Shown here: in pieces, positions 1 to 64,000 of the stretch
How the letters are laid out: every line of letters starts with the position of its first letter
How positions within the stretch are numbered: position 1 is the first letter of the stretch
Notes under the pieces: generated by a model
Database searches by the model: none
What the model was told of the DNA's origin: nothing
Seen by the model: the letters and a program-made list of their open reading frames with translations, nothing else
Program-made: the position numbers and the translations under genes
From: Prochlorococcus sp. AG-679-M23
Lineage (GTDB): Bacteria; Cyanobacteriota; Cyanobacteriia; PCC-6307; Cyanobiaceae
DNA length: 64,000 bases
Direction of reading: 5' to 3'
Assembly: GCA_003208875.1 (NCBI GenBank)
Contig: QCUR01000001.1
Location: 1 to 64,000 of the forward strand

Positions 1-1
1 A

Positions 2-1036
2 GATGATACTGAAGTTAAATTAGGAGATTTTGATGATGATTTTACTTGGTCAGCAATGGTGTTGGCTGCGCAGGGTAAAAAAGTAAATGAAATATCAATT
101 GATGAAATAGATTGGTTGAGTAAATTACGAAGAGGATTAGAAGAAACAAGAAAAGGTTTTGTATCAGAATTATTAGATAAATTAGGAGATGATCCACTTA
201 CACCAGAATCTTTAGATGATTTAGAGACGTTATTAATAAGAGCTGATGTTGGTATTGATTCAACAGATAAAGTAATTAATGCACTTAGGAAAAAATTAAA
301 TGAAGAAGTTGTTGGAGGAGAAGAAGGAATAAAATTTTTAAAAGATGAATTACGAGCAATCATTGAAAAACCAATAAAAAATTCTGGAACAAATATTCTT
401 GTTCCACAGAAAGGGAAGTTGAATGTTTGGCTAATAGTGGGAGTAAATGGAGTTGGTAAAACAACAACTTTGGGGAAACTTGCTTATTTGTCATCAAAAA
501 GTAACTACAAAACTTTAATAGCAGCAGCAGATACTTTCAGAGCAGCAGCCGTAGAACAATTACAGGTATGGGGTGATAGAAGTAAAGTAGATGTTATTTC
601 GAATCAATCAAAGAATGCAGATCCAGCAGCAGTAGTTTTTGATGCTATTAACGCAGCAAACAAACGCAAAAGTGACCTATTACTCGTCGATACTGCAGGA
701 AGGTTACAAAATAAAAATAATCTTATGGATGAATTATCAAAAATAAAAAAAATTATTGACAAAAAAGTTCCTGATGCAATCATTGAGTCTTTATTAGTTT
801 TAGATGCTAGTCAAGGACAAAATGGATTAAAGCAGGCAAAAAGTTTTGCAAAATCTGCAAATTTAAGTGGTGCAATTATTACTAAATTAGATGGTACTTC
901 AAGAGGTGGCGTTTCTCTTGCTGTTTCTGCAGAAGTAAATCTGCCGATAAGATTTATCGGCGCTGGAGAGGGTATTAAAGATTTAAGACCATTTAATAGC
1001 TTTGAGTTTGTTGAGGCTTTGCTCGCTGATAGATAA
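2..1036 (+). CDS. ftsY: Signal recognition particle receptor FtsY (5' truncated by window edge)
   Basis: Frame is open from base 2. SRP GTPase motifs GVNGVGKTTT, DTFRAAA, DTAGR and TKLDGTSRGG. Confidence 0.95.
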   Translation, partial: DDTEVKLGDFDDDFTWSAMVLAAQGKKVNEISIDEIDWLSKLRRGLEETRKGFVSELLDKLGDDPLTPESLDDLETLLIRADVGIDSTDKVINALRKKLNEEVVGGEEGIKFLKDELRAIIEKPIKNSGTNILVPQKGKLNVWLIVGVNGVGKTTTLGKLAYLSSKSNYKTLIAAADTFRAAAVEQLQVWGDRSKVDVISNQSKNADPAAVVFDAINAANKRKSDLLLVDTAGRLQNKNNLMDELSKIKKIIDKKVPDAIIESLLVLDASQGQNGLKQAKSFAKSANLSGAIITKLDGTSRGGVSLAVSAEVNLPIRFIGAGEGIKDLRPFNSFEFVEALLADR

Positions 1037-1103
1037 AAATTTAATTAATTTTTTTTAAAAAGGTATTTTTAGTGTTAAAACATACCTATGGCTTCTATGT
1101 GTT

Positions 1104-2447
1104 TTGTCTAAAATCCGAAAAGAAAAATTATTGTCTAATGACGTTATTCAAGAATTTTTAGAGAAGGATTATAAATTTCCTCTTCATGAGAATGATAAAT
1201 TTCTAGAAACAGTATCTTCATTATCCTATTATTTAAAATCTTTTTCAAATATAAAAAGATTTCTTGATTATATTTCTTTAATTTTAAAACATACTTTTAA
1301 TCATCAATTAAGTTTTATTATTCCTTTGAACGAAAAGGGAGAAATATGGAAAGAAAATATTAAGTTTGCTGGTGCAACAAAAAATCTAAAAATGGATGAT
1401 GAAATTAAAAGTTATTTTAACAATTTTGATTTCTCTAAAAATTTTAAATTAAAAGATGATATTTCTTTTGAAAAAGTATTGAATAATCAATTTAAAGAAT
1501 GTGTAATTAAGTCTTATAAAGTTTTGTCACGAGGAAAATGTAGAGGATTTGTATACACCTTTAAAAAAGATACTTTCAATGATTCTTTAAAATATGAGTC
1601 CAATTTAAATTTTATTATTAGTTGTTTGGCAATTGGTTTAGAAAATTATTCGTTAATTAAAGCAAAAAAGAAGCATGAAAACGTAGATAGAGAAATTTCT
1701 ATTGGAGCAGAAATCCAATCGCAACTTTTACCCGATTATTGTCCAACCATTTATGGTGTAGATTTAGCTGCGCACTGTAGGCCAGCTCTTCAATTAGGAG
1801 GAGATTATTACGATTTCATGTCTTTGAAAACAAATATTTCTGAGAAGAGACGCGAAAAGGCAAGGTGGGCTTTAGTTATTGGAGACGTTATGGGGAAGGG
1901 CCTTCCAGCAGGTCTTTTGATGACTATGTTAAGAGGAATGCTAAGAGCGGAGGTTTTGACTGGGTTACCTCCAGATAGAATATTGCATGATTTAAATCAG
2001 TTAGCTATTTATGATTTAGATCAATCGCATAGATTTATAACCTTATTTTATTCTGATTATGACCCTAGAACAAAAAAATTAAGGTATGCAAATGCTGCAC
2101 ATAATCCTCCTTTGCTTTGGAAAAGTTCTGAGCAAAAAATTATTAAATTAGATTCAGAAGGTTTTGTTCTTGGTTTGCAAAATGATGCTGAATATCAATG
2201 TGGTCAAATACAACTTAATAAAAACGATGCAATTCTTTATTATACAGATGGAGTAACTGACACTTCTAATGCTTTAGGCGAAAGATTTGATGAAGAACGT
2301 TTAATTCAATCCTTTTCAAAATTATGTCAGCAATCACTTAAATCTAAGGATATTTTAAATAAGATTTATAAGATATTGGATGAGTTTACTGGTAAAAATA
2401 GACAATTGGAAGACGATGCTTCTATCGTAGTCTTTCAGTTAGATTAG
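1104..2447 (+). CDS. PP2C/SpoIIE-family (RsbU-like) protein phosphatase
   Basis: GGDYYDF, IGDVMGKG, YANAAHNPP, YTDGV and DDAS motifs. Confidence 0.9.
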   Translation: MSKIRKEKLLSNDVIQEFLEKDYKFPLHENDKFLETVSSLSYYLKSFSNIKRFLDYISLILKHTFNHQLSFIIPLNEKGEIWKENIKFAGATKNLKMDDEIKSYFNNFDFSKNFKLKDDISFEKVLNNQFKECVIKSYKVLSRGKCRGFVYTFKKDTFNDSLKYESNLNFIISCLAIGLENYSLIKAKKKHENVDREISIGAEIQSQLLPDYCPTIYGVDLAAHCRPALQLGGDYYDFMSLKTNISEKRREKARWALVIGDVMGKGLPAGLLMTMLRGMLRAEVLTGLPPDRILHDLNQLAIYDLDQSHRFITLFYSDYDPRTKKLRYANAAHNPPLLWKSSEQKIIKLDSEGFVLGLQNDAEYQCGQIQLNKNDAILYYTDGVTDTSNALGERFDEERLIQSFSKLCQQSLKSKDILNKIYKILDEFTGKNRQLEDDASIVVFQLD

Positions 2448-2505
2448 ATTTTTTGTCACATATATAAAATAATGCTTTATTAGAAGTAACTAACGTTTTA
2501 TTCAT

Positions 2506-3885
2506 ATGTCCAAAGTTTGGAGTAATAGGTTTGATGGTAGTCTGAATCCTTTTATTGAAGAGTTTAATGCTTCAATCAGTTTTGATAAAACACTAATTTT
2601 AGAAGATATAGAGTGTTCTATAGCTCATGCCAAAATGCTTGGTAAAACTAAGGTCTTGTCCACTGATGAGTCTTTAAAAATTATCGACGGTTTAGAAACT
2701 ATAAAAGAAGATTTTATTGAAGGCAAATTTTGCCCTGGGGCTCCATCGGAGGATATACACTATTGTATTGAAGAAAAATTAATTAATTTAATTGGTGAAA
2801 CGGGAAAAAAATTACATACAGGTAGAAGTAGAAATGATCAGGTAGGAACAGATATTAGATTATGGTTGAGAAAAAAAATTGATAATATTGATATCTTATT
2901 GGACGAATTACAAAATTCTTTATTTTCGATTGCTGAATCAAATATCTATACATTAATACCTGGTTATACTCATATGCAAAGAGCGCAACCACTATCTCTT
3001 GCTCATCATCTTTTAGCGTATCTTGAAATGTTTCAAAGAGACCGTGACAGGCTTAAAGAAGTTAGAGCTAGGGTTAATATTTCGCCCTTAGGCGCAGCAG
3101 CTTTAGCGGGTACTAAAATTAAAATAGATAGATATTTTACTGCTGAAGAATTAGGATTTGGAAATATTTATAAAAATAGTATTGATGCAGTAAGTGACAG
3201 AGATTTTTGTATTGAATTTGCTTCAAGTTCTGCTTTAATAATGTCTCATTTGAGTAGAATTTCCGAAGAAATAATTTTGTGGGTTACTGATGAGTTTTCT
3301 TTTGCAAAATTAACTGATAAGTGTGCGACTGGAAGTAGCTTAATGCCTCAGAAGAAGAATCCAGATGTACCTGAATTAATAAGGGGCAAAACGGGTCGAG
3401 TTTATGGACATCTTCAATCTTTATTAACCATGATAAAGGGAGTACCTCTTTCATATAATAAAGACTTCCAAGAGGATAAAGAGCCAATTTTTGACATAGT
3501 AGATACTATTTCTTCTTGCTTAAAAGCTATGACAATTTTATTAAATGAAGGAATAGAGTTTAATGTCGAAAAGTTAATGGATTCTGTTCATAATGATTTT
3601 TCTAATGCAACTGATTTAGCAGATTATCTAGTATTTAAGAAGGTTCCTTTCAGAGAGGCATATCAAGTGGTTGGAGATATTGTGAAGTATTGTTTAAGTA
3701 AAAACATATTATTTAAAGATTTAAAAATAGAAGAATTTCAAACATTTCATAATGAATTTAAAGAAGATATTTATGAAAACCTCAATCCTATGAACGTAGT
3801 CAAGTCTAGAAATAGTTTAGGTGGAACAGGATTCGATCAAGTCAAACTTGAATTAAATAACTGGAAGAAAAAATTATTCACCTAA
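2506..3885 (+). CDS. argH: Argininosuccinate lyase
   Basis: HTGRSRNDQ and the [12 protein letters not shown] signature. Confidence 0.97.
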
Positions 3886-4001
3886 ATCTCAATTAATTTT
3901 CTACAACAAGGTATGTATTGAAGTAGAATAATATAGTAATGTATATGAACTACTTAATCGGTAGTTTTTATCTTGGTTATTATTTTAAAGTTGAGTTTCA
4001 A

Positions 4002-4472
4002 GTGAGTATTTTTGTTGGCAATTTGCCTTTCCGCGCAGAGCGAGAAGACATCTTAGAATTATTTACACCTTACGGTGAAGTTATGAATTGTTCTCTTCCC
4101 TTAGAAAGAGATACAGGTAGAAAAAGAGGTTTTGCTTTTGTCGAAATGGCGGATGAAGCATTAGAGACATCAGCTATTGATGGTCTTCAAGGAACTGAGC
4201 TTATGGGAAGGCCTTTAAGAATTAATAAAGCCGAGCCAAGAGGCGGCGGTGGAGGTCCACGCAGAGGTGGTGGTGGAGGTAGAGGCGGTTATGGCGGCGG
4301 CGGTAATTATTCTGAACCTGCTTCTTCTTACGTTAATAAATCTTCTGGAGCAGAAGGTTGGGAAGATAGAAGTTATGGAAATTCTTCCGAAAATTCTGAC
4401 TTTGAAAACGGCAGAAGTAGAAGAAAAAGAAGTGTTGCAAGCAATTCTGAAATATCTCAAGAAGGGAATTAA
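4002..4472 (+). CDS. rbp: RRM RNA-binding protein with Gly-rich tail
   Basis: RNP2 IFVGNL and RNP1 RGFAFVEM. Likely GTG start at 4002. Confidence 0.9.
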   Translation: MSIFVGNLPFRAEREDILELFTPYGEVMNCSLPLERDTGRKRGFAFVEMADEALETSAIDGLQGTELMGRPLRINKAEPRGGGGGPRRGGGGGRGGYGGGGNYSEPASSYVNKSSGAEGWEDRSYGNSSENSDFENGRSRRKRSVASNSEISQEGN

Positions 4473-5473
4473 AAACCCATTTGTTGTAATTCTGAAGCTT
4501 TTTTGCTTAAGTAATCAATACTTAATTCTTGTTTAATTGATTTGGTAGAAATTTCATTTCTCCAAACCTTTGCGTTTGGAATACCTTCTACAAGATTTAT
4601 AAGATGTTTACATACATCCCAAGTTTTGCCTCCATTTTTTAAATGTTTTTCAATATAAGGTACCAATGAAAAAATGATTTCTGAAGCTTTTTTGCTTTTA
4701 GGATTTTCACCATATATTTTTTGATCAATTGCAGACCACCTTAATGGATATTTGTAAGCTGATCTTCCTATCATTACACCATCTAAATCATTAAGTGCTT
4801 TTATGCATTGATCAATATTCGTAAAACCTCCATTTATTTCTATAATTAGCTTTGGATTATTTTTCTTTAATTTCCGAACCACATCATATTTAAGTGGTGG
4901 TATGGTTCTATTTTGCTTGGGATTTAGACCTTTTAAAATTGCTTTTCGTGCATGAACAGTAAATCTGTCTGCTCCAGCATTTGCAATTTCTTTTACGAAA
5001 CTATCTAATTTATCAAAACTATCTTCTTCATCAACGCCAATTCTATGTTTGATAGTAACGGGTAAACTACAATTATTTTTTAGTGATTCTATACATTTTG
5101 CTACTTTGGTAGGTTCTTTCATTAGTGAAGCACCAAAGTTTCCTGAACATACTCTGGGGCTTGGACATCCCACATTGAAGTTAATTTCATCGTATCCCCA
5201 ATCTTGAGCCATTTTTGCAGCCTCTTCAAGCATTTTTGGGTTGTCTCCTCCAAACTGAATTGATAATGGATGTTCTTCTGAATTAAAGTCTAAAAACCGC
5301 TCTTTTTTGTCTGTATAAATTAAACTCTGAGCTACTATCATTTCAGTATATAAGAGCGCTTTAGAACTTATTTTTCTAATTATCATCCTAAAGTGTTTGT
5401 CTGTACAATCCATCATTGGAGCAACACTTATTTTATGTAGATTGTTTATAGTATTAATCTGATAACTTTTCAT
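4469..5473 (-). CDS. dusA: tRNA-dihydrouridine synthase A
   Basis: SVAPMMD, NFNVGCPS, VHARKA and VMIGR motifs. Confidence 0.92.
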   Translation of the reverse strand: MKSYQINTINNLHKISVAPMMDCTDKHFRMIIRKISSKALLYTEMIVAQSLIYTDKKERFLDFNSEEHPLSIQFGGDNPKMLEEAAKMAQDWGYDEINFNVGCPSPRVCSGNFGASLMKEPTKVAKCIESLKNNCSLPVTIKHRIGVDEEDSFDKLDSFVKEIANAGADRFTVHARKAILKGLNPKQNRTIPPLKYDVVRKLKKNNPKLIIEINGGFTNIDQCIKALNDLDGVMIGRSAYKYPLRWSAIDQKIYGENPKSKKASEIIFSLVPYIEKHLKNGGKTWDVCKHLINLVEGIPNAKVWRNEISTKSIKQELSIDYLSKKASELQQMGF

Positions 5474-5500
5474 TAAATTCTATTCGATATATTTGAAAAT

Positions 5501-5995
5501 ATGAATCAATTTTTTTCTAGAAGATCTTTTATTTTAATTCCTGTCATGTCAATTTTGAAATTTATTCTTAAACCAAAGAAAGTATTAGCTGCATCTGCTG
5601 CTTCTGATGAAGACTGGAATTTATCAAAAGAGGATTGGAAAAACAAACTTAGTCCGGAATCTTATTATATTTTGCGTGAAGAGGGTACTGAAAGAGCATT
5701 TAGTAGTCAGCTAAATAATGAGAGGCGGAAAGGTATATTTTATTGTGCAGGCTGTAATCAACCTCTTTTTACTTCTGATACTAAATTTGATAGTGGTACT
5801 GGTTGGCCTAGCTTTTGGGATCCAATTCAAGGTTCTGTTGAAACGAAGGTAGATTTTAAATTAATTGTTCCAAGAACAGAATATCATTGCTCAAGATGCG
5901 GAGGTCATCAAGGTCATGTTTTTAATGACGGTCCTCTCCCAACAGGTAAAAGATATTGTAATAACGGTCTTGCTTTGAAGTTTATAGCCGAATAA
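5501..5995 (+). CDS. msrB: Methionine-R-sulfoxide reductase
   Basis: KFDSGTGWPSF, GHQGHVF and RYCNN. N-terminal SRRSF resembles a Tat signal. Confidence 0.95.
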   Translation: MNQFFSRRSFILIPVMSILKFILKPKKVLAASAASDEDWNLSKEDWKNKLSPESYYILREEGTERAFSSQLNNERRKGIFYCAGCNQPLFTSDTKFDSGTGWPSFWDPIQGSVETKVDFKLIVPRTEYHCSRCGGHQGHVFNDGPLPTGKRYCNNGLALKFIAE

Positions 5996-6071
5996 TTAAT
6001 TAGTGCGGCCTTCCGCAACTTGTTTTGTGCGTCAATTTCATTCACAATGGTTTTAATAAAAATTTAGGGTA

Positions 6072-6791
6072 ATGATTGAAAAACAATCAGATAATGTCGA
6101 AAATCTAGAAGATAATGTTTCTGAAGAGGTTAATAAAAATGAAGATTCTTCTGTGATTGAAAATCAAACCAGTGAAGACAAACAGACACTTGACGTAGAT
6201 GATGAAAATATTTACGCAGAAGATTTAAAAAATACCATAACCAATAATGACGCGAGATTAGAACAATTAGAAAAAGAGCATGAAACTTTAAAAAGTCAGT
6301 ATGTAAGAATTGCTGCCGATTTCGATAACTTTAGAAAAAGACAGTCTCGAGATCAAGATGATTTAAAAGTTCAACTCGTTTCCAAAGCTTTAACAGCAAT
6401 ATTACCGATTGTTGATAACTTTGAAAGAGCAAGACAACAACTAAAACCCGAAAGTGAAGAGGCTCAAACATTGCACAGAAGTTATCAAGGACTATATAAA
6501 CAATTAGTGGAAGTGTTAAAACAACAAGGAGTTTCTCCAATGAGGGTAGTTGCACAACAATTTGATCCTAAGTTACATGAAGCGGTTTTAAGGGAACCAA
6601 GTCAGGAGTTTCATGAGGATATAATTATTGAAGAATTACAGCGTGGATATCATTTAGAAGGTAAAGTGTTAAGACATGCATTAGTTAAAGTTTCAATGGG
6701 TCCTGGCCAACAAAATTCACAAGAGCCTGAAGAAAAGGATAAAGTTGAAGAAGATATTGATTCAGAGAATCCTGTCTCTGAAGAAAATTAA
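6072..6791 (+). CDS. grpE: Nucleotide exchange factor GrpE
   Basis: [18 protein letters not shown] and [10 protein letters not shown] motifs; lies upstream of dnaJ. Confidence 0.95.
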
Positions 6792-6822
6792 ATCCTTTTT
6801 ATGAATAGTTGAGTATTATTTA

Positions 6823-7947
6823 ATGGCCGACTTTTATCAAATACTTGGTGTTTCAAGAGATGCTGATGCTAATACTTTAAAGAGTGCTTATAGAAAGTTA
6901 GCAAGACAATATCACCCTGATGTTAATAAAGATCCAGGTGCTGAAGATAAATTCAAAGAGATAGGTAAGGCATATGAGGCTTTAGCTGATCCCGAAACTA
7001 GAGCTAGATACGATCAGTTTGGAGAGGCTGGAATAGGCGGAGCGGCTGGCATGCCGGATATGGGTGATATGGGCGGTTTTGGAGACTTGTTTGAAACTTT
7101 TTTTAATGGTTTTGGGGGACAATCTTCACAAGGAGGTAGATCACAAAGAAGGGGACCACAACAAGGTGATGACTTAAGATATGACTTAAATATAGACTTT
7201 AAAGATGCTATTTTTGGACAACAAAGAGAAATCAATATACCTCATTTAGAAACTTGTGAAGTATGTAGAGGCACCGGAGCAAAAAAAGGAACAGGTCCAA
7301 CAACTTGCACAACATGTGGCGGAAGTGGACAGGTTAGAAGGGCTACAAGAACTCCATTTGGTAATTTTACCCAAGTAGCAGAATGCCCAACTTGTAATGG
7401 TGTTGGACAAATAATTTCAGATCCATGCACAAGTTGTGGTGGTAATGGTGTGAAACAAGTTAGAAAAAAATTACGCATTAATATTCCTGCAGGAGTTGAT
7501 TCTGGAACTAAATTGAGAGTTTCTGGAGAGGGAAACGTTGGTCTAAAAGGCGGCCCGCCTGGAGATCTTTATGTCTTTATCAAAGTTAAAAATGACCTAA
7601 ATTTAAAAAGAGAAGGCATTAATATTTATTCAGAAATATCAGTAAGTTATCTTCAAGCTATCCTTGGTGATACTGTTGATATCATGACCGTTGATGGTAA
7701 GGTTAATTTAAAAATTCCAAGTGGGACCCAGCCAAATAGCACCTTATCTCTTGAGAATAAAGGAGTTCCTAGATTAGGAAATCCAGTTGCAAGAGGTAAT
7801 CATCAGGTTTTAGTAAAAGTTAAACTTCCAACTCGAATTACAGAAGATGAACGAAATCTTCTAGAGGATCTAGCTTCAAAATATACTGAACAGAATTCAA
7901 GTTTTAACAGTGGTTTATTTAGTAGGTTGTTCGGAAAGGATTCTTGA
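6823..7947 (+). CDS. dnaJ: Chaperone DnaJ
   Basis: J domain with HPD, a G/F-rich region and four CxxCxGxG repeats. Confidence 0.97.
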
Positions 7948-8177
7948 AAAAAGTTTCAAAGTTATTGGATTTAGAATCGATTCCATGTCCTTTGAATGTT
8001 GTGAAATGTAAATTAGCGTTAGAGAAACTATCGTCAAATGAAATCTTGATAGTCCATTTAGATAAAGGAGAACCAGAAATCATGGTTAAAAAAGCTCTTA
8101 AAGAAATGAAATATTTTTTTAAAACTATAGAAGAAAATCAAAAAACAATAAAGTTCAAAATTTTGCATGAAAGTTAA
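7944..8177 (+). CDS. TusA/SirA-like sulfur carrier protein
   Basis: [11 protein letters not shown] (LD..CP) motif, 77 aa; overlaps dnaJ and rsgA. Confidence 0.75.
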
Positions 8178-9084
8178 TAAAAAATTTAAGGGTCTTGTTA
8201 CGAAAAAATTTAATGAATTTTATTTGGTTGAATTAGATAAAGATGAGACCTCAGTTGGCAACAAAAAATTTTTATGCAAAATCAAGAAGTCTGTAAATTT
8301 TAGAAACCAATTTGTTTTCGTTGGCGATGAAGTTATTATTTATCAAATTGATTTACAAAGTAAAAGAGCAACGATAGAAAGTTTAGTCAAAAGGAATAAT
8401 CTTTTAGAAAGACCATCCGTTGCTAATATTTCAAATATATATGTCATTTGTTCTGTCGATGAGCCAAAACTAAATTTATCTCAAGTCAATAAGTTTTTAA
8501 TATCTTCTGAGCAACTAGGGGTAGAGGTTTCATTGGTGCTTACGAAATGTGATTTGATAACAGAAGAAAAACGACTTTCGTTAATTGAAAAATTTCACCA
8601 GTGGGGATATCAAGCAATTACTTTAAATTTAAATAATCCTGAAAATTTAAGAACTTTATTGATTGAGTTAAAGAAGAAAAAATGCTCAATATTTATGGGA
8701 CCATCTGGCGTTGGTAAAACTACTTTATTAAATATGATAATTCCAGGCCTTGAAAATAAAACTGCTCCCGTATCAAGCAAAATAAAACGTGGAAAAAATA
8801 CGACAAGAAATGTTGAGCTATTTTCTCTATCAAGTAAAAGCTACATTGTGGATACACCTGGTTTTAATATGCAAACACTTGAAATAGATATTCGCGAATT
8901 ATCTAATTTATATCCAGAAATTTATAAACAAGTAGTTAATGAAGGCATACATTGCAAGTTTCGTAATTGTCTACATGTAAATGATCAGGGTTGTAATTTA
9001 AATAAAAATTTCGAAAGATATACTTTCTATAAAGAAATGGTTGAATCATCTAAGAGTCATTATTGTCTAATCCAGGAAGATTAA
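8167..9084 (+). CDS. rsgA: Ribosome small subunit-dependent GTPase A
   Basis: Circularly permuted GTPase ([18 protein letters not shown]) plus a [10 protein letters not shown] zinc site. Confidence 0.93.
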
Positions 9085-9400
9085 GATTTAAGCCACCAGT
9101 CAAGTCATTCATTCTCTCTTTCATTGTTGTAGTTGAACTTTCATGAGCTTTTTTGATAGCTTCTAATATATTTTTTTCTATTTCCTCTTTATTAGCAGTT
9201 GAAATATTTTCATTGACTTCAACTCTTAGAGGGACTTGGTTTCCGCTAATCCATACTTTTATCATTTCATCATCACTTTTACCTTCAATTTCCATGCTTT
9301 CAAGTTCATCCTGTAATTTTTGTGCATTTTGTTGAATTTCTTTAGCTTTTTTAAAAGCCTCTGTTAGTTGTCCAAAATTTGGAAGTCCAAAACCTGCCAT
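9050..9400 (-). CDS. YbaB/EbfC nucleoid-associated protein
   Basis: [26 protein letters not shown] pattern; 116 aa. Confidence 0.85.
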
Positions 9401-9422
9401 TTTTATAAAAAAGTTTCTTTAA

Positions 9423-10313
9423 TTAAGGATAGTCAAAACCGATCATTCTTACTTCCGGTTCAAGAAAAATACCTTTTTTTTGTAGTACTTTTTGTTGAAT
9501 TACTGTTATTAAATCTAAAATATCTTTCGAATTAGCAGAAGAGTTATTTACTATAAAATTTCCATGCATAGTTGAAATTTCTGCGCCGCCTATTTTAAAA
9601 CCTTTTAATCCAAGTTCTTCAATTAATTTACCGGCATAATTATTAGTTGGATTTTTAAAAACGCTTCCAAAGCTAGGTAAATGGTAAGGCTGAGTATCGG
9701 TCTTTTTTTTAAGATTTTTCTGTGTAGTTTCTAATAATTGTTCAATATTTCCTTTTGGCTGAAATAGCAGTTTTGCGCTTATAATAATGAGATTATTTTG
9801 CTGAAAAGGACTGAATCTGTATTGAAAATTGATATCTTTTTTTTCAATTTCTGATATTTTTAGAGTTTTAGTATCAATTACTCGAACTGATAAAAGATTA
9901 TTTGCCAATGATAATTGTTTTGAACCTGCATTCATGCAAATAGAACCTCCAACTGTGCCTGGAATCCCCACAGTCCATTCACCGCCTTGCAATCCTTTTT
10001 TTGCAAGTATATTTGACATTGTTGGTAGCATTACCCCAGCTTCAACTTCTACAATTCCTGAATGAGATTCAATTTTGATAGAGCGCATTTTTTTGGTACA
10101 TATAGTTAGGCCTTTTAAGAAAATATTATTTATTAATAAATTTGAGCCGGCTCCTATTATTCGACATTTTTGATTATTTAAACGCGCCCAATTTATCAAA
10201 TTGATGAATTCATGAGTATTATTTGGTTTTGAAAAATATTCCGCAAATCCACCAACTTTTATAGTCGTATAATTAGAAAGGTTTATTTTCTCTTCAAAAG
10301 TAATATTGTTCAT
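9423..10313 (-). CDS. murB: UDP-N-acetylenolpyruvoylglucosamine reductase
   Basis: GAGSNLL, GIPGTVGG..MNAG, GSVFKNP and LEPEV motifs. Confidence 0.95.
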   Translation of the reverse strand: MNNITFEEKINLSNYTTIKVGGFAEYFSKPNNTHEFINLINWARLNNQKCRIIGAGSNLLINNIFLKGLTICTKKMRSIKIESHSGIVEVEAGVMLPTMSNILAKKGLQGGEWTVGIPGTVGGSICMNAGSKQLSLANNLLSVRVIDTKTLKISEIEKKDINFQYRFSPFQQNNLIIISAKLLFQPKGNIEQLLETTQKNLKKKTDTQPYHLPSFGSVFKNPTNNYAGKLIEELGLKGFKIGGAEISTMHGNFIVNNSSANSKDILDLITVIQQKVLQKKGIFLEPEVRMIGFDYP

Positions 10314-10320
10314 TAATTAT

Positions 10321-11742
10321 TTAATTATTAAAAGTATTTTTATTTTTTAAGATTGACCATAAGTTATGACAATCTCCAGCCCCCATATTTATAATAAAAT
10401 CATTTTTTTTGGTTAATTTAAAAAATTTTTCATTAATTTCATAATTATCTTTTAAACATGTAACATTCTTATTATTTTTATAAATAAGGTTAGCAATTAG
10501 TTGCGAGTCAATGTTGTCAATATTTTTTTCCCCAGCTCCAAATATATTTGTTATGTAGATAACATCTGCTTTTGATAGTTCTTTCACAAATTCATGAATA
10601 AATTGTTTTACTCTAGTAAATCTATGAGGTTGAAAAATAGCAATTAATCTTCCCCTTTCTAATCTACCACTACTATTTGTATCTTTAATAAATAACCTTG
10701 CCAAATCAATTGTTGCTTTAATTTCATTAGGATGATGTGCATAGTCATCATAAATTATTCGTTGATTTAGTTCACCTCTAAATTCAAATCTTTTTTTTGG
10801 TAATTTTAAAGATTCTGTATTTTTTTTAATTTCTTTAAAACTTACTCCAACCATCCTGCAGGCTGCTATTGCAGCAGTAATATTAGAAAGATTATGTAAT
10901 CCAGGAACTGGAATGTTTATAATATCAATGAATTTACCATGTTCATAATATTTACCAATGGTTTTGTCCTTATTTATAATATTTGGAATTAATGAATAAG
11001 CAATATTATTACTTTCTTTAATAGACCATTGATTTTTGGAAGTAAAATTATTTTTTGTAAATTCACAATCATAGTTAATCAATAATTCTTGAGAGTTAGA
11101 AGCAAATTTTTTAAATGATGATAGAACTTCATCGATATTTGAGTAATGGTCGCAATGATCAAAATCAATATTATTAATTATTCCAATATCTGAATTGTAA
11201 TTCTTAATTGTCCCATCAGATTCGTCAATTTCTGTTACTAAGTATTTTGTGTTTTCGATATGAGCATTGGAATCATATATTGGGATTATCCCACCAGTTA
11301 TTGAAGAGGAATCATGTGTGCATAATTCTAGTAATGTGGAAAGGAACGTACTTGTTGAGGTTTTCCCATGACTACCTGCTATTGATAATGATGTGTAAGA
11401 GTTCATTATCATCGCAAGAATTTCTGAACGATGTTTTATTGATAAATTATTTTTTTTGCAAACGCATAACTCCTCGTTTTCATCCTTAATCGCAGAGCTA
11501 ATCACACAATTGATTGTATGATCCTGAAATTTTGAAATCACAAAATCAATATTTTTTTTAATTTGAGAATCAAAAATTATTGCTCCTAATGTTTTTAAAC
11601 TTTTTGTTTCTTTGTTTTGAATTAAATCAGACCCAGAGACTGAGTATCCCTTTTTTATTAATGCCATAGCTATTGCAGACATTCCAATACCACCAATGCC
11701 AATAAAATGAAAATGATCTTTATGTCTTAATTTTTTATTCAA
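10321..11742 (-). CDS. murC: UDP-N-acetylmuramate--L-alanine ligase
   Basis: HFIGIGGIGMS, AGSHGKTST, DDYAHHP and FQPHRFTR motifs. Confidence 0.95.
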   Translation of the reverse strand: MNKKLRHKDHFHFIGIGGIGMSAIAMALIKKGYSVSGSDLIQNKETKSLKTLGAIIFDSQIKKNIDFVISKFQDHTINCVISSAIKDENEELCVCKKNNLSIKHRSEILAMIMNSYTSLSIAGSHGKTSTSTFLSTLLELCTHDSSSITGGIIPIYDSNAHIENTKYLVTEIDESDGTIKNYNSDIGIINNIDFDHCDHYSNIDEVLSSFKKFASNSQELLINYDCEFTKNNFTSKNQWSIKESNNIAYSLIPNIINKDKTIGKYYEHGKFIDIINIPVPGLHNLSNITAAIAACRMVGVSFKEIKKNTESLKLPKKRFEFRGELNQRIIYDDYAHHPNEIKATIDLARLFIKDTNSSGRLERGRLIAIFQPHRFTRVKQFIHEFVKELSKADVIYITNIFGAGEKNIDNIDSQLIANLIYKNNKNVTCLKDNYEINEKFFKLTKKNDFIINMGAGDCHNLWSILKNKNTFNN

Positions 11743-11938
11743 TTATCAGATTTAGACTTAAATCAAGATAACTTCTAAGTAATTAGAATGGCATTTAATT
11801 TTTACAAAAAATGTTGGTTTTTTTATGAATTAATACAAAAATAGAATTATTTGCTTAATAAATTAAAAAATACTTACGTTATTGCACAAAATTCTGTATG
11901 ATCAGCAACTTAGGTTAATCAATAAAAATTTTTTAATT

Positions 11939-12961
11939 ATGACTTTGCGTGTTGCGATTAATGGGTTTGGCAGAATTGGGCGAAACTTTATGCGTTGTTG
12001 GTTAAGTAGAGGAGCTTATACCAACATCGAAGTGGTTGGGATTAATGTAACTTCAGACCCTAAAACTAACGCTCATCTGCTTAAGTACGATTCAGTATTA
12101 GGAAAATTGGATGGGGTGGACATTCAATATACTGATGATACTTTTGTAATTAATAACAAGACTATCAAGTGTTTCTCTGATAGAAACCCAATGAATTTAC
12201 CTTGGAAAGATTGGGGGGTTGATTTGGTTATAGAATCAACTGGAGTTTTCAATACTGATGTTGGCGCAAGTAAGCACCTTGAGGTTGGTGCTAAAAAAGT
12301 AATTCTTACTGCTCCTGGTAAAGGTTCAGGTGTTGGGACTTACGTAGTAGGTGTGAATGCTGATCAATATAAACATAGTGATTATGATATTTTGAGCAAT
12401 GCTAGTTGCACTACAAATTGTTTAGCTCCAGTAGTAAAAGTTCTTGATCAAACGTTTGGAATTAATAAAGGATTGATGACAACAATTCATAGCTATACTG
12501 GTGATCAACGTATTTTAGATAATAGTCATAGGGATTTAAGAAGGGCTAGAGCAGCAGCTACAAACATTGTTCCTACTTCAACAGGAGCTGCTAAAGCAGT
12601 TGCTTTGGTCTACCCTGAGATGACAGGTAAACTCACTGGTATAGCTATGAGAGTACCTACTCCTAACGTTTCAGCTGTAGATTTCGTTTTTGAATCTTCA
12701 AAATCTGTTACTAGTCAAGAAGTTAATAACGCACTTAAGGAATCTTCTCTGGGCTCAATGAAAGGAATTATTAAATACGGTGATGAGCCACTGGTTTCAA
12801 GTGATTATGCAGGAACTAATGAATCATCAATAGTTGATAGTGATCTTACAATGTCAATTGGCGATAATCTTGTAAAAGTTCTTGCCTGGTATGACAATGA
12901 ATGGGGTTATAGTCAAAGAGTTGTGGATTTAGCTGAGATAGTAGCTCAAAAATGGGAATAA
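11939..12961 (+). CDS. gap: Glyceraldehyde-3-phosphate dehydrogenase
   Basis: [17 protein letters not shown] and WYDNEWGYS. Start at MTLRVA. Confidence 0.97.
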
Positions 12962-13948
12962 TCAAAAGTGAGAAAAAGACTTATTTTTAAGTAAATTTTT
13001 GTTATCACAGTTTTTAAAATCGACTGAGACGTCTCCTTCGAGAAAATATCCGATTTCCGTAATAGTTTTATCTTCATTTAAAAGATTATTGGCCCATTTT
13101 CTTGGGAGGGAAAAAACTAGTTCGTAATCTTCGCCCCCAAAAAAATAATATTCGTCCCATTTATTTCCTCTTGGCCAATTTTTATGTTTAGGAACTTTTG
13201 CATAATCAATAATTGCTTTGCAATTACTTTCAGTTGCTAAATCTAATAATGCTTGAAATAAGCCATCACTACTGTCAGTACAACCAATCATTTTAATACT
13301 TTTATTAGTACGTGCTTTAAGTATTTTTTTAAGAAATTTAGGTTTAAGTTTTGGTCTGCAAAATTGTTGTATAGAACTATTGATTAATGAACGAGTTAGA
13401 ACTTTATCACTATCAAAAATTGTTTTATTTTTTATCATTAATCCTAATTTGCTAAGGCCATGAATGCCTGTAGTTAATATTATTTCATTTGGTTTGCACG
13501 AGCTTCTTCGTAATTTTATTTCACCCTGTTTTCCTAGAGCAGTCATAGAGATTACTTTTTCTTTCCCTACAGAACAATCCCCTCCAAGAATTAAGCCCCC
13601 AAAATGCTTTAAAGCTAGTTTTATTCCTGTATATAAATCTTTAATCCAAATCCAATCTGTTTCTGACGGGACTACTAATCCAATATTAACTCCTATAATT
13701 TCGCTGCATCCACTTGAGATTAAGTCAGATACATTACATGCTACGGCTTTCCATCCTATATCTAAGGCAGAAATCGTATCATCATTAAAATGTATATTCT
13801 CAACTAATGAATCAGTATTAATAAGTAAGTTTTTATTTTTAGCTTTAATGAATGCGCAATCATCAGAAACCTGCTTTTTAGGCATAAATTTAGCAAGCCT
13901 TTTTATTAATTCTTTTTCGCCAATATCTTCTAATAATTCTTTATGCAT
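12962..13948 (-). CDS. thiL: Thiamine-monophosphate kinase
   Basis: GEKELI, DDCA, NVSDL, DSSDGL and GGEDYEL motifs. Confidence 0.92.
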   Translation of the reverse strand: MHKELLEDIGEKELIKRLAKFMPKKQVSDDCAFIKAKNKNLLINTDSLVENIHFNDDTISALDIGWKAVACNVSDLISSGCSEIIGVNIGLVVPSETDWIWIKDLYTGIKLALKHFGGLILGGDCSVGKEKVISMTALGKQGEIKLRRSSCKPNEIILTTGIHGLSKLGLMIKNKTIFDSDKVLTRSLINSSIQQFCRPKLKPKFLKKILKARTNKSIKMIGCTDSSDGLFQALLDLATESNCKAIIDYAKVPKHKNWPRGNKWDEYYFFGGEDYELVFSLPRKWANNLLNEDKTITEIGYFLEGDVSVDFKNCDNKNLLKNKSFSHF

Positions 13949-15032
13949 TTAATTTGAGTTTATCCATTCCATTTAGAACATCAATTGAAATTATCGTGTC
14001 ATCTTTTGTAAGCTCTTCTAAAACGTCAAAACCTTCTATTACATAACCAAAGGCGGCATTCCTTCCATCAATTAAATTGCGACCTGCTGGATTTAGCTCT
14101 GCTTCATACAAAAAGAAGAAAAACTGCGACGATCCATCATCAACAGCGGTACTAGAATGGGACCATCCCAAAGTTCCAAGTGTTGCAAATGGCAAAGTCG
14201 GAGTTTCTGTATAAAGGCCTAACTCTTCAAAAGTTTCATTATAAAAAGTTTCGCTTTCGTTAGGTATTCTTATTTCCAGAGGAACATGTCTTTCCACATT
14301 TGTTTCGGGATCTATATATCCAATCTCATTACCAACCGGATCACCAGTTTGTAGAACAAAAAATTCCTCTGCTCTATTTATTGGCATATTACTGTAAAAG
14401 TTTTTTGAAGATAAATCTATAAAGGCACCAGCAGTAAGTGGTGCATTAAATCCATCTATTATTGCTTGCATATTCCCTTTAGAAGTTTTTATATTTACTT
14501 TTGCTCTACCGAGTAATCTTGGAAGATCATCAAATTCGCTTGGGATAGCATAGGGAAATTCATTTGGTAAAAAATATTCCTCTAGTCCCCCTATTTTGTC
14601 TAGTGCTTCTCTTCTGCTTGTTATGAATGAATATTTATCTTTAGATTTAGCTTCATCTTGAAGATTATCAAAATCATTTTTAAGCTCTAAAAATGTGTTT
14701 TCTGCAATTTTTTGTTTTTCGTTTGGTAATTCCTCAATAATTCGACTCTTATATTTTTTTAGTAAAGATTGACATTTTGTAACAGTTTTTGAGAGAGCTG
14801 GCCATCTTCCTCCTCTCACAAGGTCACTTGTGTCCTCTAACTTATGTTGAATTTCCTGCAGCTCAATTTGCTTGATAGGGAGTGCATTTCTGAGTATTGC
14901 ATTGGGATCTTTTACTGCGTTTCCAGTAGGTAAATCAGCCAATACTTGTGTTGGTTTTAAGAAGCATACATGTATTAAAATTAGAATTAAAAATAAATAA
15001 TGTTTGTTCTGATTTGATAAGAAGTTTTGCAT
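13941..15032 (-). CDS. Cyclophilin-type peptidyl-prolyl isomerase (CYP38/TLP40-like)
   Basis: Signal peptide; [25 protein letters not shown] and FGYV motifs. Confidence 0.85.
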
Positions 15033-15075
15033 AGCACTCTTACAGGTTTATGATCCTTGGGTATGTAATACAGGA

Positions 15076-15636
15076 ATGATTTCCAGTAACGATTTTCGCA
15101 CAGGTACCACCATCGAGATAGATGGACAAGTTTGGCGTGTAGTAGAATTCCTACATGTCAAGCCTGGTAAAGGTTCTGCTTTTGTGCGAACAAAATTAAA
15201 ATCAGTTCGAAACGGTAATGTAGTCGAAAAAACTTTTCGAGCTGGAGAATCAGTACAACAAGCTGTCCTTGAAAAGTCTAACCTGCAACATACTTATGTG
15301 GAGTCAGGAGATTACGTTTTTATGGATATGATAAGTTTTGAAGAAACAAGACTCTCCTCTGATCAGATCGGTAGAGGTTCAAAGTATTTAAAAGAAGGTA
15401 TGGAGGTTAATGTGATTTTTTATAAAGATAAAGTTTTAGAAGTTGAACTTCCAATCTCTATAACTTTAAAAGTTACAGAAACAGATCCTGGAGTTAAAGG
15501 AGATACTGCAAGTGGGGGTACTAAACCAGCTATTCTAGAAACAGGTGCTCAAGTTATGGTTCCTTTGTTTATCTCTGTAGGAGAAATGATTAAGGTCGAT
15601 ACCCGTAACGATAGTTATCTTGGACGTGACAACTAA
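15076..15636 (+). CDS. efp: Elongation factor P
   Basis: [12 protein letters not shown] and [10 protein letters not shown] motifs. Confidence 0.97.
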
Positions 15637-16142
15637 TGGCTATGAAATTAGATCATGATGACCTAGATCGCTTGATAGAAAAAATTTCTACAAGTGATAT
15701 TCAAGAATTTTCTCTAGAAGGGGAAGATTTTAAACTTGAAATAAAAAGAAATTTGTTTGATCAGAATAATTTAACTAACAATTCTACAAAAAACACTTCT
15801 TTAGAGAAGCAAATAATTACTTCTCAATCAACATCAACAGATAATATTACCCTGACAAGTAATGCTGAAACATCTCAGGTGGCCCCTCCAGGGCGCTCAG
15901 ACCTAACAGACATTACATCTCCTATGGTAGGAACCTTTTATAGGGCTGCGGCTCCAGGAGAAGACCCGTTTGTTGATTTAGGAAGTAAGATTACTACTGG
16001 GCAAACGATTTGCATCCTTGAAGCTATGAAGTTGATGAATGAAATTGAATCAGAGTTTAATGCTGAAATTGTAGAAATTCTTGTTGAAAATGGAACACCA
16101 GTAGAGTTTGGACAAGTATTAATGCGCGTTAAACAATCTTGA
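15636..16142 (+). CDS. accB: Biotin carboxyl carrier protein of acetyl-CoA carboxylase
   Basis: SPMVGTFY and the EAMKLMNE biotinylation motif. Confidence 0.96.
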   Translation: MAMKLDHDDLDRLIEKISTSDIQEFSLEGEDFKLEIKRNLFDQNNLTNNSTKNTSLEKQIITSQSTSTDNITLTSNAETSQVAPPGRSDLTDITSPMVGTFYRAAAPGEDPFVDLGSKITTGQTICILEAMKLMNEIESEFNAEIVEILVENGTPVEFGQVLMRVKQS

Positions 16143-17159
16143 ATCTTTAGTTAAATCAAAAGCTGCTTTTATTGCTTCAACCATACTTTGAGATTGAGCT
16201 AAACCCTTTCCTGCAATATCAAATCCAGTTCCATGATCAGGAGATGTTCTGATAAAAGGTAAACCAATAGTTGTATTAACTGAGTAATTAAGGGCAATAA
16301 CTTTCATTGGAATTAATCCCTGATCATGATACATAGCAAGAATTCCATCATGTCTTGGAGCTGTTTTATCCCTCCAAGCTTTTGAAGATGAATTCCAACA
16401 AGTATCAGGAGAAATAGGACCTGATACTTCAACTCCTTTATTTTGATTACCCCAGTTAGTAACCGCTTTTTTGATCCAATCTTTTTCTTCACTTCCTAAT
16501 ATGCCTTCTTCACCAGCATGAGGGTTTAATCCAGCAACTTTTAGAAGGGGTTTATTGACATAGGTTTTGCAAAATTTTGCAAACAAATCTAATTTTGTAT
16601 GAATTAGGTTTGTAGATAATTGTTTTGGTACGTGGCATAAAGGTATGTGGGTAGTTGCCAATAAGGTGTTAAATCTCCAACCAGTGATTGGAGATTTAGC
16701 TGTAAATAACATACCAACATCCTTAACCTGACAAGATTCTGCCAATAATTCTGTTTGACCTGAATAATTATGGCCTGCTAAAGACCATGACTTTTTACAA
16801 ATAGGTCCAGTAACTAGTGCTGCATTCGTATATTTCTGAACAATTTCAATAGCTTTTTTTAAGTAAAAGAAACTTGCATTACCGTTACTTTTTTTTGGTC
16901 TATTTATTTCAAATGGAATTCTAATATCATGTATTTGGTAATTATTAGGATCTACAATATTTTTGACTCCTAAAGATTTAAGATTTTTATAAGTATTTTC
17001 TAGGTTATTTTTTGATCCAACAATTATAAAATCAAGGTTATGTGGAATTTCGTTTGAAAAAAGAGCTTTCAAAATAATTTCAGGTCCGATGCCTGATTCG
17101 TCTCCAACGCTTATGATAATTTTAAAATTTTCTCCAATACTATTGCTTTTATTATTCAT
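16119..17159 (-). CDS. pdxA: 4-hydroxythreonine-4-phosphate dehydrogenase
   Basis: GIGPEI, LNPHAGE, MYHDQG and RTSPDHGT motifs. Confidence 0.95.
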   Translation of the reverse strand: MNNKSNSIGENFKIIISVGDESGIGPEIILKALFSNEIPHNLDFIIVGSKNNLENTYKNLKSLGVKNIVDPNNYQIHDIRIPFEINRPKKSNGNASFFYLKKAIEIVQKYTNAALVTGPICKKSWSLAGHNYSGQTELLAESCQVKDVGMLFTAKSPITGWRFNTLLATTHIPLCHVPKQLSTNLIHTKLDLFAKFCKTYVNKPLLKVAGLNPHAGEEGILGSEEKDWIKKAVTNWGNQNKGVEVSGPISPDTCWNSSSKAWRDKTAPRHDGILAMYHDQGLIPMKVIALNYSVNTTIGLPFIRTSPDHGTGFDIAGKGLAQSQSMVEAIKAAFDLTKDSRLFNAH

Positions 17160-18040
17160 GATTTAATTTTAATAAGGCAATTATTTAATCCTGCTTTGTA
17201 GTTTTTATAAATAAGGTTATAACCTAATTTTTCGCATAATAATTTATTTGAAACTCTTCTATTTTCTTTCCAAAAAGATTGGGCAATTGGTGATAAATCT
17301 TTTTTAGCTTCTTCAAATAATATTTTTTTGGGCATTTCTAACCCAAGTAGTTGGTAGCCATATTTCATGACTTCAATTTGTGAGCAAGGCTCGTCATCTG
17401 CGATATTAATTATTTGATGAAAATCCAAATTATTTTTATTTTGTATTAAATAAATAATTGCATTTGCAATATCAGCGACATGAATTCTAGAGAAGACTTG
17501 ATTTTCTTTATCTATCACTTTGATTTTTTTTGTTTTAATAGCTTCTAAAGTTGACCTCCCTGGACCATAAATACCAGGTAATCTGAAAATTTGTATTGGC
17601 AAATTTGAATTAATCCATTCTCTCTCACAATTTAATCTCCTTCGACTTCTTTCTTGCAAAGGATTCGGTTGATCTTGTTCACAAACCCAATTACCATCGG
17701 TGTTGCCATAAACACCAGTAGTAGAAAGATATCCAACCCATGTTAGAGATAAATTTTGAATTTTATTTTTAAGCCTCTTTAATACAGGGTCGTTACCATT
17801 TTTATCTGGAGGTACACAACTAAGAATATGAGTTACTCCCTCAAAAATTGAATCTGTAGGTATTGAATTATCTTCGCTATTAAAAATAAAACTATTTGGC
17901 TCACTACTAACAGATCGAGAACTTGCTAATGCTATGCAGCCTAGTTTTCTGATTGATTTTGCAAAATAGTCTCCGCTAAAACCTCCTCCAAAGATTAGGA
18001 ATTTATTTTTAGCTGTAATTGGACTTGATAAATTGGTCAT
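17156..18040 (-). CDS. NAD-dependent epimerase/dehydratase (atypical SDR)
   Basis: FGGGFSG, YLSTTGVYG, RLPGIYGPGR and SRIHVADIA motifs. Confidence 0.85.
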   Translation of the reverse strand: MTNLSSPITAKNKFLIFGGGFSGDYFAKSIRKLGCIALASSRSVSSEPNSFIFNSEDNSIPTDSIFEGVTHILSCVPPDKNGNDPVLKRLKNKIQNLSLTWVGYLSTTGVYGNTDGNWVCEQDQPNPLQERSRRRLNCEREWINSNLPIQIFRLPGIYGPGRSTLEAIKTKKIKVIDKENQVFSRIHVADIANAIIYLIQNKNNLDFHQIINIADDEPCSQIEVMKYGYQLLGLEMPKKILFEEAKKDLSPIAQSFWKENRRVSNKLLCEKLGYNLIYKNYKAGLNNCLIKIKS

Positions 18041-18053
18041 TAAGTATTATAAA

Positions 18054-18069
18054 TAGTACATATGTATTA
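18054..18069. promoter_or_regulatory. Candidate LexA (SOS) box
   Basis: TAGTACA-TA-TGTATTA is one mismatch from the picocyanobacterial TAGTACA-N2-TGTACTA palindrome. It lies between two divergent starts. Confidence 0.5.
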
Positions 18070-18078
18070 TTAAAGAAA

Positions 18079-18315
18079 ATGCAGACTTTAATTCAGCCTG
18101 AGGTAAAACTAAAGATAATAGGTTTTGATAATTCCAATTATAAAGTTAAAGAAAAATCAAATTATTCAAAATCTGGTTTAGATTTTAAATTCTATCAAAA
18201 ATTATTTGTAATACTTTTAGTATCGTGTGCATTTTTAATATTTCCTGAATCCCCACAAGATTCAGAAGTTTTATGCAAAAAATATCAATCTACAAAGGCT
18301 TGTATGGTCTGGTAA
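18079..18315 (+). CDS. Small hypothetical membrane protein
   Basis: ATG at 18079 avoids overlap with the divergent gene. One hydrophobic segment and a C-terminal C..CMVW. Confidence 0.6.
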   Translation: MQTLIQPEVKLKIIGFDNSNYKVKEKSNYSKSGLDFKFYQKLFVILLVSCAFLIFPESPQDSEVLCKKYQSTKACMVW

Positions 18316-18720
18316 TTACGCGGCATTACATTCATCATCTTTAAACTTGTAATTTTTATTTTTTTTATTCATAAAGGTAGGATTTGCCCATTGTAATAAT
18401 CTTAAAGCTAATCTCAGATCACCATCTAACCATGCTCTTATAGCCATAGCTCTTCTAGGATCATAAAATTTTTGTTTTCTATACCAATACAAAGCATTAT
18501 CATCTGATTTGTCGCCGTTGCATGATAAGCATGCTGGGACACAATTTTCGGTTGTACTTAATCCTCCCTGGCTTCTAGGAAGTACATGGTCAATGGACTC
18601 TGAAGGTTTTCCGCAGTATATGCAACTTTTTCCCGTAAACGCATGAATTGATTTTCGCCATTGCCTTAATCTGAATTTAGGGCATAAATCTTCTAAAAAG
18701 ACAGCATCATTAATATGCAT
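18316..18720 (-). CDS. HNH endonuclease family protein
   Basis: CIYCG..SIDHVLPRSQGG..NCVPACLSCN. Confidence 0.88.
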   Translation of the reverse strand: MHINDAVFLEDLCPKFRLRQWRKSIHAFTGKSCIYCGKPSESIDHVLPRSQGGLSTTENCVPACLSCNGDKSDDNALYWYRKQKFYDPRRAMAIRAWLDGDLRLALRLLQWANPTFMNKKNKNYKFKDDECNAA

Positions 18721-18890
18721 TCAGATTATTTTATTTCCTACAATTTTGACCGATTCAATAAAAAAGTCAATAGGTTTTATATCATTTTTAAGATTATATT
18801 TTATTGATTGAATATATTTTATGTATTTAATTATACCTAATAAGTAATATTTAATTTATAAGCTAAATGTAATTAAATATACTGTTAACG

Positions 18891-19310
18891 TTAATAGCTA
18901 TACCTATCAAAGGTTTCTTTGGAGTAGTCTTCACTTTCTTTTTCTTGCAGGAGTTCTTCTTGTTTTTGCCTCTTTTCTTTTCTATTGTTTTCTAATTGCA
19001 GTTTTCTATCAGGATGAAGTTGATCTAAAAATTCAATACAGTAAGAAAACTTATCTCTTTCTCTTACAACTGTTTCAATAATTTGCCCGGCGGCCTGCTT
19101 TGGGGAGGTTTTAAAAATACCCCCTTTTTGTCTCTTGATATAACTGTAAGCTGCTTGCCAACTGCTTTCATGGTCATTCCCACCATCTCTCATTGTACAA
19201 AATATTTCTGCTCCAAAGGAACCTGCAATTGCTTTAGTGGCAAATAATAGTAACGGAACAAACATTGTAACTATAGGCAAAATGAATCTCACCTTTTTAT
19301 TCCTTTTCAT
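18891..19310 (-). CDS. Conserved hypothetical exported protein
   Basis: 139-aa ORF with a signal-peptide-like N-terminus. Confidence 0.7.
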   Translation of the reverse strand: MKRNKKVRFILPIVTMFVPLLLFATKAIAGSFGAEIFCTMRDGGNDHESSWQAAYSYIKRQKGGIFKTSPKQAAGQIIETVVRERDKFSYCIEFLDQLHPDRKLQLENNRKEKRQKQEELLQEKESEDYSKETFDRYSY

Positions 19311-19368
19311 TAGTTTTTTATCTGTATATATAAAAAGTATCTTTAATTTTGATTATGTCTAGACAAAT

Positions 19369-19893
19369 TTAAGATTTTATTATCCCAAATAGATTGAGCA
19401 TTTTTACAACCAATGGCAAGATTAAAAGAACAGTAACTAATCTGACTGCGTGAAGAGTTGCAACTGCTGCCCCTACTCCATATTCTGTACCAACTAAACT
19501 CATACCACTTATCCCTCCTGGAGCAGCACCAAGAATTGTCGTGATTATATCTACATTAAGTAATCTGCTAGTCCATAAACCAATCGCTAAGCCAGTAATT
19601 ATTAGTGTAAATGTGATTAAAATTGCAGGTTTCCATAAAGTTTGTAATTCAACTAGTGAGTCCTTTGTTAAGCTTGTTCCAATAACAGTACCAATACCTA
19701 TTTCTAATATAGTTCTTGTACCATTTGGCCACGCGGCAGTCTCAACTTTCCCGCTGATGCCTAAAATACTTGCACCAATTAAAGCCCCTGCCAGTGGAGC
19801 TGCAGGTATGCCTGTTTTTAAAGCTAGTGCTCCAAAAGCTGTGCCTGCAATTATATAAAAAATTAGATTTATATTCGACATATAAGAAATCAA
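19369..19893 (-). CDS. AbrB-family (membrane) protein
   Basis: Multi-TM protein with the APGGISGM motif and HAVRL. Confidence 0.75.
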   Translation of the reverse strand: MISYMSNINLIFYIIAGTAFGALALKTGIPAAPLAGALIGASILGISGKVETAAWPNGTRTILEIGIGTVIGTSLTKDSLVELQTLWKPAILITFTLIITGLAIGLWTSRLLNVDIITTILGAAPGGISGMSLVGTEYGVGAAVATLHAVRLVTVLLILPLVVKMLNLFGIIKS

Positions 19894-20126
19894 TTGTTTG
19901 GTAATAATATTAGGAATAAATTTAAAGGCTCGGGTATATGTTCAAATTATGTTGTTATTTACTAATTACATAATCCTTTATGAAATTTAAAAAATTTTAT
20001 CCGCATTCAACAAAAATTAATCAGCCTAAATATTTACCATTAAAACTTATTTTTAAAAATTAGTTGAATTTTTGCTGCATAATGGGCCTTCGAGTTGGCA
20101 TAATAATAAGTAAAGCACTATTTCTT

Positions 20127-20324
20127 ATGGCTTCACAAATTTCTTATAAAGGTAATAAAAACCCAATCAAAAAGAAGTTATCCTTTTTTGAAGGTGGACA
20201 TCAACTCGAAAAATTAGAATTCGCTCTTGCCGTAGCTCAAACTAAGGGTGACGAACAAAAATCTTTAGTATTAATGAAAAAAATTGTTGAATTAGGTGGA
20301 AATGTTGAAGAACCTGGTACTTAG
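20127..20324 (+). CDS. Small conserved hypothetical protein
   Basis: 65 aa from the ATG at 20127; ends GGNVEEPGT. Confidence 0.65.
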   Translation: MASQISYKGNKNPIKKKLSFFEGGHQLEKLEFALAVAQTKGDEQKSLVLMKKIVELGGNVEEPGT

Positions 20325-21490
20325 TTTACCTCGCTTTTTAAATGGCGGGATGCAATTTTCAAGGCCTTTCCTGCTGTATCCGTAGAGATTATATTTTGTT
20401 CGACTAATGTATTGCCAATAGCTGCTATCACTGTAATTATATCTCTATCATTTATGTAACCTAAGTGACCAACTCTAAATATCTTTCCTTTTAAATGATC
20501 TTGTCCTCCAGCTAGTAAAATATCATACTTATTTTTTATATTTTTTCTAAACTGTTCTGCATCTATATCTTCAATTTGAATTGCAGTAACAGCTGGACTC
20601 AGATAGTTTTCATCAGCAAATAACTTTAGGTTAAGTGTTTTTGCAGCGTCACTAACTGCGAGTTTATGTCTTTCATGTCTTTTAAAGATTTTATTTAGTC
20701 CTTCATCTTTCATCATTTTTAATGATTCATCCAAAGCAAAAACTAAATTTACTGCTGGAGTATAAGGATTGCTATTGCTCGACAGACTCTTTTTATATGA
20801 TTTTAAATTTAAATAGAATTTAGGTAAGTTAGAATTTTCTGAGGCTTGCCATGCTTTCTCACTCATTGACACAAAGCTTAATCCTGGTGGTATCATGTAT
20901 CCCTTTTGAGATCCTGAAGCAACAACATCTAGTTTCCAATCATCTACCGGTACATTACATGCTCCAATGCTTGTTACACAGTCAATAATTGATAACGCTT
21001 TTTTATGATTACGTATATGAGAACTTATTGTTTTTAAATCATTTATAACTCCAGTTGACGTTTCTGAATGTGTAAGGATAACTGCTTTTATTTCTTTTTT
21101 ATCATCTTTTTCTAAAATTCTTTTAAAATTTTCTGGATCAAGTGATTTTCCCCATTCTGCCTCAATTTTAATCACTTCGAGTCCGAATTCTTTTGCAACT
21201 TTTACCCATCTTTGTCCAAACTTTCCATTTTCACCACAAATAACTTTGTCTCCTTTGCTTAGGGTACTGATCATTCCTGCTTCCATGGCAGCTGTTCCAC
21301 TACCTGTAATCGTTAGAACATCATTTTTTGTTTGATGTAGCCATTGTAGATTTTTGGTAGTGATTTCCATAAGGTCTTGAAAATCTTTACTTCTATGTCC
21401 TATGGGATGCCTTCCAAGTGCTTGTAAAACTTTTTCTGGAACTGGTGTGGGACCAGGTATCATCAATGATAATTTTTGTTGTATGGCCAC
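20321..21490 (-). CDS. Class V PLP aminotransferase (serine/alanine-glyoxylate aminotransferase-like)
   Basis: MIPGPTP, HSETSTG and the SGSQKG PLP lysine. Confidence 0.9.
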   Translation of the reverse strand: MAIQQKLSLMIPGPTPVPEKVLQALGRHPIGHRSKDFQDLMEITTKNLQWLHQTKNDVLTITGSGTAAMEAGMISTLSKGDKVICGENGKFGQRWVKVAKEFGLEVIKIEAEWGKSLDPENFKRILEKDDKKEIKAVILTHSETSTGVINDLKTISSHIRNHKKALSIIDCVTSIGACNVPVDDWKLDVVASGSQKGYMIPPGLSFVSMSEKAWQASENSNLPKFYLNLKSYKKSLSSNSNPYTPAVNLVFALDESLKMMKDEGLNKIFKRHERHKLAVSDAAKTLNLKLFADENYLSPAVTAIQIEDIDAEQFRKNIKNKYDILLAGGQDHLKGKIFRVGHLGYINDRDIITVIAAIGNTLVEQNIISTDTAGKALKIASRHLKSEVN

Positions 21491-21550
21491 TTTTTAATTA
21501 ATAGGTCATCCTAAGATTAGTAGTCATAAAATATTTTTCAATTACTTGAT

Positions 21551-22669
21551 TTGAAAAAAGGATTTTCTTTACCTTTATGGGTAACTGGAGCTGCTAAGTC
21601 AGCAATAAAAAAACTAATAGGATTACCTTTTAATGATTATGAATTAATTAAAATTCCAAAAGATAAAAATTTAATTAGAGTTAAAGTTCATTCATCTGGA
21701 TTAATTAATGGAAAATCTCATGCTCTTGGAATTTCTTTTGTAGATTCTGGATTGGATCTTGATCTAACACAAAACCTAGAAATATGGACAATTGCTTCTT
21801 TAGAAAAAAATCATAATACAATTAATAAGCCTTTAGATCTAATTAATATTATTCCTGGTTATGGTGTTGGCATTGATCAAGAGACTTCTAAGATCTGTAT
21901 TTCTGATTTTGCCCAACAATTATTAGTTGAAAATTTATTTAATATCGTTCCTGAAGGATACAAACTGAATTTAGAGATTATATTTCCAAATGGAAAATTT
22001 TTGGCCGAAAGAACTAGTAATAAATCATTTGGAATTGTTGAAGGGCTTTCAATTATAGGTACTAGTGCTGAAACTTTTGCAAGTGCTTCACCTGATCAAT
22101 TAAAAAATGCAAAAGCTCAGCTAAAACAGATTATTTCCAATGAAGTTTGTGACACAATAATTTTTGTTATTGGTGAAAATGGCTTAAATTTAGCAAAAAG
22201 TTCTAATATTAAATTTCCTATTATTAAAGTAGGTAATTGGATAGGACCATTATTAGTTGATGCTGCAATACAAAAGATTAAAAAAGTAATCCTTTTTGGC
22301 TATCATGGCAAATTAATTAAATTAGCTGGAGGAATTTTTCATACTCATAATCATTTAGCAGATGCAAGAATAGAAATTCTTGTTTATTTAGCCGTAAAAG
22401 AAGAAGTTCCACTAGAAATAATTCAAAAATTATCGCAATCAAATACGGTTGAAGATGCGTTGTTAGTTCTTGAAAGTTTTAGTCTTTTTATGGTTGACAA
22501 ACTATGGAACAAATTATCAGATACTATTGAAAAGCGCTCTACAGAATATATAAATAGATATATAAAAACAGACATGAAAGTTGGAGCAATTATCTTTGAT
22601 AGAAATAGAAAAATTCGTTGGTCAGGTAAAAATAGTAAAGACTATATTTCTGCTTTTAAAGGTTTCTAA
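21551..22669 (+). CDS. cbiD: Cobalt-precorrin-5B C1-methyltransferase
   Basis: AERTSN..FGIVEGLSIIGT and GYHGKLIKLAGGIFHTH motifs. Confidence 0.92.
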   Translation: MKKGFSLPLWVTGAAKSAIKKLIGLPFNDYELIKIPKDKNLIRVKVHSSGLINGKSHALGISFVDSGLDLDLTQNLEIWTIASLEKNHNTINKPLDLINIIPGYGVGIDQETSKICISDFAQQLLVENLFNIVPEGYKLNLEIIFPNGKFLAERTSNKSFGIVEGLSIIGTSAETFASASPDQLKNAKAQLKQIISNEVCDTIIFVIGENGLNLAKSSNIKFPIIKVGNWIGPLLVDAAIQKIKKVILFGYHGKLIKLAGGIFHTHNHLADARIEILVYLAVKEEVPLEIIQKLSQSNTVEDALLVLESFSLFMVDKLWNKLSDTIEKRSTEYINRYIKTDMKVGAIIFDRNRKIRWSGKNSKDYISAFKGF

Positions 22670-22717
22670 TTTTAAGTGGGTTATGTTTTTGTAAATAAAT
22701 TGAGGTAACTTTTAGAC

Positions 22718-24304
22718 ATGAGTAAAAATTTACTAAAAAAAGAGAGAGATCCCTCAATATTAATTTTAGATTTCGGATCTCAATATTCTGAATTAATTGC
22801 AAGGAGAATAAGAGAAGCAGATGTATTTTCTCTTGTTGTTAGTAACTTTACCTCTATCAAGGAGATTCAGGATATTAATCCAAAAGGGATTATTTTAAGT
22901 GGTGGCCCAAGTTCTGTTTATGAAGATAATGCACCTAAATGTGACGCAAAGATTTTTGATTTAGGGATTCCAGTTTTGGGTATATGTTACGGAATGCAAT
23001 TAATGGTTAAAGAATTGGGAGGTGAAGTTACCCCAGCAATTAATAAAGCTGAATATGGCAGAGCACCAATAAATATTGATTGCGAAAGTGATTTGCTATC
23101 TAATGTCCAAGACAAATCTATTATGTGGATGAGTCATGGGGATTCTATAAATAACTTGCCTGAAGGATTTATTAAAATCTCTCATACAGAAAATACGCTG
23201 CATGCTGCAATATCAAACAAACAAAAGAAATTATTTGGTGTTCAATTTCATCCTGAAGTTATACATTCAGAATTCGGAATGACGGTAATTAAAAACTTTG
23301 TTTATTCTATTTCTAAATGTAAGGCCGATTGGACTACTGAAACATTTTTAGAGGAAACAATTCCAAGAATTAAGCAACAAGTAGGTGATAAGAAAGTTTT
23401 ACTTGCTCTTTCTGGCGGCGTAGATTCATCAACCCTCGCTTTTCTTCTCAATCAAGCTATTGGGAAACAACTTACTTGTATGTTTATTGATCAAGGCTTT
23501 ATGAGAAAAGGTGAACCTGAATTTTTAATGGAATTTTTTGATAAAAAATTTCATATTAAGGTTGAATATATTAACGCTAGGGAAAGATTTATTAATAAAT
23601 TAAATGGAATAACTGATCCAGAAGAAAAACGCAAGATTATTGGTAGAGAATTTATTAGAGTTTTTGAAGAGGAGAGTAATAGATTAGGCCCTTTCCAATA
23701 TTTGGCTCAAGGTACTCTTTACCCAGATGTTATTGAGAGTGCTGGAACGAATTTAGATCCTAAGACTGGTGAGCGAATTGCAGTGAAAATAAAAAGTCAT
23801 CACAATGTAGGCGGTTTGCCAAAAGATTTACAATTTAAATTAGTGGAACCATTAAGAAAACTTTTTAAAGATGAAGTAAGAAAGGTTGGGGGTGCTTTAG
23901 GATTGCCAGATGAAATTATAAAAAGACACCCATTTCCTGGTCCTGGCTTAGCAATAAGAATTTTAGGTGAAGTTTCTCATGAAAAACTAAACTGTTTGAG
24001 AGATGCAGACTGGATAGTAAGAGATGAAATAAAAAAATCAGGTCTTTATGATGATATATGGCAAGCATTTGCTGTTCTTTTACCTGTCAAGACTGTCGGT
24101 GTAATGGGAGACAAACGGACCTATGCTTGGCCAGTAGTTTTACGATGCGTATCAAGCGAAGATGGTATGACGGCTGATTGGTCGAGAATTCCTTATGAAA
24201 CCTTAGAGAGAATTTCTAATAGAATCGTTAATGAAGTAGAGCAGGTTAATAGAGTTGTTTTCGATATTACTAGTAAGCCTCCAGGAACAATTGAGTGGGA
24301 GTAA
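22718..24304 (+). CDS. guaA: GMP synthase (glutamine-hydrolysing)
   Basis: [29 protein letters not shown] and C-terminal KPPGTIEWE. Confidence 0.98.
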
Positions 24305-24540
24305 TTAAAGGGGTATAAAGTCAGTCATAGTCTAAAAAAAGCGGTTACACGTGGGTTACACGTGAGAATCTGTTATCCTATTTGCAATGGATCTCAACAG
24401 CGAGGTTACACGTGGGTTACACGTGAGGGTAAAATCTCATCTCTATAGAGAAATCGTATAAAAATAAATTTCTCTACACTTTCCACATTTTTATGGTTTT
24501 ATTTTCTGACTAATGGGTACTAAAGGAAAGGGTGCAAAAA
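24284..24540 (+). repeat. att site 1 (guaA end plus right arm)
   Basis: GAGTGGGA at 24293-24300. GGTTACACGTG x2 at 24343-24364 and again at 24404-24425. TCTCTATAGAGA at 24440-24451. Confidence 0.9.
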
Positions 24541-24593
24541 CTTATGAATTTTACGAAGAGTTACCCATGCTTTATGGAATTACTTATCCATAA
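24513..24593 (+). pseudogene. Truncated N-terminal gene stub (possibly the element's integrase)
   Basis: MGTKGKGAKTYEFYEELPMLYGITYP*. A homologous stub, MGIKGRNTKI*, lies at the same offset after att2. Confidence 0.35.
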
Positions 24594-24717
24594 AATATTT
24601 TCATTTATTTAAATAGAGGAATAAGATGAAAAGACTTAGAACAAAATTAGATCATTGGATTGCTAGAAATCCAAAAAAAAATGGTTTTTCTTTCGCGTCT
24701 GAAGAAATTGCATAATT

Positions 24718-25974
24718 GTGATGTTTTTTGGAGATTCTGCCTATCAAGTAAATCAAACTATTCACCCAACTGAATTATTGCCTGAATCTCCATATATTGG
24801 GTTGGAACATATTGAACAAGAATCTCTTCAACTAATTGGGATAGGAGACGCTTCAAAAGTTACTAGTAACAAAAGAATTTTCAGAAAAGGAGATATTCTT
24901 TTTGGAAAACTTAGACCTTACTTTAGAAAAGTTATAAATGCAGATTTTGATGGAATTTGTTCAACGGATATATGGGTGATACGTCCAAAAGAAAATATAG
25001 ATAGTAATTTTCTATATTATTGGTGTTCTAGTTGGGAATTCATAAATTTTGTAAATTCAGCAAGTGAAGGGACAAGAATGCCTCGAGCAAAATGGGAAGT
25101 TGCAATAAATCATGAAATTCCTAATCATACTTATGAAAACCAAAAGATAATTGGAAATATACTTGGTTCTCTTGATAAAAAAATACAACTAAACAAAAAA
25201 ACTAATTACACACTTGAAGAAATAGCGAAAGCACTTTTCAAATCATGGTTTATTGATTTCGATCCAGTAAGAGCAAAAGCAAAAGGACTTTCAACTGGAT
25301 TACCTGATGAGATTAGTGATTTATTTCCTAGTTCTCTAGAGAACTCTGAATTAGGAGAGATACCAAGTAATTGGAAAAAAACCTCAATTTCTCAATTGAT
25401 AGAAATAAACCCAATAAGAAAAATTACAAAAAATACAATTGCTCCATTTCTTGAAATGAAGGGAGTTCAAACTTATGGACATACTTCAAAGGGAGTTTAT
25501 GATCGCCAATTTACTTCTGGTACAAAATTTCAACAAGGGGACACCTTATTGGCAAGAATAACACCATGTCTCGAAAATGGTAAAACCGCTATGGTGGATT
25601 TTCTAGATGAGGGACAAATTGGATGGGGATCTACAGAATTCATAGTTCTTAGTGGTAAAGAAAAAATACATAATCCTTTTGTTTACTATTTATCTAGATC
25701 AGAAAAATTTAGAGAATATGCAATTAGAAATATGACTGGATCAAGTGGAAGACAAAGAGTTCCTCCCAATATTTTATATGATTTTAATATCGCAAAACCG
25801 CCAACTAATATCCTCAATTTATTTTCAGAAATTGCTTATTCATTTCTTCAAAAAATAACTATTGGATCACAAGAAAATAGTTCACTTGAAAAAATTAGAA
25901 ATACTCTTCTTCCAAAACTTATTTCAGGAGAACTTAGTACATTTGATGCTGCAAGAAAGATTCAAGATCTTTGA
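24718..25974 (+). CDS. hsdS: Type I restriction-modification specificity subunit (orphan)
   Basis: Two TRDs (KGDILFGKLRPY; GDTLLARITPCLENGK), conserved spacer QKIIGNILGSLDKKI..LEEIAKALFKSWF, and C-terminal RNTLLPKLISGEL. Confidence 0.9.
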   Translation: MMFFGDSAYQVNQTIHPTELLPESPYIGLEHIEQESLQLIGIGDASKVTSNKRIFRKGDILFGKLRPYFRKVINADFDGICSTDIWVIRPKENIDSNFLYYWCSSWEFINFVNSASEGTRMPRAKWEVAINHEIPNHTYENQKIIGNILGSLDKKIQLNKKTNYTLEEIAKALFKSWFIDFDPVRAKAKGLSTGLPDEISDLFPSSLENSELGEIPSNWKKTSISQLIEINPIRKITKNTIAPFLEMKGVQTYGHTSKGVYDRQFTSGTKFQQGDTLLARITPCLENGKTAMVDFLDEGQIGWGSTEFIVLSGKEKIHNPFVYYLSRSEKFREYAIRNMTGSSGRQRVPPNILYDFNIAKPPTNILNLFSEIAYSFLQKITIGSQENSSLEKIRNTLLPKLISGELSTFDAARKIQDL

Positions 25975-26054
25975 TCTACTTCTTCTATAAAAAAGTTTTT
26001 CTCTACAAAAAAATGATATTTTTAGTTGTCATTTGGTTGCTTTTGATGCATTTC

Positions 26055-26405
26055 AGTTACACGTGGGTTACACGTGAAGAAACCTGTCTTATTCTTCCCT
26101 CAAATCAACTGATATGACTATGTCTCTGGCAGTACAAATTCTCGTGACTATCGAGTGGGAATAACAGATAGGTTATAAACCTAGTTATAGGCGCAAAAAG
26201 TTGGTTTCACGTGGGTTTCACGTAGAATATTTACTACCTATTTGCAATGGTTTTCGATGGCGGTCTTTCACGTAAGTTTCACGTGATGCAAAAAGTCCGT
26301 CTCTATAGAGAAATCATAAAAGAACTTATGTCTCTACACTTTCTTTTTTTATAGAGCGATATTTTTTGATTTATGGGTATAAAAGGCAGAAATACAAAAA
26401 TCTAA
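26055..26405 (+). repeat. att site 2 (left arm, core and right arm)
   Basis: Arm pair at 26055-26076, core GAGTGGGA at 26153-26160 (VTIEWE*), arm pairs at 26203-26224 and 26264-26285. Colinear with att1 at offset 1860. Confidence 0.9.
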
Positions 26406-26607
26406 ATGGAGTTATAAATCCTTGAATTTACTTTTTTGCTTCAATTGATTCAGAAATCGTAACTAGATATCTATTTTGGATATATCTATTTGATTACTTT
26501 TATTAAAAATAAAAAAAGATACACAAAGTGTTTACCTTCAAGAAATTTAAGTCTTTATAAAGGTTGTCATTTAGAACATAAATGAGAATAAAATAATTTA
26601 CTTCAAA

Positions 26608-26637
26608 TAAGTGTGTATAAGGGTGTATATGTGTGTT
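26608..26637 (+). promoter_or_regulatory. Triple 10-bp direct repeat upstream of mreB (candidate operator)
   Basis: TAAGTGTGTA TAAGGGTGTA TATGTGTGTT. Confidence 0.55.
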
Positions 26638-26680
26638 ACTATAAAAGAAGTATTTAAATTTAGTAATTTTTAGTAGGTAT

Positions 26681-27733
26681 ATGTTTTGGAATAGATTTCA
26701 ATTTTCTAGAGACATAGGTATTGACTTGGGTACTGCCAATACTCTTATTCATGTATCTGGGAAAGGCGTAATTCTGGAAGAACCTTCTGTAGTAGCTATG
26801 GATTTAGAAGAGGGAACTCCTTTGGCAGTAGGTGAAGAAGCAAAATTAATGCTTGGAAGAACCCCAGGAAATATAAGAGCAGTAAGACCTCTAAAGGATG
26901 GGGTTATTGCAGACTTTGACGCAGCGGAACAAATGATAAAAACTTTTATTCAAAAATGTAATGAAGGAAAGGGTCTTTTAGCTCCAAGAATAGTTATTGG
27001 TATTCCAAGTGGCGTTACCAGTGTTGAACGAAGAGCAGTTCGAGAAGCAGGATTAGCAGGGGCACGGGAAGTCTATTTAATCGATGAACCTGTAGCTGCC
27101 GCAATAGGAGCTTCTTTGCCAGTAACGGAACCAATTGGAACTATGATCGTTGATATTGGCGGTGGAACAACTGAAGTAGCAGTATTGAGTCTTGGAGGAA
27201 CAGTTGTAAGTGAATCTCTTCGAATAGCAGGAGATGAAATAAATGAATCAATAGCTACCTATCTTAAAAAAAAGCATAATATGGTTGTTGGTGAAAGAAC
27301 ATCAGAAAAGATAAAAATTAAAATAGGTTCTGCTTTCCCTGATGACAGTTTTGACAATACATCTTTTGAAGTTAAGGGATTACACTTATCTTCCGGCTTA
27401 CCAAGATCTATTGCTTTAACTGCAGGAGAAATTAGAGAGGCTATGACTGATCCTCTTAGTAAAATAATTGAAGCTATAAAAAGAACTCTCGAGCGAACTC
27501 CTCCTGAATTAGCGGCAGATATTGTTGAGAGAGGAATCATGCTCGCGGGAGGTGGAGCTCTAATAAAGGGAATTAATGATTTAGTAACTCAAGAAACTGG
27601 AATTTTTACTCACATAGCAGAAGATCCATTGTTATGCGTAGTTAATGGCTGCGGAAATGTACTTGATGATTTCAGAAGACTTAGGAGGTGTGTAGACACG
27701 GTTGATTTAGGAACTAATTCAATAAGGACTTAA
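26681..27733 (+). CDS. mreB: Rod shape-determining actin homolog MreB (island copy, no adjacent mreC)
   Basis: IGIDLGTANT, RPLKDGVIADF, IDEPVAAAIG, DIGGGTTE and LAGGGAL motifs. Confidence 0.95.
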   Translation: MFWNRFQFSRDIGIDLGTANTLIHVSGKGVILEEPSVVAMDLEEGTPLAVGEEAKLMLGRTPGNIRAVRPLKDGVIADFDAAEQMIKTFIQKCNEGKGLLAPRIVIGIPSGVTSVERRAVREAGLAGAREVYLIDEPVAAAIGASLPVTEPIGTMIVDIGGGTTEVAVLSLGGTVVSESLRIAGDEINESIATYLKKKHNMVVGERTSEKIKIKIGSAFPDDSFDNTSFEVKGLHLSSGLPRSIALTAGEIREAMTDPLSKIIEAIKRTLERTPPELAADIVERGIMLAGGGALIKGINDLVTQETGIFTHIAEDPLLCVVNGCGNVLDDFRRLRRCVDTVDLGTNSIRT

Positions 27734-27834
27734 TTACTTTTCTGATGAATTTTTTACTAGTAAAAACTAGATAAAAAATCATACTTTAATAAAAAAATTC
27801 TTTCTTTTAATATCCACTGAGAAACAATTTAAAA

Positions 27835-27993
27835 ATGAATCAAGAGCAAAGAAAGAAATTACCTAATAAAAAAATAATTCGCTCAGCAAAATTTGAAGCA
27901 AAAGAACAATTTACCAAATCTGCATTAGAAAATTTAAAAAATGAAAATGAAAGAATTGTTAATTCATTAAAAGAATCTGGTGAAATCGATTAA
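27835..27993 (+). CDS. Small hypothetical protein (52 aa)
   Basis: Hand-translated MNQEQRKKLPNKKIIRSAKFEAKEQF...ESGEID*; below the ORF-track cutoff. Confidence 0.5.
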   Translation: MNQEQRKKLPNKKIIRSAKFEAKEQFTKSALENLKNENERIVNSLKESGEID

Positions 27994-28054
27994 TTAAATA
28001 AAGAACTTTCTACATGATTTATTAAAGCCTAAACGAAGAAAAATTTAAGATTTA

Positions 28055-28411
28055 TTATTTTTCTAATAAATAAAATTTCTCTTCACCAACTTTGTCTGGT
28101 TTCACTATTTTACAACCTTTATCTTTTTCTAAATCGCAATCTTTCGAGGCAGCAACTGTTTTCCATGAACAAACTTTTTCTTCTGAGTATTCTTGTTTAA
28201 TCGTCCACCCATCGTTGATATACTTTTCGAGATTACTATTTTCTCCACATGAAACTGTAATTTCAATACTATTTTCTTTTTTAATACTTTCTTCTGATGA
28301 TTGTATTCCAAAACTGTTTTTAATTTCAGTCGCTTTTTTCTCCAATATTTTGCAACCGCCAACTAGAAATAGGATCATAAATATATAAAGTAATTTTTTA
28401 TATTCTTTCAT
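28055..28411 (-). CDS. Predicted lipoprotein, Cys-rich
   Basis: Signal peptide with lipobox LVGG-C; ATGA overlap with the upstream ORF. Confidence 0.75.
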   Translation of the reverse strand: MKEYKKLLYIFMILFLVGGCKILEKKATEIKNSFGIQSSEESIKKENSIEITVSCGENSNLEKYINDGWTIKQEYSEEKVCSWKTVAASKDCDLEKDKGCKIVKPDKVGEEKFYLLEK

Positions 28412-30033
28412 TTATCTATCATGCAAGTATTAAATTTTCTATTCGCTGTTTCTGTAAAGCCAAGATCCAAAAACTTTATGTAGTCACTATTTTTGTCCTT
28501 ACATATTTTTTCTTTGTTTTCAATTTGTATTTTTCTCTGTTCTTGAATTAATATTTGATTTCTGAAGTTCTCGATAAATTTATAAATATATGGAATAGTT
28601 GCTATGAAGAATCCAATAAAAAATGAAAAAGCAAATGCCGAAGTATATTTTTTAGAGTTATTTTTAAGACTAATTTTTGCAAAATAATTATTTAGTTTAA
28701 ACATAATTTTAATTTTTTTTTTAATTACTATCGCTGCTCCAATTTCTTGTAATTTTGTAGAGAAATTTTCGTATCCTCTTTCTAAATGCTCTACCCCTCC
28801 AATCAAAGTTGTCCCACCTGCTGAAAGTCCTGCAAGAGCCAATGCAGCCGAAGCTCTTAAATCAGATCCTAGAATTACACTTCCTTTTAAGTTTTCAACC
28901 CCGACTACTGTTGCAATATTATCTTTTAAAGTAATGTTTGCCCCCATACGATTTAGCTCTTTAACATGATGCATTCTATTTTCAAATACTGTTTCTTTAA
29001 TTTTTGAAATACCATTTGCTGTTGCCATTAAAGCCATAAAAGGTGCCTGTAGATCAGTTGGGAAACCAGGAAATGGACTTGTCGTCATATCAACTGAATT
29101 TAAAATTTGATTGGGAATGATTTTTAAACAAAAATCTGAATATTCGAACTTGCAGCCACAAAGTTCTAGTTTGTTAATTACTGCTTTTAAGTGATTTGGT
29201 TCGCATGGGAAAAGACTAATTGTTGATCTTGTTATTGCCGCAGCAAGTAAAAAAGTACCTGCTTCAATTCTGTCAGGTATTACTGTGTAATCGCATCCTT
29301 TTAGGGATTCAACTCCTTCAATTGTTATACATTCAGATCCCGCACCTTTTATTCGTGCACCCATTAGATTCAACATGTTTGCTAAATCTACAATTTCTGG
29401 CTCCTCTGCTGCGTTGTTTAATATAGTTTTCCCTTTAGCTAAAGATGCTGCCATTAATAAAGTCTCAGTGGCACCTACACTTTTGCATTGAAAATTGATT
29501 GATGATCCCAACAATCTTTTTTTGGGATTAATTACTTTAGCTATTAAATAATTATTTCGGTATTGAAATACAACTCCTAATTTTTTCAGTGAATTTATAT
29601 GTTCATCGATTGGTCTGGATCCTATCGAACATCCTCCCGGTAAGGGTATCTTAGCTGTTCCAAATCTTGCAAGGATTGGACCAATACAAAAGAAACTCAC
29701 TCTAAGGGCATGATATAAATCAAAAAATAAATCTTGAGGTGGAATGATAATTTCTTTAGTATTTATTGTTAATTGATTTGTATTCGATTTTATATTTATA
29801 CCCATTGCAATTAATAATTTAGACATAATTGCAACATCTGAAATTTGAGGAACATTAAAAAGATTTATTTCGCCTTTAGAAAGAATTGACGCTGCCATTA
29901 GGACTAGAGCAGAATTTTTAGCACCACTAATTTTTAAATGCCCTTCAAGGGGGTTGCCTCCTTTTACTTCGATATAATTTTTGAAAAAGTAATCGACTCT
30001 AGGGGGTTGAAGAGTTTTATTTTGTATTTTCAT
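28408..30033 (-). CDS. murA: UDP-N-acetylglucosamine 1-carboxyvinyltransferase with an in-frame ~100-aa membrane-protein extension
   Basis: GAKNSAL, LPGGCSIGSRPID (active-site Cys), PDRIEAGT, FPTDLQ, DLRASAAL and RGYE motifs. The extension begins at an internal ATG at 28704. Confidence 0.92.
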   Translation of the reverse strand: MKIQNKTLQPPRVDYFFKNYIEVKGGNPLEGHLKISGAKNSALVLMAASILSKGEINLFNVPQISDVAIMSKLLIAMGINIKSNTNQLTINTKEIIIPPQDLFFDLYHALRVSFFCIGPILARFGTAKIPLPGGCSIGSRPIDEHINSLKKLGVVFQYRNNYLIAKVINPKKRLLGSSINFQCKSVGATETLLMAASLAKGKTILNNAAEEPEIVDLANMLNLMGARIKGAGSECITIEGVESLKGCDYTVIPDRIEAGTFLLAAAITRSTISLFPCEPNHLKAVINKLELCGCKFEYSDFCLKIIPNQILNSVDMTTSPFPGFPTDLQAPFMALMATANGISKIKETVFENRMHHVKELNRMGANITLKDNIATVVGVENLKGSVILGSDLRASAALALAGLSAGGTTLIGGVEHLERGYENFSTKLQEIGAAIVIKKKIKIMFKLNNYFAKISLKNNSKKYTSAFAFSFFIGFFIATIPYIYKFIENFRNQILIQEQRKIQIENKEKICKDKNSDYIKFLDLGFTETANRKFNTCMIDK

Positions 30034-30036
30034 AAA

Positions 30037-30300
30037 TTAAAAGTCTTCAAGGTTTGTCATTGATGAAGAACAATATCGTTTTTGAGAAGCTAAATCCCCG
30101 ATTTCCCAGCAACTTTTTATTTCAACATTATTTTCAGGAGATGAAAACTTTATTATTAATGGTGATTGATTTGTATTAGTTAAATCGAAGGCATTAACAC
30201 TTTTGTTCCTACCGAGAGATGAAGCTGCCGGTTTTGTTTGTTCTAAAAAAGCTAAAGGAAGAAAAAATAGAAGCGTTGTTAATACAGTTTTCTTATTCAT
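30037..30300 (-). CDS. Small exported hypothetical protein
   Basis: Signal-peptide-like N-terminus and a Cys pair; ends 3 nt upstream of the murA start. Confidence 0.6.
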   Translation of the reverse strand: MNKKTVLTTLLFFLPLAFLEQTKPAASSLGRNKSVNAFDLTNTNQSPLIIKFSSPENNVEIKSCWEIGDLASQKRYCSSSMTNLEDF

Positions 30301-30540
30301 TTTTAATTACTTTGAATAATTCATTTTCAAAATGATTCATTATTTCTGATGTCTCAAAAATAAAGATTTTAAGATTTGATCAGTCCAAGTATTAATAGAT
30401 TGCTTTTTAAGAAAGCATTACTTTCTAAGGTTTTTAACTGAGCAAATAATTGTTTCACTGAAGAATTAAATAAATGCTAAAAAACCTTTGACTGTTGTGA
30501 TCCCCATCACCACTGCCTCGCAGATGTGTCTCTTAATAGT

Positions 30541-30570
30541 TACACACTTATACATACTATAACACACTTT
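30541..30570 (-). promoter_or_regulatory. Triple 10-bp repeat (candidate operator) in the divergent promoter region
   Basis: TACACACTTA TACATACTAT AACACACTTT is the reverse complement of the mreB-upstream motif. A further exact TAAGTGTGTA lies at 30677-30686. Confidence 0.55.
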
Positions 30571-30716
30571 GAATATTTGTTTGTTATTTGGATATCATGA
30601 TATAACCTATAAATAACAATAAACATTTAAAGTTAATTTGCCGGATTAGTATTAATAAATACTATTTGTTATACTATAAGTGTGTATCGTTTTCTGTAAT
30701 TTACATTAATCAACTA

Positions 30717-31187
30717 ATGCCTACTAAGCTTGATAGGGTACAGGTTCTTTTTCAGAAAGAGTTATTTAAAAAGCTTAAGGTAATTGCAAAAATTGAGCGC
30801 AGATCGTTATCTAGTATGGTTGGAAGCATTGTAGAAGATGCAATGAATTCTAAAAAATATCAATCTCTTTTATCGAAGGCAAAGTCAGATGATTTAAAAT
30901 CAAAAATTGATGAAAGTAAATTCTTAATTAATGAAATTTTAAAATCTAAGAGTTCAAATCAATCAGATATTGATGAAAATTCTAAATTAAAACAAATTGA
31001 AGATATACTCTCTTTAATATCAGAATCTCATAAAGAATCATTGGAGGAATCAGTGGGAAAAGATTTATTATTAGTAGAAGAAGCTTTGAAACCAGACGGT
31101 TTAATTGAAGAATTAGAATTGGAAACAGATTATAAGATTAATAAAATGAATGTAATGCTCAGTAAAATCAATAAAAATAAGGATTAA
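30717..31187 (+). CDS. Ribbon-helix-helix (CopG/Arc-like) DNA-binding protein with an acidic helical tail
   Basis: MPTKLDRVQVLF (beta strand), KELFKKLKVIAKIE (helix), RRSLSSMVGSIV (helix). Confidence 0.7.
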   Translation: MPTKLDRVQVLFQKELFKKLKVIAKIERRSLSSMVGSIVEDAMNSKKYQSLLSKAKSDDLKSKIDESKFLINEILKSKSSNQSDIDENSKLKQIEDILSLISESHKESLEESVGKDLLLVEEALKPDGLIEELELETDYKINKMNVMLSKINKNKD

Positions 31188-31209
31188 ATTCGACACTAAG
31201 AGATAAATA

Positions 31210-31524
31210 ATGAATAAATTTGAAAAAATGGAAAAGAGAATGGATGAGTGGCAGAGCGGAATAAGAATTCTCTATAAAGATATCCAAACAATCCGTAACT
31301 GGACGGATGAGCAGGTTTGGAAAGAACTTGAAAATGAGATAAAAAGAATTACTCCTGAGGGTCAATTTGGCGAGGACGACTTGGCTTGGACCAGAGAAAT
31401 TCTTACATCAAAAAGAGATGTTACTTTATGGGAAGCGGTAAGACTTACTATTAGATTTAAACATTCAACGCCTCTGTTAGATGCTCTTGGTAATCTTAGA
31501 GCTCGAGATAAATCTGGAACTTAA
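31210..31524 (+). CDS. Hypothetical protein (paralog A)
   Basis: 104-aa ORF that aligns by eye with 31589-31897. Confidence 0.75.
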   Translation: MNKFEKMEKRMDEWQSGIRILYKDIQTIRNWTDEQVWKELENEIKRITPEGQFGEDDLAWTREILTSKRDVTLWEAVRLTIRFKHSTPLLDALGNLRARDKSGT

Positions 31525-31588
31525 ATATCTATTATGTTTTTTTATAAGCAAATAGAAAATAAGTTTTTTTCAAGAATTTATTTATAGT

Positions 31589-31897
31589 TTGACTAAATTT
31601 ATAGATACATCTGGTTTTGATAATGTCGAACAAGTCAGAAAATGGTATCTAGGTATTCAATCAACTTTTAAGCAAATACAGCAACAAAATAATTATGATA
31701 AAAAACAAGCTTGGGATAAATTAAAAATAGAATTACTTAAATCAGTTGCAAAAGAAGATTTTGTACAGAATGATCTTGAATGGGTTGAAGATCTCCTTCT
31801 TCATGAAATAATTCCAACTACTGAAGAAGCCTGTAGATTTGAAAAAAAATATCCTAATCAAACTCCTTTAATTGATGCGCTTGCCAAAATCTTCTAA
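31589..31897 (+). CDS. Hypothetical protein (paralog B)
   Basis: 102-aa ORF with a TTG start. Shares W..GI, QxW, DLxW, EAxR and TPLxDAL with paralog A. Confidence 0.75.
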   Translation: MTKFIDTSGFDNVEQVRKWYLGIQSTFKQIQQQNNYDKKQAWDKLKIELLKSVAKEDFVQNDLEWVEDLLLHEIIPTTEEACRFEKKYPNQTPLIDALAKIF

Positions 31898-31909
31898 TTT
31901 ATTTTTGAT

Positions 31910-32848
31910 TTAAATAACACTTACCCCTGTAAACGTTTTGATATTATCTATAGTTTTTTTTGGAGTTTTTATAAGATCTTCATATGTAACTTCTATTAAA
32001 TTGTCCTTAGGAATAAGATTTTTCATTATTTGCCATTTATCTAATATGAAGGATCTAGTAAACTTTGCATCTTTCTCTGCGTTCCCAAGATATGGAATAA
32101 AACCAAATTCTTTATTAAATGATTTGATAGATTTTTCTATACTTTTCACATGATCGTATTTACGTTCAATGTAAATAAATTTTGAGTTGGGAAATAACTC
32201 AAGTAATAAGTCAACTCTCGTTGTAAATGCTGGAGCTTTATTGATAAAAACTTTTCCAGGTAAACCATCATGAATCCATGCCCATTCAAGAAGTAATTTT
32301 AATTTTTTTTTGAAATCTAATGTAGCTTTCCATTTGTACCATCTTTCTAAATCCTTAGATAATGACTTTCCAAGACCAATTGATGTTGGAGGATGTTCGC
32401 AACTCAATCTCATTAATGCAATATCTAACTCTTGAGGTCCCTCTGCTAATAATGGGACCCAATCAAAAAATCTATTTTTATAAGATGGTATAAATTTGCG
32501 AAAAAGTTCTTTAAATATTAAGGCTGCCTGAGGGCAACATGAAAACGTATTTTTTATTGTAGCTGCTTTAGTAGCTTTAACTATTTCTGTGTGGAGGTAT
32601 GTTGTTCCACTTCTCCATGCACCTATAATAAAAATTGGATCAGGCATATTCTTTGGCTTCTTGTAAAGAATTTTTTGCAACCAATAAAGAGGTTCAGCCA
32701 ACCAACCGAGTACAATATTCTGGAATAAATAAAAAGAAATAATAGGAAATCTATTAGCTTTTTTTAACAACTCAAACTGAACAGAAGGTCTTAAGCATCC
32801 AATAATAATTAAGCGTGGATTGAAAAACAATAATCTATTTATATTCAA
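31910..32848 (-). CDS. Sulfotransferase family protein
   Basis: PIFIIGAWRSGTTYL 5'-PAPS-binding loop, INKAP, FPNSKFIYIER and VTYEDL..P motifs. Confidence 0.85.
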   Translation of the reverse strand: MNINRLLFFNPRLIIIGCLRPSVQFELLKKANRFPIISFYLFQNIVLGWLAEPLYWLQKILYKKPKNMPDPIFIIGAWRSGTTYLHTEIVKATKAATIKNTFSCCPQAALIFKELFRKFIPSYKNRFFDWVPLLAEGPQELDIALMRLSCEHPPTSIGLGKSLSKDLERWYKWKATLDFKKKLKLLLEWAWIHDGLPGKVFINKAPAFTTRVDLLLELFPNSKFIYIERKYDHVKSIEKSIKSFNKEFGFIPYLGNAEKDAKFTRSFILDKWQIMKNLIPKDNLIEVTYEDLIKTPKKTIDNIKTFTGVSVI

Positions 32849-32980
32849 AATAAAGATTATCTATGGAACTTTCGATAAGTCAATCAGTACTTATTTCTTT
32901 TGTAAGATACTCAAACTAATCTTTACATCTCTATGAAAGTAAAGTAATAAATATTTTTTCTTAAGGTTCGTTGCCTACTA

Positions 32981-33254
32981 GGTTTCACGTGGGTTTCACG
33001 TGGCGGAATACGTGTTATAATATGTTCAGACCCATTGATATAACTGTCTTTTTTATTAACCTTTTTGGAGGGACTATTGAGTGGGAGTAACTAAAGAGGT
33101 ATAAACCTTGTCATAGTCTAAAAAACTCGGTTAAACGTGAGAATCTCTTATCCTATTTGCAATGGATCTCAACAACGAGGTTAAACGTAGGTTACACGTG
33201 AGGGTAAAATCTCATCTCTATAGAGAAATCGTAGAGTTTTAAATTTCTCTACAC
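32981..33254 (+). repeat. att site 3 (left arm, core and right arm)
   Basis: GGTTTCACGTG x2 at 32981-33002, core at 33079-33086 (GTIEWE*), arm repeats at 33129-33139 and 33179-33200. The right arm is nearly identical to that of att1. Confidence 0.9.
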
Positions 33255-33263
33255 CTTAATAAA

Positions 33264-33581
33264 TTAGTTAATTATTTTTTTAATTTTTTCTAAATTCCAT
33301 TTATCAAATATTAATTTCATTTCTCTTTCGTAGTATCTTACTTTTTTTGAGAAAGGTAGTTGTTGAATAATTATCCCAAAGGGAAATTTAAAAAAAGAAG
33401 AAACATAAACAATATAAAACTCGACAAATGAAGGTTTTGGTGGGAGAGGTAAATTTTTTAAATATGCCCAATCAATGCATGGTTTTAGTTGCTGATCACT
33501 AGCAGCAATATTTTTTCTACATCTCCAGTAAGAGAATAGATAAATGCCAATAAAAATCGGTAAAGGAAGAAGTCGTAACAT
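33264..33581 (-). CDS. Hypothetical membrane protein
   Basis: 105-aa ORF with hydrophobic segments. Confidence 0.6.
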   Translation of the reverse strand: MLRLLPLPIFIGIYLFSYWRCRKNIAASDQQLKPCIDWAYLKNLPLPPKPSFVEFYIVYVSSFFKFPFGIIIQQLPFSKKVRYYEREMKLIFDKWNLEKIKKIIN

Positions 33582-33741
33582 TAAATATCAAGGATGATTT
33601 TTCTTCTCATTTACTCATATACCTGTTTGATAATAAATGGATAGTTTAGTTTTTATGGAAATTTTGCTTAAATGATTTTTAGAATTTTCAATTATTTTAT
33701 GCGATATCTCTATACAAATCTCCTAGATTTTTAAATCAAAA

Positions 33742-33927
33742 TCATTCAAAAAGTATTTCTTCAGGATTTCTGTATTGAATTAAACCTTCATATTCTGAAT
33801 CAACCTTTTTAAGATATTCTGCTACATGCTTATAACCTTGATCAAAAACAATTTCAATAACCAATTCAGCAAGTTTTTTGCCATTAATTAACAAAAGAGG
33901 ATATTTATCTTCAAGAATTTCAATCCT
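33742..33927 (-). pseudogene. C-terminal fragment of an Mrr/AspBHI-like restriction endonuclease
   Basis: Startless frame RIEILEDKYPLLLINGKKLAELVIEIVFDQG...RNPEEILFE*. EDxYPLLLINGxxLAE resembles the end of the Mrr catalytic domain. Confidence 0.5.
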
Positions 33928-34000
33928 TTATCTGTTTTGTGAAAAGAAATAGTGTGTAAAAATCACACTGAATTGAAATCTTTTTCATTAGATTAAAAGA

Positions 34001-34070
34001 ATCAGAAACTCCTCACACACTAATTTCTGATCACTAAACGCCCCGATTCGAAAGAATTAGGGTGTTTTTT
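34001..34070 (+). ncRNA. Yfr1-motif small RNA (Yfr1/Yfr10-like)
   Basis: Conserved ACTCCTCACAC at 34008-34018 inside the stem ATCAGAAA/TTTCTGAT, then a GAAA-loop terminator hairpin and T-run. TAGATT -10 at 33989-33994. Confidence 0.8.
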
Positions 34071-34170
34071 AATGCAATTAAGTCTTTTAGGTCGTAACTG
34101 GTATATGTGACAATTAAGTATTATTACTCACCCCTTCCACGAAAAAGAAAGATATGTAATGAATATTTTT

Positions 34171-34267
34171 GTGTGTAGGAGAGGTTTTGCTGAAACAGTG
34201 GAAACAAGGAAACACTTGATTTAGTAAAACCAGGAAATGACCTCTATAAATAGGGATCTTTTTTTTT
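34171..34267 (+). ncRNA. yfr2: Yfr2-family small RNA
   Basis: 5' GTGTGTAGGAG, stem GGTTTTGCTGA/TTAGTAAAACC enclosing the GGAAACAAGGAAACA loop, then a terminator hairpin and T-run. Ends are approximate. Confidence 0.85.
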
Positions 34268-34509
34268 GCCTAATTTTTTCGAACGAATACTTAAATTTAA
34301 ACAAAATAAAGGGGGATTTGTTTGCCCCTTTCGATTCTTATGTAATCATTATCTAAAAAGTCGGTGAGTGCTACTTACTCCTGAATTATTTCTACTCCTG
34401 TTGAATGGGAAAATATAGTCGTGACAACCACAAAGCACTTCTATTCGAGTAAAAATACTCTATGAATTTTTAGTTAATAGGTAGAAAATAAAGATATATA
34501 GGAGGTTTT

Positions 34510-34692
34510 ATGAAACTATTTAATCAATTTAATATCCTTCCAAAATATTTAACGGCATTTAACTATGCAGGTTTAAATCTGAATGAAACTCCAAACGAAC
34601 TTGAGCAATGTCCTATAGAGTTTCAAACTTACTGGGATAAAGAATGTAGGGATAATCCAACTAATCAGAATTGTTTAATTTATTGCGACTGA
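34510..34692 (+). CDS. Small protein with a CP12-like C-terminal motif
   Basis: Strong RBS AGGAGG; ends YWDKECRDNPTNQNCLIYCD. Confidence 0.7.
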   Translation: MKLFNQFNILPKYLTAFNYAGLNLNETPNELEQCPIEFQTYWDKECRDNPTNQNCLIYCD

Positions 34693-34736
34693 GTTATTAA
34701 TTTTTATTATTTATCTAATAAATTTTTTTAAAAAGT

Positions 34737-35003
34737 GGTTTCACACGGGTTTCTCACGAGATAATATTTAAAATTATCCCTTGAGATACACTGCTATGAC
34801 TGTATTTTTAATTTTAATTATTGGCGGTAACATAGAGTGGGAATGAAAATAAGCTATAGACCTAGTTATAGTTAAAAAAAATAGGTTTCAAGTAGGTTTC
34901 AAGTAGGTTTCACTTAGAAAAATTTGTGTTATAATTAACTCAAAACCATTGCTATAACTAATTTTTTATTCACTTTTTTGGAGTGACTATTGAGTAGGAA
35001 TAA
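34737..35003 (+). repeat. att sites 4 and 5 (collapsed empty unit and terminal attR-like site)
   Basis: Arm pair at 34737-34758, core at 34835-34842 (GNIEWE*), arm triplet at 34884-34916, and degenerate core GAGTAGGA at 34992-34999. Confidence 0.85.
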
Positions 35004-35047
35004 AAAATACTTTAATTTTTTATCTTTAACTTTTTTACAAAATTATT

Positions 35048-35761
35048 ATGGATGAAACCATTAAATTAAGTAGGTCTACTGTTGAAAAATATCTTAATTG
35101 CCCTAGATGTTGCGTTCTTGATAAAAAACATAAAATAAAACCTCCATCATTACCATTCACCTTAAATATTGCTGTAGATAATTTATGTAAAAATGAGTTT
35201 GATTATTATCGTGAAAGACAGGAATCTCATCCTTTATTTATTGAGCATAATATTGATGCTGTACCTTTTAAACATAAAGATATAGATATTTGGAGAAGTA
35301 ATTTTAAAGGAATAAGATATAAATCTACTGAACATAATTATGATTTTGGTGGTGCGGTCGATGATGTCTGGGAAAAAAAGAATGGAGAGTTAATTATTGT
35401 TGATGTAAAAGCAACATCTAGAAATAATTTTGATTGGTTTGAAACTTTCAATAAATATGATTATGCAAAAGCATATAAAAGACAATTAGAAATGTATCAG
35501 TGGTTATTTAGAAAAAATGGTTTCAAAGTTGCAGATGAAGCCTATCTTCTTTATTTTAACGGAAAAAAGAATGAGAAATTTTTTAATAATCAGTTAAAAT
35601 TCGATGTGCATTTTATTAAGTTAAAGTGTTCTGCGACATGGGTAGAAGGCAAAGTTATTGAAACAGTAAAACTGCTCAGATCTAATATGTTCCCTTCACC
35701 ATCTTTTAAATGTGAATATTGTAATTATTTAAAAAAGCGTTGGCAGTTGTCACAAAATTAA
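35048..35761 (+). CDS. PD-(D/E)XK nuclease superfamily protein (RecB/AddB/Cas4-like)
   Basis: LSRS..YLNCPRC, GAVDD, IVDVK, QLEMY and C-terminal CEYC motifs. Confidence 0.85.
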   Translation: MDETIKLSRSTVEKYLNCPRCCVLDKKHKIKPPSLPFTLNIAVDNLCKNEFDYYRERQESHPLFIEHNIDAVPFKHKDIDIWRSNFKGIRYKSTEHNYDFGGAVDDVWEKKNGELIIVDVKATSRNNFDWFETFNKYDYAKAYKRQLEMYQWLFRKNGFKVADEAYLLYFNGKKNEKFFNNQLKFDVHFIKLKCSATWVEGKVIETVKLLRSNMFPSPSFKCEYCNYLKKRWQLSQN

Positions 35762-35850
35762 TTAATCACATTGAAAAATAATATTATTGGATAATTCTGG
35801 AAAAATTTTTAAATAAAGATAATCTTTAAGTAGACAATAAATTTTAGATT

Positions 35851-36459
35851 TTGGTTAAACCGAAAAGTCCTGATAATAAAATTAGCAATCATTTACAACA
35901 AGATGTTGTAAAAATTGCAGGCAAAACAATCTTTATTAATCCATTTTTGTATTGGAGAAGGTTTGATGAAAATACCAATAGATGGTTAAGAGAACCAGGA
36001 CAGATGTCAGAAGAGCAAATCCAGTCAAACAGAAATCGGTTTTATCCTGAAATTGACTGGGCTGATTTAAGTCAAGATCAAAAGCTCGTAAAAGATGCAA
36101 GTATAGAAATGTTTCTGAAGACTTTGGAGCTTATAAGCACATTTCATCCTCAGCTTAACTCTGGACAACTATTAGAAGTTGAGAGGAAAATGGCAATTAC
36201 AAAAAAGCTACCTTTTGAAAGGTGGGTAACAAAGTCTTTTGCTAAAAAAGCTAGAGCTGAAGAAAATGAGAAAAGGAAATTTCAAAGAGATAGATTTATC
36301 AGAAGTTGGAAGGAATGGCTAAGCCTTGAAAATACTCAACAAGCTCTACTACCTATAATTATCATTGTATTTGTCTCAGCATTTATTGGTTGGTCTTCAG
36401 GTGTTTCAAAAAACAGTTGTAATCCTTACTTTGAACAAAATTTAGATCAGTCAATATAA
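35851..36459 (+). CDS. Conserved hypothetical protein with a C-terminal TM helix
   Basis: 202-aa ORF with a hydrophobic segment LLPIIIIVFVSAFIGW. Confidence 0.75.
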   Translation: MVKPKSPDNKISNHLQQDVVKIAGKTIFINPFLYWRRFDENTNRWLREPGQMSEEQIQSNRNRFYPEIDWADLSQDQKLVKDASIEMFLKTLELISTFHPQLNSGQLLEVERKMAITKKLPFERWVTKSFAKKARAEENEKRKFQRDRFIRSWKEWLSLENTQQALLPIIIIVFVSAFIGWSSGVSKNSCNPYFEQNLDQSI

Positions 36460-36564
36460 ACCTTTTATTAAAATAGAATAGAATATTATTTTGATGATTT
36501 GTGCTTTATTATTTGGGGTAATATAAAAGAAGTTTAGTTTTTAAGTTAACTTATTATTTGATTT

Positions 36565-36717
36565 ATGGATAACAAAGAGCAAGAAAAAGATATATCAAGT
36601 TTAGAATTTGATAAAGGTACGACTCGCAATGATTATAAATTTTTAGTGCAAAAATTAAAAAATATAAAGGAGATTATTACTTTGTTAGAAAACAAGTTTT
36701 TGCAGAAAGAGATGTAA
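36565..36717 (+). CDS. Small hypothetical protein (50 aa)
   Basis: Hand-translated MDNKEQEKDISSLEFDKG...LQKEM*; ends 4 nt before the PBP gene. Confidence 0.4.
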   Translation: MDNKEQEKDISSLEFDKGTTRNDYKFLVQKLKNIKEIITLLENKFLQKEM

Positions 36718-36721
36718 ATTT

Positions 36722-38512
36722 TTGAAAAATAGTAACTTCAATAATAAGTTCCCCTCTTTGATTAGGCAGCCTTTGGTTTTCTATTTAATTACTACTTTTA
36801 CTTTTTTATTAATATTAATTAGATTAATTTTTCTTCAATTATTAAATCATGAGACTTATAAAAAAATGTCTGATGAAAATAGAATTAGGCTAATTTCTAC
36901 TCAACCAATTAGAGGCAGGATACTAGATAAGAATGGATTAATATTGGCAGATAGCCGTTTTAAGTACTCTTTAATAATTAAACCTCAATACGTCAGCAAA
37001 GAAGCATGGCAGCAATATAAATCGAAGATTTCGAAATTATTCAATATTTCATCTGATTCACTTCAAAAGAAATATTCTGATGGTTTAAAAAATAAAAATT
37101 TTTCAATAACTCTATTAGATGATTTAAAAGTTGATCAAGTTATCAAATTTAAAGAAAATGAAAATATCTTAAATGGCTTAGAGATTTCAACAAAAATGAT
37201 TAGAAATTATCCTTATAAAACAGTTGCTTCTCATGTGATTGGTTATACCCAACCCATTACAGATTCTGAATTTAATATTTTGTCAAAAAAGGGTTATAAA
37301 TTAAATGATTTAATAGGAAGAACTGGAATTGAGTTTGTTTATGAAGATCATATAAGAGGAGAATGGGGAGGAGAAATGATTGAAGTGAACTCTTCCGGCA
37401 CTTTTACAAAATCTTTAGGTATTAAACCATCAAAACAAGGGAAAGACGTTGAATTGACAATTGATTTGAATTTACAATTAATCGCCGAAGAAGTACTTAA
37501 AGATAAAAATGGAGGAGCAATAATAGTTATGGATCCAAGAGATGGTGCTATAAGAGCAATGGCTAGTAAACCAACTTTTGACTTGAATTTTTTTTCAAAA
37601 GAATTTAAACCAGAAAAAGAATATAATGCTCTATTTAATTCTCCTGCTAAACCATTATTTAATAGAGCTTTAAATGCATATGATCCAGGAAGTGTTTGGA
37701 AAATTGTAACTGCCATAGCTGGTTTAGAAAGTGGAAGGTTTCCTCCTGAAACTTTTTTAGAAACTAAACCTTGTATTACATATGGAAGTCAATGTTTTAG
37801 AGAACATAATGACTTAGGGTTCGGAACAATAGGTTATGAAGATGCATTGCGAGTTTCAAGTAATACTTTTTTTTATCAAATTGGCTATGGCGTAGGTGTA
37901 GATGAAATTTACAATGTTTCTAAAAAGCTTGGCTTTGCCGCACTATCTGGAATCGAAATTTCCGAACAAGAAAATGAAGGTTTAGTGGCAAGTAGTCAAT
38001 GGGCTAAAAAAGGGAGAGGCTGGGGGGAACCAGGAAGAACGCCTTGGGTTCCAGAGGATATCGCTAGTATGTCTATCGGTCAATTTGTTGTCCAAGTTAC
38101 CCCTATTCAAATAGCTCGTGCATATGCCGCAATCGCGAATGGTGGCTATTTAGTCACTCCTCATTTATCTAAAAAAGAAGATCAAATATTAATAAATCAA
38201 AAGCGTATAAAAATTGATATTGATCCAAATAATCTTCAGTTAGTGAAAAACGGATTAAGAAAAGTAGTTGAATCTGGAACAGGAGTCTCTATTAATTATG
38301 GTGTATCTAATCTTCCTCCAATTTCAGGCAAAACTGGTACTGCTGAAGATGGAGAAGGAGGTTCAGATCATGCATGGTTTGTTTGCTTTACTCCTTCTGA
38401 TAAAAGTGAGTTGTTAATAGTTGCTTTTGCACAAAATACGCCTGGAGGAGGATCTGTTCATGCACTACCTATGGCTAGAGAAATTTTAAAAGTTTGGAAT
38501 GAAAATAAATAA
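36722..38512 (+). CDS. mrdA: Penicillin-binding protein 2 (class B transpeptidase)
   Basis: N-terminal TM helix, PIRGRILD, SVWK (SxxK), SSN (SxN) and KTGTAE motifs. Confidence 0.9.
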   Translation: MKNSNFNNKFPSLIRQPLVFYLITTFTFLLILIRLIFLQLLNHETYKKMSDENRIRLISTQPIRGRILDKNGLILADSRFKYSLIIKPQYVSKEAWQQYKSKISKLFNISSDSLQKKYSDGLKNKNFSITLLDDLKVDQVIKFKENENILNGLEISTKMIRNYPYKTVASHVIGYTQPITDSEFNILSKKGYKLNDLIGRTGIEFVYEDHIRGEWGGEMIEVNSSGTFTKSLGIKPSKQGKDVELTIDLNLQLIAEEVLKDKNGGAIIVMDPRDGAIRAMASKPTFDLNFFSKEFKPEKEYNALFNSPAKPLFNRALNAYDPGSVWKIVTAIAGLESGRFPPETFLETKPCITYGSQCFREHNDLGFGTIGYEDALRVSSNTFFYQIGYGVGVDEIYNVSKKLGFAALSGIEISEQENEGLVASSQWAKKGRGWGEPGRTPWVPEDIASMSIGQFVVQVTPIQIARAYAAIANGGYLVTPHLSKKEDQILINQKRIKIDIDPNNLQLVKNGLRKVVESGTGVSINYGVSNLPPISGKTGTAEDGEGGSDHAWFVCFTPSDKSELLIVAFAQNTPGGGSVHALPMAREILKVWNENK

Positions 38513-38544
38513 AATTAATTCGCCTAAATTTTTATAAAAATAAT

Positions 38545-39069
38545 TTATATTTTCAATTTTTTCATTTGTGAAAGTCGTTGAATTATATCTTCTATTGTTT
38601 TTATATCCACTGGTTTACTAAATGAAGATAACATTTGTCTACCCAAGACTTGACTTCCTAAATGTACTAATTGAATTCGTAATGAGGTTAATAACTCTAA
38701 TCCAACTCCACCAGAAAAAGTTGCAATTGCAATTGGCTGACCATTAAATAAATTTCTAAAATCATCTCCTGATACGGATAGCCATGCTATAAGATTAGAA
38801 AGAATTGGAGGTATCGAACCGTTATATTCAGGAGCACATATAATCCATTTTTCTGTAGCAAAAAGCTTTTCTTTTATTTCAATTATTTCGACAGGAATAT
38901 TTTCTTTTGTATGAATTCGTGGATTGAATAAAGGTATATCAAAAGTAGTTAGATCCAAAATTTCAGAATTGAATTTTAGTTCATTACTTTTTTTTTGAAA
39001 TTTTTTTGCAAGTTCTAGATTTTTTCCACAACTTGCTGAAATGATTATTAGATTTTTTGAATCAGGCAT
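38545..39069 (-). CDS. NADPH-dependent FMN reductase family protein
   Basis: APEYNGSIPPILSN motif. Confidence 0.85.
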   Translation of the reverse strand: MPDSKNLIIISASCGKNLELAKKFQKKSNELKFNSEILDLTTFDIPLFNPRIHTKENIPVEIIEIKEKLFATEKWIICAPEYNGSIPPILSNLIAWLSVSGDDFRNLFNGQPIAIATFSGGVGLELLTSLRIQLVHLGSQVLGRQMLSSFSKPVDIKTIEDIIQRLSQMKKLKI

Positions 39070-39087
39070 AAATAAAAATAATTTGGT

Positions 39088-40890
39088 TTAGTAGTTAGCT
39101 CCACTCTTACGGTGATGAACGGCAGTTAGACTATCGGATTTTAATATATTCCCGTGCAAAACCTCAGCATATATTACCCAATGATCTCCGCATTCCATTC
39201 TTTCTTTTACAGAGGCATCCAACCACGCTAATGACTTAGGAATTATTACTTGATCATTAGGTGTGAATTCAATATCTAAACCTTCAAATCGATCTTCCCC
39301 TGGTGAGAAAGGTTTTGTAAACCTTTTTAAAGGTTCCCTGAAATCTTTTTCGCAAAGAATATTTAAGGCGAAAGAGTCCCCTTTTTGAAGAAGTGATTCT
39401 ACTGATCTATCTTTTGCTACTGAAATACTCAATCCAGGAGGAGAAAAACTTGCTTGGCTTACCCAAGATGCAAGCATAGCTCCTTTTACATTATTTTCAT
39501 CTTTTCCTTTTGATGCAGTTAGAACACACAGTGAACCAAGTACTCTTCCTAAAGCTTGCAATGTTGGATCAGTTTTACTGGATATCATTCCGGTATCTGA
39601 TTTTCTGATATTTTGTTTTGCTTTTTTTAAAATTTTTCTCCCAAAATGAGTACCAATTTCTTCTAGTTCTTTAATCTTTGGTTTATTAGGACTAAATTTT
39701 ATTCTTATTGGATCAAAACTAAATTTAAATCCACCATCTTTTAATTTTGTCTCAAGCAAATCTATTGCTTCTCCGCTCCATCCAAAACTACCGAAGATGC
39801 CTACTGGTTTATCTCTATTACCCTCTGATAACAAAGTTCCTAGAGCACTTACTATTGGAGTTGGGGCATGTCCCCCTAAAGTAGGTGATCCGATTAGATA
39901 TCCATCAGCTTTTTGAATAGATTTTATAAGTTCATCATTAGATGTAAATTCACAATTAATACTTTCAACTTCTACTGAAGTTCTATTTACACCTTTCGCT
40001 AATGCATCACCTATTGAGGCTGTATTGCCATAAGCACTAGCGTATATCAAGACGATTTTAGGATTGTTTGTTGAAAGATTTTCTCCCCATCTAATGTAGT
40101 CATTTAAAAAGCTTTTTAAGCTGTACTCAATTGCTGGACCGTGCAGTGGAGCAATAGTTTTAATGTCTAATTCAGAAATTTTTTCAGATATTGATACGAT
40201 TTGATTAGACATTGGTGCCATAAGACAATCATAAAAATGTTTTCTATCAATTTCTGTACTCATTCTGTTGCTTTCTGACCATTCTTCAGAGGCTAAATGT
40301 GCAGAAAATATTTTTTCACTTAAAAGAATTTCTTGATTCTCTTCATATATGATTAATCCACCCGGCCACCGGGCAGTTGGTACAGGAATTAGTTTTAATG
40401 CAATATTTTCTAGTTCTAGATAAAGTTCTTTTCTTACGATGTTAATTTCAGGTAATTCTCGCTCAATAAAAGTTTTTGAATTTGGATTTTTTTGATTCCA
40501 AAGTTCACTAATAAGCTTAAAACCAGGATTCGAACATGTGAGAGTTAAGTTACTGAATTGGACACTGATTGACTTTATAGTTTCAATAATTTTAGGATTT
40601 ACATGACCAGTAATTATGTTAATTTTGTTGAATTTGAACTCATCATGAAAATTTGAAATTACTTCATTAATTAATTTTGAATATTCTTTTTCAGGTGGAT
40701 GAACAATGAAAAAATCATTATTACTTATGATTAAAAAGGTATTAAATGAAGTTCCTTTCTCAAGATTAAATTCGAGCTCAAACCTTTCTTTGTTTTGATC
40801 AAGAAATCTGATGCAAATAAAATTTTCAGTTATTTCATATATCGATAAGTTTTTATTTTCTAAAAGTGAACTTGTATTAATTACTGACAT
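39088..40890 (-). CDS. flv1: Flavodiiron protein, Flv1-type (non-canonical diiron ligands)
   Basis: Lactamase, flavodoxin (SAYGNT, GSPTLGG) and flavin reductase domains. HxExDH is replaced by HVNPKI. Confidence 0.8.
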   Translation of the reverse strand: MSVINTSSLLENKNLSIYEITENFICIRFLDQNKERFELEFNLEKGTSFNTFLIISNNDFFIVHPPEKEYSKLINEVISNFHDEFKFNKINIITGHVNPKIIETIKSISVQFSNLTLTCSNPGFKLISELWNQKNPNSKTFIERELPEINIVRKELYLELENIALKLIPVPTARWPGGLIIYEENQEILLSEKIFSAHLASEEWSESNRMSTEIDRKHFYDCLMAPMSNQIVSISEKISELDIKTIAPLHGPAIEYSLKSFLNDYIRWGENLSTNNPKIVLIYASAYGNTASIGDALAKGVNRTSVEVESINCEFTSNDELIKSIQKADGYLIGSPTLGGHAPTPIVSALGTLLSEGNRDKPVGIFGSFGWSGEAIDLLETKLKDGGFKFSFDPIRIKFSPNKPKIKELEEIGTHFGRKILKKAKQNIRKSDTGMISSKTDPTLQALGRVLGSLCVLTASKGKDENNVKGAMLASWVSQASFSPPGLSISVAKDRSVESLLQKGDSFALNILCEKDFREPLKRFTKPFSPGEDRFEGLDIEFTPNDQVIIPKSLAWLDASVKERMECGDHWVIYAEVLHGNILKSDSLTAVHHRKSGANY

Positions 40891-40907
40891 CTTTAAAGAT
40901 TTATTTT

Positions 40908-42683
40908 TTAGTAGTGATTAGCAACTTTCCTATGATGAACGGCTGTTTTACAGGATAAATCAGAAACGCTCCCATTTTTAACTATACCGTAAATAATCCA
41001 ATGATCTGGAGTTTCTAATCGTGAACTTACTTTACAATCTAAAAATGCGAGAGAATCAGAAAGTACTGGTCCACCATTTGCGATATTGTTCACTACATCT
41101 ACATCAGCAAATCTATCTGCTCCAGGTGCAAATCTTTTTAAAAAATGTCTAAACATTTTTTGATAGTTATCTTCTCGTAAGATATTAACTACAAAACCTT
41201 CTCCAACTTGCATATAAGATTCAATAGCTCTATCTTTTGCTACTGCAACTGTAATGCCTGGCGGACTGAAACTTGCCTGACTGACCCAGCTTGCTACCAT
41301 CGCGCTTTGTCTAAAAGTCGAACCTTCTCCCTGGCTAGCTGTAACTACATATAAACCCCCACTTAATCTCCCTAAAGCTTTATCCAGATTTGAATCAAGG
41401 CTTTTCATTGAAGCAATATTTTTCTTCTTATTAATTAATTGTCCCAAGTCGGTTCCAGCTTCTTCAAATTGTTGATAGATAATAGGATCTGGAATATTTT
41501 TAACTCTTAGAGGTGAAAAGGCTTCTTTTTGTCCTAATTCTCTCAACTTGCTTGCTAATGAGTCTATCGGTTCATCATTTCCTCCAAAAGCATCGTAAAC
41601 TGCCGTAAATTGTTTAGGCTTTAATGCGGCAAAAAGAGTGCCAAAAGACTCTTTTAATTCATTATCAGACTTAACTGGCCAGGTTGGGATTACTACGGCT
41701 TTAGATTCTGAAATTAAACCTGTTAATTCCTGAGAATCTGAAGATCTTAAATCAATTAATTGAACCTGTGCATCTGCCTTACTTATTCCGTGAGATATAG
41801 CTTGACTTAATCGATCACAATATCCATAATCACTGATGTAGCAAACAGATACAAATTCATTGCCTTTACTCTTGTTACTACTCCACTCTGAATACTTTTC
41901 TTTCCAAAAATTTACTTGATTGTGAAGTAATGGCCCATGACCCACAGCTATAGTTTTAAGTCTAGGTAACTTATCTATTCGTTTGATAGCTTGTAGAACA
42001 CTTCTTGCGTTCGGGCCCATAAGGCAATCGTAATAAAAACGAAAATCTTCATAAATTTCTTTTTGATCATTATCAAAAAATTCATCAGAGCAATAATGTA
42101 ATCCAAAAGCATCGCATGTGTATAAAACATTCGTACCGTGATCGTAGGAGAAAATGGTATCTGGCCAATGTAAATTTGGCGCACTTATAAATTCAATATT
42201 ATGATTTACTCCACTTGTGAGGTTAGTTCCAAGATCTAAATATTGTCCACTTTTTACTTCTAAACTTTTAAATGGAATATGTATTTGATCCTCAATAAAT
42301 TTAAGCGCTAATTTTGAACCAACTACTATTATTTGTGGATTAAGAGTTAAAAGGTTTCCAATTAAACCTGAGTGGTCTGGCTCTGTATGACTTGTAATTA
42401 AATAATCAATTTCTTTGGGATTTACTTCTCTAAGTAATTGCTCAAACCATAGTTTTTCAAATTTAGCGTGGCTTGTATCAATTATTGCTAGTTTTTGGCC
42501 CTTAATGATAAAACTATTATAAGTAGTTCCATTTCTTAATCCAAATTCAATATCAAATCTACTTCGATCCCAGTCAAGAGATCTAATTGCAATTGTGTCA
42601 TCTGCAAAAACTTTCTGTTGCACAGATAATTTTTGCTCAACTTTATTCATCTCTGAAGTACTTGTTTTTGCAGAAGTTATCAT
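40908..42683 (-). CDS. flv3: Flavodiiron protein, Flv3-type
   Basis: HTEPDH, LHWPD, CDAFG and GHGP motifs plus a C-terminal flavin reductase domain. Confidence 0.85.
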   Translation of the reverse strand: MITSAKTSTSEMNKVEQKLSVQQKVFADDTIAIRSLDWDRSRFDIEFGLRNGTTYNSFIIKGQKLAIIDTSHAKFEKLWFEQLLREVNPKEIDYLITSHTEPDHSGLIGNLLTLNPQIIVVGSKLALKFIEDQIHIPFKSLEVKSGQYLDLGTNLTSGVNHNIEFISAPNLHWPDTIFSYDHGTNVLYTCDAFGLHYCSDEFFDNDQKEIYEDFRFYYDCLMGPNARSVLQAIKRIDKLPRLKTIAVGHGPLLHNQVNFWKEKYSEWSSNKSKGNEFVSVCYISDYGYCDRLSQAISHGISKADAQVQLIDLRSSDSQELTGLISESKAVVIPTWPVKSDNELKESFGTLFAALKPKQFTAVYDAFGGNDEPIDSLASKLRELGQKEAFSPLRVKNIPDPIIYQQFEEAGTDLGQLINKKKNIASMKSLDSNLDKALGRLSGGLYVVTASQGEGSTFRQSAMVASWVSQASFSPPGITVAVAKDRAIESYMQVGEGFVVNILREDNYQKMFRHFLKRFAPGADRFADVDVVNNIANGGPVLSDSLAFLDCKVSSRLETPDHWIIYGIVKNGSVSDLSCKTAVHHRKVANHY

Positions 42684-42797
42684 ACTATTATTCTTTTGTA
42701 TTATGACTTTAGTTAAATACAATATAAATCCGCGTGAATCTAAGTGTGGAATTACCGAATTTGTTTTTTAATCACTTCATTATTGATACTGTTATAA

Positions 42798-45458
42798 ATG
42801 AAATCTCAAACTAAAAAAACTCCAATTACAGGTGATGAGATAAGAAAAGAATTTTTAAATTTTTACCATGAAAAATTACATAAAATTATTCCAAGTGCAT
42901 CTTTAATTCCTGATGATCCTACAGTTATGCTCACTATTGCTGGAATGCTGCCTTTTAAGCCAGTTTTTTTAGGATTGAAAGAAAGGCCATCAAAAAGAGC
43001 CACATCTAGTCAAAAGTGTATAAGAACAAACGATATTGAAAATGTTGGAGTTACTGCTCGACATCATACCTTCTTCGAGATGCTTGGTAATTTTTCTTTT
43101 GGAGATTATTTTAAGAAAGAGGCTATTGAGTGGGCTTGGGAATTAGTTACTGATATTTATGGACTTTCTGCTGAGAATATTATAGTGAGCGTGTTTCATG
43201 AAGATGATGATTCGGTAAAGATTTGGAAAGAAGATATCGGGATTCATCCACAAAGGATAATTAAGCTTGGAGAAAAAGATAATTTCTGGTCTTCAGGGAA
43301 AACAGGTCCTTGCGGACCATGTTCAGAATTATATTATGACTTTAAACCAGAAAAAGGTCTTCAGAATATTGATTTAGAAGATGGTGATCGGTTTATAGAA
43401 TTTTATAATCTTGTATTTATGCAATATAACCGTGACCCTGATGGTCAATTGACAGATTTGAAATACAAAAATATTGATACTGGAATGGGGCTTGAAAGAA
43501 TGGCTCAAATATTGCAAAAGAAGAAGAATAATTACGAAACAGATTTGATTTTTCCAATTATTCAAAAAGCTTCTGAGATCTCCAAAATTGATTATTATTC
43601 TTCAGATGAAAGAACTAAAATCTCTTTAAAAATTATTGGAGATCATATAAGAGCAGTTATACATTTAATTTCTGATGGGGTAGTAGCAAGTAATCTTGGA
43701 AGGGGATACATTTTAAGAAGACTGATTCGAAGAATGGTTAGACATGGAAGATTGTTAGGCTTAAAAAATGAATTTTCATCGAAACTTGCAAGTGTAGGTA
43801 TTAAATTAATGCAAGAGAATTATCCAGATTTAAAAAATAATTATGACCATATATTGAGTGAGATAAAAATTGAAGAAATAAGATTTAGAGAAACTCTTGA
43901 TAGAGGAGAGAAATTACTAGATGAATTGATTTCATCTGGTCAGAAAATGATTACTGGGTTTAAAGCATTTGAACTTTATGATACTTATGGCTTTCCATTA
44001 GAACTAACAGAAGAAATTGCTCAAGAAAACAATATTGGTGTTGATGTTAAGGGTTTTGAAAAAGAAATGTCTGCACAAAAAGAAAGGGCCAAAGCTGCTT
44101 CTCAAATCATTGATTTGACATTAGAGGGTTCATTAGAACGCGAAATAGACTTATTTGATAACACTCTTTTTAATGGTTATGATTCACTCGATTCAGATGC
44201 AGAAATTAAGGGTATATTTTTGGAGTCAACCTTGGTTAAGCAAGCAAGTGAAGGACAGAAAGTTTTAATTGTCCTTGATCAGACTTCTTTCTATGGAGAA
44301 TCTGGAGGTCAAGTTGGTGATATTGGAAAGATATTCTCGAATGATCTAGAAGTTTTAGTTGATAACGTCATACGCAAGAAAAACGTTTTTCTGCATTATG
44401 GAATAGTTAAAAAAGGAATATTAAGTCTGGGACAAAAAGTTAAAACTAAAGTAAATGATTTGGCTAGAGCTAAGGCTGCGGCAAATCATACTGCTACTCA
44501 TTTACTACAATCTGCTCTCAAAGTAGTTGTTAATAAAAGCGTTGGACAAAAAGGCTCATTAGTCGCATTTAATAAATTACGATTTGATTTCAATTCTTCT
44601 CAACCTATTACAAAAGATCAAATTTTCAAAGTTGAGACTTTAGTTAATTCTTGGATTTTAGAAAATCATTCTCTTGATATTAAAAACATGGCCAAAAGTG
44701 AGGCTCTCGAGAGAGGCGCAGTGGCTATGTTTGGAGAGAAATATGATGATGTAGTAAGAGTTGTTGATGTGCCATGTGTTTCGATGGAACTATGCGGTGG
44801 TACACATGTAAAAACAACATCTGAATTAGGTTGTTTTAAAATAATTAGTGAAGAAGGAATTTCAGCGGGCGTAAGAAGAATCGAAGCATTGTCAGGGCAA
44901 TCAGCCTTTGAATACTTTAGTGATAAAAATTCTCTCGTAAGTCAACTAAGTGATTTGTTAAAAGCAAATCCTAATCAACTCCTGGATAGGGTTAATTCTT
45001 TGCAATCAGAGTTGATTAATAAAAATAAAGAAATACAAAAAATGAAGGATGAAATTGCTTATTTTAAATACTCTTCGCTAGGTTCTTCTGCAAATAAAAT
45101 TGGATCTTTTTCGCTGATTATTAGTCAACTTGATGGACTAGATGGAAATTCTCTACAATCTGCAGCATTAGATTTAACTTCTAAATTGGGAGATAAGTCG
45201 GTTGTGATTCTTGGAGGAATACCAGATAAGGAAAATAGAAAATTGTTATTTGTTGTCTCTTTTGGGGAAGACTTAGTTAAAAGAGGTATGCATGCAGGGA
45301 AATTAATTAATGATATTTCACGTATTTGCTCTGGGGGCGGGGGAGGTAAACCTAACTTTGCACAGGCAGGTGCCAAAGATATTGATAAATTAAATGATGC
45401 TTTGGAATATGCAAGAAAAGATTTGAGGACAAAACTCCTTAGTTATTCTGATAAGTAA
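42798..45458 (+). CDS. alaS: Alanine--tRNA ligase
   Basis: [32 protein letters not shown] and ELCGGTH motifs. Confidence 0.98.
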
Positions 45459-47389
45459 CTACTTTTTCTTAAACTGGTTTCTATTTGGTCAATTAACTTT
45501 CGTGCTTCTTGAATAGTCAAAGTTTTATTATTGATAGCAGATTCAGTATTGACTCTTATTGATTCAACTAAATCATCTGAACTGTAATCTAATAACTCTA
45601 AAATTTCTGATTTGCTATTTTCTTTAATAATGTTTTTAATCTTATAAGAATTATCATCATTTATATCAATATGAATAACATTTGTATTTCCAAATAAATT
45701 ATGGAAATTTCCTAATGCTTCTTGATATGCTCCTGCCATAAAGATTCCTATTAGATAATCATTATTTTTTTCTGGAGGATGTAAATTTAAAAGTGATTTG
45801 ATCTTTCCATTGTCAATAAAACTATTCAGCTTGCCATCAGAATCACAAGTTAAATCCGCAAAGTTTCCCTTACAAAAGGGCTCTTCTAAGTGTCTATGAA
45901 TTGGAATAATTGGAAAAACTTGATTAATTGCCCAGGTATCAGGAATAGATTTAAAAACTGATAAATTTGCGTAATATGTTGATGCAAGCGTGTCGGTTAT
46001 TTCAGATAAATCTGGATGGTTAATTTCATCACTCTCCAATTGATTTGCAATCTCTTTTGCACAAGCCCATGTAAGTTCTTCCGCATACGCACGTTCTTCT
46101 AAACAAATAAATCCCAATCTAAAAGCGACTAAGCAATCCTCTTTAAATTTTTTAGCGTCATTCCATAATTCTATTATTTCAGATAAATCTTCTTTTTTAT
46201 ATCTAAGATTTTTTAGCTGATTAAGGGTTTCTATCAGATTTGTGATGATTAATGATTGTTTTTTGTTATCGGATACTTTGACTTGGGAGTTGACATGGCT
46301 TGTCCCTAAAATATTGAAAATTAAAACTGAACAATGACTGATTATCGCTCTACCACTTTCTGAGATTATGATTGGATGTTGAATATTATTTACTTCACAT
46401 GAATCTTTTACTGTTGCAATAACGTCATTTGCGTAGTTTTGAAGAGAATAATTTGTCGAAGTATTGGAGGACGTTTTAGTTCCATCGAAGTCTATTCCTA
46501 AGCCGCCTCCAACATCTATATATTTCATTGGTGCGCCTAACTTAGATAATTCAACAAATATTTGACTAGCTTCTTGTAATGCATCTTTAATTACTTTTAT
46601 ATCACTGATTTGGCTTCCAACATGGAAATGCAGCAACTTCATTTCATTTATTAGATTTGCTTCTTTGAGCTCTTTTATTGTTAGCATTATTTCTGGAATT
46701 GATAATCCAAATTTGGAATTATCTCCCACTGATTTACCCCACCTTCCACTACTCTTACTTGATAATTTTGATCTAATTCCAAGTATGGGGGTTGCTTTGA
46801 GATTTTTTACAGCTTCTATAATTCTTTGAACTTCATCTCTTTGCTCAATTACTATAATTGGCTGTTTACCAAGTTTTCTCGCTAATATTGCGCTCTCAAT
46901 ATACTTTTTATCTTTATATCCATTACAAATTAAAAGTGATTTTTGATTTTCAAGGATTGATAATCCAATTAATAATTCTGATTTACTTCCTACTTCTAAA
47001 CCAAAATTCCAAGGATCCCCATATTCAATGATTTTTTCCAAGACATTTTTTTGCTGATTACATTTAATAGGAAAAACTCCTTGATAAATATTTTTGTAGT
47101 TATAAGTTTCTATAGCTTGGCAGAAGGCATTATTTAATTCCGTAATTCGGTCTTTTAAAATATCGTTGAATCTTATTATTAAGGGAGTATTGATTTCTCT
47201 ACTTTTAAATTCCTTAACAAGTTTAAAAAGATCGACTTTTTTTTTGGATTTTCTATTTGGGCTTATCGATATATTGCCATCTGAATTAATTGAAAAATAT
47301 TTTTCTCCCCATTGATCAATGCCATATGTAGAAATACTATCTTCTATAGTCCAATTTTTATTTAATTTTTTTGTATCAAAATCGGTCAA
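45443..47389 (-). CDS. speA: Biosynthetic arginine decarboxylase
   Basis: [23 protein letters not shown] and TCDSDG motifs. Confidence 0.95.
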
Positions 47390-47510
47390 TTTTAGTTTGG
47401 TGATTTATATAAGTTTTTGAAAATTACTCAAAACAATATCTTTTATTTTAATGATTACTTGCCAAGTTACCACCTAAAAGAAGAATATACATAGAGAGAT
47501 TACTAATTAA

Positions 47511-47969
47511 ATGATCAAAGAGAGAACGTTTCTTGCAATTAAACCAGATGGAGTTCAGAGAGGATATGTTTCGGAGATTATTGGAAGGTTTGAAAAAAAA
47601 GGCTTTAAATTGGTAGGTTTAAAACAATTAATTCCATCCAAGCAAATTGCTCAAGACCATTATGGGGTACATAGAGAGAGACCTTTCTTTAAGGATTTAG
47701 TCGACTTCATATCAAGTGGTCCTGTGGTTGCGATGATTTGGGAAGGAGAAGGGGTAATCCTAAGCGCAAGAAAACTAATTGGGGCTACAAAACCACTTGA
47801 GGCTGAACCTGGTACTATAAGAGGAGATTTAGCTATTGATATAGGTAGAAATATAATTCATGGTTCAGATGGAGAAGAAACTGCAAAATTTGAGATAAAT
47901 TTATGGTTTGATGAAGATGAAATATGCGATTGGGAAACTTCTGATTCTGAATGGCGATCAGAAAATTAA
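47511..47969 (+). CDS. ndk: Nucleoside diphosphate kinase
   Basis: [15 protein letters not shown] and NIIHGSD motifs. Confidence 0.97.
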
Positions 47970-47981
47970 AGAAATTTATAT

Positions 47982-49085
47982 TTAAAATCTATTGAAACTA
48001 AATTTTTTAAGGAAAGTAGTTTCAATATTGTTGAGGGTTTTTTCTTGAATTAATTTGAACATAATATCGCTTGTAATTGCTGAAAAGAGCACTCCATTTC
48101 TGTAATGTCCAGTAGCCACATAAAGGTTGACGATTTGAGTTTTTCCAATTATTGGCTTTAAGTCAGGTGTACAAGGCCTGAATCCCCACCAATGTTCCAT
48201 TTGTGGCCAGTTTAATGCTTCTGGTAATAAAGATTTAATACCCTCTTGAAGTTGATTTATGCCCTTTGGGGTATTTCCTTGATTAAATTCGGCCTTATCT
48301 TCAACGGTTGCTCCAACAACTATAAGACCATCGTCTCTAGGAACTAAGTAAGTATTAGGACCAAAAAGAACTCTTTTAATAGAATTTTCTGGACCTTGTA
48401 TTGACAGCATTTGTCCCTTGACAGGAAAGATTGGTAAATTATTTAAAACTTTTTTACTCCAAGCACCGCAGCATAAAATTACTTTTTCCCCAAAAATATT
48501 TTTTATTTCTCCAGTAGCGTTTAAAACTTTTGCACCAAGAATTTTATTCTTTTCTAAAATTAATTCTTTTACATCTGCTCCTTCTTGGAACTTGACCCCA
48601 TGCAAAGAACATGCACGCTCAAGAGCACGCATAAGTCTCCTTCTATTATCTATTTGGCCGTCTTGTTCAAAAAGTAATCCATGCTTCCAATTTGTATTGA
48701 TTCCACTGATTTCTTTCTTTAGGTTTTTCTGATTTAAATATTTTCCATATTTATAAGTTTTGAATTTTTTCAATTTTTTTAAATTTTCAAACGGTACTAT
48801 TATTCCACATTTTTTTAATCCACAATCAATGCCACTATCTTGTTCGATATTTTTAATCCATTCTGGAATTAAATTTTGACTGTGTTGCCCAAATATGAAT
48901 AATTCATCTGTCAGTCCCTCAGCATGGGTGGCTAGCATTCCTGCCGCAACGAATCCAGCAGATTCGCTTCTGTTTTTACTTAAAACTTCAACTTTAAATT
49001 TTTTACGTGCAAATTCATAAGCAATAGATAAACCTATTAATCCTCCACCAATAATTAAAATTGTATTTTTAGTTTCTGATTCCAT
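47982..49085 (-). CDS. thiO: Glycine oxidase (thiamine biosynthesis)
   Basis: GGGLIG, AAGML, PVKGQ, GFRP and GHYRNG motifs. Confidence 0.88.
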   Translation of the reverse strand: MESETKNTILIIGGGLIGLSIAYEFARKKFKVEVLSKNRSESAGFVAAGMLATHAEGLTDELFIFGQHSQNLIPEWIKNIEQDSGIDCGLKKCGIIVPFENLKKLKKFKTYKYGKYLNQKNLKKEISGINTNWKHGLLFEQDGQIDNRRRLMRALERACSLHGVKFQEGADVKELILEKNKILGAKVLNATGEIKNIFGEKVILCCGAWSKKVLNNLPIFPVKGQMLSIQGPENSIKRVLFGPNTYLVPRDDGLIVVGATVEDKAEFNQGNTPKGINQLQEGIKSLLPEALNWPQMEHWWGFRPCTPDLKPIIGKTQIVNLYVATGHYRNGVLFSAITSDIMFKLIQEKTLNNIETTFLKKFSFNRF

Positions 49086-49165
49086 TTAATTATTTTTATA
49101 ATTTAGATATGTTTTGATCCTCTTTTACCTTATATCCAATAAGATTAAGAGAGGAATATTTAATA

Positions 49166-50638
49166 ATGAAAAATTTTGAACCTTGGGAAGCTGTTATCGG
49201 TTTAGAAACCCATGTCCAGCTTAATACTAAAAGTAAAATATTTACATCGGCATCAACTGCTTTTGGTGATGAACCTAATACTCATATTGATCCTGTTGTT
49301 TGTGGTTTACCAGGAACTCTCCCTGTTTTAAATAAGACTGTTTTAGAGTATGCAGTAAAAACTTCTTTAGCTTTAAATTTAAATGTGGCAGAGCATTGTA
49401 AATTTGATAGAAAACAATACTTTTACCCTGATTTACCTAAAAACTATCAAATCTCTCAATTCGATCAACCTTTAGCAGAAAATGGCTGGTTAGAAGTTGA
49501 AATAGCAGAAAAAGATAAAAAAACTTACTTAAAAAAAATAGGTATAGAAAGACTTCATATGGAAGAAGATGCTGGTAAATTAGTTCATGTAGGAAGCGAT
49601 CGATTGGCTGGCTCTAAATATTCATTGGTTGATTACAACCGCGCAGGTATAGCACTTGTTGAGATCGTAAGTAAACCAGACATTAGGACAGGTAGAGAGG
49701 CATCAGAATATGCTTCAGAAATAAGAAGAACTGTTAGATACCTTGGTGTTTCAGATGGAAATATGCAGGAGGGTTCACTAAGGTGCGATGTAAACATTTC
49801 AGTTAGGAGAGGTCCTAATGCCCCTTTCGGGACCAAAGTTGAAATAAAGAATATGAATTCTTTCTCTGCTATTCAAAAGGCTTGTGAGTATGAAATAGAA
49901 AGACAAATTGATGCCTATGAGAATGGAGGTGAAATTTATCAAGAAACTAGACTATGGGACGAAGCTAAGCAATTAACAAAAAGTATGAGATTAAAGGAGG
50001 GAAGTAGTGATTATAGATATTTCCCAGATCCTGATCTTGGCCCGATTGAAATATCAAAAGAACAAAAAGATCAATGGCTTAATGAATTGCCTGAATTACC
50101 TTCTAAGAAAAGACAAAAATATGTCAAAGAATTAGGCTTATCTCCATATGATTCAAGGGTTATTTCGGATGAAGTCTTTATGGCAAACTTCTTTGAAGAG
50201 ACCGTGGCAAACGGTGCCGATCCTAAACTTGCATCAAATTGGATAACAAGTGATATTGTTGGTTATTTGAAATCAAATAAACAAAGTTTTGCTGACTTAA
50301 AGCTAAGCCCTATTAACCTTGCAGAGATGATTAATATGATTTCTAAGAAAGTTATTAGTGGAAAAATAGCAAAAGAAATCTTACCAGAATTAATTCAAGA
50401 TAATATTTCTCCACAAAAGATAGTTGAAGAAAAAGGCTTGGCTATGATATCTGATTCTGCAAGTATTTTGGTAATTATTGAAGAACTTATTATTGAATAT
50501 CCTAAAGAAGTTAAATCTTTTAAAGAGGGAAAAACTAAACTACTTGGTTTTTTCGTAGGACAGCTTATGAAAAAAACTAAAGGTAAAGCAGATCCCAAAC
50601 TTGCTAATAAACTCATTTCTGAAAAACTAAATAGTTAA
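49166..50638 (+). CDS. gatB: Asp/Glu-tRNA amidotransferase subunit B
   Basis: IGLETHVQL, FDRKQYFYPDLPK and DYRYFPDPDL motifs. Confidence 0.97.
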   Translation: MKNFEPWEAVIGLETHVQLNTKSKIFTSASTAFGDEPNTHIDPVVCGLPGTLPVLNKTVLEYAVKTSLALNLNVAEHCKFDRKQYFYPDLPKNYQISQFDQPLAENGWLEVEIAEKDKKTYLKKIGIERLHMEEDAGKLVHVGSDRLAGSKYSLVDYNRAGIALVEIVSKPDIRTGREASEYASEIRRTVRYLGVSDGNMQEGSLRCDVNISVRRGPNAPFGTKVEIKNMNSFSAIQKACEYEIERQIDAYENGGEIYQETRLWDEAKQLTKSMRLKEGSSDYRYFPDPDLGPIEISKEQKDQWLNELPELPSKKRQKYVKELGLSPYDSRVISDEVFMANFFEETVANGADPKLASNWITSDIVGYLKSNKQSFADLKLSPINLAEMINMISKKVISGKIAKEILPELIQDNISPQKIVEEKGLAMISDSASILVIIEELIIEYPKEVKSFKEGKTKLLGFFVGQLMKKTKGKADPKLANKLISEKLNS

Positions 50639-50641
50639 TTT

Positions 50642-51256
50642 CTAGACAAGTTTTTTTATTGTATTTATCCATACTTTTTTATCATCTGAATTATCTAATA
50701 TTACATCAGAAAATTTAGATTTATCTTCAAAATTTAATTGAAGATTTATAATTTTCTCAGCCTCACCATCACTGATTTTATTTCTTTTCATAAGTCTTTT
50801 TTTTTGGATATCTTTTGGACATTTTACTAACCATATTTCAGTACAAAGATCCGTAAATTTTGCTTCAAATAGCAATGGGATAACTAAAAGTATAATTTTA
50901 TTTTTATCAAATTGATTACATTCTTCTATCATTTCTTCCTTTATTAATGGATGGAGAAGATTTTCAATCCATGATCTATGTATAGAATTTTCAAAAATAA
51001 TTTTTTTTAATAATGCTCTGTTTATTTCATTTCCTGAAGAATGCTGATCAACTATTTGAGGTCCAAAATAAGCGACAACTTTTTTATAGCAATTACTTTT
51101 CGGCTTGATTAGATCTTTTGAATATTGATCTGCATCCAATATTGGAATGTCTATATATTTTTTTATGTATTTGGCTATAGTAGATTTTCCACTTGCAATG
51201 CCTCCAGTAAGACCTATTCTTCGTTGTTTATTGTTTAATTTTGGGTGGATGCTCAT
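50642..51256 (-). CDS. coaE: Dephospho-CoA kinase
   Basis: IGLTGGIASGKST, DAD, LHP and IPLLFE motifs. Confidence 0.93.
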   Translation of the reverse strand: MSIHPKLNNKQRRIGLTGGIASGKSTIAKYIKKYIDIPILDADQYSKDLIKPKSNCYKKVVAYFGPQIVDQHSSGNEINRALLKKIIFENSIHRSWIENLLHPLIKEEMIEECNQFDKNKIILLVIPLLFEAKFTDLCTEIWLVKCPKDIQKKRLMKRNKISDGEAEKIINLQLNFEDKSKFSDVILDNSDDKKVWINTIKKLV

Positions 51257-51330
51257 AAATTTAATAAGAATCTATATTGCAGTGTTTTAATAGAAAGAAT
51301 AGTTATTATGAATTTAATTTATAAAAAAGA

Positions 51331-52569
51331 TTGATTCAGCTTGAGACTAATTGGTCATTTGTGAGCGATGGTGAAGAAAAACCTGATGGTTTTTCTTTCG
51401 CAGGGATTGCTGCGGGATTAAAGAATTCGAATAAGAAAGACTTGGCTTTAATATTAGCCCCAGAGAATAGCATTTGTAGTGGCTTGTTTACACAATCAAT
51501 AGTTCGAGCATCCTGTGTAGATATTTGTGAACAAAGGATTAAAAAGTCTTCAGGTCTTATAAGAGCAATATTAATAAACTCTGGACAAGCAAATGCCTGT
51601 ACAGGTGATTATGGTATTCAACATACTTTGTGTGCTACGAAGGAGGTCTCACAATTATTAGGAATAAATGAAGAAGAAGTTTTAATGTGCTCAACGGGTG
51701 TAATTGGTATACCCATTCAAATAAAAAATTTAATTGATAATTTACCTAAATTAGTCAAGGAGTTAAAAACAAATAGTTTTCAGAATGCTGCAGAAGCTAT
51801 TTTAACTACTGATTTAGTTGACAAAAAAATAACTATAGAAACATTTATTGAAGGGAGAAAGGTAAAGATATCTGGTTTTGCAAAAGGATCAGGAATGATT
51901 TATCCAAATATGGCTACTATGTTGGCTTTTGTTACATGTGATGTTGGTGTTGATAAAGAACTTTGGGACAAGATGATTTCTATTGCTGTTAAAAAGTCTT
52001 TTAACGCTATTTCGGTGGATGGAGAGACAAGTACTAATGATGCCTTTATAGGAATAAATTCAGGGAAAAAAATTGATAAGAAATTTTTATCAAAGATTCA
52101 AACAGGTATCGATATTGTATGCCAAAGTTTGGCAAAAAATATCGCTAGAGATGGAGAAGGCGCAAATTGCTTGCTAGAGGTTTTGGTTGAGGGAGCAAAG
52201 AATAATTCAGATGCAATTAAGATAGCTAAATCTATATGTAATTCTTCACTGGTAAAAACTGCAATTCATGGTTGTGATCCAAATTGGGGCAGAATTATTT
52301 CAGCTGCTGGTAACTCTGGAATTGATTTTAAATTAGATGTCGTTGATTTATATATTGGAGACTTTCAGATTTTGGAAAAGGGTAAGTTAAATAAATATGA
52401 TTCCAAAAAAGTTGCCAATTACATAAGTACAAAAATGAATGGTAAATATTTAGTTGAGGATATAGTACGTATAGCTCTTAATCTTAATTCTGGTTCAGAA
52501 AAAGGAACTGCTTGGGGTTGTGATTTGTCTAAAAAGTACGTTGAAATAAATAGCGAGTATACGACCTAA
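51331..52569 (+). CDS. argJ: Ornithine acetyltransferase / N-acetylglutamate synthase
   Basis: NSGQANACTG, KGSGMIYPNMATML, DGEGA and YVEINSEYTT motifs. Confidence 0.96.
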   Translation: MIQLETNWSFVSDGEEKPDGFSFAGIAAGLKNSNKKDLALILAPENSICSGLFTQSIVRASCVDICEQRIKKSSGLIRAILINSGQANACTGDYGIQHTLCATKEVSQLLGINEEEVLMCSTGVIGIPIQIKNLIDNLPKLVKELKTNSFQNAAEAILTTDLVDKKITIETFIEGRKVKISGFAKGSGMIYPNMATMLAFVTCDVGVDKELWDKMISIAVKKSFNAISVDGETSTNDAFIGINSGKKIDKKFLSKIQTGIDIVCQSLAKNIARDGEGANCLLEVLVEGAKNNSDAIKIAKSICNSSLVKTAIHGCDPNWGRIISAAGNSGIDFKLDVVDLYIGDFQILEKGKLNKYDSKKVANYISTKMNGKYLVEDIVRIALNLNSGSEKGTAWGCDLSKKYVEINSEYTT

Positions 52570-54279
52570 CCCCAAATCCCCTCTGGCACAGTTGATTACA
52601 GAGATATCATAAAGCAGATACCACTAAAATACCACTAAATTTTCATCTATCAATATTTAAAGTTATTTTTTCTGAGGTCTCTATTTAGTGAATTGAAATC
52701 AGTTTTATTTGATGCCAAATCCTTTGACTGCACACTTCCTAGTGCGACTTTCTCTAATCTTTCTAATCTTGCTAAAAGTTGTTTGTTTGTTTCTTCAAGA
52801 GAAATAATTTGTGTCTCAAATTCTTTTTTCTCCTTCATACTAATAAGCGTAGGTTTTACTGGTTTGCCTAATTGCCAGATAAATCCTGCTCTAGCAGAAA
52901 ACTGATCTTCAAAATCACCTGGATAATCTTGACCAGGCATTGTCATTGAAGCAGCGTAATTAATTGATAGTTTTTCATTAACTTTTGAAGCGCAACCTCC
53001 AGAAAAAGCAAAATCTCCTCCATGTGTTCCTGTTCCAAAACCACATGCAAGAGTTGTATCAGTAGGAACTGTTGGTAAACCTGTTAAAGCAGCACTCAAT
53101 GCTCCAACATTATTGATTGATTGTTCTACATCTCTACCATTTATTAATAATTTAGTTCCATTTGTATAGTCAATAGGAATTGGATTTCCTGCAGCATCTT
53201 TTGCATAAACTTTTTGTCTACCATTCTCCTCTTTTGTAATCCAAGAGTTTTCACCTATATGAAGTTCATTCCCTACATATTTAACAAGACTTTTACCGGT
53301 TGACCCTCCCTGACTTATTCCATCATTATCAATTCTAAGTAATTCATCAGTTCCTTCTCCTCCCAATGAAACGAATTTCGTATCTGAGGAATCATCACAG
53401 TCACTGTCTGTTGAGTCACATTTTTTCTCAATAGTATCGTTTAATTTCTGTATCACACCCATATTGATTGGAGTTGCCCCGCTTGGTAATCCTGTTACAT
53501 CAATGTATCCTTCAAATGCGTTTGTATCGATATCATATTTCCGATATCTTTTTCCTTGACCGCCCCCACGATCCCCTTCAAGAAAATAAATTTTTCCATT
53601 ACGCTCATCAACAGTAAAGTCATTAGATGTGAAATTATTAGTACTCACATCTGGAAATATATCTTGTTTTAGTAAAGTTACTGCACCATTTGAAGAAAGT
53701 TTATATAAATTTGAAGTTGAATCTCCTCCATCATTTACTTTAGTAGGATCTTCAGCAACGAAGAATCCTAAATCAGTGGTATTTGTGGAAACTTCACCTG
53801 CTAATGAAGTAAAAGGCGATAAAAGTAATGTAGAAGTAAAAAGAGAACTAACAAGTTTTTTTGAAAAGTTTTTCATGAGACACAACTTTTTTAAAAAGTG
53901 ATATTGACTTATTAATAATTTAAGTGTAAATACTTAATGATTTAACTATTGCTTAATATTTGTTATTTTTCCAGAAAAATAACTTTTTATGTTCTTACAT
54001 AAGATATTTAATAATTATCAAATTGAGGCAGAAAAAAGTTAAATTAAATAGCAAGTTAATCTTTTAATTAATACTTAAAAAATAAATACTAAACTTAAAA
54101 AATATTTTTAATTGAAACTTTCCATACCGGTTTTATAACACCTATGTAGTGGTATCAATGGATTTCACTTGTAAAAAAAGTTTTGTACCACTAAGATACC
54201 ACCAAATTTCCGAGTAAAAACCTTGTCATAGCAATGCTTTTCAAGGTTGGTTGAAATCAATAGCGAATACACTACTTAA
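52540..54279. mobile_element. Small island integrated at the argJ 3' end
   Basis: 30-bp direct repeat at 52540-52569 and 54250-54279, both encoding VEINSEYTT*. Internal 11-bp arm pairs at 52617-52638 and 54184-54205. Confidence 0.85.
52650..53876 (-). CDS. Secreted surface protein with a YadA-like anchor domain and C-terminal coiled coil
   Basis: Signal peptide; INNVGALSAALTGLP...CGFGTGTHGGDFAFSGG..VNEKLSINYA resembles a YadA anchor. Confidence 0.7.
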   Translation of the reverse strand: MKNFSKKLVSSLFTSTLLLSPFTSLAGEVSTNTTDLGFFVAEDPTKVNDGGDSTSNLYKLSSNGAVTLLKQDIFPDVSTNNFTSNDFTVDERNGKIYFLEGDRGGGQGKRYRKYDIDTNAFEGYIDVTGLPSGATPINMGVIQKLNDTIEKKCDSTDSDCDDSSDTKFVSLGGEGTDELLRIDNDGISQGGSTGKSLVKYVGNELHIGENSWITKEENGRQKVYAKDAAGNPIPIDYTNGTKLLINGRDVEQSINNVGALSAALTGLPTVPTDTTLACGFGTGTHGGDFAFSGGCASKVNEKLSINYAASMTMPGQDYPGDFEDQFSARAGFIWQLGKPVKPTLISMKEKKEFETQIISLEETNKQLLARLERLEKVALGSVQSKDLASNKTDFNSLNRDLRKNNFKY

Positions 54280-54514
54280 TTTTTAGCAGCTCAATTGGTA
54301 AATATTCGTTTATATAAAGAAAGAGGATTGAAATAGTTCCTATTACAGAACCAATAAAACTTCCAATAAAATAATTTAATATCTTGGGTTGTTTGATTTG
54401 TGAGTTTTCTCCATTTTCTATTTCAAAAGCAGGAGAATCAACTACTTTTAGGCGCTGATTAGTTGTTGGTTGTTTAAGTTGTTGGTGTCGGATGAGTGCT
54501 TCGAAATCAGGCAT
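54272..54514 (-). CDS. Small membrane protein downstream of the ParA-like gene
   Basis: MPDFEALIRH... with a C-terminal TM helix. Its stop codon overlaps the displaced argJ end. Confidence 0.55.
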   Translation of the reverse strand: MPDFEALIRHQQLKQPTTNQRLKVVDSPAFEIENGENSQIKQPKILNYFIGSFIGSVIGTISILFLYINEYLPIELLKIK

Positions 54515-55119
54515 GGAATTTGAGATGCAATAGAACAATAGGCAGACCAGCCCGTCATTCGACGAGGATCTGATCTTCCTAAATCGTCTACAGCTTCAAA
54601 TACTGCATTTCCAGAGGCTTCTGCTTTATCAAATGCTGAAAGTAAAGGAATAAATGTATCAAAAACGTGTAAACCGAAATTTTCTAACGCTCCCTTAGCT
54701 TGTTGAGCTGCTTTTTGTTGTCTAAAATCTACTTTTACAATTACAACTGCATGGTTAACTTTTAAAGTATTTAATAAGCTGGCTAATTCAACAGTTAATT
54801 CAACAGACCTCGCTTTTGCGGTTGTGGGTAGAATTACTAAATCTGATCCGTATGCAAGATGTTTAAGTTCTTCTGTATCACTGCTTGCTTGCCCATCTGT
54901 AATAACAATTTCCGAGGATCTTGAGGCTTTTGCGGCTGAACTAACTGGAAACACGGGAAATGGAAGGTTTCCTCTGGATGAGTAGGCTAATGCTGATCTG
55001 TTTTTATCAGCATCAACTATACATACCTTTTTGCCTTCAGAATGCCATACACTTGCAAGGTGAATACTTGTACAAGTTTTAGCAACCCCTCCTTTTTGAC
55101 CGCAAACAGTAATAAACAA
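54448..55119 (-). CDS. ParA/Soj/MinD-family ATPase
   Basis: Deviant Walker A GQKGGVAKT, plus IVDAD and VITDG. Confidence 0.88.
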   Translation of the reverse strand: MFITVCGQKGGVAKTCTSIHLASVWHSEGKKVCIVDADKNRSALAYSSRGNLPFPVFPVSSAAKASRSSEIVITDGQASSDTEELKHLAYGSDLVILPTTAKARSVELTVELASLLNTLKVNHAVVIVKVDFRQQKAAQQAKGALENFGLHVFDTFIPLLSAFDKAEASGNAVFEAVDDLGRSDPRRMTGWSAYCSIASQIPCLISKHSSDTNNLNNQQLISA

Positions 55120-55269
55120 TTTTTTACTAATATTTTCCTTACTTTGGAGAATAATTTCTTATTGTCAATAGGTAATTATTTGAAAAGTTTTAAAACTTAT
55201 ATTTCCTAAATACTCTTTTGTGGGATATAAAGTTTCGAGTAATCTTAAAAGTATGTTTAAAAACAGTAA

Positions 55270-56232
55270 GTGAAAAAAAGAATTGGATTAGGAACATGGT
55301 CTTGGGGAAATCAAGTTTTTTGGGACTATCAAATTAGTAATGATGATGATTTACGTGAGACTTATAAAGAAGCGTTAAAAAGAGGTTTTAACTTAATTGA
55401 TAGTGCAGATTCTTATGGAACTGGAAAACTTAATGGAAGAAGTGAAGAACTTTTAGGAAAATTTTTATTAGATACTCCTACTTTTCAAAAAAAACGAATT
55501 CAAATAGCAACAAAGCTTGCTCCTTATCCATGGAGATTTGGGAATAAAGGCTTCACTAAACCGTTTCTCAAAAGTTTAGAAAGATTAAATAATAAATTAG
55601 ATATAGTCCAAATACATTGGTCAACCGCAAAATATAATCCTTGGCAAGAATTACAATTATTAAATAATCTTTGCGATTTAATTGATCAAGGTTTTAATTT
55701 TCAAATTGGATTATCAAATATTGGACCCCAAAGATTAAAGAAAATAATTCAATACTTATCAAAAAGAGATAAAAAAGTTAAAAGTGTTCAAATTCAGTTT
55801 TCTTTATTGTCTCCAGATTTCCTAAAAAATATAAATGTAAAAAGAATTTGTGAAAATAATAATATTGATTTTTTAGCCTATAGTCCTTTATCTTTTGGAA
55901 TACTATGTATAGATCCTGAAAAAGATGAAGATAAGCAAAATTCTTTTCTACGAAGTTTGATTTTTAAAAACTATAAAAAATCAAGCATTGAATTAAGGAG
56001 ATGTCTTAAAAAAATTGCTGTTTCAAGATCAGTTTCACAAGCTCAAGTAGCAATCAATTGGTGTTGTTACCAAGGAGCCATACCTCTTGTAGGAATGAGA
56101 AAAAGGTCTCAAGTTATTGATATATCGAATGTTTTTAAATGGAACTTAAATCAAAAAGAATTTGGAATGCTTCAAGAAGCTTCTCAAAAGTGTTTGAAAA
56201 AGATGCCAAGTAATCCTTTTTCAAGCTTGTAA
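55270..56232 (+). CDS. Aldo/keto reductase
   Basis: IGLGTWSWG, DSADSYG, SEELLG, IATK, IGLSN and AYSPL motifs. Confidence 0.9.
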   Translation: MKKRIGLGTWSWGNQVFWDYQISNDDDLRETYKEALKRGFNLIDSADSYGTGKLNGRSEELLGKFLLDTPTFQKKRIQIATKLAPYPWRFGNKGFTKPFLKSLERLNNKLDIVQIHWSTAKYNPWQELQLLNNLCDLIDQGFNFQIGLSNIGPQRLKKIIQYLSKRDKKVKSVQIQFSLLSPDFLKNINVKRICENNNIDFLAYSPLSFGILCIDPEKDEDKQNSFLRSLIFKNYKKSSIELRRCLKKIAVSRSVSQAQVAINWCCYQGAIPLVGMRKRSQVIDISNVFKWNLNQKEFGMLQEASQKCLKKMPSNPFSSL

Positions 56233-56250
56233 AAGAGAATAAAATAAATT

Positions 56251-56385
56251 TTATGCAGATATTTTTTTAAGATTTTTTATTTGATTATTGCTCCAAAGTT
56301 CTGCTGGAAAGTTCGAGCCTGTAAATCTTAAGACCTTAGGTTTTAAGTTTATTAATAAGTCATTGATGTTATTTTTTGTGCTCAT
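56251..56385 (-). CDS. Possible small protein (44 aa)
   Basis: Hand-translated MSTKNNINDLLINLKPKVLRFTGSNFPAELWSNNQIKNLKKISA*. Confidence 0.35.
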   Translation of the reverse strand: MSTKNNINDLLINLKPKVLRFTGSNFPAELWSNNQIKNLKKISA

Positions 56386-56539
56386 TTGTATTGAGAATTT
56401 TTAATACGTTAAAATATTTTTTTCGTAATCTTTTCAGTATTTATACTCATAAAATTCAAAAAATAATTTCTAATACATTCTTTTGAAGTAAATTTTACAA
56501 ATTAACAAATTATCTAATACCAAACTTGGTCAATTTAAA

Positions 56540-56800
56540 ATGGTGGAGCCCTTCCAGGCTCCTTGGATCACTTGGTTGATAAGGCTGATATCACCCCATC
56601 TCCTTTGAGATCAAGCAGCAACTGGTGCTGTTTGACGGGAGAAACTAACGATTTTGTTAGCGTTTGTGTTTTTGCTCTAACCGAGCAGGCTTCAGTCATC
56701 TTCCTTACGCCCCGTCGAAACCATTACAACCCCAAAAGGAAATGGAGTTGAGCGGAATCGAACCGCTGTCCGAAACATCGGTTGAGATCACCTAGTCCAA
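56540..56800 (-). ncRNA. ssrA: tmRNA, circularly permuted two-piece form
   Basis: The piece ending GGTTCGATTCCGCTCAACTCCA (CCA at 56743) precedes the piece starting GGGGTTGTAATGGTTTCGAC (56733). Tag ANKIVSFSRQTAPVAA* at 56661-56611. Outer ends are approximate. Confidence 0.93.
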
Positions 56801-56870
56801 TTGGACATTTATATTCTGGCAGGCAAAATGAGTATTGAATAGTTATTTCATTAATTTTTTAAATATATAT

Positions 56871-57995
56871 ATGTATGTAATTGCATCATCACCTGAAGGT
56901 TTAGAAAAATATTTAGCAAGTGAAATTATTGATTTGGGTGGATTTAATATTAATACCTATAAAAGATCAGTTTCTTTTGAATGTGATTATGCCACTTTTT
57001 ATAGAATTCATTTTTTTTCAAGAGTTGCGTTTCGTTTTTATAGAGAAGTTGCACGTTTTGCATGCTCCGACAGGCTTTCTTTATATGAGGGAGTTAGAGA
57101 TTCATTTGACTGGTTAAAATGGTTACCTTCTGAAAAAACATTCAATGTTCAAGTAACCGGCAGAACTTCATCGTTAAGTCATTCTCATTTCACGGCTCTC
57201 GAGGTTAAAAATTCAATTACAGATCTCCAAAAATCTGTTTGGAATAAAAGATCTAATATTTCTTTAGATAATCCTGATTTGATAGTTCATTTACATTTAA
57301 ATAATGATCGTGGGGTTCTCAGTCTGCAGAGCACTTTTGAAAGTCTTCATAAAAGAGGCTACAGACCTGCTATTGGAGATGCTCCCCTTAAAGAAAATTT
57401 AGCTTCTGGTTTATTAAAAATGACTGAATGGAAAGGAACTAAACCTTTGGTTGATCTTATGTGTGGTTCGGGAACCTTTTTAATAGAGGCTATTAATCAA
57501 ATCCTTGAAGTTCCACTTAAATCTCAACAATTTTATCTTTTCGAAAATTGGCTCGATTTTAATAAAAATATTTATCTAGAAGAGAAAAGTAAGGCTCAGA
57601 AAAAAGTTATTGCCTTTGAGAAATTATCACAAATTATTGGTTGTGAGATTAATAAAGATGTTTTTGATCAAGCAAAAGTCAACATAAAACTAGCAGGACT
57701 TGAAAATTATATTCAATTACAAAATGATGATTTTAAAAATATTCAATTTAAATCTTCAGAAGGATTAGTTTTATGTAATCCACCTTATGGAAAAAAACTA
57801 GGTGATGAAAACGAATTAATTACTTTATATGAGGATATGGGTGAATTTTTGAAGAGAAATTTTTCTGGTTGGGAATTCTGGTTACTAAGTGGGAATCCAA
57901 AACTTACAAGATATTTAAAAATGAAATCTTCTTTAAAAATACCGGTAAGCAATGGAGGTATTGATTGTAGATGGATTAAATATTTAATAAGATAA
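56871..57995 (+). CDS. THUMP-domain RNA methyltransferase (RlmL-like)
   Basis: SLHKRGYR, APLKENLA, DLMCGSGT and CNPPYG motifs. Confidence 0.9.
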   Translation: MYVIASSPEGLEKYLASEIIDLGGFNINTYKRSVSFECDYATFYRIHFFSRVAFRFYREVARFACSDRLSLYEGVRDSFDWLKWLPSEKTFNVQVTGRTSSLSHSHFTALEVKNSITDLQKSVWNKRSNISLDNPDLIVHLHLNNDRGVLSLQSTFESLHKRGYRPAIGDAPLKENLASGLLKMTEWKGTKPLVDLMCGSGTFLIEAINQILEVPLKSQQFYLFENWLDFNKNIYLEEKSKAQKKVIAFEKLSQIIGCEINKDVFDQAKVNIKLAGLENYIQLQNDDFKNIQFKSSEGLVLCNPPYGKKLGDENELITLYEDMGEFLKRNFSGWEFWLLSGNPKLTRYLKMKSSLKIPVSNGGIDCRWIKYLIR

Positions 57996-57996
57996 T

Positions 57997-58383
57997 TTAT
58001 TTTTTTCCTAATACTGCTTTTGTTGTTTTCCCCAACCCCTCTATTGTCTGGGGTAGATAAGGTCCTTTAGCTAGTTTTCCTCCAAGCTTTAAGCTTAAAC
58101 CTGCAAGAAATAAATCAACAAATATTATTAAAAGTAAATTATATTCTGTCGCCCAATTATTACTCTTACTAAGAGTGAGATAAAAAATAATATGAATACA
58201 AATTAAAACTAATAATAATAAAATTCCACCTATCGCAATAAATACTCCCCCACTTATTAATCTTCTCTTTTCTCTATCGACTTCTTGAAGTGCTATTCGG
58301 ACATGCAAATCCATTACAGAACTCGCGATTGCAGAGATTCTTGAAGCTGTATTGGCAAAGTTTTTGTTTTTAGGTTTATCCAT
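57997..58383 (-). CDS. Two-TM membrane protein (YqjE/holin-like superfamily)
   Basis: IALQEV followed by two TM helices; adjacent to an ElaB/YqjD-like gene. Confidence 0.7.
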   Translation of the reverse strand: MDKPKNKNFANTASRISAIASSVMDLHVRIALQEVDREKRRLISGGVFIAIGGILLLLVLICIHIIFYLTLSKSNNWATEYNLLLIIFVDLFLAGLSLKLGGKLAKGPYLPQTIEGLGKTTKAVLGKK

Positions 58384-58845
58384 TTATTTATTTCTACTAT
58401 TAATTAAACTACCTATAAATAATCCTATACCAGCAGCAATAGCAATAGATAAAATTGGTTTTTTTCTAATTGGGGTTTCTATTTTTGGCCTTAATGTACT
58501 GTTCAGTTCATCTAGTAACTCTTCTAATTGACTTTCGATTGGTGCTATTTTATCTGCAATTTCCCAATTATTTTCTTGAATTGAATCAATGATTTGAAAT
58601 AATTGATTTTTAATACCACTAGCAGATGATCCAGTATGGCTTGCTATTACTTCAACTAAATCATCAATACTCCCTTTTGCAGTCTCAAGAGTTTGTTGTG
58701 CAATATTAGGCCATTTTTCTTGTATTAACGGTATCAAACTATCGATTTTTTCACGCAACCATTTTTCTGATATACCTTCTTCCTTTGGCAGTGCAGAATC
58801 ATCAATTGTCTCTTTAACTTCTTTGGGAGGATGAAAAGCTTCCAT
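58384..58845 (-). CDS. ElaB/YqjD-like tail-anchored protein
   Basis: C-terminal IRKKPILSIAIAAGIGLFIG motif. Confidence 0.75.
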   Translation of the reverse strand: MEAFHPPKEVKETIDDSALPKEEGISEKWLREKIDSLIPLIQEKWPNIAQQTLETAKGSIDDLVEVIASHTGSSASGIKNQLFQIIDSIQENNWEIADKIAPIESQLEELLDELNSTLRPKIETPIRKKPILSIAIAAGIGLFIGSLINSRNK

Positions 58846-59034
58846 TAATCCACCAGCATTTCTTTTAGAGTAGTTCGTATTTTCTTAATTTGAAACCCTT
58901 CTATTTAGATTTGTTTTTAATAAAAAATTATCGACATATAAAATTTTATTTACATTTCATTTATCTCCCCTGTTCTGTAATAAGGTTTTGTTAAGCTATT
59001 ACTGACTTTATTAAATTAAGTTTTTTATTTCATC

Positions 59035-59172
59035 ATGGATATCACATTTGCAGCAATTATTTTTGCATCCCGTACAATTCCAACTGATTTTGGATTGGTA
59101 GCAGCAGCTATTGCAGGAGCTGGAAGTTTGCTATTTATTGCTTTGAGATTTGTTCCTGATGCGGGTAACTAG
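59035..59172 (+). CDS. Small membrane protein (45 aa)
   Basis: Hand-translated MDITFAAIIFASRTIPTDFGLVAAAIAGAGSLLFIALRFVPDAGN*. Confidence 0.6.
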   Translation: MDITFAAIIFASRTIPTDFGLVAAAIAGAGSLLFIALRFVPDAGN

Positions 59173-59259
59173 GTTTTTCCTTTTTTAAGATGCGCTAACT
59201 TGTTAGCTCATCTTAATGATTGATTATTTATATAAAATAATTTATTGATGTACTAGATA

Positions 59260-59622
59260 ATGAATCGATGGGTTTTACTCGAACATAAGATCCTAGGTAG
59301 TAAATTAATTGATATTCACTATGATTTTCTTGTTGAAGATCAATTAGATTGTTTAACTTGGAAATTTCACGAAATTCCATCACTAAATAAGGGTGTTGTT
59401 AAAATAGTAAAACAACCAAATCATAGATTGGTGTGGCTTTCTAGGGTTGAATATCAACTTTCTAATGATAGAGGTTTAGTAAAAAGAATTGATCATGGAA
59501 TTTTCTCTTTTATTTCTCATAATCAAGACTCTCAAAAATTAAAAATTATATTGAATGGTAAATTGTTAAACGGTTTGTTCATAATTGATGGAAATTTTTG
59601 TCAATTAACGAAAAATAATTAA
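59260..59622 (+). CDS. Hypothetical protein, LigD phosphoesterase-like
   Basis: WVLLEH, HYDFLVE, LTW, H..WL and IDHG pattern. Confidence 0.6.
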   Translation: MNRWVLLEHKILGSKLIDIHYDFLVEDQLDCLTWKFHEIPSLNKGVVKIVKQPNHRLVWLSRVEYQLSNDRGLVKRIDHGIFSFISHNQDSQKLKIILNGKLLNGLFIIDGNFCQLTKNN

Positions 59623-59698
59623 TTTGTTTTTAGAAATAATCTTAATAATTCTCTTGAGATTTTTTGAAAAGTAGCTATTCTTACTTAGCTATTGTGAC

Positions 59699-62600
59699 TT
59701 GCGATTGGTATACATCAATCAGGTCGAGTTTGAAAATTTTAAATCTTTTGGAGGAAGTGTAAAAATTCCTCTTGAAGAGGGTTTTACAGTGGTGACTGGT
59801 CCAAATGGATCTGGGAAAAGTAATATTTTGGATGGAATTTTATTCTGTTTAGGTTTGGCAAATAGTAGAGGTATGAGAGCAGAGAGATTACCAGATTTAA
59901 TAAATAATTCTAAAGTAAAAGAAGGTAAATCTTCCGAAACATTTGTTTCCGTTAAATTCAATATTGAAGATTGGTCGCCAAGGGAAGATGTTCCACCTTT
60001 GGATTTAGAAGAAGATGATATCGCTCTTAAAAGAGATCAAAAAGAATGGATAGTTTCCAGAAAATTGCGGCTAATGCCTGGTGGATCATATGCATCGACT
60101 TATACCTCTGACGGACGCCAGTGCACTTTACAACAAATACAGAGAGTTCTTAGAGATATAAGTGTTGATCCAGAAGGCAGTAATGTTGTGATGCAGGGAG
60201 ATGTCACAAGAATAGTATCAATGAATAATAAAGAGAGGAGAACACTTATTGATGAATTGGCAGGGGTAGCTCTTTTTGATAGCAGAATTGAACAAACGCA
60301 TTCCAAACTTAATGATGTTTTTGAAAGACAAGAAAGATGCGAGATTCTAGAAAACGAACTGCAATCTAGTAAAGTAAAGCTTGAAAAAGAATGTGAAAAA
60401 GCAAAAAAATATAAAGAGTTGAAGGCAAAACTTTTTCATATAAAGGAGATTGAAAAAGTACTTTTATTCGATAAACAAGTTCAAAACATTGAATTAATTA
60501 AGAAAAAAGCTATTAACTTGGATAAGAGTAAGATTTTATTTAATCAACAAAAAGAATCTCTTGGTAAAGAAATACAAGTATTGCAAGATGCAATGCAAAT
60601 CATGGTTACAGAATTAAAAGAGAAAGGAGAAGATAAATTAATCAAAGTAAATTCTGATATTGGGAGTATAAATTCTAATTTAAGGGAATTAGAAAGAATA
60701 GCAGTTGTCAATAAAGAGGAGGGCATTAAACTGCAAGATCAACGCGATAAAATTGCAATATTTAAAAAAAGTACGGAGCTAGAAAAGAATCAACAAGAGG
60801 ACTTTAATGATAATTATCTAGAAAAATTGAACATCGAGATTCAAGATTTAACCTTAAAACACAAGCTATCTAGAAAAAAACTTTCTGATGCTGCAGGTGA
60901 ATCAGGTGAATTTTCAAAGCAAAGTATAAAGCTCAATAATGAGTTGGAAAATATAAAATCTTTAGTACAACCTCTTGAAACTAGTAAAAGGAATATTGAA
61001 GAGGAAATTATACAAATTAATATTCAAAGAGAAGAAATAGTATCTCAAAATGATCTTTTAAAGTTAGAAAAACAAAAACTATCAGAATTTAATCAAAATA
61101 ATGAAAAATCAACGGATATAAAAAATCGTAATTTGAGCAGTATTAGATCTGAGATTGATACTTTAAAAATTGAAATAGATTTGTTAAATAAAACTAAACT
61201 AAGGCTAAACAACGAACAATTAAGGCTTGAAAAAGATTTATCAAGATGTGAAAGCAGAAAAGAAGCTCTAAATGAAACGAGGGGATCATATGCATTAAGA
61301 ATACTTTTAGAGGCAGGTTTAGAAGGTATACATGGATATGTTGCTCAATTAGGTGCCGTTAATGAAAAGCACAGGTATGCATTGGAAATTGCAGCTGGTA
61401 ATAGACTTGGGCAAATAGTTGTTGATAGTGACACTATTGCTTCAAAAGCTATTGAAATTCTTAAAAAAAAGAAAGCAGGGAGATTAACCTTTCTTCCACT
61501 TAATAGAATTAAAACCTATAAAAAAAATTTCGCGCTTAAAAGATTTGAGAATTTTAAAGAGAATGGATTTTTAGATAAGGCTATTAATTTAATTGATTGT
61601 GATGAGGTTTATGATGATGTTTTTAAATACGTTTTTGGAGATACAGTAGTCTTTTCAGATTTAGAGTCAGCGAAATCATCTAAACAAAAAATTAGAATGG
61701 TTACTTTGAGTGGAGAACTTTTAGAAGTTAGTGGTGCAATTACGGGAGGTAGTAAAGTTAATAAAGATCTTGCTTATAGGTTCGGAACTAATAATGATAT
61801 TGATGAGGCTCATCCCATAAAAGAAAGACTATCTATCATTGAAGAAGCTTTGAAGAAATCAGATAATGATATTTTAAATAAAACTAATAACTTTAATAAA
61901 CTAAATTTTAATCAAAGGGAAATATTAGAGGATTACGTATCTTCTAATAAAGAAATTGAAGTAAATAATAATTCTTTGAAAGTTTCTATGAAAAGAATTG
62001 ATGATAACAATTTGAGGCTTAATAAGCTTACGTCTCAAAATAATTTATTAAAAGATAAGTTGGATAATATTCAAAATGAAATAAAACCATTTAAAAAAAA
62101 GTTGGATGAATTGGAGATGATCCTTAAAAAGAATTATGAAGATAATCAAACATCCTCTTTAATGACTCATAATAATGATTTTGAAAAGTTAGATAAAAAA
62201 CTTGAATTAATGAGTCAAGAGAAAGATGAATTATTAAATAAAAAGAATCAATTTGTTTTAAATCAAGAACGTATAAATAATCAATTAAATCTAATATCTC
62301 TACAAGAAAAGAATCTACAAGAATCAGTTAAAGAGCTTTCTAATGCTCATAATGAATGGATAAAGAAAAGAGATGATTATAAAAGTGAGCTTGTGAGTCT
62401 TGATGGTCAAAAATCATTGCTTGAAAAGGATCTCGGAATATTAAGAAGAAAAAGGGATGAGTTGAATTCATCTATTTCCAATAAAAGACAAGAAATAAAT
62501 CAGTTGACTCTTAAGTTGGAATATCTTGAAAGAGACATAAGTTCTCTGAATGAAGAAATGCGTAGCGAAACTATCAAGTTAGAAAATTATAAAAAACAGC

Positions 62601-63289
62601 TACCTGATCCTTTGCCCAGCTTTGGAGAATATGAGACTATAACTCTTGATTTATTACAATCAGAGATCGTTGTGATTAATACGAAATTGGAAAGTTTAGA
62701 ACCGGTAAATATGTTGGCTTTAGATGAACTCGAGGAATTGACAGAAAGATTAAATGATTTGATAGAAAGACTGGAAGTTTTATCTAATGAAAGATCGGAG
62801 TTGTTATTGAGAATAGAAACTGTTTCAACTATGCGACAAGAAGCATTTATGCAGGCATTCATAGAGGTTGATAAGCATTTTAGAGAGATCTTTGCCAATT
62901 TATCAGATGGAGATGGGTTCCTTCAGCTCGAAAATCCAGAAGCTCCTTTAGAGGGAGGTTTGACTTTAGTGGCTCATCCTAAAGGAAAAAATGTTAGAAG
63001 ATTAGCTTCAATGTCGGGGGGTGAGAAATCATTAACGGCCCTAAGTTTTTTATTTGCTTTGCAAAAATATAAGCCTTCTCCCTTTTATGCATTAGATGAA
63101 GTAGATAGTTTTTTAGATGGTATTAACGTTGAAAGATTATCAAAATTAATAACAAGTCAGTCATCAAATGCTCAATTTATAGTCGTAAGCCATAGAAGAC
63201 CTATGATAAGTGCATCTGAACGAACAATTGGTGTTGCTCAAGCAAGAGGTGCTAATACTCAAGTTGTTGGATTACCAAATGCTGCATAA
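59699..63289 (+). CDS. smc: Chromosome segregation protein SMC
   Basis: NFKSF, GPNGSGKSN, hinge GRLTFLPL, MSGGEKS and LDEVD motifs. Confidence 0.97.
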   Translation: MRLVYINQVEFENFKSFGGSVKIPLEEGFTVVTGPNGSGKSNILDGILFCLGLANSRGMRAERLPDLINNSKVKEGKSSETFVSVKFNIEDWSPREDVPPLDLEEDDIALKRDQKEWIVSRKLRLMPGGSYASTYTSDGRQCTLQQIQRVLRDISVDPEGSNVVMQGDVTRIVSMNNKERRTLIDELAGVALFDSRIEQTHSKLNDVFERQERCEILENELQSSKVKLEKECEKAKKYKELKAKLFHIKEIEKVLLFDKQVQNIELIKKKAINLDKSKILFNQQKESLGKEIQVLQDAMQIMVTELKEKGEDKLIKVNSDIGSINSNLRELERIAVVNKEEGIKLQDQRDKIAIFKKSTELEKNQQEDFNDNYLEKLNIEIQDLTLKHKLSRKKLSDAAGESGEFSKQSIKLNNELENIKSLVQPLETSKRNIEEEIIQINIQREEIVSQNDLLKLEKQKLSEFNQNNEKSTDIKNRNLSSIRSEIDTLKIEIDLLNKTKLRLNNEQLRLEKDLSRCESRKEALNETRGSYALRILLEAGLEGIHGYVAQLGAVNEKHRYALEIAAGNRLGQIVVDSDTIASKAIEILKKKKAGRLTFLPLNRIKTYKKNFALKRFENFKENGFLDKAINLIDCDEVYDDVFKYVFGDTVVFSDLESAKSSKQKIRMVTLSGELLEVSGAITGGSKVNKDLAYRFGTNNDIDEAHPIKERLSIIEEALKKSDNDILNKTNNFNKLNFNQREILEDYVSSNKEIEVNNNSLKVSMKRIDDNNLRLNKLTSQNNLLKDKLDNIQNEIKPFKKKLDELEMILKKNYEDNQTSSLMTHNNDFEKLDKKLELMSQEKDELLNKKNQFVLNQERINNQLNLISLQEKNLQESVKELSNAHNEWIKKRDDYKSELVSLDGQKSLLEKDLGILRRKRDELNSSISNKRQEINQLTLKLEYLERDISSLNEEMRSETIKLENYKKQLPDPLPSFGEYETITLDLLQSEIVVINTKLESLEPVNMLALDELEELTERLNDLIERLEVLSNERSELLLRIETVSTMRQEAFMQAFIEVDKHFREIFANLSDGDGFLQLENPEAPLEGGLTLVAHPKGKNVRRLASMSGGEKSLTALSFLFALQKYKPSPFYALDEVDSFLDGINVERLSKLITSQSSNAQFIVVSHRRPMISASERTIGVAQARGANTQVVGLPNAA

Positions 63290-63334
63290 TCACACTTTTT
63301 TAAATTTTTACGTCAGAATATTAGAAAGATATTA

Positions 63335-64000
63335 ATGAGTTTGTCGAACACATCCACAAATAATAATGGCCGCAATTCCGTACCTAGCGAACGTCTATGG
63401 TTAAGATCGGAACTTATGGGAACCCAAGTCATTACTACTGATACTGGTAGGAGATTAGGGGTTGTAGGTGAAGTAGTAGTTGATATTGATAGAAGAGAGG
63501 TGGTTGCTCTAGGTCTTAGAGATAATCCTCTCACAAGATTTTTGCCAGGTTTACCTAAATGGATGCCTCTTGAAAGTATAAAGCAGGTTGGTGATGTAAT
63601 TTTAGTGGATTCTTTAGATTCTTTGAGCGACGGTTTTTCTCCTGAAAGATATGGGAAAGTTATAAATTGCCAGGTAATTACGGAATCTGGTCAGCTTCTT
63701 GGAAGAGTTCTTGGATTTTCTTTCGATATTGAGACGGGGGATTTAATTTCTCTTGTTATGGGTGCAGTAGGTGTTCCTCTTTTAGGTGAAGGTGTTTTAA
63801 GTACTTGGGAAATTCCTGTAGATGAGATAGTCAGCAGTGGTACTGACAGAATAATTGTTTATGAAGGCGCAGAGGAAAAACTAAATCAACTAAGTAGTGG
63901 ATTACTCGAGAAACTTGGGGTTGGTGGTTCCTCGTGGGAAGAAAGGGAAGCAAATAGGTACACAGCAAATCTTGTTCCAGTGGAGAATCAGCTTTTGTCA
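63335..64000 (+). CDS. PRC-barrel domain protein (3' truncated by window edge)
   Basis: Open frame MSLSNTS...RSELMGTQVITTDTGRRLGVVGEVVVD...IKQVGDVILVD, followed by a second barrel VITESGQLLGRV. Confidence 0.85.
   Translation, partial: MSLSNTSTNNNGRNSVPSERLWLRSELMGTQVITTDTGRRLGVVGEVVVDIDRREVVALGLRDNPLTRFLPGLPKWMPLESIKQVGDVILVDSLDSLSDGFSPERYGKVINCQVITESGQLLGRVLGFSFDIETGDLISLVMGAVGVPLLGEGVLSTWEIPVDEIVSSGTDRIIVYEGAEEKLNQLSSGLLEKLGVGGSSWEEREANRYTANLVPVENQLLS

Follow-up and report, generated by a model that had tools for sequence, protein, structure and literature searches.

The guaA locus and its repeated end

The guaA gene, which encodes a GMP synthase of 528 aa and is the target gene of the elements described below, lies at 22718..24304 on the + strand of the window, i.e., of the whole stretch of 64,000 nucleotides that was analysed. 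Over its last 199 residues the product matches the guaA products of relatives by 90-98% at the amino acid level, and the last 15 nt of the gene are the core of an attachment site. After guaA follows an island of 10.7 kb and then, at 35048..35761 (+ strand), a gene for a PD-(D/E)XK / Cas4-like nuclease, which forms the site's conserved right flank and is present in 126 of the 141 genus genomes searched. When the site is empty, as in three other genomes (G034, G150, G191), the guaA stop codon is followed by 44-45 nt and then by the next gene, and the host flank at the right end of the island is identical to this post-guaA flank.

The end of guaA recurs in the island. The sequence ATHGARTGGGAR occurs at 24290, 26150, 33076 and 34832, always on the + strand, against 0.14 copies expected, and four copies were reached in 0 of 100 shuffles. 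A fifth copy, ATTGAGTAGGAATAA at 34989-35003, differs by one change, from TGG to TAG. The distances from core to core define four units of 1860, 6926, 1756 and 157 bp, and the cores can be read as VTIEWE*, GTIEWE*, GNIEWE* and VTIE*E*. These repeats, with their frames and spacings, had been claimed in the preliminary description and were reproduced from the sequence.

The repeated stretch far exceeds the core, each core being embedded in an attachment site of ~240 bp with a left arm of ~110 nt (sites 2-5) and a right arm that is ~190 nt long at sites 1-3 and short at site 4. Site 1 (24290..24304, + strand, core ATTGAGTGGGAGTAA) is the attL, with guaA on its left and only a right arm, that of the element, on its right. 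Site 5 (34989..35047, + strand) is the attR and consists of the decayed core and a host flank of 44 nt to the next gene; it has a left arm only, and the inner sites have both, a distribution that had been proposed earlier and that the arm alignments confirm. The arms are 70-95% alike between units. They are confined to the guaA locus in the host's own genome of 1.65 Mb (99.99% complete), and they occur in 102 of 285 genus genomes. A history without mobile elements, in which the copies arose by chance or by local duplication of the guaA end, is favoured only by the low complexity of an A+T-rich genome. It is refuted by the excess of matches, by the architecture common to the sites over about 240 bp and by the recurrence of the same sites in the genus, and we give it virtually no credence.

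In the arms there are paired 11-mers at offsets of -95/-84, +39/+50 and +100/+111 from the core, and these offsets are stereotyped across about 30 loci. When the two ends of one unit are compared, the same 11-mer is found at both in 13 of 16 distinct units; when the comparison is made across a core, i.e., between neighbouring units, there is a match in 0 of 9 cases, and random pairs match in 17%. The 11-mers most likely serve as arm-type sites to which each lineage's own integrase binds with its N-terminal domain, in which case they would mark which two unit ends belong together. In a comparison of five integrases (n = 5 proteins), the two with a common 11-mer type (G153 and G190) have 60% identity within their first 110 residues and the other pairs 35-56%; the catalytic domain has the opposite trend. 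It is on this basis that we infer binding of integrase to the 11-mers.

The four units and the spread of unit 2

Unit 1 begins with its right (P') arm (24305..24512, + strand), which has GGTTACACGTG 11-mers at 24343, 24354, 24404 and 24415 and a palindrome, TCTCTATAGAGA, at 24440-24451. It is followed by an integrase stump (MGTKGKGAKTYEFYEELPML...; 24513..24593, + strand) that matches an intact integrase gene on a metagenome contig (L109), with one mismatch in 24513-24572, to about codon 20, and divergence thereafter; over 114 nt the stump region is 99.1% identical to this gene. The stump also matches residues 1-20 of the integrase in genome G194 by 65% (E 0.015). The cargo is an HsdS-like specificity subunit of type I restriction-modification (24718..25974, + strand; 418 aa as called; Pfam Methylase_S; PADLOC Specificity_I, E 5.7e-106), which has conserved central and C-terminal regions in common with the resident HsdS on contig 3. 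The left (P) arm (26040..26149, + strand) carries AGTTACACGTG and GGTTACACGTG at 26055 and 26066, the same type as in the right arm, and ends at site 2 (26150..26164, + strand, core ATCGAGTGGGAATAA), the junction between units 1 and 2.

The right arm of unit 2 (26165..26480, + strand) has 11-mers of the GGTTTCACGTG type at 26203, 26214, 26264 and 26275, and after this arm alignment reveals a decayed integrase start (MGIKGRNTKI*) from 26373. The cargo comprises second copies of mreB (26681..27733, + strand, 350 aa; 87% identity to the copy on contig 2) and murA (28408..30033, - strand, 541 aa; 53% identity to the copy on contig 6, with about 100 residues extra at its C-terminus). Co-linear with murA2 is an ORF of 118 aa and no known family (28055..28411, - strand), which is conserved with unit 2 in relatives. 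There follow a ribbon-helix-helix (CopG-like) protein of 173 aa (30666..31187, + strand; RHH_5, E 6.3e-6) and a sulfotransferase-family protein of 312 aa (31910..32848, - strand; Sulfotransfer_3, E 5.9e-22). The left arm (32966..33075, + strand) has GGTTTCACGTG at 32981 and 32992, again the type of the right arm, and site 3 (33076..33090, + strand, core ATTGAGTGGGAGTAA) joins unit 2 to unit 3.

Unit 3 (33091..34831, + strand) has a right arm (33091-33260) with one 11-mer deleted, small ORFs at 33264-33581 (- strand) and 34510-34692, and two sRNAs recognised by Rfam, Yfr10 (34001-34080, 79.5 bits) and Cyano-1 (34169-34236, 69.9 bits). The 11-mer GGTTTCACACG of its left arm (34722-34831) is of a type unlike that of the right arm, so the unit looks chimeric, and alignment found no integrase stump in it; from its sequence unit 3 may be a chimera, and its origin is less clear than that of the other units. 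Beyond site 4 (34832..34846, + strand, core ATAGAGTGGGAATGA) lies the cargo-free unit 4 (34847..34988, + strand), in which right-arm 11-mers of the GGTTTCAAGTA type abut those of the left arm. Assignments of ORFs, families and sRNAs bear out that the cargoes of units 1-3 are unrelated.

Unit 2 was found in five other genomes. In G147, G069 and G077 it alone separates guaA from the right flank; in G074 it directly follows guaA and the contig ends inside it; in G068 it lies between guaA and a different unit. The copies are 96.8-99.6% identical to that in the window, and the sequence switches at both ends of the unit inside GAGTGGGA. From this follows that the core marks the ends of cassettes in other strains as well, as the preliminary description had anticipated. 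The decayed integrase start is common to the copies aligned (G147) or scanned (G068, G074).

Integrase-bearing relatives and the origin of the array

There is no integrase gene in 24305-35003. A tblastn search of the island with the integrases of relatives returned one stump of 20 codons only, the second, decayed one being recognised by alignment, and the host genome has no homologue of the guaA-element integrase. A close homologue (E <= 1e-80), a tyrosine integrase of 454-491 aa, was found in 5 of 285 genus genomes. In four of the five it starts 210 (G194), 203 (G118), 204 (G153) or 222 nt (G190) after the guaA stop codon, in agreement with the distance of ~220 bp from the core suggested beforehand. 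Beside these integrases are Rep-like, DUF5906/primase-like and resolvase genes, with a small serine recombinase in at least G194 and G118. The common repeat class has 58 distinct right arms, of which only one precedes an intact integrase.

Eighty metagenome contigs carry the integrase. Among their 67 candidate junctions, 42 are of the excised form, in which left arm, core and right arm follow each other and both arms carry one and the same 11-mer; in 11 the left side is guaA, 9 are too short to judge and 5 are spurious, so that 42 of 58 judgeable junctions are of the excised form. These loci, like the others compared, were picked non-randomly, from search matches. Seven contigs look circular, with terminal overlaps of 47-127 nt and lengths of 5.6-10.6 kb; concatemers in head-to-tail order or tandem copies, instead of monomer circles, could also give rise to such overlaps and to the same-type junctions. 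One contig, L107 with 8353 nt of unique sequence, corresponds to the integrated element of G194 in circularly permuted order, with 97.2% and 95.6% identity and a single core. Intact members of the family are found in two states, inserted behind guaA and excised as circles, and the circles that had been proposed were seen for integrase-bearing relatives. No cargo gene of the window was found on the 80 loci.

We consider it probable that the array arose by tandem accretion, at one attachment site, of integrase-deleted derivatives of self-replicating integrative elements that target guaA. The founders would be small elements encoding a tyrosine integrase and Rep-like and primase/helicase-like proteins. 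Each incoming element would carry its own copy of the last codons of guaA, which would leave guaA intact, and would recombine with any core already present, from which would follow that elements become stacked. We infer the position of strand exchange and the order of insertion. The four units of the window would then have retained both arms of ~100-200 nt and lost their integrase and replication genes, which in units 1 and 2 would have been deleted internally or replaced; unit 4 would have lost everything between the arm repeats. The earlier proposal of small cargo elements that target guaA and stack is supported by the empty site, by the presence and absence of units and by the integrase-bearing relatives; its suggestion that the units were left after integrase loss holds for units 1 and 2, which have integrase stumps. 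Since no cognate integrase is present in the host genome, the array for now amounts to fixed cargo, namely an alternative HsdS, an mreB2-murA2-sulfotransferase set and two sRNAs.

Consider instead a flexible island of the replacement type, kept variable by homologous recombination via conserved flanks and conserved intergenic modules, where the guaA ends are not recombinase sites. Such recombination is frequent in the clade, according to the available part of 10.64898/2025.12.29.696893, and the arms, being similar between units, could serve as homology. As the origin of the array, this account is already contradicted by the integrase at a fixed distance from the core, the free circularly permuted form of an integrated element, the exact empty site, the switch points within 8-11 nt of the core, and the 11-mers common to the two ends of one unit and not to neighbours; we judge it very improbable.

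Homologous recombination could nevertheless explain the spread of unit 2, and this bears on a further reading, which would supplement accretion and does not exclude it. Here the units, besides being relics, would be working non-autonomous cassettes that are excised, re-inserted or exchanged by the integrase of a visiting episome of the same 11-mer class, array and episome pool together forming a distributed exchange system; mobilisation in trans had been one of two alternatives in the preliminary description. Units 1 and 2 have both arms with all repeat positions intact; arms are found in 102 genus genomes and integrases in 5, with one intact integrase per 58 common-class right arms; and one and the same decayed stump is present throughout the unit 2 copies examined. 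In G147, G077, G074 and G068 unit 2 is 98.7-99.6% identical to that of the window, against differences of 3-17% in the flanking genes, and it has three different sets of neighbours. Judged by guaA, the carriers are not the nearest kin, empty-site genomes being ~97% and carriers G069/G068 ~93% identical to the window. Integrase elements from metagenomes exist in the 11-mer classes of unit 1 (GTTACACG; L110, L111, L119, L126, L184) and unit 2 (TTTCACGT; L143, L144, L124, L136, L137), and there is a precedent at the same guaA core, where the GIsul2 integrase moves the integrase-less CR2-sul2, in the part of PMC9376610 at hand. Against this stand that integrase-less units were nowhere seen in excised form, that the host is devoid of a cognate integrase, and that, given the stumps, units 1 and 2 at least could have been autonomous when they arrived. 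Furthermore, homologous recombination in HLII, with tracts of 0.5-59 kb between cells 2-8% apart (available part of 10.64898/2025.12.29.696893), could by itself spread unit 2, and in G068 the guaA that borders unit 2 on the left has its closest match in that of carrier G069, which fits co-inheritance or co-transfer with the flank. We hold cassette exchange to be possible but doubtful.

Comparison with known systems

The guaA-targeting elements are a new family, and their kind of mobile DNA is already known. Of the described systems, GIsul2/CR2-sul2, the accretion of cis-mobilizable elements (CIMEs) and tycheposons come nearest. The guaA GAGTGGGA has been described as an integration hotspot elsewhere (accessible portions of PMC7775301 and PMC9376610), as the preliminary description had stated. 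According to the same portions, GIsul2 and other guaA islands of Proteobacteria also target the last codons of guaA, with the core GAGTGGGA within ACAATNGAGTGGGAAT, and in GIsul2 a tyrosine integrase adjoins the site and extra internal att copies give an integrase-less sub-unit bounded by att sites, CR2-sul2, which the integrase was shown to move (PMC9376610). For the guaA-element integrase, in contrast, no resemblance to anything of the GIsul2 type could be detected: among 72,556 plasmid records tblastn retrieved 3 weak matches, none on GIsul2-like islands. No AlpA-type gene was recognised, and a 78-aa ORF behind the G118 integrase has no Pfam family. Unlike GIsul2, the present elements have picocyanobacterial hosts, arms with paired 11-mers that differ by element lineage, and commonly form arrays of up to 5 cores. 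The core is probably the same because the guaA C-terminus is conserved, and its common use looks like convergence.

Accretion of the type known for CIMEs and ICESt1/ICESt3 has reportedly been treated by Pavlovic in 2004 and Bellanger in 2011. There, as here, integration is followed by decay that keeps attL and attR and loses the integration genes, and a further element enters an att site to give a tandem array (consulted part of PMC5704250). Here, however, the parents are non-conjugative small replicons without transfer genes, the units have lineage-specific arm repeats, and cis- or trans-mobilisation is putative.

Tycheposons, in the parts of the preprint at our disposal (10.1101/2020.12.28.424599), share with the guaA elements the genus Prochlorococcus, a tyrosine recombinase, a primase/helicase replication module and a small serine recombinase, as well as tandem elements with partial target copies between them, degenerate elements in which the integrase is fragmented, and a cargo useful in ecology or defence. 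The same parts agree with the earlier statement that tycheposons mainly target tRNA genes: they name seven tRNA/tmRNA targets, with 0 occurrences of guaA. The guaA elements differ further by a 314-aa backbone protein confined to them among 285 genus genomes (4 of 285), and the two other genus integrases that pass E <= 1e-10 have <25% identity to theirs.

As in a lambda-type attP, there is a short core between flanks of about 100 nt and of 130-200 nt, each flank has directly repeated short sites at fixed positions, and the integrase is a long one that has an additional N-terminal region. Unlike lambda, arm-site binding is putative here, and many specificity classes of arm repeats exist side by side in arrays at one core and one target. 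The array had also been called integron-like, which is valid as a loose analogy only, in that promoter-poor, mostly single-function cassettes are stacked at one site, each bounded by a recombination site. The host has no resident integrase (intI), attI or Pc, its sites are lambda-like with arm repeats and not attC hairpins, and the cassettes derive from autonomous elements.

Anatomy of the guaA sites

The guaA gene of the window (22718-24304 by ORF call) is followed by further copies of its own 3' end. The pattern ATHGARTGGGAR was found in the window at 24290, 26150, 33076 and 34832, which makes four matches when 0.14 are expected from shuffles and when none of 100 shuffles gave four or more, and a fifth copy of the core, at 34989, differs by the single change TGG to TAG. 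The four guaA-end repeats that the preliminary description had claimed beyond guaA itself are real, and their spacings and encoded peptides, as seen by pattern search and in the reading frames, agree with that claim.

The copies are numbered here as sites 1 to 5, and the DNA between successive sites as units 1 to 4. A left arm, i.e., a conserved flank of about 110 nt, precedes the core at sites 2 to 5, a right arm of about 190 nt follows it at sites 1 to 3 and in a short form at site 4, and neither arm occurs elsewhere in the window's own genome (1.65 Mb in 16 contigs, rated 99.99% complete, with the window as the first 64 kb of contig 1). In about 30 loci of the genus outside this genome, the core of 15 nt reads ATTGAGTGGGARTAA and is flanked on both sides by directly repeated pairs of 11-mers at fixed offsets, −95/−84 to the left and +39/+50 and +100/+111 to the right; the sites are core-plus-arm structures of about 240 bp. 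Insertion occurs in the last codons of guaA, the direct repeats contain GAGTGGGA, and, because the element copies mimic the last guaA codons to the left of the core, the guaA reading frame is kept after insertion. A palindrome of 12 nt, TCTCTATAGAGA, is conserved about 135 nt to the right of the core. It is nearly invariant in right arms (24440-24451 and 33215-33226 in the window, and in relatives), lies about 60 nt upstream of the integrase start and may be an operator or promoter element.

The empty site is seen in three genomes of the genus (G034, G150 and G191), where 44-45 nt separate the guaA stop from a PD-(D/E)XK nuclease gene, with flanks 95-97% identical to those of the window. The 44-nt flank of the empty site is identical to the sequence after site 5 in the window, and from this follows that site 1 is attL, that site 5 is attR and that sites 2 to 4 are junctions between elements; each unit lies between att sites of attL/attR type. 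A further genome, G189, has a scar of 111 nt between guaA and the nuclease gene (locus L079, 2054-2164), made of the start of a right arm joined to a left arm, behind which the host flank begins; a second core is absent. The scar shows deletion between repeats to be another way in which units are lost.

A probe of 282 nt, made of arm plus core, matches 102 of 285 genomes of the genus (38 of the 92 of good quality), and the loci analysed in detail were chosen among these matches and are not a random sample. Arrays with four or five cores occur in G194, G118, G207, G062 and G116. Unit 2 (26165-33075) is the sole insert in G147, G069 and G077, with 96.8-99.5% identity; in G074 it lies directly after guaA on a contig that ends within the unit, and in G068 it stands between guaA and a different unit, with 98.7% identity over 6.9 kb. 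In the copies of unit 2 found elsewhere, the sequence switches inside GAGTGGGA at both ends. In G068, the unit behind unit 2 differs strongly in its right-arm repeats, which are GTTTATAACACAC-like (locus L093, 14331-14450); this hints at further arm classes beyond the repeat pattern used here.

Of 16 distinct units, 13 have right-arm and left-arm 11-mers that differ at no more than one position, whereas the two arms that flank a core agree in none of nine cases and random pairs in 17%. In the window, unit 1 carries GGTTACACGTG-type 11-mers at both ends, unit 2 the GGTTTCACGTG type and unit 4 the GGTTTCAAGTA type, again at both ends. The repeats of unit 3 differ between its ends, which makes it look chimeric.

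Integrase-bearing relatives and excised forms

Integrases near guaA arms were first located by a Pfam integrase scan of the genus, which gave two tyrosine integrases, of 454 aa in G194 and 457 aa in G118, starting 210 and 203 nt past the guaA stop, respectively. Close homologues of the G194 integrase are present in five of the 285 genomes, i.e., in G194, G184, G118, G153 and G190. The distance from guaA stop to integrase start is 204 nt in G153 and 222 nt in G190, and in G184 two small ORFs lie between the guaA stop and the integrase gene. Two further genomes of the genus have integrase matches of 23-24% identity (E <= 1e-10), located elsewhere in the genome.

The elements of the relatives also encode a Rep-like protein (a weak REP_ORF2-G2P match, below the Pfam cut-off) and a protein of 314-327 aa of no known family, the 314-aa protein being confined to guaA elements in four of the 285 genomes. 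A DUF5906/P4-primase-like protein of 631-663 aa is found in the G118 and G184 elements, and a small serine recombinase (Resolvase match) in those of G194 and G118. A site-specific recombinase and replication genes are present together in G194, G118, G184 and G153 and absent from the units of the window.

In four of the five elements with an integrase the repeats of the two ends match, each element having its own kind: TTTCCCGTG in G194, TTTGTTGCG in G118, TCTCACCC in G184 and ATCACACA in G153. In the fifth, G190, the right arm is of ATCACACA type and the left arm at the nearest downstream core has a different repeat. Among the five integrases for which 11-mer and N-terminal region can be compared, the two of ATCACACA type (G153 and G190) are 60% identical over the first 110 residues, and other pairs 35-56%. 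In the catalytic part, the integrases of G194, G118 and G184 are 66-67% alike, and those of G153 and G190 51%. We infer that the 11-mers are putative arm-type integrase sites, diversified between lineages.

A scan of metagenome contigs with an alignment of the five integrases gave 80 loci, with 37-98% identity and a G+C content of 28-54%. Thirty of the 80 are above 45% G+C, and in the loci that include guaA its C-terminus is picocyanobacterium-like. The integrase family therefore probably extends beyond low-GC Prochlorococcus. The window's cargo genes were found in none of the 80 loci.

These loci contain 67 candidate junctions, defined as a core followed by at least three repeats: 42 have a left arm with the 11-mer of the right arm, 11 have guaA to the left, nine are too short to be judged and five are spurious. 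Because neighbouring units of an array never share their 11-mer type (0/9), the same-type junctions are best read as the attP of an excised form. Seven metagenome contigs have identical ends of 47-127 nt. One of these, L107, has 8353 nt once the overlap is removed and a single core, and corresponds in circularly permuted order to the element integrated in G194 (97.2% and 95.6% identity); assemblies of this kind do not separate monomer circles from concatemers. Among the IMG/VR viral contigs no relatives of the integrase were found, whether the search was made with the G194 integrase alone or with the five-integrase alignment, and the core-plus-right-arm pattern has no match there; these contigs gave no sign of packaged forms.

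For the array itself, 18 runs from nine studies contain at least half of the sampled words of 24200-34100, and their shares of 0.53-0.66 are compatible with the presence of unit 2 alone, which makes up about 0.70 of that stretch. Contigs of two metagenomes cover unit 2 with a depth of about 40-160 in its middle and 3' part, and higher over mreB2, and unit 1 with a depth of 0-6, which shows unit 2 to be common and unit 1 to be rare in the metagenome contigs examined. Two raw-read runs gave seven and five reads. No joint between the two ends of one unit was found in four runs, a comparison that would miss rare circles, and the same runs contain a few low-depth joints that go back with foreign letters between.

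Decay of the integrase and spread of unit 2

The array units have no integration, transfer or replication genes of their own, and an integrase gene lies neither in nor beside the array. A search with the relatives' integrase finds no homologue in the whole of the window's 99.99% complete genome, where the only Pfam integrase matches are a 390-aa frame, belonging to the 389-aa type carried by most genomes of the genus, and a 190-aa frame (E 8.8e-4). The window does hold stumps of the gene. In unit 1, 24513-24572 encodes MGTKGKGAKTYEFYEELPML, with 65% identity to the first 20 residues of the G194 integrase. Over 24459-24572 the window agrees at 99.1% with the start of metagenome contig L109, which has an intact integrase; past about codon 20 the window diverges, and L109 goes on like the G194 gene. 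A decayed integrase start (MGIKGRNTKI, then a stop) follows site 2, equally far from its core, and is common to the copies of unit 2 in G147 (aligned) and in G068 and G074 (scanned). The right arm of site 3 has no integrase start, and for the Rep-like, 314-aa, helicase-like and resolvase backbone genes the window gives matches at noise level only.

The integrase stumps of units 1 and 2 show that these two units derive from the decay of autonomous elements. In a scan of 58 distinct right arms, limited to the common 11-mer class and thereby blind to others, including those of G118, G184, G153 and G190, one arm precedes an intact integrase, seven precede recognisable stumps (two of them in near-identical copies of unit 2) and 50 have neither within 300 nt.

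Unit 2 in G147, G077, G074 and G068 is 98.7-99.6% identical to the window's copy, against 83-97% for the guaA and right-flank genes of these genomes. In guaA the window has about 97% identity to the empty-site genomes, which makes it as close to them as to the carrier G147; the carriers G069 and G068, at about 93%, are further away. Unit 2 has thus been gained or lost several times. A spread by integrase supplied in trans would fit, by analogy with the CR2-sul2 unit of the GIsul2 island, which, in the available text of PMC9376610, is moved in trans at the same core by experiment. A spread of unit 2 by homologous recombination also fits, and such recombination is described as common in this clade, where its tracts measure 0.5-59 kb (10.64898/2025.12.29.696893, text available in part). 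A transfer of unit 2 between distant clades was considered for G068, where the right flank is only 83% identical, and was rejected: its guaA shares 89-97% identity with that of the window and resembles the G069 gene most, and G068 is a mosaic and not a distant recipient.

The 11-mers could have a further role, which we put forward as a doubtful possibility. They might be address labels, such that many integrase lineages share one guaA core and each recognises only arms with its own label; excision or exchange by a visiting episome would then be confined to matching cassettes, even those that have long been without an integrase. If this were true, the picocyanobacterial guaA site would be an integron-like system of cassette exchange, run by free circular helpers and not by a resident integrase, and it would be explained why arms outnumber integrases by about 20 to 1 in genomes.

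Cargo and comparison with known systems

Unit 1 encodes an HsdS protein (24718-25974) whose central and C-terminal conserved regions are near-identical to those of the resident HsdS, encoded next to hsdM on contig 3 of the same genome (about 167.7-170.1 kb; loci L104 and L102). The target-recognition domains of the two differ, with 35% identity overall, and with the unit 1 protein the resident type I system could gain a second specificity. Just upstream (24627-24716), a short ORF and nine consecutive A suggest that the true N-terminus of this HsdS may be frameshifted.

In unit 2, mreB (26681-27733) is 87% identical to the copy on contig 2, and murA (28408-30033) is 53% identical to that on contig 6 and has about 100 extra C-terminal residues; these second copies adjoin a sulfotransferase gene and small ORFs. 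Similar mreB/murA cargo lies behind guaA in G001 and G022, at about 82% DNA identity, mreB alone is found in G124, and G152 has fragments just before the right-flank gene. Unit 3 holds two known sRNA genes, both above Rfam gathering scores, Yfr10 at 34001-34080 (79.5 bits) and Cyano-1 at 34169-34236 (69.9 bits), and sRNA genes thus travel as cargo of the guaA site.

At 56520-56832 the window has a tmRNA gene. The region beside it (57400-61000) contains an N6_Mtase-like frame (57414-57812) and faint integrase-like similarity at 59266-59460 and 60734-60964 (E 0.07-0.3), and may be a second island, at a target described for tycheposons.

To our knowledge, Prochlorococcus is without plasmids, conjugation and natural competence, and the route by which its flexible genes move is therefore a question. 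With the guaA locus, a protein-coding gene joins the targets, and the small replicating elements that use it form a family of their own; the locus also connects autonomous circular parents, known from metagenomes, with the cargo units, devoid of integrase, of a chromosomal island. Its unit-specific 11-mers would offer a simple, testable recognition code, and its cargo is of interest in itself: a spare HsdS to suit the resident type I system, extra copies of mreB and murA as a pair, and the two sRNAs of known families.

The same target is known from Proteobacteria, where, in the available text of PMC7775301 and PMC9376610, the guaA 3' end and GAGTGGGA are an insertion site of islands. The window shares with GIsul2-type islands the last guaA codons as target and repeats with GAGTGGGA, but not their P4-type integrase with adjacent alpA, since it has no integrase; the 78-aa ORF behind the G118 integrase belongs to no Pfam family. 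At E <= 1e-3, the relatives' integrase matched no GIsul2-like record in plasmid or phage collections. Because, in the comparison through these collections, it resembles that of no such island, the sharing of guaA as target looks convergent. Of the integrase-mediated excision and integration between att cores that mark GIsul2-type islands, the circularly permuted free form of the G194 element is an indirect sign.

Tycheposons, in the accessible part of the preprint (10.1101/2020.12.28.424599), have the same kinds of genes, tandem insertions and degenerate elements in Prochlorococcus, and are directed to seven island-associated tRNA/tmRNA genes. The target here is guaA and not tRNA or tmRNA; recombinase and replication genes are present in the relatives' elements, including a small serine recombinase and a primase-like gene. 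That part of the preprint does not mention guaA, and a full-text literature search for Prochlorococcus, guaA and integrase gave no paper on this subject by title. A link to tycheposons through the 314-aa backbone gene was tried and failed, this gene being confined to guaA elements.

Integrons differ by their resident intI, attI, Pc and attC ends, none of which is seen here, where core and arms make up the sites. The fixed positions of the repeats resemble a lambda-type attP, with types that are specific to the unit and a putative role in integrase binding. The array agrees with the CIME and accretion model in that its units are bounded by attL/attR-like sites and lack integration and transfer/replication genes of their own, and in the same sequence of decay and then accretion that is summarised in the available part of PMC5704250. 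For a mobilisation of such units by a related element's integrase, the spread of unit 2 after its integrase had been lost would be circumstantial evidence. The preliminary description had taken the array for small cargo elements stacked at a protein-coding gene, either mobilised in trans or left after integrase loss. This interpretation is largely right, and the locus represents a new family within a kind of system already known.

Follow-up and report, generated by a model that had tools for sequence, protein, structure and literature searches.

Cell shape and wall synthesis are usually seen as core traits that do not vary, particularly where genomes are streamlined. In the 64,000-nt stretch of Prochlorococcus sp. 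AG-679-M23 analysed here (the window), extra copies of mreB and murA had been predicted to lie within a mobile element (the original prediction), which raises the question of where such copies come from, how they move and what they may do for the cell.

The module is one of four tandem units at guaA

The core gene guaA (22718-24304, + strand) carries an integration core at 24293-24300, within its last codons; the 8-bp core GAGTGGGA is the guaA 3' end. Between guaA and a PD-(D/E)XK gene lies an island of 10.7 kb (24293-34999) made of four tandem units, one of which is the module unit. The island attL (24293-24424, +) comprises GAGTGGGA and arm repeats at 24344 and 24405, and matched the attL of a full integrase-bearing element in the relative G194 at 74% over 308 bp. 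Unit 1 contains a 26-codon 5' integrase stub starting MGTKG (24513-24593, +); its match to the N-terminus of the G194 integrase (65% over 20 aa) had an E value of 0.39 taken alone, yet it lies at the expected position. The cargo of unit 1, outside the module, is hsdS (24718-25974, +), encoding an orphan type I R-M specificity subunit.

The predicted 6.9-kb att-bounded unit, 26153-33086, spans exactly core to core (GAGTGGGA at 26153-26160 and 33079-33086), and both cores are flanked by arm-type repeats. The left junction (26056-26284, +) is attP-like, with an arm at 26056, the core, and arms at 26204 and 26265; the right junction (32982-33199, +) has an arm at 32982, the core, and an arm at 33180. 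A chance origin of these junctions is excluded because they matched attL and attR of the G194 element at 69-75% over 94-308 bp (E 1e-7 to 1e-49). The module unit also has a 10-codon 5' integrase stub (26373-26405, +), where homology to G194 attL plus integrase start reaches 26415 at the DNA level. Unit 3 (33087-34842, +) contains a 105-aa ORF, the sRNAs Yfr10 (34001-34080) and Cyano-1 (34169-34236), and a 60-aa ORF, with a core at 34835. Unit 4 (34835-34999, +) is empty, with 157 bp of arms only, and ends in attR, whose core is GAGTAGGA (34992-34999). The bases 3' of this core are the bases 3' of guaA in the empty site of G034; the guaA target is likewise empty in the relatives G005 and G007, and a loose end joining guaA to attR was seen in run X1. 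The GC profile showed no step at the module unit, and sigma-70 and terminator scans gave results at or below chance.

The original prediction also noted the core PBP2 gene 3.6 kb downstream. The position was correct (PBP2 at 36722); however, its tie to the module proved to be ordinary synteny, because in empty-site genomes guaA is likewise followed by pdexk-orf202-PBP2, and in four genomes the module lies at another place. PBP2 was therefore rejected as a module part, and its closeness lends no support.

The second MreB

mreB2 (26681-27733, +) encodes a second MreB of 350 aa, 87% identical to core MreB. As predicted, it is intact and the unit lacks mreC and mreD. The core mreB-mreC-mreD genes (C2:117553-119899) and core murA (C6:94323-95696) were found elsewhere in the genome, the latter encoding a protein 54% identical to the enzyme part of the module MurA. 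The module genes are thus extra copies, and simple translocation is ruled out. mreB2 itself lies outside any mreBCD operon, and the genome has two SEDS genes. mreB2 had been assigned to one operon with murA. The murA operon (exp87-murA-lipoprotein, minus strand) stood, but mreB2 is outside it, because it lies on the opposite strand and converges on it.

MreB2 scored well above family cut-offs (TIGR00904, 462 vs 365.75; NF010539, 510.8 vs 293). Its actin-fold nucleotide motifs are intact (DLGTANT at 15, IDEP at 134, DIGGGTTE at 158, LAGGGAL at 288), and alignment to 1jce and 4cze was gap-free at these motifs. Compared with core MreB, 26 near-fixed columns differ, including the charge changes V198K, D/E210K and H304Q/K, and there is a new C-terminal tail. 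The phylogeny of island versus core copies, a check named in the original prediction, nested MreB2 within high-light core MreB; judging by this tree, MreB2 is derived from a high-light core copy. dN/dS of mreB2 was 0.13 in 11 group A genomes and 0.06 in 7 group B genomes, as against 0.03 for core MreB; MreB2 thus evolves faster.

The second MurA and its membrane domain

murA2 (28408-30033, -) encodes a 541-aa protein. The gene is intact, as predicted; the "membrane protein" listed beside it is not separate, but forms residues 444-541 of the same frame. This 98-aa domain (28408-28704, -) is fused in frame to MurA2, keeps its own ATG at 28704, and has two invariant Cys and one predicted TM helix (~463-484), so that MurA2 departs from the soluble MurA chain of ~420-460 aa. 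The equivalog score of MurA2 was 508.9 bits (TIGR01072; cut-off 392.7). Alignment to 6q03 matched all of K39, N40, R111, C135, R140, D327, R353, R393 and R419, which we take to cover the active-site roles of MurA (the Lys-Asn pair, the loop Cys and Arg, the Asp and the late Arg residues).

The fusion was present in 12 of the 19 loci with a visible junction, two different fusion junctions were found, and public data hold a cluster of 472 fused MurA2 sequences. An A10 run (28713-28722) lies in the linker, where programmed slippage is possible; no indel was listed at this run in 8 sequencing runs, and G053 holds the frame with a shorter run. Descent of the membrane domain from the core gene for a 145-aa membrane protein, beside the core lipoprotein gene, was considered but gained no support (hhalign probability 1.4%, HMM match absent). 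A profile search with the domain recovered only short relatives, and its structure model was a long helix plus a hairpin (pTM 0.47).

MurA2 probably came from low-light relatives, with whose second murA it grouped in the best tree (93/88). This origin is not established, because the AU test was undecided: a clade of MurA2 and high-light core MurA stayed acceptable (p 0.165, quick tree). dN/dS of murA2 was 0.17 in group A and 0.20 in group B, as against 0.14-0.19 for core murA.

Small proteins, sulfotransferase and a shared promoter repeat

The remaining predicted contents of the unit (an exported protein, a lipoprotein, an RHH regulator, two paralogous unknowns and a sulfotransferase) were all confirmed. 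The predicted lipoprotein (28055-28411, -; 118 aa) has a lipobox-like LVGGC and four further invariant Cys, and a core paralog at C7:27421-27771 (46%). Its structure model gave no usable fold (pLDDT 73, best Z 4.3). The Atlas carries an automatic label for it, "alpha-2-macroglobulin", without Pfam support. exp87 (30037-30300, -), a predicted exported protein of 87 aa, is encoded by the first gene of the murA2 operon and is also found upstream of the second murA in low-light relatives. The unknowns u1 (31210-31524, +; 104 aa) and u2 (31589-31897, +; 102 aa) are paralogs with 30% identity. The lipoprotein, exp87, u1 and u2 matched no family in Pfam, NCBIfam, PHROG or PADLOC, and u1 also had no Atlas match. 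The sulfotransferase (31910-32848, -; 312 aa; PF13469) is separable cargo, and occurs alone in its own unit in G076.

The CopG-like RHH regulator gene (30666-31187, +; likely start ATG 30717) scored 26.3 bits against PF07878 (cut-off 26). The mreB, murA-operon and rhh promoters have in common a 10-bp AGTGTGTATA-like repeat. At mreB2 the repeats (26607-26650, +) form a predicted RHH operator that overlaps the predicted extended -10 box; at the murA2 operon three repeats (30538-30572, -) form another; one copy lies at ~30680, before the likely rhh start. The pattern derived from the repeat matched only two module sites genome-wide, but was built from those sites. The promoter repeat scored 18-20 of 20 in all 10 loci with rhh and 11-16 in all 7 loci without it; three loci cut by contig ends were left unclassed, and the count is not an independent-sample test, because loci with and without rhh are related. 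The repeat is predicted to be the RHH operator, decaying where rhh is lost. This repeat, the MurA-membrane fusion, the origins of MreB2 and MurA2 and the convergent orientation of mreB2 are new relative to the original prediction.

Distribution, selection and spread

Module genes were found in 26 of 285 genomes of the genus (13 of the 92 good ones), in agreement with their predicted accessory status. An intact second mreB, usually accompanied by a second murA, is present in roughly one of every seven well-assembled genomes of high-light Prochlorococcus, and the two genes share one locus in 18 genomes. mreB2 without intact murA2 was found in G089, G112, G124, G152 and G282; mreB2 is the part retained most often. 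Public records include Prochlorococcus marinus MIT 9215, a cultured strain, with MreB2 (ABV49655.1), the membrane ORF (ABV49657.1) and MurA2 (ABV49658.1).

Decay had been named as an outcome that would overturn the prediction. The genes are instead under purifying selection (dN/dS 0.06-0.20), and none of the 20 MreB2 and 20 MurA2 sequences used for trees has a stop codon. RNA-library contigs covered mreB2 and murA2 in 6 of 6 runs from 5 studies; however, these contigs cannot prove transcription because they cover intergenic DNA too, and expression of both genes is only hinted at.

In group A, mean dS was 0.055 for mreB2 and 0.083 for murA2, as against 0.31 for guaA, 0.36 for PBP2 and 0.27 for core mreB. 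The whole unit was 96.4-99.3% identical, compared with 86.7-96.0% for its flanks, in 5 of 5 genomes compared. These values suggest a recent spread of the unit among related hosts. In group B, the module has diverged as much as core genes have (dS 0.56-0.63 vs 0.57-0.61), so it is an old resident of these hosts. Several group B copies have no recognisable arms or right-hand core, and in most group B loci rhh, u1/u2 and the sulfotransferase gene are absent or broken up. In copies that have diverged as far as core genes, the order mreB2, lipoprotein, membrane ORF, murA2 has stayed the same.

Mobility and the guaA hotspot

The description of the unit as a mobile element held in part. It is att-bounded and apparently recently spread, but not self-mobile, because its integrase is reduced to a stub; group B hosts have had it for a long time. 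The unit contains neither a full integrase nor a replication module, and no integrase for the guaA site was found in the AG-679-M23 genome itself. The full guaA elements of relatives have both integrase and replication modules. A full tyrosine integrase directly behind guaA attL was present in 5 of 285 genomes (G194, G184, G118, G153 and G190), and att-like DNA in 84 of 285. It is likely that a tyrosine integrase with guaA as its target moves the unit in trans; homologous recombination could be an alternative route of spread. The excision search gave a single metagenome match, an attL, and no circle joint in 8 runs. The guaA integrase and MurA2 as queries had no match in viral contigs; the arm motif had 19, all aligned at one place in seemingly one unrelated phage group, and read as chance.

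Arrays at guaA reach five or more units of 1-3 genes. Hotspot units also carry R-M genes, and the cargo of many neighbouring units includes TPR-sulfotransferases, an acyltransferase and a polysaccharide deacetylase.

Relation to known systems

Bacillus has fixed chromosomal extra copies of these genes, Mbl/MreBH and MurAA/MurAB, which are separately regulated. The module resembles them in having an extra MreB outside the mreBCD operon plus an extra MurA; however, mreB2 and murA2 are accessory, linked and att-bounded, and both proteins missed the subfamily cut-offs (MreB2, 386.8 of 515 for MreBH; MurA2, 446.9 of 552 for PRK12830). Low-light Prochlorococcus also has a second murA (AAQ00583.1, which its source calls "MurA 2"), with exp87 and c22 upstream; it is the nearest tree group. 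It differs in having no guaA site and no membrane domain or lipoprotein alongside, and mreB is single in such genomes (1 match per genome in 4 of them).

According to the accessible text of PMC9376610, GIsul2 uses a guaA site with the core GAGTGGGA, and its integrase also excises the integrase-less CR2-sul2 unit. The island shares with GIsul2, as described there, the 8-bp core that forms the guaA 3' end and recurs at the borders, tandem att sites and an integrase-less sub-unit; it differs in its cyanobacterial host, arrays of small units, absence of the integrase from most genomes, and wall, surface and R-M cargo. Full guaA elements resemble tycheposons, as presented in the accessible part of 10.1101/2020.12.28.424599, in their genes for a site-specific tyrosine integrase, a primase-like protein and a small serine recombinase, in tandem integration, and in core-type functions as cargo. 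Unlike tycheposons as defined there, the target is guaA and not one of seven tRNA/tmRNA sites, and integrase and replication modules are absent from the unit; the window has a single gene of such a target type, a tmRNA at 56.5 kb. The accessible main text of that source has no occurrence of guaA, GMP synthase, mreB or murA. For integrons, the G194 integrase scored 19 bits against TIGR02249 (cut-off 265) and no IntI-type integrase is present in the window; the guaA junctions consist of the core, direct arm-type repeats and integrase stubs.

The literature search found no description of the module or of guaA as a Prochlorococcus hotspot. murA and mreB have no occurrence in PMC2211374 and 10.64898/2025.12.29.696893, and the accessible part of PMC5345008 has nothing on wall thickness.

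Discussion

Our preferred explanation, which we hold to be moderately likely, is that an integrase-less unit between two guaA attachment cores, with an intact second mreB and murA under purifying selection, supplements peptidoglycan synthesis under regulation of its own and is moved in trans by a tyrosine integrase that targets guaA. The RHH protein would bind the promoter repeat and jointly control its own gene, mreB2 and the murA2 operon. Anchored here in the inner membrane, MurA2 would raise UDP-GlcNAc flux into wall precursors, and MreB2 filaments would work with core MreC/MreD, SEDS proteins and PBP2. Under some condition the outcome may be a thicker, differently built or more elongated wall; we infer altered wall or shape as the module function. 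A bolder form of this explanation, which we put forward only tentatively, is a sweeping, integrase-mobilised morphogenesis switch. In it, an RHH-controlled unit would provide an MreB of its own and the first membrane-anchored MurA, the product of two independent fusions. It would couple the committed precursor step to the membrane and let the smallest phototroph change its wall build or shape. The unit would ride on a so far unrecognised cassette array that uses guaA instead of a tRNA gene and for which rare helper elements act in trans.

Several other explanations must be weighed. The diverged MreB2 and MurA2 could escape or titrate phage or toxin inhibitors of the core proteins, which would make the module a defence and not a shape trait. 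Some phages encode proteins that target the Mre system or MreB itself (T7 Gp0.6 and Emp, according to the accessible part of 10.64898/2026.09.14.751387), the near-fixed MreB2 differences, charge changes and new tail would suit such a role, as would R-M genes at the same hotspot, and a recent sweep would fit phage pressure. However, no such cyanophage inhibitor is shown here, PADLOC matched none of the six small module proteins scanned, and the membrane domain, lipoprotein and exp87 are left unexplained; we consider this backup role doubtful. Chance assembly, with genes caught singly at a guaA sink and each kept for dosage without joint function, seems unlikely to us. The chimeric origin of the parts (MreB2 with the high-light core, MurA2 with low-light copies, the lipoprotein with a core paralog) speaks for it, as do their independent loss and the lone sulfotransferase, but gene order conserved to core-gene depth, a common promoter repeat tying separate transcription units and two different fusion junctions speak against it.

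It is quite unlikely that the chief effect is on the outer envelope, where sulfation, a new lipoprotein and UDP-GlcNAc diverted from LPS would alter phage or grazer recognition and MreB2 would be secondary. The sulfotransferase, the lipoprotein and the surface genes of neighbouring units point that way; however, mreB2 is retained most often, whereas the sulfotransferase is among the parts most often lost. A neutral passenger in decay is very improbable and already largely refuted by the dN/dS values (≤0.20). G112 and G152 hold remnants, the sulfotransferase of G022 is split, and the window shows loss of the c22 gene and a 66-aa ORF, but the stop-free tree sequences and the public cluster of fused MurA2 sequences argue against decay.

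The membrane-fused MurA and the guaA cassette array each merit study separately, and the cultured carrier MIT 9215 makes the module open to testing now. If the preferred explanation of an add-on to peptidoglycan synthesis is true, a linked, selected and apparently sweeping second mreB and murA would mean that wall build is flexible in the ocean's most abundant phototroph.

Gene content and att anatomy of the island

All ORFs named in the original prediction were present and intact in the window, and the unit was att-bounded as claimed: its borders are two copies of the core GAGTGGGA (at 26153 and 33079), with arm-type direct repeats at each. The apparent operon held for exp87 (encodes a predicted exported 87-aa protein), murA2 and the lipoprotein gene; mreB2 is a separate gene that converges on that operon. 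The membrane protein, predicted as a gene of its own, proved to be the last 98 residues of a single 541-aa MurA frame. mreB2 and murA2 had been taken for extra copies, and a search of the genome (1.65 Mb, 31% GC, 16 contigs) confirmed this: core mreB lies with mreC-mreD on contig C2 (product 87% identical to MreB2), and core murA lies on contig C6 (54% to murA2). The genome has two SEDS genes. Its size and GC, together with the names attached to close relatives in DNA and protein, suggest a high-light Prochlorococcus; the window opens its contig C1. MreB2 and MurA2 scored above family cut-offs with intact motifs. Neither family nor fold was found for the lipoprotein, exp87, u1 or u2.

Five cores between guaA and the PD-(D/E)XK gene (24293, 26153, 33079, 34835 and 34992) split a 10.7-kb island (24293-34999) into four units: an orphan hsdS (24718-25974), the mreB-murA module (26153-33086), small ORFs with two sRNAs, Yfr10 and Cyano-1 (34001-34236), and an empty unit of 157 bp. 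The third unit, att-bounded, encloses both sRNAs, and many relatives also have its 105-aa ORF at guaA. The hsdS cassette might supply a second specificity, because a complete type I R-M system is present elsewhere in the genome (C3:164626-170607; its HsdS is 35% identical to that of unit 1). In sequencing run X19, one contig joined the left arm repeat (26202) to the right (32981), skipping 6778 bases; it is either a deletion derivative or a mis-join via the arm repeat.

Distribution and history of the module

Group A comprised 13 genomes with modules 92-100% identical to that of the window, and group B seven more distant ones. A full MreB2, placed on the tree, was present in 20/285 genus genomes, and 20 had a MurA2. 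The proposed survey across genomes, including partial copies and G282 (classed from its gene context and identity rather than by tree placement), found module genes in 26/285 genus genomes and in 13 of the 92 at least 90% complete; these counts are lower bounds, because many genomes are incomplete. Both genes shared one locus in 18 of the 26, contig ends cut the locus in 3, and mreB2 occurred without intact murA2 in 5. The site was the guaA-PD-(D/E)XK interval in 20 and a second site in 4; 2 were not placed. The second site, the same in all four genomes (G070, G053, G150, G067), is near EVE-domain and Hsp70-like genes; homology to the window stops at the right-hand core in 3/4, where the arm has diverged, and there is no left arm. 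Outside the genus, a second murA was found in G287, G293, G310 and G356 (sample of 401 family genomes), each with one mreB. Most group A loci have a 66-aa ORF between rhh (the RHH regulator gene) and u1 that is missing from the window (31164-31188). In G152 (L178, L182), core MreB contains a tract of MreB2 type, and the assembly is interrupted at one shared residue in the two copies; gene conversion between paralogs is likely, or else the assembly collapsed here.

Phylogeny of module versus core copies, also proposed originally, placed MreB2 and MurA2 each in a single clade. MreB2 (100/99) is nested within high-light core MreB, from which it differs at 26 near-fixed positions. In the best tree, MurA2 (100/100) was closest to the low-light second murA (93/88), and the two share the upstream genes exp87 and c22; an AU test did not reject a high-light origin (p = 0.165). 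In the window, c22 has left a faint trace at most (30372-30476; E = 0.065). Next to the low-light murA2-exp87-c22 cluster (L115, L117; G293, G356), in divergent orientation, lie a response regulator and a histidine kinase; high-light loci carry the RHH gene in this position, so the regulators may have been swapped.

dN/dS was 0.06-0.13 for mreB2 (core mreB, 0.03), 0.17-0.20 for murA2 (core murA, 0.14-0.19) and 0.2-0.6 for small module genes. Module dS between group A and the window was 0-0.10 (G087, 0.18-0.21), versus 0.11-0.58 for core genes, and the whole unit was 96.4-99.3% identical versus 86.7-96.0% for flanks in 5/5 group A genomes compared. This closeness indicates that the module swept horizontally through group A not long ago. 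In group B, module dS equals core dS (about 0.6), which makes the module an old one there; it is partly eroded.

Fusion of MurA2 to a membrane segment

The junction was visible in 19 loci, and the frame was fused in 12 of them: 11 group A loci share one junction, and G002 has a different one. The other 7 kept the stop and a separate ORF of 90-98 aa. Two fusion events are likely, because G002 MurA2 falls outside the group A clade and has a different junction. Public data held 9 clusters of long MurA2 forms, the largest with 472 members. With its single hydrophobic segment (about 463-484), the fused protein is predicted to be a cytoplasmic enzyme with an inner-membrane anchor. Unfused products may also be made, since the internal ATG of the membrane ORF is retained and the linker has an A10 run.

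Mobility at guaA

guaA islands and integrase-less units are already known from proteobacteria. GIsul2, a guaA-integrating island, has a published site with the same core as the module's, and its integrase excises a sub-unit that has no integrase of its own (PMC9376610). Empty sites, with guaA followed directly by the PD-(D/E)XK gene, were found in G005, G007 and G034; in G034 the bases past the core are identical to those past the window's last core. A tyrosine integrase stood directly behind guaA attL in 5/285 genomes (G194, G184, G118, G153, G190), and no guaA-type integrase was found in the window's own genome. The three of these five that were examined in full also had primase-like or serine-recombinase genes. 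These elements (L095:4870-13205 in G194; L096; L101) have attL and attR borders, an integrase of 454-457 aa and primase-like or unknown genes, with a small serine recombinase in G194. The window junctions match attL and attR of the G194 element and integrase stubs open units 1 and 2; the best interpretation is therefore that the units arose by deletion and retained both att arms.

Left-arm-like DNA occurred in 84/285 genomes, often in arrays whose units have one to three genes each, with TPR, sulfotransferase and R-M genes among them. Tandem cassette arrays make the guaA 3′ end a hotspot (window 24293-34999; L006, L013, L032, L034, L042, L096, L112): each unit of cargo (TPR, TPR-sulfotransferase, trypsin-TPR, R-M, helicase-PLD) is bordered by junctions of a core plus arms, and most units lack an integrase. 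In seawater RNA runs, contigs joined guaA directly to the module unit (X14, X5, X1) or showed the empty site (X1). No excised circle was seen in sequence-run contigs or the metagenome match, and viral contigs searched for the integrase and MurA2 gave no match. G252 and G269 (L104, L105) have a different integrase (~500 aa) a few kb downstream of PBP2, flanked by two core genes, which may mark a second non-tRNA integration site.

Tycheposons combine tandem integration with core-type cargo at seven tRNA/tmRNA sites, whereas the module's site is guaA; guaA, mreB and murA are absent from the main text of that study, whose supplements or journal version may list guaA integrases (10.1101/2020.12.28.424599). 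Public annotation includes a second murA in a low-light strain and, one by one, the module genes in a cultured strain. No account of an mreB-murA module was found in a literature search mostly outside subscription journals. The module is real, and its cargo is unusual for a known kind of element.

Regulation and expression

A repeat with a 10-bp period covers the predicted extended -10 box of mreB2; it also occurs upstream of exp87, and a single copy precedes rhh. Before mreB2 it had 18-20 of 20 matches in 10/10 loci with rhh and 11-16 in 7/7 without, three loci being left unclassed. G022, with an MreB2 of group B type, carries rhh and an intact repeat. The repeat is a candidate RHH operator, a lead rather than proof, because the motif came from these same loci, which are related to one another. 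The module stretch occurred in 18 RNA-library runs (7 studies), and 6/6 examined gave closely matching contigs over mreB2 and murA2; such contigs span intergenic DNA too, and coverage is no proof of transcription.

Proposed role of the module

A backup against phage or toxin inhibitors is an unlikely role; inhibitors of MreB are described in coliphages (10.64898/2026.09.14.751387). Slightly less credit goes to a chance assembly of genes retained for dosage, and a little less again to a surface-chemistry module; decay is very improbable. We favor, with some reserve, a regulated peptidoglycan-synthesis add-on, in which MurA2 would feed extra precursor flux into peptidoglycan synthesis, MreB2 would act through the core elongation machinery, and rare helper elements would mobilize the unit in trans.

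Follow-up and report, generated by a model that had tools for sequence, protein, structure and literature searches.

A putative integrase-less element at the 3′ end of argJ in Prochlorococcus

Our results suggest that 1710 bp at the 3′ end of argJ in the window (the whole 64-kb stretch of Prochlorococcus DNA analysed) very probably constitute a small non-autonomous integrative element, inserted in the end of the gene by tyrosine-integrase site-specific recombination. In support of this, and of an earlier note that had proposed a non-autonomous element with its own specificity at argJ, the unit is bounded by a repeat of the gene end, the same site is empty in relatives, and relatives that carry an integrase are found at it. 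In the model that we favour, the unit would be a single cargo gene lying between the halves of a split lambda-type attachment site. In its free form, the element would have an attP of roughly 240 bp, in which a 30-nt copy of the argJ end joins a P arm (about 130 nt), with two 11-bp-spaced doublets, to a P′ arm (about 76 nt), with one. Strand exchange with the chromosomal argJ end would take place within the 8-mer 52549-52556, and in the integrated state argJ would terminate in the element's synonymous Glu(third base)-Tyr-Thr-Thr-stop. Since this tail is synonymous, the ArgJ protein would be unchanged; the original tail would be displaced to the far end, where it would still overlap the stop codon of the neighbour. 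For excision and transfer, the unit would depend on a related autonomous element that provides an integrase in trans, or on co-excision with one that has landed beside it.

The argJ-end repeat and the occupancy of the site

The argJ gene of the window (ornithine acetyltransferase; 51331..52569, + strand) is intact, and its product matches the Pfam ArgJ profile (E 1.8e-131) over positions 2-377 of 377, to its last residue. Direct comparison of its final 30-mer, 52540-52569, with 54250-54279 gave 25 identical bases of 30, and the five differences (ATA/ATC, GAG/GAA, TAT/TAC, ACG/ACT, ACC/ACT) are all synonymous and at third codon positions, both copies encoding VEINSEYTT-stop. The distance from repeat to repeat is the unit length of 1710 bp; this length and the two 30-mers with their five synonymous differences had been quoted in the earlier note and read exactly so. 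None of 1000 shuffles of 52570-54600 reached 25/30 (the best reached 21), and no other match of at least 21/30 exists on either strand of the 64-kb window. The unit thus lies between two direct copies of the target core, the left one attL and the right one attR. Note that Rfam gave no gathering-score match in 52300-54600.

The distal copy overlaps by 8 nt the stop of a convergent, conserved small ORF of 80-88 aa (54272..54538, − strand). The same overlap is present in empty sites, and the arrangement of the small ORF and the argJ end is identical in every relative examined. The conserved right flank is a gene for a ParA/MinD-like P-loop ATPase (54448..55119, − strand; Pfam CbiA, E 9.7e-13), which was used as the right anchor for the comparison of loci.

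We surveyed 81 Prochlorococcus argJ loci. The site is empty and joined exactly at the 30-mer in 33, carries inserts of 217-7819 bp in 42, and is unresolved in 6, so that 42 of the 75 resolved loci are occupied. The earlier note had staked the element on the existence of empty-site alleles joined at the repeat and had pointed to the region downstream of argJ in other strains as the place to look; both empty sites and alternative cargo were found there. In five genomes (G008, G111, G015, G053 and G131) the empty site was seen as matches overlapping by 30 nt. Moreover, metagenome contigs diverge from the window exactly at 52569 and at 54250. Tandem arrays with up to three cores also occur at argJ. 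An assembly artefact is an unlikely source of the core copies, since they recur in 42 independent assemblies.

The two core copies differ in a regular manner, as counted by eye over the 42 occupied loci. The tail of the proximal core is unlike the host tail in 41 of them, while Glu-Tyr-Thr-Thr-stop is kept in all 42, with TAA (18), TAG (14) or TGA (10) as the stop. The tail of the distal core is exactly host-like in 33, and its head in only 3. Occupied sites thus have a host head and a recoded tail in the argJ-side copy, and a diverged head and a host tail in the far copy. In the window, the attL core (52540..52569, + strand) comprises the host head 52540-52556 and the element's recoded tail 52557-52569, to which, on the basis of this pattern, we attribute the last 13 nt of argJ. 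The attR core (54250..54279, + strand) comprises the head of the element, with one difference (C at 54258), and the original argJ tail, which is identical to the tail in all 33 empty sites (31 TAA, 2 TGA). The proposal that the distal copy is the original gene end therefore held, every one of the 33 empty sites ending with its tail. The companion proposal, that the element had recoded the argJ end, stood for the last 13 nt (third base of Glu through the stop) and not for the whole 30 nt. Since departures from the host form lie to the right of the 8-mer 52549..52556 (+ strand) proximally and to its left distally across the 42 loci, we infer that this 8-mer, present in both copies (attR counterpart 54259-54266), is the exact overlap region where strands are exchanged.

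Attachment arms and integrases at argJ

Beyond the cores, both ends of the unit carry conserved arms. The P′ arm (52570..52645, + strand; about 76 nt) contains the doublet 52617-52638 and is conserved among elements with other cargo; in an alignment of 17 left ends, conservation stops just past the doublet. The P arm (54120..54249, + strand; about 130 nt), delimited by an alignment of 18 right ends, contains a degenerate distal doublet at about 54124-54146, a conserved motif with an inverted TAGTGGTATC at 54147-54156, a proximal doublet at 54184-54205 and a conserved 44-nt spacer. The two 11-bp doublets noticed earlier, 52617-52638 and 54184-54205, were thus recovered in place. The inverted TAGTGGTATC, which had been taken for a further copy of the doublet, lies where it had been described and is probably a separate site, since its motif is conserved among elements with quite different doublets. 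The doublets are placed about +45 to +46 from the core on the left, and −64 to −65 on the right, where the second, degenerate one follows at about −130.

A repeat search paired 52619-52642 with 54186-54209 (92% of 24 nt), and the window contains 6 copies of TACCACYAA where 0.64 would be expected, 4 of the 6 being the doublets of the argJ element. Across 285 genomes of the genus, the doublet pattern was found in 21, with 24 of its 25 places at the argJ locus, and a reversed-pattern control gave 0. The words used as arm sites fall into at least nine families at the single argJ attB. As the earlier note had claimed, the guaA units of the window are built alike, with a gene-end repeat (24287-24304 and 26147-26164) and 11-bp-spaced doublets of different sequence.

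Elements bearing a tyrosine integrase, whose absence had been named beforehand as refuting the proposal, are present at argJ in three genomes of the genus (G189, G070, G049) and in five of a sister genus (G590, G592, G593, G502, G591). Lineage A integrases (447-468 aa) begin 120-180 nt past argJ in G189, G070, G590, G592 and G593, and those of lineage B (about 500-527 aa) lie at the far end of the element, facing inward, in G049, G502 and G591. Lineage B matches PF00589 with 28.6 and 37.3 bits (cut-off 27.1), and the catalytic domain of lineage A scores 17-18 bits, under the Pfam cut-off; the two lineages can be aligned over their whole length (E 6e-17), and they share 21-35% identity with other Prochlorococcus integrases of 490-540 aa. 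No relative of lineage A was found among solved structures at E 1, and a search of 285 genomes with the G049 integrase recovered no protein but the query at E 1e-10.

Each integrase lineage comes with its own 11-bp-spaced arm doublets, and the doublet word follows the lineage. Thus, TGTGAYT doublets lie just upstream of the integrase gene in all five lineage A elements; in lineage B, G049 has TGTTCAC doublets and G502 and G591 have GTAACACTAA doublets, a single base from the TACCACTAA of the window. Moreover, the doublets of G502 and G591 lie at +46, −65 and −130, the layout of the window element, and in G591 a TACCAC-type unit stands in tandem with the integrase-bearing one. The earlier note had looked to integrases next to the doublets as a check. 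For the exact TACCACTAA none turned up, there being no integrase beside exact TACCACYAA doublets in the 21 genomes, 69 metagenome stretches and viral contigs; for the one-base variant the expectation was borne out by G502 and G591. Judged from the one-base-different arms, the integrase acting on TACCACTAA may be of the lineage B type.

Most likely, the N-terminal domain of the integrase binds the doublets as arm-type sites.

Mobility, cargo and alternative explanations

The window element encodes no integrase, its only ORF being that of a YadA_anchor protein. The integrases of the genome from which the window comes (G000) are a 386-aa conserved core-genome integrase beside cobO and a sub-threshold 190-aa frame. 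Having both arms and no integrase, the element would need one in trans or adjacent for any movement, and we infer that it may be mobilised in trans. The same composition is common at this site: argJ inserts are mostly tiny units without integrase, and in 39 of the 42 occupied loci the arrays have no integrase beside them. Some other inserts carry a DnaB_C helicase or small serine recombinases.

The same facts might describe a dead relic, an autonomous element from which deletion removed the integrase and all else, leaving a remnant unable to move, with the diversity at the site reflecting old insertions and decay. We consider this unlikely, although it keeps an appreciable probability: neither the element nor G000 has a cognate integrase, the P arm of the window element has a degenerate distal doublet, which decay could explain, and cargo-less mini inserts of 217-272 bp (L124, L135, G043) show deletional decay. 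Against it, both arms are complete and kept across the 17 left and 18 right ends despite unrelated cargo, and the P arm, which is noncoding, shows 90% identity across 230 nt with elements of hosts in which argJ itself is at 77%. Moreover, the divergence of the element is decoupled from that of its hosts. Thus, the closest relatives of the window by flank (argJ 94-96% and parA side 97% identical) are empty, and copies of the window-type element have 80-82% identity whether the argJ of the host is 94% identical (one host) or 76-78% identical (several hosts). The arms and this pattern of divergence are better explained if integrase-less units moved repeatedly than if elements decayed independently to one minimal form.

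A different function for the doublets, as operator- or iteron-like sites for a regulator, a replication protein or an excisionase-type factor, is improbable. In viral contigs, 11 matches to the doublet pattern were obtained, and those inspected are replication iterons beside RepA_N/primase genes, with no argJ-like core, and were set aside as unrelated. Since such 11-bp tandem copies of nearly the same words occur in unrelated contigs, the form of the repeat alone is not diagnostic. Note that the same viral contigs gave no match to the degenerate argJ-core pattern and no confirmed relative of the lineage A integrase among 81 candidate stretches. The doublets at argJ, however, keep fixed distances from the cores on both arms, lie outside the cargo and are present whatever the cargo, and change in sequence with the integrase lineage; the integrase-less units, moreover, encode no candidate regulator. 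All of this argues for integrase arm sites.

The cargo gene of the window (52650..53885, − strand; likely start, the ATG at 53876) is predicted to encode a secreted protein of 408-411 aa with a YadA-like outer-membrane anchor followed by a C-terminal helix. It matches Pfam YadA_anchor at E 1e-4, with 22.8 bits against a cut-off of 22.7, and 23 homologues were aligned. The AF2 model, used for the topology of the anchor only (mean pLDDT 58), has a helix at 250-266, four strands at 276-336 and a helix at 347-382. The AT-rich region 5′ of the gene (53886..54119; GC 0.20-0.27) presumably contains the cassette's promoter and shares 89.5% identity with its counterpart in the G178 copy; the element region of the window has no excess of promoter-like matches (7 versus 10.1 expected). 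Outer-membrane surface proteins and restriction/defence genes dominate the cargo at argJ, 14 of the 87 insert proteins scanned matching YadA_anchor. Cell-surface cargo between conserved core genes would also suit a replacement island, with the argJ-parA interval swapped by homologous recombination in the flanks and no site-specific step, but this can be dismissed as very improbable, given that homologous exchange does not produce a duplicated, recoded gene end and leaves unexplained the strict head/tail asymmetry, the arrays of up to three cores and the integrases abutting the core.

Relation to known elements

The site-specific element that we favour resembles several known systems. In a lambda-type attP, a core common to attB is flanked by a long P arm and a shorter P′ arm with short direct-repeat sites, and the argJ unit is alike in its total attP of about 240 bp and in the exchange within a short identical overlap. 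It is unlike it in encoding neither integrase nor excisionase, in a core that is a coding end kept synonymous, and in having arm-site words of so many families at one attB. The CIMEs beside ICESt1 and ICESt3, at the 3′ end of fda in Streptococcus thermophilus, are integrase-less, carry the attL and attR of an autonomous relative and form tandem accretions. The argJ units are likewise integrase-less, attL/attR-flanked, at a protein-gene 3′ end and in tandem accretions, and the window unit has the core and arm layout of the integrase-bearing G502 with a doublet one base off. Unlike CIMEs, they are cyanobacterial, without a conjugation module and much smaller (0.2-8 kb). Finally, a large conjugative element, ICERspD18B, is said to reside at the guaA 3′ end in another bacterium; it shares with the small argJ units the end of a housekeeping protein gene as target, and a guaA-end repeat also exists in the window.

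As in integrons, units that mostly consist of one gene and have no recombinase of their own gather in arrays at one chromosomal site. The argJ site, however, has neither attC hairpins nor a resident intI/attI platform beside the array, and its units have split lambda-type arms, their own upstream regions and gene-end copies as junctions. As a tentative reading, which we put forward with less than even confidence, argJ (and guaA) might be docking sites of an integron-like cassette exchange built from lambda-type parts, in which a large pool of integrase-less single-gene cassettes would be moved in trans by rare "driver" elements encoding the matching integrases. Each cassette would then bring its own split attP (about 240 bp), with arm words diversified into many specificity classes. 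If this is so, the system shuffles cell-surface and anti-phage genes between cells belonging to two genera.

No photosynthetic cell in the ocean is more abundant than Prochlorococcus, whose gene exchange has been tied to elements inserting at tRNA genes. In the searchable literature we found nothing relevant on argJ or guaA as an integration site in Prochlorococcus, argJ being met only as a pathway gene; the mechanism is classical, and the argJ site and its cassette family appear to be undescribed there. For the tycheposons of Prochlorococcus, the available text of the preprint names seven tRNA/tmRNA genes as targets; it contains "argJ", "guaA" and "protein-coding" 0 times each, and mentions "non-tRNA-associated" recombinases and "cryptic" elements whose sites it does not name (10.1101/2020.12.28.424599). 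As described in that text, tycheposons share with the argJ units the host group, the carriage of adaptive/defence genes, tandem insertions split by partial copies of the target, and degenerate remnants (10.1101/2020.12.28.424599). Unlike the tycheposons described there, the argJ unit targets the 3′ end of a protein gene and not a tRNA or tmRNA gene, and argJ units are single-gene cassettes with conserved arms. Moreover, the window unit contains no integrase of the tycheposon lineage and no hallmark genes of mobility or replication, and the only tRNA-like gene in the window, a tmRNA at 56520-56832, is not its target, which is argJ instead.

The argJ locus would thus represent a second route of exchange, in which elements insert at the final codons of housekeeping protein genes and restore the end of the coding sequence with synonymous codons. 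Its surface, restriction and defence cargo concerns traits that set susceptibility to phages and grazers, and the many arm-site classes at one attB offer a natural system for the diversification of integrase arm specificity. The site could also serve as a simple marker for cassette flow in single-cell and metagenome data.

In metagenomes, the doublet scan returned 69 stretches. An argJ-type core (14-mer, no more than 1 mismatch) is present in 11 of these, and the core of the sister genus in 1; the remaining ones look like chance matches, and none of the 69 has a lineage A integrase match at E 1e-4. No joint from right arm to left arm is among those listed for the contigs of four marine metagenome runs, which do not come from this strain. 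A joint from 52642 to 54217, skipping 1574 bp with 7 other letters, was present in two of the four runs and was not counted, its sides of 24-25 falling below the guideline of 30; it resembles a cargo-less mini unit.

The insert at the 3' end of argJ

The argJ gene (51331-52569; Pfam ArgJ, E 1.8e-131) of G000, the Prochlorococcus genome containing the window (1.65 Mb in 16 contigs), ends in a 30-mer (52540-52569) that recurs 1710 bp further on, at 54250-54279. The two copies share 25/30 positions, and the five mismatches all fall at third codon positions and are synonymous. When the downstream 2 kb were shuffled (n=1000), a 25/30 match was reached 0 times (best 21), and no further match of at least 21/30 exists elsewhere within the 64-kb window. 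A doublet, a pair of words with 11-bp spacing, lies inside each copy (52617-52638 and 54184-54205); over 24 nt, the doublet regions match at 92% of positions, and TACCACYAA occurs 6 times in the window versus 0.64 expected. The distal copy reaches into a conserved small ORF of convergent orientation (54272-54538, minus strand), overlapping its stop; a ParA-like gene (54448-55119, minus strand) follows. The synonymous repeat, the doublets and this overlap had all been described in the earlier note, and each is confirmed here. About 90 nt at the 3' end of the ParA-like gene also lie within the ORF (80-88 aa), read in another frame, an arrangement kept in every relative examined; these could be two overlapping genes or a single gene read with a frame change.

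The sole gene between the repeats (52650-53885, minus strand) codes for a secreted protein whose YadA-like anchor scores 22.8 bits against a cut-off of 22.7. Its structure model (low confidence, pLDDT 58) has one helix and four strands, arranged as in a YadA-like anchor, and then a long C-terminal helix. Pfam scans, with follow-ups, covered 87 insert proteins from the argJ site, 14 of which matched YadA_anchor. Among the other cargo are SRA-HNH and HNH nucleases, a Z1-domain ATPase, a TdeIII/C5-methylase pair, a DnaB_C helicase, a Clp protease, and PEBP-like, DUF4379, TPR and CHAT proteins. The window unit is a real, well-delimited, integrase-less integrative cassette.

Occupancy of the site and evidence of movement between hosts

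A DNA search of the genus matched the window query in 134/151 genomes. The empty-site alleles that the earlier note had asked for were found: in G008, G111, G015, G053 and G131, the argJ and parA parts of the query meet exactly at the repeat and share its 30 nt. We then measured the argJ-parA interval at 80 argJ loci of species-representative genomes plus the window; 33 of these 81 loci were empty, 42 were occupied by inserts of 217-7819 bp and 6 were interrupted by contig ends. All 33 empty sites carry an identical 9-nt tail, with TAA as the stop in 31 and TGA in 2. The relatives whose flanks are closest to those of the window (argJ 94-96% identical, parA side 97%) have an empty site. Arrays of as many as three cores, as we call the 30-mer, were also observed, and the cargo-less mini inserts L124, L135 and L055 (G043), of 145-272 bp, contain nothing but arms, one doublet lying between two cores; they may have originated by deletion between arm doublets.

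Cargo and arms taken together, the window unit shares 82% identity with its counterpart in G112, a host with 94% argJ identity, and 80-82% with copies in hosts where argJ identity is only 76-78%. Over 230 nt, its noncoding P arm (the flank before the distal core) has 90% identity with elements that carry other cargo in hosts with such distant argJ genes. A metagenome contig from the sister genus g60 (ArgJ 97% identical to that of G400) combines TACCAC-type arms with a different argJ core, and element-type arms followed argJ in 6/6 sister-genus loci examined. In contigs from four marine metagenome runs, similarity to the window stops exactly at 52569 and 54250, and some of these contigs run on as the empty allele. 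At the sequence level, these comparisons provide evidence of movement.

Cores, arms and the probable point of strand exchange

Core heads and tails were counted by eye from a table of the 42 occupied loci. The tail of the proximal (argJ-side) core is unlike the host tail in 41/42, and its coding is kept in all 42 (Glu-Tyr-Thr-Thr-stop; TAA in 18, TAG in 14, TGA in 10). The distal core, on the parA side, ends in the exact host tail in 33/42 loci, the remaining 9 being off by one to a few bases, and has a host-like head in only 3/42. An attL, with host head and element tail, and an attR, with element head and host tail, would show this pattern. Between the variable head and tail lies an invariant 8-mer (52549-52556), within which strands would be exchanged, so that only the last 13 nt of argJ would be element-derived. 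The argJ end had previously been read as replaced by a recoded copy; this holds for the tail, but the element's share would be limited to those 13 nt. A minor host allele of the 8-mer is paired with elements of matching allele (L111, L124), which would fit a requirement for overlap identity.

A generic scan for 8-mers repeated at 10-12 nt spacing placed the doublets at fixed positions, ~+45 (or +67/+89) past the proximal core and ~-65 and -130 (or -86/-188) ahead of the distal core. At least nine classes of words are represented: TACCACTAA (that of the window), TAACAC, ATGACAC, ATAAACCA, ATAAAACAC, TGCTTACA, CTGTGATTAT, GTGTGATTT and TGTTCAC. Window-class arms from genomes and metagenomes (17 left and 18 right ends) align well over ~76 nt in the P' arm, after the proximal core, and ~130 nt in the P arm, beyond which the elements part into unrelated cargo. 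The exact doublet pattern, with 1 mismatch allowed, was present in 21/285 genomes of the genus, with 25 occurrences, 24 of them at the argJ locus; the reversed-pattern control gave 0. The viral contigs L080 (9990-10030) and L082 (6820-6860) also have an 11-bp word almost identical to the window doublet, repeated 3-4 times in tandem beside RepA_N and primase genes; these repeats are probably replication iterons with no relation to the argJ elements.

Many P' arms (e.g. L104, L116, L153) carry a near-perfect palindrome of ~25 nt directly after the recoded argJ stop, a weak version of which lies at 52574-52600 in the window. Half of the motif recurs 15-40 nt ahead of the distal core and, in the window, at 54147-54167. 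The palindrome is a possible argJ terminator or protein-binding site.

Integrases, related systems and other possible targets

Tyrosine recombinases were found in the argJ inserts of three genomes of the genus. Those of G189 (468 aa) and G070 (457 aa), 58% identical and of lineage A, begin 120-180 nt past argJ; that of G049 (lineage B; 527 aa; PF00589 28.6 bits, cut-off 27.1) faces inward from the far end of its insert. Among 42 genomes of g60, lineage-A integrases adjoin argJ in G590, G592 and G593, and lineage-B integrases occupy the far end of the insert in G502 (PF00589 37.3 bits) and G591. In G591, an integrase-less TACCAC-type unit stands in tandem with the integrase-bearing one. Full-length alignment of lineages A and B gave 22% identity (E 6e-17); similarity to the conserved core-genome integrase of G000 was only marginal (E 0.14).

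The arm words follow integrase lineage: TGTGAYT doublets lie just upstream of the integrase gene in 5/5 lineage-A elements, and lineage B has TGTTCAC in G049 and GTAACACTAA in G502 and G591. The arms of G502 (+46, -65, -130) have the exact layout of the window, and GTAACACTAA is one base apart from TACCACTAA. The integrase-bearing relatives mentioned in the earlier note exist at argJ, but no integrase was found beside exact TACCACTAA doublets in the genomes, 69 metagenome stretches or viral contigs. The window unit would behave like a cis/trans-mobilisable derivative, and its putative mobilisation in trans is plausible.

Mechanistically, argJ insertion corresponds to classical site-specific integration. 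In the portion of the literature consulted, the closest counterpart described is the tycheposon family, known from the same host (10.1101/2020.12.28.424599), from whose definition the window unit differs in integrase, hallmark genes and target. The available preprint text names only 7 tRNA/tmRNA targets and mentions non-tRNA-associated recombinases and cryptic elements, their sites unnamed; 'argJ', 'guaA' and 'protein-coding' have zero occurrences in this text, prior listing in supplements or the journal version being possible. The literature searches turned up no account of integration at argJ, and the argJ end is apparently an undescribed attB. A tmRNA gene, a published tycheposon target, lies 1.4 kb past the ParA-like gene (56520-56832, minus strand).

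The guaA 3' end (24287-24304) is repeated at 26147-26164, with an HsdS-like gene (24718-25974) between the repeats and, in the region 24287-26400, a GTTACACGTG-type word that occurs 7 times at 11-bp spacing, forming doublets on both sides. This end shares the argJ architecture but has another doublet word, in agreement with the initial proposal of a common build and a different specificity. Since the guaA end is built like that of argJ, protein-gene ends appear to form a general class of targets here. In L183 (G056; 11069-14600), an integrase of 492 aa, from the same broad family and with no tRNA in the 18 kb examined, starts ~280 nt past a homologue of the window's 604-aa gene (40908-42722), the end of which may be another protein-gene target. 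Finally, the window region 30666-36459 resembles a further flexible island, its small unassigned ORFs being accompanied by an RHH protein, a PD-(D/E)XK nuclease and a sulfotransferase.
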